Origin: an uncultured virus (IMG/VR IMGVR_UViG_3300013621_000001) | Lineage: Duplodnaviria > Heunggongvirae > Uroviricota > Caudoviricetes | Reading direction: 5' to 3' (one strand) | IMG/VR virus record: IMGVR_UViG_3300013621_000001 | Length of the DNA: 20,000 bases | Shown here: piece after piece, positions 1 through 20,000 of the stretch | How positions within the stretch are numbered: the stretch's first letter is position 1 | Layout: each line of letters opens with the position of its first letter | Program-made: the position numbers and the translations under genes | The notes under the pieces: model-generated | Told to the model about the DNA's origin: nothing | Seen by the model: only the letters and a program-made list of their open reading frames with translations | Database searches by the model: none

Positions 1-3000
1 CAGCTCCAGGGAAATCGCCGGCATGTTCCAGGCCGTGGTCGAGGCCTACCAGGATGCAGAAGACATTGAAGAAGGTGCGCGCCTGACCTGCCAAGCCAAG
101 CATGTGGACGGCGGCATGAATGCCGGCAAGAAGGAAGCACGGCTGGATTGGCTCAAGGCCTCTACCCCGCCGGACACCTGCCGCATCCTGTCCAACGTGC
201 GCTGCCTGTCCGAAGGCGTGGACGTTCCGGCACTGGATGCGGTGCTCTTCCTCACCCCGCGCAACTCGCAGGTGGACGTGGTGCAGTCCGTCGGTCGGGT
301 GATGCGCAATGCACCGGGCAAGCAACGCGGCTACGTGGTGCTGCCGGTGGTGATCCCGGCCGGCGTGGAGCCGCACGAGGCACTCAACGACAACAAGACC
401 TACGCCGTGGTCTGGCAGGTGCTGCAGGCGCTGCGCTCCCACGATGACCGCTTCGACGCGATGGTCAACAAGCTGGACCTGGTCGGCCCGGACCGCAGCA
501 AGATGGAAGTGGTGGCCATTGCCGATACCGTGCAGCGCAAGACCGCGCGGCTGGTGGACAGTAGTGCCAAGGCGGCCAAGGCCAAGGGCCAGTACGCCAT
601 CGGCGAGAAGGCCGAGCGCTATGGTCCGGCCCCGGACCAGATCGGTTTCGAGTTCGAGGTCGGCCAGATCGAGCGAGCGCTGTACGCCAAGGTGGTGGAG
701 AAGTGCGGCAACCGCCACCACTGGGAGGACTGGGCCAACGACATCGCCAAGATCGCCCAGACCCACATCGACCGCATCAAGGCGGTGCTGGAGGACGCCA
801 GCCAGCCCAAGGCACGCGAGGCCTTCGATGCCTTTGCCCATGAGCTGCGCGATGACCTCAACGACAAGGTCAGTGATGGCGAGATCATCGAGATGCTGGC
901 CCAGCACCTCATCACGAAGCCGGTGTTCGATGCACTGTTCGCCGATTACAGTTTTGCCAGCCACAACCCCATGTCTAAGGCCATGCAGGCCGTGCTGGAC
1001 GTTCTTCACGAAGAGAATCTAGGCAAGGAGGCGGACACCCTGGAGCGGTTCTACGGCAGCGTGAAGCTGCGCGCGGAGGGCATCGACAGTGCCCAGGGCA
1101 AGCAGAAGATCATCGTCGAGCTGTACGACAAGTTCTTCCGCAATGCGTTCCCGAAGATGACGGAGCGGTTGGGCATCGTCTACACCCCGGTGGAGGTGGT
1201 GGATTTCATCCTGCACAGCGTCAACCACCTGCTGCAGCAGGAGTTCGGCCAAACCCTGGGCAGCAAGGGTGTGCATATCCTTGACCCGTTCACGGGCACG
1301 GGAACCTTTATCACCCGCTTGCTGCAGTCCGGCCTGATCAAGCCGGAGGAACTGGCGCACAAATACAGGCACGAAATCCACGCCAACGAGCTGGTGTTGC
1401 TGGCGTACTACATCGCCGCCATCAACATCGAGGCGACGTATCACGGCCTCGCCGGTGGTGACTACGTGCCGTTCGAGGGCATCTGTCTGACCGACACCTT
1501 CCAGATGTACGAGAAGGAGGATCTGGTGGATCAGCTGCTGGTGGACAACAGTGCACGGCGTAAGCGGCAAAAGCAACTGGATATCCGGGTGATTGTGGGC
1601 AATCCGCCGTATTCGATTGGACAGGGCAGTCAGAACGACAACAACCAGAATGTCAGCTACCCAACGCTGGATCGACGAATTGCCTCAACTTATGCGGCTC
1701 GCTCAGAGGCCACCAACTCAAAAGGGGTTTACGACAGCTATATCCGCGCCATCCGCTGGGCGAGTGATCGCATCGGCAGCGCCGGCATCATCGGCTTCGT
1801 CACCAATGCCGGCTGGCTGGAAGCCAACACCGCCGACGGCCTGCGCAAGTGCCTGGCAGAAGAGTTCTCGGACATCTACGTGTTCCACCTGCGCGGCAAC
1901 CAGCGCACCAGTGGCGAAACCTCGCGCAAGGAAGGCGGCAAGATTTTTGGCAGCGGCAGTCGCGCCCCCATTGCTATCTCGCTGCTGGTGAAGAACCCGC
2001 AGGCCAGCGAATACGGCCGCATATTCTTCCACGACATCGGCAACTACCTAAGCCGCGAGGAAAAGCTAGAGAGGATCGGCAGCTACGCCAACCTCGAAGG
2101 CGTTCCAACTTGGCAAGAAATCACGCCGGACGAACATGGCGATTGGCTCAGCCACCGAAATAGTGATTTCGAGAAATACATTGTCTTGGGAGTAAAGCAG
2201 GGCGACTATCCTCGAGTATTCGAAGCCTATTCTCAGGGTATTGTCACGTCACGCGATGCGTGGTCGTACAACTTCAAGAGGAGCACCCTAGAGAAAAACA
2301 TTCAACGCACGATAGATTTTTTTAATGCAGAGGTTGGAAGACTGGATGAGCTACTTCCGAGGGAGGACAGAAAAGGTCGGGAGGCGAGCCTTACGGACTT
2401 CTTGGACGCTGATACCACACGAATCAGCTGGAGTCGCGCATTAAAGAATGAGCTTGTAAGAGGTCGCGAGATTGATTTCTTTAGCGAAGATGTCAAGTTT
2501 AGTCTCTATCGCCCTTTTACAAAGCAATACGTCTACTTGAACCGCAAGCTTTGTGAGTATGCGGGAATGATGCCGGCCGCGTTTCCTCGCGGAGAAAGTA
2601 ACTTGTTCATTTGCGCAAGCGGCAGAGGAGCCGACGCATTCTCCGTTTTGATGGCAAATGAGCCAATTGACTTCCAAACCCTGTTCAATGGTCAATGTTT
2701 CCCTCGTTACCTCTACGACGAAGCCGCCAAGCATTCTGATGACGGCTTGTTCTCTAACGAATCCAGCGACAGCCCGCGCCGCCGCGACGCCATCACCGAT
2801 GCCGGTCTGGCGCATTTCGCCCGTGTCTATCCGGACGAGACGATCAGCAAGGAAGACCTGTTCTATTACATCTACGGCATCCTGCATTCGCCTGACTACC
2901 GCGAACGCTATGCCGACAACCTGGGCAAGGAGCTGCCGCGCATACCGCGCGTGCGCACTTCCGCTGACTTCTGGCATTTCAGCAAGGCCGGCCGCGAACT

Positions 3001-3436
3001 GGCCGCACTGCACTTGAACTACGAAACCATCGAAAAGTACCCGCTCACGATCCAGACCAAGGGACCGCTCACCGACGCCGACTATCGCGTCGAGAAGATG
3101 AAATTCGCCAAGAAGAAAGACCCGGAGACTGGCAAGAACGTCAACGACCGCAGCACCGTGATCTACAACACCAAGATCACCCTGAGCGGTATTCCCGAAG
3201 CGGCATGGGACTACGTGATCAACGGCAAGGCCGCACTGGACTGGGTGATGGAGCGTCAGGCAGTGCGCGTGGACAAGGCCAGCGGCATAGTCAACGACGC
3301 CAACGACTGGGCTATCGAAACGATGGGCAACCCCAAATACCCGCTGGAACTGTTCCAGCGGGTGATCACTGTCAGCCTGGAAACCCAGAAGATCGTCAAC
3401 GCATTGCCGGCGCTGAATATTCACCCGGAGGGCTGA
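1..3436 (+). CDS. Type ISP restriction-modification enzyme (LlaGI/LlaBIII-like: SF2 helicase C-terminal part, coupler, N6-adenine MTase, target recognition domain); 5' end outside the window
   Basis: Frame is open from base 2. Helicase motifs LSEGVDVPALD and QSVGRVMR; MTase motif I ILDPFTGTGTF and motif IV GNPPY; Type ISP-like C-terminal YRPF and YADNLGKELPRIP. Confidence 0.93.
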   Translation, partial: SSREIAGMFQAVVEAYQDAEDIEEGARLTCQAKHVDGGMNAGKKEARLDWLKASTPPDTCRILSNVRCLSEGVDVPALDAVLFLTPRNSQVDVVQSVGRVMRNAPGKQRGYVVLPVVIPAGVEPHEALNDNKTYAVVWQVLQALRSHDDRFDAMVNKLDLVGPDRSKMEVVAIADTVQRKTARLVDSSAKAAKAKGQYAIGEKAERYGPAPDQIGFEFEVGQIERALYAKVVEKCGNRHHWEDWANDIAKIAQTHIDRIKAVLEDASQPKAREAFDAFAHELRDDLNDKVSDGEIIEMLAQHLITKPVFDALFADYSFASHNPMSKAMQAVLDVLHEENLGKEADTLERFYGSVKLRAEGIDSAQGKQKIIVELYDKFFRNAFPKMTERLGIVYTPVEVVDFILHSVNHLLQQEFGQTLGSKGVHILDPFTGTGTFITRLLQSGLIKPEELAHKYRHEIHANELVLLAYYIAAINIEATYHGLAGGDYVPFEGICLTDTFQMYEKEDLVDQLLVDNSARRKRQKQLDIRVIVGNPPYSIGQGSQNDNNQNVSYPTLDRRIASTYAARSEATNSKGVYDSYIRAIRWASDRIGSAGIIGFVTNAGWLEANTADGLRKCLAEEFSDIYVFHLRGNQRTSGETSRKEGGKIFGSGSRAPIAISLLVKNPQASEYGRIFFHDIGNYLSREEKLERIGSYANLEGVPTWQEITPDEHGDWLSHRNSDFEKYIVLGVKQGDYPRVFEAYSQGIVTSRDAWSYNFKRSTLEKNIQRTIDFFNAEVGRLDELLPREDRKGREASLTDFLDADTTRISWSRALKNELVRGREIDFFSEDVKFSLYRPFTKQYVYLNRKLCEYAGMMPAAFPRGESNLFICASGRGADAFSVLMANEPIDFQTLFNGQCFPRYLYDEAAKHSDDGLFSNESSDSPRRRDAITDAGLAHFARVYPDETISKEDLFYYIYGILHSPDYRERYADNLGKELPRIPRVRTSADFWHFSKAGRELAALHLNYETIEKYPLTIQTKGPLTDADYRVEKMKFAKKKDPETGKNVNDRSTVIYNTKITLSGIPEAAWDYVINGKAALDWVMERQAVRVDKASGIVNDANDWAIETMGNPKYPLELFQRVITVSLETQKIVNALPALNIHPEG

Positions 3437-3522
3437 AACGCTTCCGGATATGCCGTGCACACGTTGATCCGTTCATCCCAAGACAAGGGCCTCGCGCCCT
3501 TGGTCTTTTTCAAGGGCTTTAA

Positions 3523-4062
3523 GTGATTCGCTACAAACCTCCTTCCAGAAGAAAAATTGCCCAACAACTCGCGCGTGCGGGTGCGGACGTTAACCAGCAG
3601 ATCGGGGGATCGCTATGGATTTCCTCGAACCTGCAGGGGGTTGGCATCGCCAAGCTGGGCGCTGATGATTTGGGGCATCTGCGCGAAGCAAGGAACATGC
3701 TAGACAAAGCGCTGGGCGAGCTAGCAGCCATGGGTGCACCCTTTGCTTCCAAGCTTCCACATAACTTCCCTATGAACCTGCAGGAATCCGAGCAGCCACT
3801 AGGCTGGTTGAATCCGGACGTTATTGAACCCATCGCACGTGCCGCTTGGCATTTGGATTTTTGCATCGACACTTACCGCCCTGGAAAGAGCAGCGCTCAT
3901 CATCAATTCTGGAAGGAGCTAAATCGTTACTTTGAGGTTGAAGGAATAAAAGCCACCTTCAGCTCATCCAGCCCTATTGTGATGATATTTGCCGAATGTA
4001 CTGGGCTGACCCCAGAATCGGCCTACCACGCAGCCAAGAAATTTCGCAAGGTACAAAAATAG
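3523..4062 (+). CDS. Hypothetical protein (179 aa) upstream of alpA
   Basis: ORF fills the gap between the RM gene and alpA on the same strand; lower GC; no motif recognised; GTG start uncertain. Confidence 0.6.
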   Translation: MIRYKPPSRRKIAQQLARAGADVNQQIGGSLWISSNLQGVGIAKLGADDLGHLREARNMLDKALGELAAMGAPFASKLPHNFPMNLQESEQPLGWLNPDVIEPIARAAWHLDFCIDTYRPGKSSAHHQFWKELNRYFEVEGIKATFSSSSPIVMIFAECTGLTPESAYHAAKKFRKVQK

Positions 4063-4144
4063 AGATTTCCTGGCGATCTTACCCCCTGACTGGGGCACGT
4101 CAAAAAATCACCATTGTCTGCGTTGAACCACATGGAACGCAGCT

Positions 4145-4348
4145 ATGCCCCGCAAGACGTTACTGCGCCTCCCCGGCGTTGAAGACAAGATGGGCCTTCG
4201 TAAGTCCCAGATTTATGCACTCATCAAAGCAGGTGCCTTTCCGCCACCCGTGAAGCTGTCCGAGCGTTGCAGCGCATGGGTGGAATCCGAGCTGGACGAA
4301 TGGATCGAAAGCCGCATTGCGGCTTCGCGGAAGGAGGCTTCTGCATGA
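4145..4348 (+). CDS. alpA: AlpA-family DNA-binding regulator / excisionase
   Basis: LLRLPGVEDKMGLRKSQIYALIKAGAFPPPVKLSERCSAWVESELDEWI is a typical AlpA sequence. Confidence 0.93.
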   Translation: MPRKTLLRLPGVEDKMGLRKSQIYALIKAGAFPPPVKLSERCSAWVESELDEWIESRIAASRKEASA

Positions 4349-4722
4349 TCCAGAAACGACGAGGCCCCGGCGGGAACCGGGGCCATGCACACGCTGGCAG
4401 GCTGGGTGCACGGCAAGTTTACGGTAAGAATGGCCTGAACAGCGCGCGCCTGCCTGAGAACTGGCGGGACCGGCTGCCCGACCCCAGAAGCTACTATCAC
4501 AAGCGTGTTGCCAAATTGGGCAAGGCGCAAGGCGATGGCTGGGCGCAGGGACAATGCCCTTTCCACGAAGACCGTAATGCCTCACTGAGTGTAAATCTGA
4601 GGCATGGCGGCTGGACATGCTTTGCCGGCTGCGATTCGGGCGACTTGGTGAGCTTCCATATGCGCTATACCGGTCTTTCGTTCAAGGCTGCAGCGCGCGA
4701 GCTGCTGGGGCTGCGGTCATGA
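4345..4722 (+). CDS. Stand-alone CHC2 zinc-finger (DnaG-type primase zinc-binding domain) protein, 125 aa
   Basis: CPFHEDRNASLSVN...WTCFAGC motif; ATG 4345 overlaps the alpA stop (ATGA) with AAGGAGG upstream. Confidence 0.85.
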   Translation: MIQKRRGPGGNRGHAHAGRLGARQVYGKNGLNSARLPENWRDRLPDPRSYYHKRVAKLGKAQGDGWAQGQCPFHEDRNASLSVNLRHGGWTCFAGCDSGDLVSFHMRYTGLSFKAAARELLGLRS

Positions 4723-6812
4723 GCGCCGTTTCTGTGGAAGCAGCCCGAACTGCTGCACGTCGGCTGGCTGACGGAGCGATTCGCCGGGGCATGCAACCGG
4801 TCGGGCTGCACGTCTACACCAGCGCCGATGGTGCCCCGCTGTTCTGGCGCATCCGCTGCAAACATCCCGGCACGGGCGAAAAGTGGATTCGGCCGATGCA
4901 CTGGAATGGCAGCGAATATGTCATTGGTGAGCCGCCTGCACCGGTTGCCGGGAAGTCGCTGTACCGCCTGCATGAGCTGGCAAGCGCCGGTGATGCAGCG
5001 ACGGTGTACGTGGTCGAGGGCGAAGCCTGCGCCGATGCCCTGGCCGAGCTGGGCCTGCTGGCCACGACCAGTGGCGGCGCATCAAGTGCTGACGGTGCCG
5101 ATTGGTCGCCGCTGGCGGGGCGATGTGTCCGCCTGTGGCCCGACCGCGACGAACAGGGCACCAAGTACGCTGCCGACGTGGAAGACCGCCTGCGCGCGCT
5201 GGGTAGCATTGTCGAGCGCCTCAACGTGGATGCCCTGGGGCTTCCCGCCAAGGGCGATTGCGTGGATTGGTTGGCGGTGCACCCAGGTGCTGATGCGGTC
5301 GCGGTGAATGCCTTGCCACTGGCAGATGCAGCGCGCGCGGCCAGTCAAGCGGAGCTACCCACCCCAGAGCCGCTACCCGATCCGCTGCCAGCAGTCCCGG
5401 TATTCAATCCGGCCCTGCTACCCGACTGCGTGCGCACTTGGTGCACCGACGCGGCCGACAGCCTGCAAGTGCCGCTGGACTTTACGGCAGTACCGGCGAT
5501 GGTGGGCCTGGCGGCAGCGCTGGGTGGGCGGCAACTTGCTGTGCGGCTCAAAACCCATGGGCATTGGTACGAAAGGCCCATCCTGTGGGGTTGTGTGGTC
5601 GGGCGGCCGAGTAGCGGCAAAAGCCCAGCTTTGTCGCCAGCGCGCCGCCTGCTGGAGAGCGTCGTCGGCCCAGAGCGCGAAGAATACGAAAGGGCTCGCA
5701 AGGTGCACGAGGGCAAGGCGATCCTGGCTGATGCACGCAAAGCGCACGCCAAGGATGAGGCCCGCAAGGCCATCAAAAAAGGGATACCCATCGACCCCGA
5801 GGCCTTGGGCGAATCCGCCCGTTTCGATGATGACGCGCCCACAGAACCCCGCCTAGTGGTCAACGATGCAACGGTGGAAAAGCTGGGCGAATTGTTGAAC
5901 GAGAATCCGCGTGGGTTGATTCAGTTCCGCGATGAGCTGGCCGGGTGGCTGGCATCCCTGGACCGGGAGGGACGCGAGCAGGACCGCGCGTTCTGGCTGG
6001 AGTGCTGGAATGGCACTGGCCCGTATACGTGTGACCGCATTGGCCGGGGAACTGTTCGCATTGAGGCGTGTGCGGTGTCGATCTTGGGCGGCATGCAGCC
6101 GGGCAAGCTGGTCGAGTACGTACGCGGCGCGGTGCGCGGTGGATTTTCCGACGATGGCCTGATGCAACGTTTCCAGTTAGCTGTTTATCCTGACCTGCCG
6201 GCATCCTGGCGCTACACCGACAGGCCGCTGGACCGGGAAGCTGAGGAACGCGCCCGTGCTGCGTTCAACCGGCTTCGCGCGCTGATCCCTGCGGACGTGG
6301 GGGCAGAGACCACCGAGGCCTGCGACATGCCATTCCTGCACCTGTCCGAGGATGCCCAAGCGCTGTTCGTTGAATGGCAGACCGAGCTGATGCAACGGCT
6401 GCGCGCTGGCAGCGAGCCGCCCTTCATGGAATCGCACCTGGCCAAGTATCCCGCCCTGGCGGGCCGGCTGGCACTGGTGCTGCATCTGGCCGACAACGGC
6501 ACCGGGCCAGTCTCCGCCGATGCCGTGCTCAAGGCTTTGGGCTGGTGCGAGCATCTGGAAAGACATGCGCGCCGCATCTATGCCCCTGCCACCGATAACG
6601 GACTGACCGCCGCCCACCTACTATTGCGCAAACGTGACAGCCTCGCCGATGGGTTCAGCGCCCGCGACGTGTATCGCAAGTGCTGGGCCGGCTTGAATGA
6701 TCCGGACACCGTGACCGAGGCGCTGGCGGTGCTGTCCGACCACTACCATGTGATCGAGGTGGCCGAGACAACCGGCGGTCGCCCGTTCACATCCTACCGG
6801 TGGGTGGCATGA
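4719..6812 (+). CDS. TOPRIM + DUF3987/YfjI-type P-loop protein (putative primase-helicase), 697 aa
   Basis: TOPRIM VYVVEGE and WPDRD (DxD); Walker A GRPSSGKS; DATVEKLGELL, RDELAGWL and DGLMQRF as in DUF3987; ATGA overlap at 4719-4722. Confidence 0.85.
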   Translation: MSAVSVEAARTAARRLADGAIRRGMQPVGLHVYTSADGAPLFWRIRCKHPGTGEKWIRPMHWNGSEYVIGEPPAPVAGKSLYRLHELASAGDAATVYVVEGEACADALAELGLLATTSGGASSADGADWSPLAGRCVRLWPDRDEQGTKYAADVEDRLRALGSIVERLNVDALGLPAKGDCVDWLAVHPGADAVAVNALPLADAARAASQAELPTPEPLPDPLPAVPVFNPALLPDCVRTWCTDAADSLQVPLDFTAVPAMVGLAAALGGRQLAVRLKTHGHWYERPILWGCVVGRPSSGKSPALSPARRLLESVVGPEREEYERARKVHEGKAILADARKAHAKDEARKAIKKGIPIDPEALGESARFDDDAPTEPRLVVNDATVEKLGELLNENPRGLIQFRDELAGWLASLDREGREQDRAFWLECWNGTGPYTCDRIGRGTVRIEACAVSILGGMQPGKLVEYVRGAVRGGFSDDGLMQRFQLAVYPDLPASWRYTDRPLDREAEERARAAFNRLRALIPADVGAETTEACDMPFLHLSEDAQALFVEWQTELMQRLRAGSEPPFMESHLAKYPALAGRLALVLHLADNGTGPVSADAVLKALGWCEHLERHARRIYAPATDNGLTAAHLLLRKRDSLADGFSARDVYRKCWAGLNDPDTVTEALAVLSDHYHVIEVAETTGGRPFTSYRWVA

Positions 6813-7351
6813 GCGCGTGGCGGGCCCGTCTGGCCGAGCTGACCGGCAGAAACGTCCTGCAAGCGCCATCCTGCCAACTGACAGAACTGCCAGAAGCCGC
6901 TTTTGTCAGTTCTGGCAGCGATCAGAATGGGCATTGCAGAAGAAACGCAGGGGCGAATGACATGCGCTTGCACCTGCTGGCCCTGGCCGTGGATGAAGGC
7001 ATGAATACCGGCTTGGTCCACGACCTTCCGGATAAGGAAGTGGCCGGCTGTGCCGGGCATAGCGACGTGACCTTGCGTGCTTACCTGGGCGCGCTGCAGG
7101 CCCGCACGTTTCTGGATCGCGGCATTGCCCCGCCAGCCTGGGGCGAGCCGGTGGCGGTCACCTGTGAGGGCTGCGGCCCGGTGCTGCTGTGGCCGGAGTG
7201 CCCGCCGATGGTGAAGGCTTGTCCGTGGTGCTTCCGCCGTAAAGCAGAAAAGCCCATTGCCCGGCCAATGAGGACGCTGCTGAGGGAAGATGCACAGAAC
7301 TCCAATGGGTCGCCGTACTTCCTGCCGCGTGGGGCGAGTCATGATCGGTGA
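6809..7351 (+). CDS. Hypothetical protein with C-terminal CxxC...CPxC zinc-ribbon-like motif, 180 aa
   Basis: ATGA overlap at 6809-6812; TCEGCG...ACPWC. Confidence 0.65.
   Translation: MSAWRARLAELTGRNVLQAPSCQLTELPEAAFVSSGSDQNGHCRRNAGANDMRLHLLALAVDEGMNTGLVHDLPDKEVAGCAGHSDVTLRAYLGALQARTFLDRGIAPPAWGEPVAVTCEGCGPVLLWPECPPMVKACPWCFRRKAEKPIARPMRTLLREDAQNSNGSPYFLPRGASHDR
6871..6918. repeat. Inverted array of 9-bp units CTG(A/C)CA(G/A)AA; candidate iterons
   Basis: ctgacagaa (6878-6886) and ctgccagaa (6887-6895), 5-bp spacer, then ttttgtcag (6901-6909) and ttctggcag (6910-6918). Confidence 0.6.
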
Positions 7352-7967
7352 CGGTTACCTGAGCCGGGACAAGGCGCATTTGGCTGCCCTGCAGCGCGCG
7401 CGACGGGAAAGGATGCGACGCATCGACTACATGCCGGGCCGCGATGCACACTCGGTGTTCGAAGCGCGGCAGGCGCAGGAGCGGCAAGACAGCGCCGAGG
7501 CGACCAACAGCGCGGTGCTGGATGCCATTCTGATCGAGTGGGCCGAGCTGACCGGAATAAAGTACGGCCAAGTAGAACAGCCCAAGACTTCGGCACCAGA
7601 GCCGGAGTTTCGTGCCACCAACACGCGGGCGCGTATGACTTCGGAGCCGTTGCCGGAATTGTTTCCCCCATTGCGCGCGTGCGTGCGCGCGTATGACTCC
7701 GGACGCGCGGGTAACCACAAGATCACCGCAAGACTGGAAAAGCAGGCCGACAAGTGCGGGGCGGCTCGCCACCGTGACGGCCTGCCATGCCAGGCTAGAC
7801 CAGAGCCAGGCAAACGACGTTGTCGCTTTCACGGAGGACGATCCACTGGCCCTACGACCGAGGCCGGCAAAGCCAAGGCGCAGGCAAACCTGCGGCAGAA
7901 CCGGCCAGCCGAACAGCCCAAGCGGGAGCATCGTGGCGGTAACTTTGGCGGTAACTCGAAAGACTGA
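7341..7967 (+). CDS. HGGxSTG-domain protein, 208 aa
   Basis: CGAARHRDGLPCQARPEPGKRRCRFHGGRSTGPTTEAGK; ATG 7341 overlaps the previous ORF by 11 nt. Confidence 0.8.
   Translation: MIGDGYLSRDKAHLAALQRARRERMRRIDYMPGRDAHSVFEARQAQERQDSAEATNSAVLDAILIEWAELTGIKYGQVEQPKTSAPEPEFRATNTRARMTSEPLPELFPPLRACVRAYDSGRAGNHKITARLEKQADKCGAARHRDGLPCQARPEPGKRRCRFHGGRSTGPTTEAGKAKAQANLRQNRPAEQPKREHRGGNFGGNSKD
7934..7956 (+). repeat. Direct repeat TGGCGGTAACT x2; putative P4-type integrase arm-binding sites
   Basis: Perfect 11-bp repeats at 7934-7944 and 7946-7956, resembling the GGCGGTA/GGGGGTA tandem arm sites near att ends of P4-like islands. Confidence 0.65.
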
Positions 7968-8006
7968 ACGGACTTATTTCGCGCAGTTGCTACGTTTCAG
8001 GCCATA

Positions 8007-8029
8007 GTTTGATAGAGCCCACCCCACCA
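8007..8029 (+). other. Putative att junction (degenerate tRNA 3'-end-like fragment)
   Basis: GTTTGAT...CCCACCCCACCA, about 50 bp after the arm repeats and just upstream of the next integrase; T-arm match is poor. Confidence 0.4.
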
Positions 8030-8077
8030 TTTGTAAGCAGTTCAGCTGTATCTTGCTGATTCTGTTGGGTTTTGGCA

Positions 8078-8131
8078 GGGCGCGATACCGAAAAACGATC
8101 TTTCCAAAAGGATCTTTTGAGGTATCGCCCC
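8078..8131 (+). promoter_or_regulatory. Long imperfect hairpin covering the integrase ribosome-binding site
   Basis: GCGATACC (8082-8089) pairs with GGTATCGC (8121-8128); inner AAAA/TTTT and GATC/GATC pairs; SD GAGG at 8119-8122. Confidence 0.55.
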
Positions 8132-9754
8132 TTGCCCAAACCCTATCTTCTACGCCGACCTAGCGGACTTCATGTCCGCTTTCTTGTTCCTGTAGACCTG
8201 CGTGAGGCTATCGGCTCACGCTTCTTGGTCCGCCGCCTCCCCCCTTCTGCTGCTGACCTTGCCCGCCTCGTCGCGGCCCGCATGGCTGTGGCACTCTCCG
8301 AAGCATTCGAGCGCTGGAGAGGTAGCCGCATGGATGGCAAGGATAGAGAAGACCTGCTGAAAGTCGTCAGCGGCTCCATCAACCAGTGGACCGGAAACAT
8401 CCAGCTGCCGAATGGGACTAAGCTCACCGGTCTGAACGTCAATGGGCGAGAAGATGCTCAAGCACTTCTGGAAACGATCAGAGGCTTGGCGTTGCCTGGG
8501 CTCTCGGTTGTGGGACTGCCCAATGAACCCGCCAGCGCAGATTTCACGCTATCCGACCGCATCGCCCTGTATCTGGCGGACCTGAGGAACGCCAAGACCT
8601 CACCCGGCAATCTGCTGGATAGTGAGAACACGCTCATCATCTTCCAGGAAGTCGCAGGACCTGACCTGCTGATGTCGAAGGTAGGGGAAGCCCAAGTCAG
8701 AGCGTTTCTGACAGGACTCCATCACTGGCCAAGCAATGCCAGGAAGAAGAGTGACTACAAAGAGCTGACCGCGCCGCAGATCATGGCCAAGGTCAGGCAG
8801 CAGAGAGATAAGGGCATCATTGTTGCCGGTCTCTCAGATCGGACCCTCGGAAAGCACCGAGACCGGCTTGCCAGCTTCTTTAACGCACAAGTGGCCAGCG
8901 GCATCATCGCGCGCTCGCCCTTGGACGGGATCAAAAGGCAGAACTCGGCACAATCTGTGGCTGCCCTGCCCCGCCGTCAGTTCACGATTGAAGAGATCAA
9001 CAAGATCTTTGAGCCTGAGAATTTCCTGCCCTGGGCTAAAGGGCGACCTGATCGCTACTGGGGCGTGCTGCTGGCGGCAGGCACCGGGGCGCGAGTGAAC
9101 GAAGTTGGCCAGCTCTATACGGAAGATGTTGCAGAAGTGAACGGCATCTGGGGGATCCACATCCGCGCCGTCCATCGCGACCAGAAGCTGAAGAACGCCA
9201 ACTCGCTGCGCTTCATTCCACTACATCCCCGCCTCTTGGATGCTGGGATCCTCACCTATGCCCGTGATGTCATGGAGGCTGGCCATGAGCGCCTGTTTCC
9301 TCACTTGCCTTGGCACAAGAAGGCAGGCTACGGGGATGCCCTCGGAGATCAGTTCCGCGCCTATCTTATTGGCTTGGGCATGATGCAGCCAGGCATGGGC
9401 TTCCACTCGTTCCGACATACTGCGAGCACCCGGCTTCTCTATGCGGGGGTGCTTAGCTCTATTGCCGCTGCCATTACGGGGCACAAGGCGCATATGCCCG
9501 GCGAGCTCGGAACCTATGTAGATGTGCCCACGCTCCAATCGCGCGCAGATGCCGTTGCGCTTCTCCCCATTCCCGAAGGTTTGCCGGTCTATCAGCCTGG
9601 AGAGGCAGCGCAGTCTCTCAGGCAAGCGCAACTCAGAGCGAAGCGGCGGGCGGTCAATGCAGCTGCACGTGAACGAAAAGCGGTCGCTCTTGCCAAAAGC
9701 GCGCACTCCACGACGCCAGCAAGTCGCGTGAGGAAGCCATCAAAGGCGTCGTAG
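8132..9754 (+). CDS. Tyrosine recombinase/integrase with DUF6538-like N-terminus
   Basis: Catalytic set TGARVNE (R), KLKN (K), FHSFRH (HxxR), TGH, GTY (Y); N-terminal LLRRPSGLHVRFLVPVDLREAIG; TTG 8132 with GAGGT 8 nt upstream preferred over 8072. Confidence 0.9.
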   Translation: MPKPYLLRRPSGLHVRFLVPVDLREAIGSRFLVRRLPPSAADLARLVAARMAVALSEAFERWRGSRMDGKDREDLLKVVSGSINQWTGNIQLPNGTKLTGLNVNGREDAQALLETIRGLALPGLSVVGLPNEPASADFTLSDRIALYLADLRNAKTSPGNLLDSENTLIIFQEVAGPDLLMSKVGEAQVRAFLTGLHHWPSNARKKSDYKELTAPQIMAKVRQQRDKGIIVAGLSDRTLGKHRDRLASFFNAQVASGIIARSPLDGIKRQNSAQSVAALPRRQFTIEEINKIFEPENFLPWAKGRPDRYWGVLLAAGTGARVNEVGQLYTEDVAEVNGIWGIHIRAVHRDQKLKNANSLRFIPLHPRLLDAGILTYARDVMEAGHERLFPHLPWHKKAGYGDALGDQFRAYLIGLGMMQPGMGFHSFRHTASTRLLYAGVLSSIAAAITGHKAHMPGELGTYVDVPTLQSRADAVALLPIPEGLPVYQPGEAAQSLRQAQLRAKRRAVNAAARERKAVALAKSAHSTTPASRVRKPSKAS

Positions 9755-9831
9755 CGCCCGGGGAATCTCGGTGACAATGATTAGGCAACGCCATCAACCA
9801 CTCTAGGCGCTCAAGATTCGGGGTCTGAGCC

Positions 9832-9848
9832 TTGCGATCAACGCAAAT
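9832..9848. promoter_or_regulatory. Palindromic operator-like site TTGCGATCAACGCAAAT
   Basis: 15/17 identical to 15117-15133; 39 bp upstream of ORF 9888. Confidence 0.55.
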
Positions 9849-9887
9849 AATGTTTTTATGAGAGCTCCCAAACGTTAGGAGCTCCAT

Positions 9888-10184
9888 ATGCCGTTAGAAA
9901 GAAAGCTGGCTATCGCTAGTCGAGTGCTATGCCCTTTGATTGCCCAAGACCGGACACGAGACACGCAAGAGCGGATCGAGGACATCATCCACGCCCTCGA
10001 AATCGCGGACGAATTGATCAACCGATGCATGGCTCCAAAGCCCCCGGCTGACGACCACACTCTGAAACCTGCCGTTAGGGTTAGAGAAGCCGTGGTAGAA
10101 CGCGATCAGGTGCAGCTCAGCGACATGATTTCAGAGCGCCGTGGCGCGGTGTCAAAGCCCACTCGCGGACCTACCTACCACTGA
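9888..10184 (+). CDS. Hypothetical protein, 98 aa
   Basis: AGGAG SD at 9877-9881, ATG start, helical-looking N-terminal half, followed by a hairpin. Confidence 0.6.
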   Translation: MPLERKLAIASRVLCPLIAQDRTRDTQERIEDIIHALEIADELINRCMAPKPPADDHTLKPAVRVREAVVERDQVQLSDMISERRGAVSKPTRGPTYH

Positions 10185-10205
10185 GTTTTCGAAGCGAGGT
10201 TGGTT

Positions 10206-10230
10206 GAAGCCCCGGCGAGCCGGGGCCTTC
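10206..10230. terminator. Terminator-like hairpin between convergent genes
   Basis: GCCCCGG-CGAG-CCGGGGC (10209-10226); U-tracts weak. Confidence 0.5.
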
Positions 10231-10239
10231 GCCTGCCTA

Positions 10240-11811
10240 TCAATGCAACCGCACTCCGGGCTCCTTTGCCTGCCTCATTGCCAGCAGGGCATCAGCCGGA
10301 GCGGACGCTGCAGGATCGTCAGCGGGCGCGCCCCCCAAGACCGGGTATCTACGCAGCAACACCTCACTCCAATTCTCCAGCTGCGACAACGACTCGCCTG
10401 TTCGACGGTTGTAGTCTTCCTGGGCCTTAGGTCCGGTGGCTTCGTGAGCGCGTTGATACTCCTCGCGTCCCAGCTCAACAGCCCGAACCCGGCGCGCCCG
10501 ACGCCGCGACCAGTCTGAGCGATTCAGGATCCCTGGACGTGGGTTTTGGCTTTCGAAGTTCTCCAAGGCAAATTCCGCTTGAGCCAATACGTGCTGGGCA
10601 CGGTCTTCAGCTTTCAGCCTACGCTTGAAGCGTAGCGCGTCCCGCTTCAACTTCTTCAGTCTTACGAGCAGCTCTTCCAAGTCGCCCCGGAGCCTGGGCG
10701 CTGCGACATGAGCGGATATCAAGGCGGCACTGTTGCGCAGCAACCTGCGCGTAAATCTAAGCCGATCTCTCAACGCTTCGATCCATGCCTCGGCCCAAAT
10801 CTCTATCACAGCCTTCAACGCCTGCTTGGATGCGGTGGCCTGCGGCTGCCGCGTCCCGTCATCGGCAACCGCCCCAACTGGCATGGCTTCCCTACCCCCG
10901 TTAACCAGACGAGTCGCTCCACCAGGTGACAGCATTGGTAGGATCAGGCGATGCGAAGCAACTTCGCGCGGGCCGACCGGCATGGCTTGATCGGATGCGG
11001 GCTCCATCAGCCTGCCCTCTCCTGCCATCTCGGCCACGGCTCGATCCCAAGCGGCACTGTTGGCCTGGTGGATCCCGTCATTGCCCTGCTTAAGGACTGT
11101 ATCGGCGCCTCGGCGATGAAGCGCCGTCGCGTCTTTGCCCATATGAAGTCCTGGAGCACGGGAAAGCTCCGCCGCTGTAAGCTCATCTCCTTGCTCTGCA
11201 GCCTCAGCCGCTTGGTCCTTAAGGCTACGATGATCGACACGGGCCGAGACACCTGCAGCAGCAAGATGGGCATTGATGGCTTCCCCTACCATTGCCCGGA
11301 TCCATTCGACTTCCCCTCGGCCTGAAGGGCCGCCATCCAGCTCCCTGGTCTTGTCCTTCAACCCGTCTGCGTCCATCCGCCTGGTCGTGGCTAGGATGTG
11401 GACGTGATAGTTGAGCCCGTCAGCGGTCTGCGGCTCATGGATGCTGGATTGGACAGCGAACCTGTAACGCTGGACCAAGCAGCGCGATATTTCGGCTGCA
11501 AGGTCTGAACGCTGCTCATTGCTCAGTTCGTGCGGCAGCGCTACTTCGAACTCCCTAGCGACCGTGGCGTCTTTTCGGCGCTCCGAAGCCTCGGCGGCAG
11601 GCCAGAGCCGCCGAGGATCGAAAGCCCAGTCAGGCGCCTCATCTGGCGCCAGACACCGGGTTTCGACAACGCCCCCTCGCCTTCGATAGTCGTGCCGGAG
11701 ACCGGTGCGGTCATCGATGATGAGCAGCCCCGCCCTGTAGGCAGCTGCAGCTGTGGATGCGTGCCCTTGGGCACGGCTGAAGGTCTTTACTCTGGTGTGA
11801 TAGATGGCCAT
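10240..11811 (-). CDS. mobA: MobA/MobL-family (MOBQ) conjugative relaxase
   Basis: MAIYHTRVKTFSR...AAAAYRAG, AREFEVALPHEL, IHEP...NYHVHILATTR (HUH), VDHRS; ATG 11811 with AAGGAG. Confidence 0.93.
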   Translation of the reverse strand: MAIYHTRVKTFSRAQGHASTAAAAYRAGLLIIDDRTGLRHDYRRRGGVVETRCLAPDEAPDWAFDPRRLWPAAEASERRKDATVAREFEVALPHELSNEQRSDLAAEISRCLVQRYRFAVQSSIHEPQTADGLNYHVHILATTRRMDADGLKDKTRELDGGPSGRGEVEWIRAMVGEAINAHLAAAGVSARVDHRSLKDQAAEAAEQGDELTAAELSRAPGLHMGKDATALHRRGADTVLKQGNDGIHQANSAAWDRAVAEMAGEGRLMEPASDQAMPVGPREVASHRLILPMLSPGGATRLVNGGREAMPVGAVADDGTRQPQATASKQALKAVIEIWAEAWIEALRDRLRFTRRLLRNSAALISAHVAAPRLRGDLEELLVRLKKLKRDALRFKRRLKAEDRAQHVLAQAEFALENFESQNPRPGILNRSDWSRRRARRVRAVELGREEYQRAHEATGPKAQEDYNRRTGESLSQLENWSEVLLRRYPVLGGAPADDPAASAPADALLAMRQAKEPGVRLH

Positions 11812-11912
11812 TGATGCTCCTTGTTCTGGCCCCCGCACTTGCCTTTATGCCTACGTTTTAGGCTTTGGCAAGCGCTTTTTTAGGGGGTCAAGGGGCACAG
11901 CCTCTTGCGCAC

Positions 11913-11946
11913 GCATTGCCCGAAGGGCAATGCCTAAGTGCGCTCT
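11913..11946 (+). other. MOBQ-type oriT
   Basis: Inverted repeat GCATTGCCC-GAA-GGGCAATGC (11913-11933) then TAAGTGCGCTCT (11935-11946), matching the RSF1010-type core TAAGTGCGCCCT; predicted nick 11942/11943. Confidence 0.88.
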
Positions 11947-11953
11947 TGCTCTT

Positions 11954-12748
11954 CTATTCTTGGGCCTCGCCTGAAGCCTTTCTCACTCGGCCTCCCCGCT
12001 TCCCTGGCAGGGTTTCAAGGCATTCGAGAAGTCTCTCCGCATATACAAATCCGATTCGCCTGACCTTATCCTCATCAAAGTAGAACAACCAGCTCAGCAG
12101 AAGAAGAACAGAGACAGCCAGTGTCAGACCCGCAGGCAAACCAGGATCCGCCAGATTGACAGGCTTGATGGCAAGAGGGGTAAAAGAGATCACCCTAGCA
12201 ATGACCAAGCCGTAGAATATCCCGATAACACTTGAAGTAACACCCGGCCCTCTCATCGCCAACATATTACGATGAAAGCCGTAAGCGATATTCTCTGTCA
12301 AAAGCAGGGTTTTATTTCCCCTGGTAAGCTCCCGCAACCTTCTTGTTGCTCCCGTGTAGGCGTCGTCGGCCGCAACTGGATCACTTGCCTCCTGCTCTGC
12401 AGTTGGCATATCGATTCCCAGCTTGCTCACAATGCGTTCGTGATACCGCCTTGTTGTTACGCCGTCCAAAAACCTATCACGGTGACGCAAGGCGATGGTA
12501 GTGGGCATCCCCCCCCACCTCTGAACCAGTCGCTCTTCAAGCTTCTTCCCTCGACCTCGCGCAATACTAGCCAGGGCGTACATCACCCCACAGGAAGCAA
12601 GCAGCCCCACGACCGCCACGAGAACTGGATGCCGGGGTCCATACACACAAACTAAAGGGATCAGCACGGGAACAGCGACAAGCAGCGCGGGAGTGAGCCG
12701 CGCTTTACGGTCGTACGGATCCTTCATCTGCTGGATCAAACTAGACAT
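11954..12748 (-). CDS. Membrane protein of unknown function (about 4 hydrophobic segments), 264 aa
   Basis: DPYDRKARLTPALL followed by two hydrophobic stretches, a soluble loop, ENIAYGFHRN, then two more; ATG 12748 with GAAAGGGA. Confidence 0.8.
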   Translation of the reverse strand: MSSLIQQMKDPYDRKARLTPALLVAVPVLIPLVCVYGPRHPVLVAVVGLLASCGVMYALASIARGRGKKLEERLVQRWGGMPTTIALRHRDRFLDGVTTRRYHERIVSKLGIDMPTAEQEASDPVAADDAYTGATRRLRELTRGNKTLLLTENIAYGFHRNMLAMRGPGVTSSVIGIFYGLVIARVISFTPLAIKPVNLADPGLPAGLTLAVSVLLLLSWLFYFDEDKVRRIGFVYAERLLECLETLPGKRGGRVRKASGEAQE

Positions 12749-12804
12749 GGAATCCCTTTCAGAGTGAAAGCACAAGCCTTATGCGTTAATAAACCAGCAA
12801 AGAC

Positions 12805-13878
12805 TCAGTCCCTCTCTTGATCGGGCGGATATGGAGTCTGTGAAATTGAGCTCCAACCTTCACGCTTAATACCGCTAGAAAGGCAGACGCTTTTACCTTC
12901 GGTCTTAACAAAATGCGCACCTCGATGCAACATGGCACGCACCACCGAATTCCGGGGATGATCTTCATCAGCCGCAGCAGAGCTACAGACGGCGTTCCAC
13001 GTATATGACTTAGGTATTTCAGCAAGCCGCTGCCCCAACCACCGATCTAGTAGTTCCGTGTTTACGTTGCGGCGCCCGCCGTGGTGTGGCACCTGAAATC
13101 CCCATATGCCCGGCAACGGAACGCCGATAGCCTCGATGTAGTCTGCAGCCTCTTTTAATCCATCCCTCCCGGTGTCGCCCGTCAGAAGAATGCGCTTTCC
13201 ATTGATCGATGCTGTCTGCACGACACTCATCTCGTTCTCGGCGCTTGTTCCTCCAGATGGAAAGTATTCATCCCCCCATGCGGCCAAGACCAAGTTCTTA
13301 GCTGCTCTGAATACACGCCCCAACCCCTCTAGAGCCGCATCCAACACCGTTTCCCCGGCAGATTCAGGAGTTTTCTCGGAATCGACCACTAGATCGAGAT
13401 AGCGTGACTTCGTCGGTGCCAATACAGTAAAGGCACCGATCTGAGCGCCCTGGAATGGCGCCTTGATTTCCACACCTTTTTGCATCGCTATTTCTTCGAG
13501 CTTTGCTGACGCACTGTACAACTCGCGAAGCTTCCTTCGTAACGCATCCACTGAATTGTAGGTCTCAAACCTACTGATCAGTTCTTCAGCATAGAGCCAA
13601 GGCCTATTCATCCACAGCGTTCCCACCGTGCATTGTTCAAGGACCCGCTGCAATCCATTAGCGTGATCCCTGTCAGGATGCGTCAAAACGACATGATTAA
13701 TGACCGTCCCACCGTAGTGTTTCTTCAAGTGCTCGACGAGCTTATCCCCGGTATCGAGGTAGCCTCCATCAACAACATGAATTTGCGTCAATCCATCAAT
13801 AGAATAACGGAGCGCAATTGCATCCCCACTCTTTGAAGTCTCGACACCGAGAAAATCAATCTCTACGAAATCAGCCAC
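12805..13878 (-). CDS. ComEC/Rec2-type metallo-beta-lactamase-fold hydrolase (soluble), 357 aa
   Basis: GDAI, VVDGG, THPDRDH (HxDxDH), LLTGD, QVPHHG, HP; GTG 13878 with GGGGAAGGA. Confidence 0.88.
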   Translation of the reverse strand: MADFVEIDFLGVETSKSGDAIALRYSIDGLTQIHVVDGGYLDTGDKLVEHLKKHYGGTVINHVVLTHPDRDHANGLQRVLEQCTVGTLWMNRPWLYAEELISRFETYNSVDALRRKLRELYSASAKLEEIAMQKGVEIKAPFQGAQIGAFTVLAPTKSRYLDLVVDSEKTPESAGETVLDAALEGLGRVFRAAKNLVLAAWGDEYFPSGGTSAENEMSVVQTASINGKRILLTGDTGRDGLKEAADYIEAIGVPLPGIWGFQVPHHGGRRNVNTELLDRWLGQRLAEIPKSYTWNAVCSSAAADEDHPRNSVVRAMLHRGAHFVKTEGKSVCLSSGIKREGWSSISQTPYPPDQERD

Positions 13879-13939
13879 GTCGTCCTTCCCCTGGATCAGA
13901 TCTGAATGGATGAAGCTCAATAGTGAGAACCGCATCACA

Positions 13940-13969
13940 CTTATACTTCACGCACATTTAACGCGTCAA
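13940..13969 (-). promoter_or_regulatory. Putative sigma70 promoter for the MBL operon
   Basis: Minus strand TTGACG-N18-TATAAG. Confidence 0.45.
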
Positions 13970-14044
13970 GCCTGTCCAGTTAGACACCATCCGCTCTCCG
14001 GCCAATCGACAAAAGCGCCCGGCCCGCATTAGGTGACCTAGGGC

Positions 14045-14263
14045 TCAGAATATCGACTGCCGCCCCCTTCGAGCAAAGCGGCGGCGGATCAGCCACGGCA
14101 GCCCCCACAGAAGCAAGAGAGGCCAGAAGACAGCCTGGCCGAAGAGCATCAACCCGAACACGGCCCCTTCAGCAGTAGTGCCCTTCTCAAACACCACGCT
14201 ACAAAGCCACCACAGTGCCACGACCGTGATGAGCCAACGCACCAGGTTAAAAAACATCCACAT
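14045..14263 (-). CDS. Small two-TM membrane protein, about 72 aa
   Basis: Two hydrophobic segments and a basic tail; AGGAGG SD; last gene of the leftward operon. Confidence 0.65.
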   Translation of the reverse strand: MWMFFNLVRWLITVVALWWLCSVVFEKGTTAEGAVFGLMLFGQAVFWPLLLLWGLPWLIRRRFARRGRQSIF

Positions 14264-14301
14264 CTGAACCTCCTAGCCAGTGCTTGGTGGCGGACTTGAA
14301 T

Positions 14302-14601
14302 TCAGCGACGATCTACGACGGTCCAAGTGCCATCGACCTTGTCGATGACGAAAGTGCCGACAAGCTGCTGTTGCTCAGTGCGAGTGCCAAGCTGGTAGCG
14401 GGCGGTTCCAGTGACACTGCAGGCATAGCCAGGACTGTCCCCTCGCGAGCATTCGCCTACCTTGAGACGCTCAAAGGTCATCGTCGTTCCTGTCGCTTCC
14501 TTGAAATACGCGGTCAGCGCTTTCTCAACATCGCCACTACCAGGGCCACCCGAGCAGGCGGCCAGCAGCACTGCGGCGGAAAGCGTCCAAAGCTTCTTCA
14601 T
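14302..14601 (-). CDS. Lipoprotein, 99 aa
   Basis: MKK...VLLAAC lipobox; AAGGAG SD. Confidence 0.8.
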   Translation of the reverse strand: MKKLWTLSAAVLLAACSGGPGSGDVEKALTAYFKEATGTTMTFERLKVGECSRGDSPGYACSVTGTARYQLGTRTEQQQLVGTFVIDKVDGTWTVVDRR

Positions 14602-14614
14602 GTCAGCTCCTTGA

Positions 14615-15094
14615 TCAGTCGATGAGTAGGCAGTGACTGCCCGGATTCGTTGCAGTGCCAGGCAGTACTTCGCTATCGATCACTGACCCGGCCTTGTTGA
14701 TGACGATGACGATCTGGCTAGGCCGGGCGGAGGAGTCCTCCTCACGCTCGCCGAGATAAGCCAGAGCGATGGCGTCCTTGAAGTCATAGACCTTGCCGAA
14801 GCCGATAACGCTTTGTGCGTCCGGAGGCAAAAGAACGGGCTTGCCATCAAGCTTGATAGCGCGCTTGTAGTCCAAGCCTTCCAAAGGTTCGATGCGGCCG
14901 ATCCTGGTTCGGATGGGCCCAGTGGGCGTTGCGGAGCCGTGACCCGTCGCCCAGATGAACTCGGAGACCTTGGGATGCACTACCCCAGCCGCCTTGAACT
15001 GACCGCTCTGCAACTGACATGAGAGGCTGGGCGCAGCCTCAGCAGAAGCGGCGAACGCCAGGAGACCCATTACTGCCCAGCACTTCATATCCAT
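14615..15094 (-). CDS. Secreted/periplasmic hypothetical protein, about 159 aa
   Basis: Signal peptide ending ASAEA; GGAGG SD; Cys near each end of the mature chain. Confidence 0.75.
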   Translation of the reverse strand: MDMKCWAVMGLLAFAASAEAAPSLSCQLQSGQFKAAGVVHPKVSEFIWATGHGSATPTGPIRTRIGRIEPLEGLDYKRAIKLDGKPVLLPPDAQSVIGFGKVYDFKDAIALAYLGEREEDSSARPSQIVIVINKAGSVIDSEVLPGTATNPGSHCLLID

Positions 15095-15115
15095 ACGACG
15101 GCCTCCAGGTTGAAT

Positions 15116-15172
15116 TTTGCGTTGAACGCAAATGACCAGCTAAGCTTATGCCGTCAAACTCTGGAGAGTCAA
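15116..15172 (-). promoter_or_regulatory. Promoter/operator region of the leftward envelope operon
   Basis: Minus strand TTGACT-N18-TAAGCT; palindromes TTTGCGTT-G-AACGCAAA (15116-15132) and ACTCT-GG-AGAGT (15158-15169). Confidence 0.55.
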
Positions 15173-15190
15173 CGTGTTTGTTTCTGCCGG

Positions 15191-15526
15191 ATGCCCGCTC
15201 CTCAGCCCACGCCCACAGCCCTCGGTCATCGCCTACGCGCAGCACGCGTTGCCAAAGGCTGGACCCAAGCTCAGCTAGGCGAAATGCTTATGGGCGTAGA
15301 TGACTCAAATACGACGGCCCCTCGGATCAGCCGATATGAACGAGGAATGCACAAGCCAGACCTAGAGACCATCGAGAAGCTCGCAGGGCTTCTAGACCTT
15401 CCTGCGGCCTACTTCCTGGCGGCATCGGATGTTGTCGCTGAGGCCATCCTGCTGCTTTCTCAGCTTGATGCCAAAAAGCAGAAACAAGCACTTGGGCTGA
15501 TTAAGAGCCTGATAGACGCTTCATAG
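15191..15526 (+). CDS. XRE-family HTH transcriptional regulator, 111 aa
   Basis: RLRAARVAKGWTQAQLGE...ISRYERGMHKPDLETIEKLA. Confidence 0.9.
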   Translation: MPAPQPTPTALGHRLRAARVAKGWTQAQLGEMLMGVDDSNTTAPRISRYERGMHKPDLETIEKLAGLLDLPAAYFLAASDVVAEAILLLSQLDAKKQKQALGLIKSLIDAS

Positions 15527-15627
15527 CAGCCGCAACCCACTTCTGAAATAGCTTCAACGATTACTACGCTACAGATGCACCGTTAGACCTTCACCTGCGA
15601 TGGGCATGAAGCCCAAGGAGTGATCGT

Positions 15628-16725
15628 ATGACCTGCGAGATAGTGAACGTCGGAAAGAGGCGAGACGGGGGAAGCCGGTACTGGTGCCTATCCCATCATG
15701 CAAACGCCACCGCAAAGTATGGCGTGGCGGCAGAAGAATGCGTGGCCGCGCATGACGAACCCATTTCGGAGAGTGAGTCTCTTGATCTTGAGGTCAACCG
15801 CTACGTCGGGGGGATAGCACTTTGGGGGTCAGTGCCCGCGTCATACGACACTACCACCCTGCCCACCGATAGAGGCATCCATGTCCATGCCAGGCGCTTG
15901 GGCCGGGACTCAGCCAAGGACATCGACAAGACATATCGAAGGCTTAGGATCCCATTCACGACAGACTTGCTGTCCTCAGAATGGTTTGTCGTGGATGAGA
16001 TCGACGCAATCAATTACATGGTGTCTGGGGTCTTCGGCTTCGGAACCATCAGTGTCAAATGCAGCCACTGCGGCTTCCCTCACCTGGACCGCGACTGGTT
16101 CGCAGTCCATCCTCACAGGAAGCATCAGTGCCATGGATGCGGAAGACAGTTCTCCGACTCGGAAATCGCGATAGGAAACCCTCTCTCGCAGTTGAGGAAC
16201 CACCTTGAGCCGGGCAATCGATCCCAGATAGCTGCGCCAAGAAGCATAGAGATACGCCAACAGGACTACCCAGGAGGGATACAGATCTGGGGATCAAATC
16301 CTGCCATTCTCTGGACATCAACGGCTCCTGAAGAAACCGGAATCCATCTACACGCGCTGAGCGAGGAAGGCCAAGAGTGGCCCAAGATAGACGACACGTA
16401 TAAGTCCGTCGTGATAGATGGCATCGAACTTGATGCCGAACAAGTGCGCTACTACATGGCGCAAACAGCACTGCCGCACATCGAAGGACGCGTCGTGGCT
16501 CTGTCATGTCCGCGCTGCAAAGAGCCTCACTTCGATAAGGGACAATGGGCATATACGCCCCACATTGACCACGAATGCCACTTCTGCAGAGCGATCTTCC
16601 AGAATCCGTCGCAGATCAAGAAGACGATATCGAACCCGTTTGTCGAGACACGAGCACGCCTTTCCAAGCATACGAATCGAATTCTTCGTGAAGACAAGCT
16701 AGGGTTGCGCCCCGAAACCATCTAG
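15628..16725 (+). CDS. Hypothetical Cys/His-rich protein with an internal domain duplication, 365 aa
   Basis: AAGGAG SD; two copies of GGIxxWGSxPA...GIHxHA...IDxTY...CxxCxxPHxD...PHxxHxCHxC...IxNP. Confidence 0.85.
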   Translation: MTCEIVNVGKRRDGGSRYWCLSHHANATAKYGVAAEECVAAHDEPISESESLDLEVNRYVGGIALWGSVPASYDTTTLPTDRGIHVHARRLGRDSAKDIDKTYRRLRIPFTTDLLSSEWFVVDEIDAINYMVSGVFGFGTISVKCSHCGFPHLDRDWFAVHPHRKHQCHGCGRQFSDSEIAIGNPLSQLRNHLEPGNRSQIAAPRSIEIRQQDYPGGIQIWGSNPAILWTSTAPEETGIHLHALSEEGQEWPKIDDTYKSVVIDGIELDAEQVRYYMAQTALPHIEGRVVALSCPRCKEPHFDKGQWAYTPHIDHECHFCRAIFQNPSQIKKTISNPFVETRARLSKHTNRILREDKLGLRPETI

Positions 16726-17223
16726 CAGGGTCACTTCTTTGGCAAAGAAGTCCACATCGATCTGTGGAAGATAGCCACCGAGCTTGCGCATCTCTTCATA
16801 GGCGAGATGCGCAGCTTCAGTTGAGATCAGTCCTTGGCTACAGGCTCGTTGCATCAACCCCAAAGAGCCGGTCACCAGCGACTCATGCCCGAGCCGCTTG
16901 ATAGCCGCCTTCCGGGCCCGGCCGTCATCACAAGCGATCTGGCACTGGATGGCGGAGGCAATGAGGATGCACTCGGTCTCGCCATCACCGAGCCCCATAT
17001 CATTCTTCGCCGCCAGAAATGCCGAATATGTGACCAATCCGTCGTCAGCAAGGGTCAAAGATCCCTTGGCAAGCTCCAAGTCCAACACTTCGGCAGCCGA
17101 TGAAGCCTCATCTCTCACCAAGCCTCCGACTTGAAAATCTACACCTTCGATACCCAAGACCGTATCAAAGACCCCGCCATTCACGAGGTTGATGACTGTC
17201 GAAGCGTCGAGAAGCACTATCAC
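16699..17223 (-). CDS. PIN-domain-like protein (putative ribonuclease toxin)
   Basis: VLLDASTVIN, VRDEA, LGDGETECI, ACDDGRARKAA, VTGSLGL; start is GTG 17223 or ATG 17253. Confidence 0.8.
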   Translation of the reverse strand: MIVLLDASTVINLVNGGVFDTVLGIEGVDFQVGGLVRDEASSAAEVLDLELAKGSLTLADDGLVTYSAFLAAKNDMGLGDGETECILIASAIQCQIACDDGRARKAAIKRLGHESLVTGSLGLMQRACSQGLISTEAAHLAYEEMRKLGGYLPQIDVDFFAKEVTLLDGFGAQP

Positions 17224-17227
17224 GCTG

Positions 17228-18355
17228 CTACTTCGAGTTAGCGGCGAAGACATGGGAGATGGGGACGTTCAAAAGCTCAGCGGCTTTACCGGCAGAGAGC
17301 TCCTCACGATCCACGAGCTTCGCAGCAGCCTCAAGCAGCCTAGGCGAAGTTGAAATCTGTATCTCCTCTCGTTCCCGAAGCCCCAGCTCTCTCGCTCTCT
17401 TCTCAGGATTTCCATGCTCGTCTGAGATCTTCTGATACAGCGCCCTAGCGCCTCCTGGCTCCAGCAACCCCAAGCCTTCGCAACGGCGTGCGGCGACCTC
17501 AAAGCTCACCCCGAAGAAAATTGCAGTGGTCAGTATCTCCACGTCCCCGAGCGGCCCCTTTGCTCGGTAGTGAGTGCGAACCGCTTCAAGCGCCTTCAAG
17601 AACCCTTTCCGGGGCATTAGCAAAGAAGCCGCGAAAGCATCGGCAAAACGCTCTTCGTTCCGATGTTCAGCCAAGCCAGCCGTCTCTCTGTCTCCACCCA
17701 CCTCTTCGTCCAATCTTGCGAAGTCAATCTTTAGCAAGTCATGGCGCGCTACGAGGTGTCCAACTTCATGAGCAAGGGTGAACAGCATCCGTGCCTTGAA
17801 GGTTCGAGGAGCAAGCAGGATCAGTGCGTGGCCTTCGACAATCGCCGAAACACCTTCGATCTTAGGGTCCCTTCCATAGCAGACCAAGACCCCCAACTCC
17901 TCCAAGGTAGTTCCAAGACTAAGAAAAGGAACTTGGTCATCCAGCTGTGCGAACGCCCGTCTAAAAATGGCAGCAAAGTTCTCTGCGGTTTCGAGATCAG
18001 GAGCCAGGCCCCTGAACAGCTCCAGCCAATTGAGATTGGAAGGCAGAAGTCTTGCTACTGAGAGTATGTCGTTTAGCTGATCACCGATGATGCTCAGAGA
18101 TGAAGACATGCCCCTTGCACGCTGATCAATGGTCTGCCTCAGCAGGAGCTTGGAAGTGCTCTGATCCTCAGTTGATTCCGGCCGCCCAATCGAGCTCAAC
18201 GGAACACGGATTGCCTTTGATATTTTTCTTATTTCCGACAGTGATGCCTCATCACCCGAGACGATCTCGCTAACACGGGAAACGGGCAGGTTCGCCCGTC
18301 GGGCCACATCACTGACCGTGAGACTGCGATCCGCGATGTGCTGCGCAATATCCAT
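17228..18355 (-). CDS. XRE-HTH + ImmA/IrrE-family zinc metallopeptidase, 375 aa
   Basis: N-terminal HTH; FTLAHEVGH (HExxH); NEERFADAFAASLLMP; C-terminal LSAGKAAELL. Confidence 0.9.
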   Translation of the reverse strand: MDIAQHIADRSLTVSDVARRANLPVSRVSEIVSGDEASLSEIRKISKAIRVPLSSIGRPESTEDQSTSKLLLRQTIDQRARGMSSSLSIIGDQLNDILSVARLLPSNLNWLELFRGLAPDLETAENFAAIFRRAFAQLDDQVPFLSLGTTLEELGVLVCYGRDPKIEGVSAIVEGHALILLAPRTFKARMLFTLAHEVGHLVARHDLLKIDFARLDEEVGGDRETAGLAEHRNEERFADAFAASLLMPRKGFLKALEAVRTHYRAKGPLGDVEILTTAIFFGVSFEVAARRCEGLGLLEPGGARALYQKISDEHGNPEKRARELGLREREEIQISTSPRLLEAAAKLVDREELSAGKAAELLNVPISHVFAANSK

Positions 18356-18945
18356 TACTTCCTAGCTTCCCTCTTCAAGGCCTGGAGCTCTTCTCTCAGA
18401 CGAATAGCTTGCTCTTCAGTCAACTTTCTCATGCGCCCGATCACTTGTTGGATTCGCGTAGAGCCTGGACGATCAAACAGACTGGCGAGGATGTCTACTG
18501 ATCGCTCCCTGCCAAGCTGGATCTCCCGAGGCGTCTGAAGGATGACGGAGGTCCGACCAACCAGATAGTTCTGGATTCGCCTCTCAAAGTTGTCGTGATG
18601 GTCTTCGGGATGATGTCGTCCGTCTGCAGTCACAATGATGTTGCCCAGCCTCTGGCCGGACTCGTCAAATCTGAGCCGATTCTCTGGGAACTGATCGAAA
18701 GCTGCGACCTGACTGGACAGCTTATCCTGGACCTCAAGCCCTCCAATCACATATTGCTGAACGTTCTTCCCCATGCTGCCGCTTATCACGAAGATCTGAT
18801 CGCCTAACTTCACCCTGCGGCGCAGGTCAGGCCGACAGGTTCCCATGGTCGATTTCGCTTTCTTGTCCGGTTGCAAGATCGGGTCTACTAGCGCTTTACC
18901 CATACCAGGGTCAGAACCAGGGGAAACGAATATGTAACTCGACAC
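18355..18945 (-). CDS. Hypothetical protein, Nmad2-like (nucleotide-modification-associated domain), 196 aa
   Basis: TMGTCRPDLRRRVKLGDQIFVISG resembles the recalled Nmad2 motif TLaTCKPxIRRxaxvGDwi; GTG 18945 with GGAGGT; TAATG overlap with the next gene. The gene is solid, the family call tentative. Confidence 0.6.
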   Translation of the reverse strand: MSSYIFVSPGSDPGMGKALVDPILQPDKKAKSTMGTCRPDLRRRVKLGDQIFVISGSMGKNVQQYVIGGLEVQDKLSSQVAAFDQFPENRLRFDESGQRLGNIIVTADGRHHPEDHHDNFERRIQNYLVGRTSVILQTPREIQLGRERSVDILASLFDRPGSTRIQQVIGRMRKLTEEQAIRLREELQALKREARK

Positions 18946-19169
18946 GCCACACCTCCAATCCATGTGAAGACGAAGCCCAGAACCAGACCCGCCGTGGCGG
19001 CCTGTTTTGCGATTTGTACCGCATGCCGAGCCACCTTACTAGTGCCCCTCCCTACACCCCATGCAGAAGGAAATCCCCGGCCGCCCCTTAGAGAGGCGGC
19101 GGTCTGATCTCAAGTTGTGAGATAGCGTCGCTATAGTCTCGCGTTCGACCATATCCTGAGCAGCCAGGC

Positions 19170-19703
19170 ATGACATCGATTAGCGCGCTTTCACTTTCTT
19201 CGATCCCAAGAAATATGGCGGGCTGGTGGCTTGAACACCCCCCGACTGTGCGCCTATACCTTGGAGGAGTCGCGTGTATGCTCCTGAGCATCGCGCTCTT
19301 CCTCCATGACCCCAGATCGCTGGCATCCGATGTCGCGACGTATGCAGGATGCGCACTGCTCGCATCTGCTTTCCTAACGGAGTGCTACTACTGGACCGTC
19401 GAGAGACTCAACTACCCCCTGATGAAACTGGCCATCACCGTATTGGGTGTCGTGACCCTCGCGGCTGCAACAGGGGTAAGCAAGATCACGGTCAACGATG
19501 CTACGGGTCAAGATCCGTCCTATTTCACCAGCGCAGTCGCGCTTCTGGTTCCGCTTTCGTTTGTTCCAGTTGCCGCTGCCCTCGTCATTATCTTAGGCAC
19601 TTTCGGCGTGATCATCGGCCTTATATGGGGACTAGCAAAGCTCGGCACGGCCTCATCCAAGGTCTGGACCGCCCAGCCTTTCGTAGACATCTTCGAGCCA
19701 TAA
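19170..19703 (+). pseudogene. Membrane protein gene interrupted by IS3 at 19664/19665
   Basis: About 4 hydrophobic segments; the frame runs into the IS left end and stops at 19703. Confidence 0.65.
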
Positions 19704-20000
19704 TTTCTGGCAATCGAGGAGGTCGGTATGAGTGGCAAGCGGTACACGGATGAGTTCAAGATCGAAGCGGTCAAGCAAGTGGCCGAGCGAGGCTATTCGG
19801 TGGCCGAGGTGGCCGATCGGCTCGGCATTACGACGCACAGCCTGTATGCGTGGAAGGCCAAGTTTGGCCAGCCGTATGTCGTGCGTCGTGCTGAGCTGGA
19901 CCAAAGCGCGGAGGTGCGGCGCCTGAAGGCCGAGCTCAAGCGTGTGACCGAGGAGCGCGACATCCTAAAAAAAGCCGCGGCGTACTTCGCCAAGGGGTAA
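19665..20000 (+). mobile_element. IS3-family insertion sequence, left end
   Basis: Left terminus TGGACCGCCCAGCCTTTCGTAGACA, orfA, A7G frameshift site at 19967-19974. Confidence 0.9.
19728..20000 (+). CDS. IS3-family transposase OrfA
   Basis: KRYTDEFKIEAVKQV HTH; leucine zipper RLKAELKRVTEERDILKKAAAYF; GAGGAGG SD. Confidence 0.93.
   Translation: MSGKRYTDEFKIEAVKQVAERGYSVAEVADRLGITTHSLYAWKAKFGQPYVVRRAELDQSAEVRRLKAELKRVTEERDILKKAAAYFAKG

Follow-up and report, generated by a model that had tools for sequence, protein, structure and literature searches.

What is the function of a 365-residue protein that is built from two copies of one domain, cannot be placed in a family and travels with toxin-antitoxin-type genes? 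The open reading frame that raises this question, here called TGT, lies in a 20,000-nucleotide stretch of DNA from an uncultured virus (hereafter the window). A preliminary description, made from the letters alone, had presented its product as a duplicated metal-binding protein among defence-like cargo. We compared the protein with family and structure collections and analyzed the genes that accompany it in other loci.

Sequence and family of TGT

The TGT gene begins with an ATG six bases past an AAGGAG Shine-Dalgarno sequence, and its parts and neighbors are listed in Table 1. When residues 1 to 199 were aligned with residues 200 to 365 by BLASTP, the halves matched at an E value of 3e-20 (31% identity over 154 columns), which bears out the two copies first described from the letters. 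The self-alignment also recovered all the motif pairs on which that description was based: YVGGIALWGS/YPGGIQIWGS, GIHVHA/GIHLHA, IDKTY/IDDTY, CSHCGFPHLD/CPRCKEPHFD, PHRKHQCHGC/PHIDHECHFC, and IGNPL/ISNPF. The 365 residues include eleven Cys and twenty His. With a pI of 6.4 the protein is slightly acidic, in contrast to many nucleic-acid binders.

Table 1. Positions in the window of TGT, its parts and the neighboring genes
Feature	Position	Strand	Description
TGT	15628..16725	+	365-aa ORF; N-terminal C3H zinc knuckle (putative) and two copies of a ~150-aa domain
TGT N-terminal mini-domain	15628..15762	+	residues 1-45; putative zinc ligands C3, C20, H23, C38
TGT repeat 1	15763..16221	+	residues 46-198
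TGT repeat 2	16222..16677	+	residues 199-350
PIN-like nuclease	16699..17253	-	184 aa; related to DUF3368, PDC-S70
Xre-type HTH and M78 (ImmA/IrrE) zinc peptidase	17228..18355	-	375 aa; HEVGH motif present
o202	18355..18963	-	202 aa; PUA-like (EVE/YTH/ASCH-type) fold and C-terminal helices; first gene of the convergent operon
Small HTH protein, R-M control (C) protein-like	15110..15526	+	directly upstream of TGT, same strand

We found 988 homologues of TGT at an E value of 1e-3 or below, forming 422 clusters at 50% identity. Searches of Pfam, NCBIfam and PADLOC returned no family match for TGT, and family and fold searches together gave weak zinc-ribbon matches only. The protein had been considered unassignable to a described family from the start, and a full-length match to a characterized family, looked for as contrary evidence named beforehand, was not found. 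Judged by its sequence, TGT is an internally duplicated (pseudo-dimeric) protein of an undescribed family. Among proteins of 640 to 2000 aa we saw no fusion of TGT to a nuclease or PUA domain, which is weak evidence. The 14 longer or N-extended relatives had no Pfam domains, and in the two of these compared with o202 (P0243 and P0054) that protein was absent.

Conserved residues

We counted conservation in 120 non-redundant full-length homologues. The beta subdomain of repeat 1 carries G61-G62, W66, G83-x-H85-x-H87-A-R89, K97, D100 and T102, and its putative zinc module reads C145-x2-C148-x3-H152-x-D154-x8-H163-x2-H166-x-C168-x2-C171, followed by N184-P185 and a helix. The counterparts in repeat 2 are G216-G217, W221, E235, G238-x-H240-x-H242, D255, T257 and Q279, with the module C294-x2-C297-x3-H301-x-D303-x8-H312-x2-H315-x-C317-x2-C320 and then N336-P337. 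The eight ribbon cysteines, four in each CxxC...CxxC set, are each conserved in 115 to 120 of the 120 homologues. The proposal of metal-binding domains had been staked on the conservation of the His residues, and these were found to be conserved: H85, H87, H152, H163 and H166 of copy 1 in 115 to 119 homologues, and in copy 2 H240 and H242 in 118, H301 in 98, H312 in 91 and H315 in 106. The zinc-module His residues are thus looser in repeat 2 (76 to 88%) than in repeat 1 (96 to 99%). D100, D154 and D255 are present in at least 90% of the homologues and D303 in 80 to 90%. TGT shows the features of zinc ribbons: a pair of CxxC knuckles, both at beta-hairpin turns, with four putative zinc ligands between them. 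In both copies the H-x-H...D-x-T residues on the beta-sheet are kept at about 98%, with R89, K97, E235 and Q279.

An additional site had been suggested at the N terminus, with H23/H24 among the residues named. C3, C20, H23 and C38 were conserved in 115 to 119 of the 120 homologues and invariant in a narrower alignment (A3), whereas H24 was found in only 44; H23 is therefore the His retained as a putative ligand. The N-terminal ~50 residues are absent from 24 of the 64 sequences of alignment A1, which are short forms or have wrong gene starts.

Predicted structure and comparison with known folds

AF2 placed both copies in a single compact model (pLDDT 96.1, pTM 0.93), in keeping with the duplication, and these values suggest that TGT is one rigid two-lobed body. 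The model is mostly beta. Its N-terminal mini-domain has short strands at residues 5 to 10 and 16 to 20. In repeat 1, a strand at 163 to 167 bearing H163 and H166 is followed by the CxxC turn, a strand at 174 to 183, N184-P185 and a helix at 186 to 193.

Fold searches with the whole model matched no known fold, and matches in the ESM Atlas were confined to TGT's own cluster and to small zinc-ribbon clusters, the latter all scoring less than 0.9. TGT is possibly built on a new fold, as far as a predicted model can indicate. Family and fold searches did not place TGT with nucleases, hydrolases or any other catalytic group, and the fold searches matched none of the methyltransferase, glycosylase, deaminase or oxygenase folds. 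HNH, PD-(D/E)XK and GIY-YIG were absent from the best 25 of the 209 Pfam families matched by 64 members (E of 10 or below) and from the fold searches, which small His-Me motifs can escape.

The ribbon itself has relatives. The C2-HD-H2-C2 module resembles small zinc-ribbon proteins of phages and prophages, as indicated by NCBIfam ECs_2282_CxxC (E of 0.0055) and by BFVD matches with 33 to 34% identity over 49 to 58 columns (probability 1.00). These relatives, namely the ECs_2282 family (NF047912), a 75-aa protein of Burkholderia phage Maja and A1YZU8 of BcepF1, are single modules of ~60 to 75 aa whose function is unknown. Unlike them, TGT has two modules, and each is attached to an unmatched beta subdomain of ~95 aa.

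We considered several known metal sites individually. His-Me finger (HNH) sites are beta-beta-alpha elements in which strand 1 ends with the catalytic His and an Asn or His at the helix binds the metal. The topology of repeat 1 is compatible with this arrangement and the Asn is kept in both repeats, but TGT matched neither an HNH profile nor an HNH fold. In HIT and GalT proteins, of which GalT is pseudo-dimeric, the motif H-phi-H-phi-H/Q-phi-phi lies on the HIT alpha+beta fold; TGT reads H-V-H-A-R and H-L-H-A-L, in which the third position is not H/Q, and no HIT/GalT chain appeared in the fold searches. Metallo-beta-lactamase-type binuclear hydrolases use HxHxDH and further His and Asp residues on an alpha-beta/beta-alpha fold. 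The ligand count per repeat of TGT (five His, two Asp) is similar, but the HxHxDH motif is absent, Pfam Lactamase_B was unmatched and no such chain was found in the fold searches. The cytidine-deaminase-like H..E/PCxxC motif is absent from the sequence, and the mostly beta model also speaks against this candidate.

TGT belongs to a conserved gene cassette

In the window, TGT is convergent with an operon of three genes. The product of the first, o202, has by fold search a PUA-like fold of the kind found in modified-base sensors. It is basic (pI 9.7) and has invariant Cys43, Asp121-x-His123, Asn108 and several Arg residues. Its fold matches include ZmASCH RNase and YqfB amidohydrolase. Pfam Nmad2 ("nucleotide modification associated domain 2") matched 8 of 9 members weakly (best E of 0.002; 17.9 bits against a cut-off of 26.1, over 47 residues). 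The HTH-M78 protein matched Pfam Peptidase_M78 (2.6e-14) and HTH_3 (1.3e-6) and, in PADLOC, capP (5.4e-16) and 12 RmrA models (best 7.7e-16). Its gene is translationally coupled to that of the PIN-like protein, which matched Pfam DUF3368 (1.1e-3) and PADLOC PDC-S70 (9.7e-8, and 3.2e-14 for the orthologue in locus L003) and whose motifs DA(S/C), GETE and DD..AR do not vary among 8 orthologues. The 3' ends of the PIN-like gene and TGT overlap by 27 bases. Neither TGT nor o202 matched a PADLOC model.

The same genes recur elsewhere. Among 98 fetched loci with TGT, o202 was present in 74, an M78 gene in 73, and a PIN or HigB-like gene in 66; in the 27 loci flanked by 3.5 kb or more on each side, the counts were 26, 25 and 23. 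Three orders were seen: TGT convergent with o202-M78-PIN (order A), HigB-M78-o202-(M78)-TGT (order B), in which some loci have a second M78 gene directly before TGT, and TGT-o202-M78-PIN (order C). The occurrence of identical genes in three orders argues for a functional association and not for shared ancestry of one arrangement. Order-B M78 proteins matched PADLOC PD-Lambda-2_B at 5.6e-40 and 9.4e-31. The HigB-like genes matched Pfam HigB-like_toxin below the cut-off (E of 2.6e-5 to 8e-3), and PADLOC gave no match for their products at 1e-3 or below. In two loci (L074 and L096) TGT and o202 occur without any M78 gene, which suggests that the pair is a unit; a complex prediction for the two proteins, run without controls, scored 0.00. 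The flanking genes vary between loci, and no further flank family recurred outside near-identical islands. Together these genes probably constitute an undescribed bacterial anti-phage cassette, the defence role being one that we infer from its content. The preliminary description had overlooked this four-gene set, which is the chief clue to TGT. Our search of the literature on IrrE, PIN, PUA-like, COG2856, ASCH or EVE proteins with phage defence returned no description of it, and a survey of EVE domains (PMC7641849) does not mention Zn-ribbon, M78, COG2856 or ImmA.

Mobile setting and distribution

The window is a mobile island whose genes include those for a Type ISP R-M enzyme, an integrase, a relaxase and PDC-M48B, in agreement with the defence-like cargo noted at the outset. 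Defence or mobile-element genes flank the cassette in 13 of 23 other loci, and in the other 10 the flanking genes are housekeeping or unassigned only. With tblastn at an E value of 1e-3 or below, no TGT homologue was detected in 50,697 phage records; 72,556 plasmid records contained only one. TGT is likewise rare in 401 genomes sampled across the class, with a single full-length match and two others that are short ribbon pieces. The nearest genome (G001) carries the cassette, with TGT at 99% identity. Six RNA-labelled runs contain the stretch. In the four examined, whose longest records are 26 to 58 kb, contigs of 3 to 26 kb span all the genes, so the libraries likely contain DNA and the runs do not support transcription.

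Comparison with known systems

PD-lambda-2 is an abortive-infection system of three genes that was shown experimentally in E. coli; a HigB-like protein and an Xre-peptidase are joined in it by an accessory factor that is required for defence and dispensable for neutralization (Vassallo et al. 2022, PMC9519451). Order-B cassettes likewise open with a HigB-like gene followed by an Xre-HTH/peptidase gene, their peptidase matches PD-Lambda-2_B over nearly its whole length, and further genes of the "accessory" kind follow the pair, as they do in PD-lambda-2. They differ in that the accessory part is o202 and TGT, sometimes with a second M78, instead of the P4-antitoxin-like PD-lambda-2C, and in the weakness of the HigB-like matches given above. 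The window's M78 protein, moreover, matches RmrA and capP and not PD-Lambda-2_B, and its partner is PIN and not HigB.

RosmerTA reportedly consists of an RmrT toxin and an RmrA antitoxin of the HTH/M78-peptidase type (Millman et al. 2022; Ernits et al. 2023). The HTH and M78 domains of the window protein fit RmrA, and a PIN-like gene is coupled to it; RmrA-type antitoxins are reported to pair with varied toxins, PIN-like ones included, in variable gene order (PMC10440598). Unlike the two-gene RosmerTA, however, the cassette includes o202 and TGT, neither of which PADLOC recognizes, and these are as constant as the M78 and PIN/HigB pair (23 to 26 of 27 loci).

A PUA-superfamily sensor fused to a nuclease is the standard build of modification-dependent restriction enzymes (PMC7897488, PMC6765204). 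Compared with type IV restriction enzymes such as the EVE-HNH enzyme VcaM4I, the cassette has reader and putative effector on separate polypeptides, its TGT has no HNH, PD-(D/E)XK or GIY-YIG family or fold match, and it contains a toxin-antitoxin-type core, which those enzymes do not have.

Possible roles of TGT

The reading that we tentatively favor, at somewhat less than an even chance, is that TGT is a pseudo-dimeric multi-metal enzyme of nucleic acids or nucleotides and that, with o202, it supplies the accessory part of an abortive-infection system of the toxin-antitoxin type. The protein would be soluble, and each copy would combine a Cys4 zinc ribbon, into which a second set of ligands (His3Asp) is woven, with an H-x-H...D-x-T motif on the beta-sheet; a further C3H knuckle would lie N-terminally. 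TGT and o202 would act as a unit in a mobile cassette whose core would be the Xre-HTH/M78-peptidase and an RNase toxin, which is of the PIN type in the window and HigB-like in other lineages. The HTH-M78 protein would repress or neutralize the system until a trigger arrives, o202 would recognize a modified base or nucleotide as a sign of infection, and TGT would cleave the nucleic acid so marked, or process it in some other way, through two symmetric H-x-H/Asp metal sites. We infer the catalytic activity, metal binding and substrate of TGT, as well as its contact with o202. Several results do not favor this enzyme: the searches gave zinc-ribbon matches and no catalytic family or fold, its His and Asp residues could all be structural zinc ligands, and the protein is slightly acidic. 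Fusions with nuclease or PUA domains and homologues in phage records were not found, and 10 of the 23 loci have no defence flanks. Since an RNase toxin is already in the cassette, a second effector is not required, and TGT might only sense or scaffold. A more specific proposal, which we consider unlikely, makes TGT a new fold class of metal-dependent nuclease within a split modification-dependent restriction enzyme. The H-x-H/Asp site and the ribbon His3Asp site of each repeat would then form a binuclear center, and because the two repeats mimic a homodimer, one chain could cut both strands. The separate PUA-like modified-base reader would provide specificity in trans, and the Xre-M78/RNase abortive-infection module would restrain and back up the split enzyme.

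It is also conceivable, if doubtful, that TGT is a non-catalytic sensor or adaptor whose zinc sites, five or more in number, serve only to keep a two-lobed scaffold rigid. Alone or with o202, this scaffold would bind a phage protein or nucleic acid and signal to the M78 peptidase, which would free the PIN/HigB toxin. The similarity of TGT to zinc ribbons only, the toxin already present and the second M78 gene before TGT in some order-B loci agree with such a role, and C2-HD-H2-C2, with eight ligands in ~27 residues, fits a double structural zinc module. The accessory gene of PD-lambda-2, which is needed for defence and not for neutralization (PMC9519451), offers a parallel. However, the ~98% conserved H-x-H...D-x-T set, with R89, K97, E235 and Q279, lies outside the ribbon and looks like an active or ligand site, and L074 and L096 have the TGT-o202 pair with no M78 gene. 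That TGT and o202 form a pair that modifies or demodifies bases or nucleotides, marking or repairing host DNA, RNA or tRNA while the toxin-antitoxin core provides addiction or regulation, seems distinctly improbable. The repeated Nmad2 match, the invariant residues of o202 and the enzymes among ASCH-type PUA-like proteins (ZmASCH RNase, YqfB amidohydrolase) point in this direction; the match is nevertheless below the Pfam cut-off and short, relevant Nmad2 literature was not found in the library searched, and TGT shows none of the methyltransferase, glycosylase, deaminase or oxygenase folds. We give very little weight to a zinc or redox switch in which oxidation of the Cys sites would release zinc or change the shape of TGT and so control the M78 metallopeptidase. 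IrrE-type peptidases are reported to respond to zinc, TGT is constantly linked to a zinc peptidase and its Cys and His residues include three Cys-rich sites, but the strict link with a PUA-like protein, the conserved non-Cys motifs and the loci without an M78 gene would all be left unexplained. Hardly credible, finally, is a mobile-element role for TGT, as a transposase-like protein or a TnpB accessory, although JGI and one NCBI record give relatives the name "transposase-like protein." The Cas12f1-like_TNB zinc ribbon was weakly matched by 42 of 64 members (best E of 2.5e-5), but over the ~35-residue ribbon only; no RuvC, DDE or other transposase domain or fold was matched, and TGT moves as one of four genes in a cassette whose flanks vary and have no family in common. 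We disfavor this identity because the similarity is confined to the ribbon.

If the preferred reading, an enzyme paired with o202, is true, Xre-M78-peptidase toxin-antitoxin defence of the RosmerTA and PD-lambda-2 types has an unrecognized four-gene form, which relies for recognizing its trigger, or for killing, on a PUA-like reader and a protein whose fold is apparently new; modified bases or nucleotides would be a testable candidate trigger for such systems. Were TGT a nuclease, restriction enzymes would gain a new catalytic scaffold. The family of ~1,000 known sequences, now labelled "hypothetical" or "transposase-like," could then be annotated, and its compact, very confidently modelled, duplicated putative metal-binding domain would be new to structural biology.

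The small HTH gene upstream of TGT

The small HTH gene upstream of TGT likely starts at an ATG at 15191. Its product matched PADLOC Control_protein (1.2e-19, model positions 3 to 95 of 101) and Pfam HTH_3, and by tblastn the gene is limited to close relatives of the window (L001, L018, L021 to L023 and L027). In this lineage, TGT thus follows a gene for a control-protein-like HTH, an arrangement also known from restriction endonuclease genes; a true R-M system is not supported, as the cassette contains no methyltransferase. A promoter and terminator scan of positions 14900 to 19300 gave results at or below shuffle expectation. The region of the small HTH gene contains a perfect palindrome, TTTGCGTT-G-AACGCAAA, at 15116-15132.

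Internal duplication and conserved residues of TGT

The open reading frame of TGT begins with an ATG six bases 3′ of AAGGAG. The preliminary description had read the protein as two copies of an unrecognised metal-binding domain of about 140 aa. When residues 1 to 199 were compared with the last 166 by BLASTP, the halves aligned over 154 columns at 31% identity (E = 3e-20), and all the motif pairs that had been picked out were paired in this alignment. The duplication is genuine and far above chance.

In a 90%-clustered collection, 988 relatives of TGT were found at E ≤ 1e-3, almost always 360 to 370 aa in length. Clustering at 50% gave 422 clusters, 129 of them at E ≤ 1e-30. The hosts include Xanthomonas, Lysobacter, Burkholderia, Paraburkholderia, Polaromonas, Variovorax, Acidovorax, and Zeimonas, together with many metagenomes; 401 genomes sampled across the class yielded one full-length match. 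The relatives are labeled "hypothetical" or, in some cases, "transposase-like" in their sources. The family is widespread yet rare and has never been annotated.

Residue conservation was counted over 120 nonredundant full-length members. All eight ribbon cysteines were present in 115 to 120 members and H85, H87, H152, H163, and H166 in 115 to 119. For copy 2, the counts were 118 for both H240 and H242, 98 for H301, 91 for H312, and 106 for H315; the ribbon histidines are stricter in copy 1 than in copy 2. Thus, the cysteines and histidines on which the two-copy reading was built are kept in both copies. The N-terminal residues C3, C20, H23, and C38, where another site had been suspected, are likewise conserved (115 to 119 members), and D100, D154, D255, N184, N336, W66, W221, R89, K97, E235, and Q279 are found in at least 90%. 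This conservation divides each repeat into two parts: a β-strand motif, G-x-H-x-H-A, followed by (I)D-x-T, and an eight-ligand string, C-x2-C-x3-H-x-D-x8-H-x2-H-x-C-x2-C, followed by N-P and a helix. A subfamily carries about 90 to 180 additional N-terminal residues. This region, common to the relatives P0243 and P0244 (…W S x G R T L G x I…), matched no Pfam family and is unrelated to the partner protein o202.

Family and fold searches

As the preliminary description had anticipated, TGT could not be assigned to a family. Pfam, PHROGs, and PADLOC returned no match, and the sole NCBIfam match was weak (ECs_2282_CxxC, E = 0.0055). A search of PDB sequences with TGT alone gave no matches, and a search with its profile gave only zinc fingers, the best being a LIM domain (E = 0.0034). 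When the 64 homologues of our alignment were scanned at E ≤ 10, the best 25 of 209 families were all zinc ribbons (Cas12f1-like_TNB in 42 members, DZR in 40, and TackOD1 in 39), which accounts for the "transposase-like" label. AlphaFold2, supplied with the same alignment, produced a confident model (mean pLDDT, 96.1; pTM, 0.93) that is largely β, with one helix per subdomain. Foldseek detected no PDB match to the whole model at E ≤ 1e-3. Two short, confident BFVD matches to Burkholderia phage proteins (49 to 58 columns, 33 to 34% identity) again corresponded to the ribbon portion. Conserved metal-type ligands are abundant in TGT, a rigid pseudo-dimer, and no known fold was found for its predicted structure in the whole-model search. 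The protein may have a new fold and, should it be catalytic, may also offer a new enzyme scaffold. The original observation is genuine and of more interest than first stated.

TGT belongs to a conserved cassette

We took in loci from species genomes (17) and metagenomes (80), along with the nearest genome and one plasmid, and traced partner genes by tblastn and with HMMs built from the loci. These searches place TGT in a cassette that also contains o202, an Xre-HTH plus M78 peptidase gene, and an RNase-type gene. Across 98 TGT loci, not all independent because L002, L025, and L026 are duplicates of one contig and L010 and L011 are near-identical, o202 was present in 74, the M78 gene in 73, and a PIN or HigB-like gene in 66. 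Where partners were missing, the contig mostly ended within about 1.5 kb of TGT; L015, L048, and L075 lacked o202 despite 3 to 6 kb on one or both sides. When the count is confined to the 27 loci that extend 3.5 kb or more to each side, the three numbers are 26, 25, and 23, respectively. The incomplete loci were L015 and L016, which are decayed TGT remnants; L013, in which tblastn found a PIN gene overlooked by the ORF-based scan; and L063, in which no HigB-like gene was detected.

The cassette occurs in three gene orders. In order A (the window; TGT identity of at least 53%), TGT is convergent with an operon of o202, M78, and PIN, whose genes overlap slightly, in most loci by 4 bases. In the window, TGT and the PIN-like gene share 27 bases at their 3′ ends (16699-16725); in most order A loci, the stop regions either share 4 bases or abut. 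Such an arrangement might allow antisense or transcriptional interference. Order B (about 46 to 54% identity) runs HigB-like, HTH-M78, o202, sometimes a second M78 gene without HTH, and TGT; two loci differ in that TGT faces the first four genes in convergent orientation. The second M78 gene lies between o202 and TGT in, for example, L084 (4086-4970), L077 (1453-2364), and L090 (2325-3275), and directly after TGT, in convergent orientation, in L049, L064, and L071. In order C (42 to 45% identity), TGT, o202, M78, and PIN are all co-directional. Plasmid p3 of Azospirillum argentinense has this order too; RefSeq labels one of its four genes there "ImmA/IrrE family metallo-endopeptidase" and the other three "hypothetical." Two loci (L074 and L096) carry TGT and o202 alone. 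As an accessory, the TGT-o202 pair constantly accompanies toxin-antitoxin-type modules of Xre-M78 plus RNase, which come in two flavours, and the pair is also able to stand alone. In three decayed cassettes (L015, L016, and L017) TGT is in pieces; the PIN gene of L017 is likewise in two pieces, and L015 and L016 have largely lost the partner genes. Decay seems to affect the whole unit.

The model of o202 (pLDDT, 95.4) matched MJECL36 (1.6e-4) and the THYN1 EVE domain bound to 5mC DNA (4.5e-4) in Foldseek, followed by ASCH, PH1033, and McrB-N, and this predicted fold falls squarely within the PUA-like modified-base readers. The protein is basic (pI 9.7), with C43, N108, D121-x-H123, and several arginines invariant. 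The window M78 protein contains HEVGH and matches Peptidase_M78 and HTH_3 in Pfam and capP and 12 RmrA models in PADLOC; its order B counterpart resembles PD-Lambda-2_B nearly end to end (5.6e-40 and 9.4e-31). The PIN-like protein retains the acidic PIN residues and matches PDC-S70. The first gene of order B gave consistent, sub-threshold HigB-like_toxin matches in all four proteins tested. Two published systems are comparable. PD-lambda-2 has been shown by experiment to act in abortive infection; it consists of a HigB-like gene, an Xre-peptidase that is toxic on its own, and an accessory factor that defence requires (PMC9519451). RosmerTA combines an ImmA-type antitoxin with varied toxins, including PIN-like ones, in variable gene order (PMC10440598; Millman et al., preprint). 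The cassette locks TGT together with an Xre-M78/RNase module, which is related to both systems, and with a PUA-like reader.

Proposed function and alternatives

In the reading that we favour, at somewhat less than even odds, o202 would detect a modified base or nucleotide, TGT would act on the flagged nucleic acid as a metal-dependent enzyme, and the HTH-M78 protein and RNase would supply regulation and abortive infection. TGT is predicted to be an enzyme because its H-x-H/Asp motif, about 98% conserved in each copy, and the Arg, Lys, Glu, and Gln outside the ribbon resemble an active or ligand site more than a structural site. The putative reader and enzyme roles fit two published patterns: the PUA sensor plus nuclease build that is standard for modification-dependent restriction enzymes (PMC7897488, PMC6765204), and a PUA module reported in a 2026 preprint to sense a methylated mononucleotide (10.64898/2026.01.15.699771).

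The eight-ligand module could also be purely structural, and a toxin is already present in the cassette; TGT might then have no catalytic activity and serve as a multi-zinc sensor or adaptor, setting off the peptidase. Given the H-x-H/Asp motif, we regard this as unlikely, though worth serious attention. It is improbable that TGT and o202 form a base- or nucleotide-modifying pair, to which the enzyme-like character of the invariant o202 residues and a weak, below-threshold match of o202 to Nmad2 would point. Some other explanation altogether has about the same small chance. A zinc or redox switch seems very improbable, and a transposase-like protein, a reading whose sole basis is ribbon similarity, scarcely credible.

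Genomic setting

Cassette flanks vary between loci, and no other recurrent flank family was seen among them except relaxases in near-identical islands. In the window, TGT had been placed among defence-like cargo. Elsewhere, defence or mobile-element genes (Wadjet JetC/JetD-type, Mrr, HsdR with integrase, MazF, AAA_21, reverse transcriptase, Fic, relaxases, and IS21) flank the cassette in 13 of 23 examined loci; in the other 10, neighbours are housekeeping or unassigned. Directly beside the cassette lie SbcC-like and DUF3323/DUF2399 genes in L006 (6-4980), which we take to be of the Wadjet JetC/JetD type, an Mrr-type endonuclease gene in L008 (5143-5856), and integrase and type I HsdR genes in L013 (3409-4629 and 10130-12574).

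Features of the window around TGT
Feature	Position	Strand	Remarks
Type ISP restriction-modification enzyme, large	23-3436	+	Frame open to base 2; start cut by window edge
DUF3987 protein	4617-6812	+	Pfam 3.7e-94
Tyrosine integrase with DUF6538	8072-9754	+	Pfam
MobA/MobL relaxase	10240-11838	-	Pfam 4.5e-44
273-aa ORF adjoining MBL-fold gene	11954-12775	-	No family (Pfam, NCBIfam, PADLOC, PHROGs)
MBL-fold protein	12805-13938	-	PADLOC candidate PDC-M48B, near full length, 1.2e-151
159-aa ORF	14615-15094	-	N-terminal signal-peptide-like stretch; no family match
Control-protein-like HTH	15110-15526 (likely ATG 15191)	+	PADLOC 1.2e-19; directly before TGT
TGT	15628-16725	+	365 residues
Xre-HTH + M78 peptidase	17228-18355	-	Cassette member
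o202	18355-18963	-	202 aa; cassette member

The window has the look of an integrative mobilisable island, and it contains no tRNA gene. The Type ISP enzyme matched Type_ISP_C (3.2e-109) and ISP_coupler (1.5e-50) in Pfam, with helicase C and N6 methylase parts. A MobA/MobL relaxase also adjoins the cassette in eight loci. The 159-aa ORF is conserved solely in the window's close relatives (L001, L018, and L021 to L023). Six RNA-Seq-labeled runs (X15 to X20, "organism A") contain the whole of window 15000-19100 at about 97% identity, in the four examined on contigs of 3 to 26 kb; these genome-length contigs do not demonstrate expression, and they probably include DNA, or the RNA labels are loose.

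Control proteins precede restriction endonuclease genes. Upstream of the likely ATG of the control-protein-like HTH gene lies a perfect 8+8 palindrome (15116-15132), TTTGCGTT-G-AACGCAAA. By analogy, the HTH gene and palindrome before TGT in the window lineage hint at a restriction-type role, although this is only suggestive. In L027, a different HTH gene (43% identical) occupies the same place, though TGT is 95% identical.
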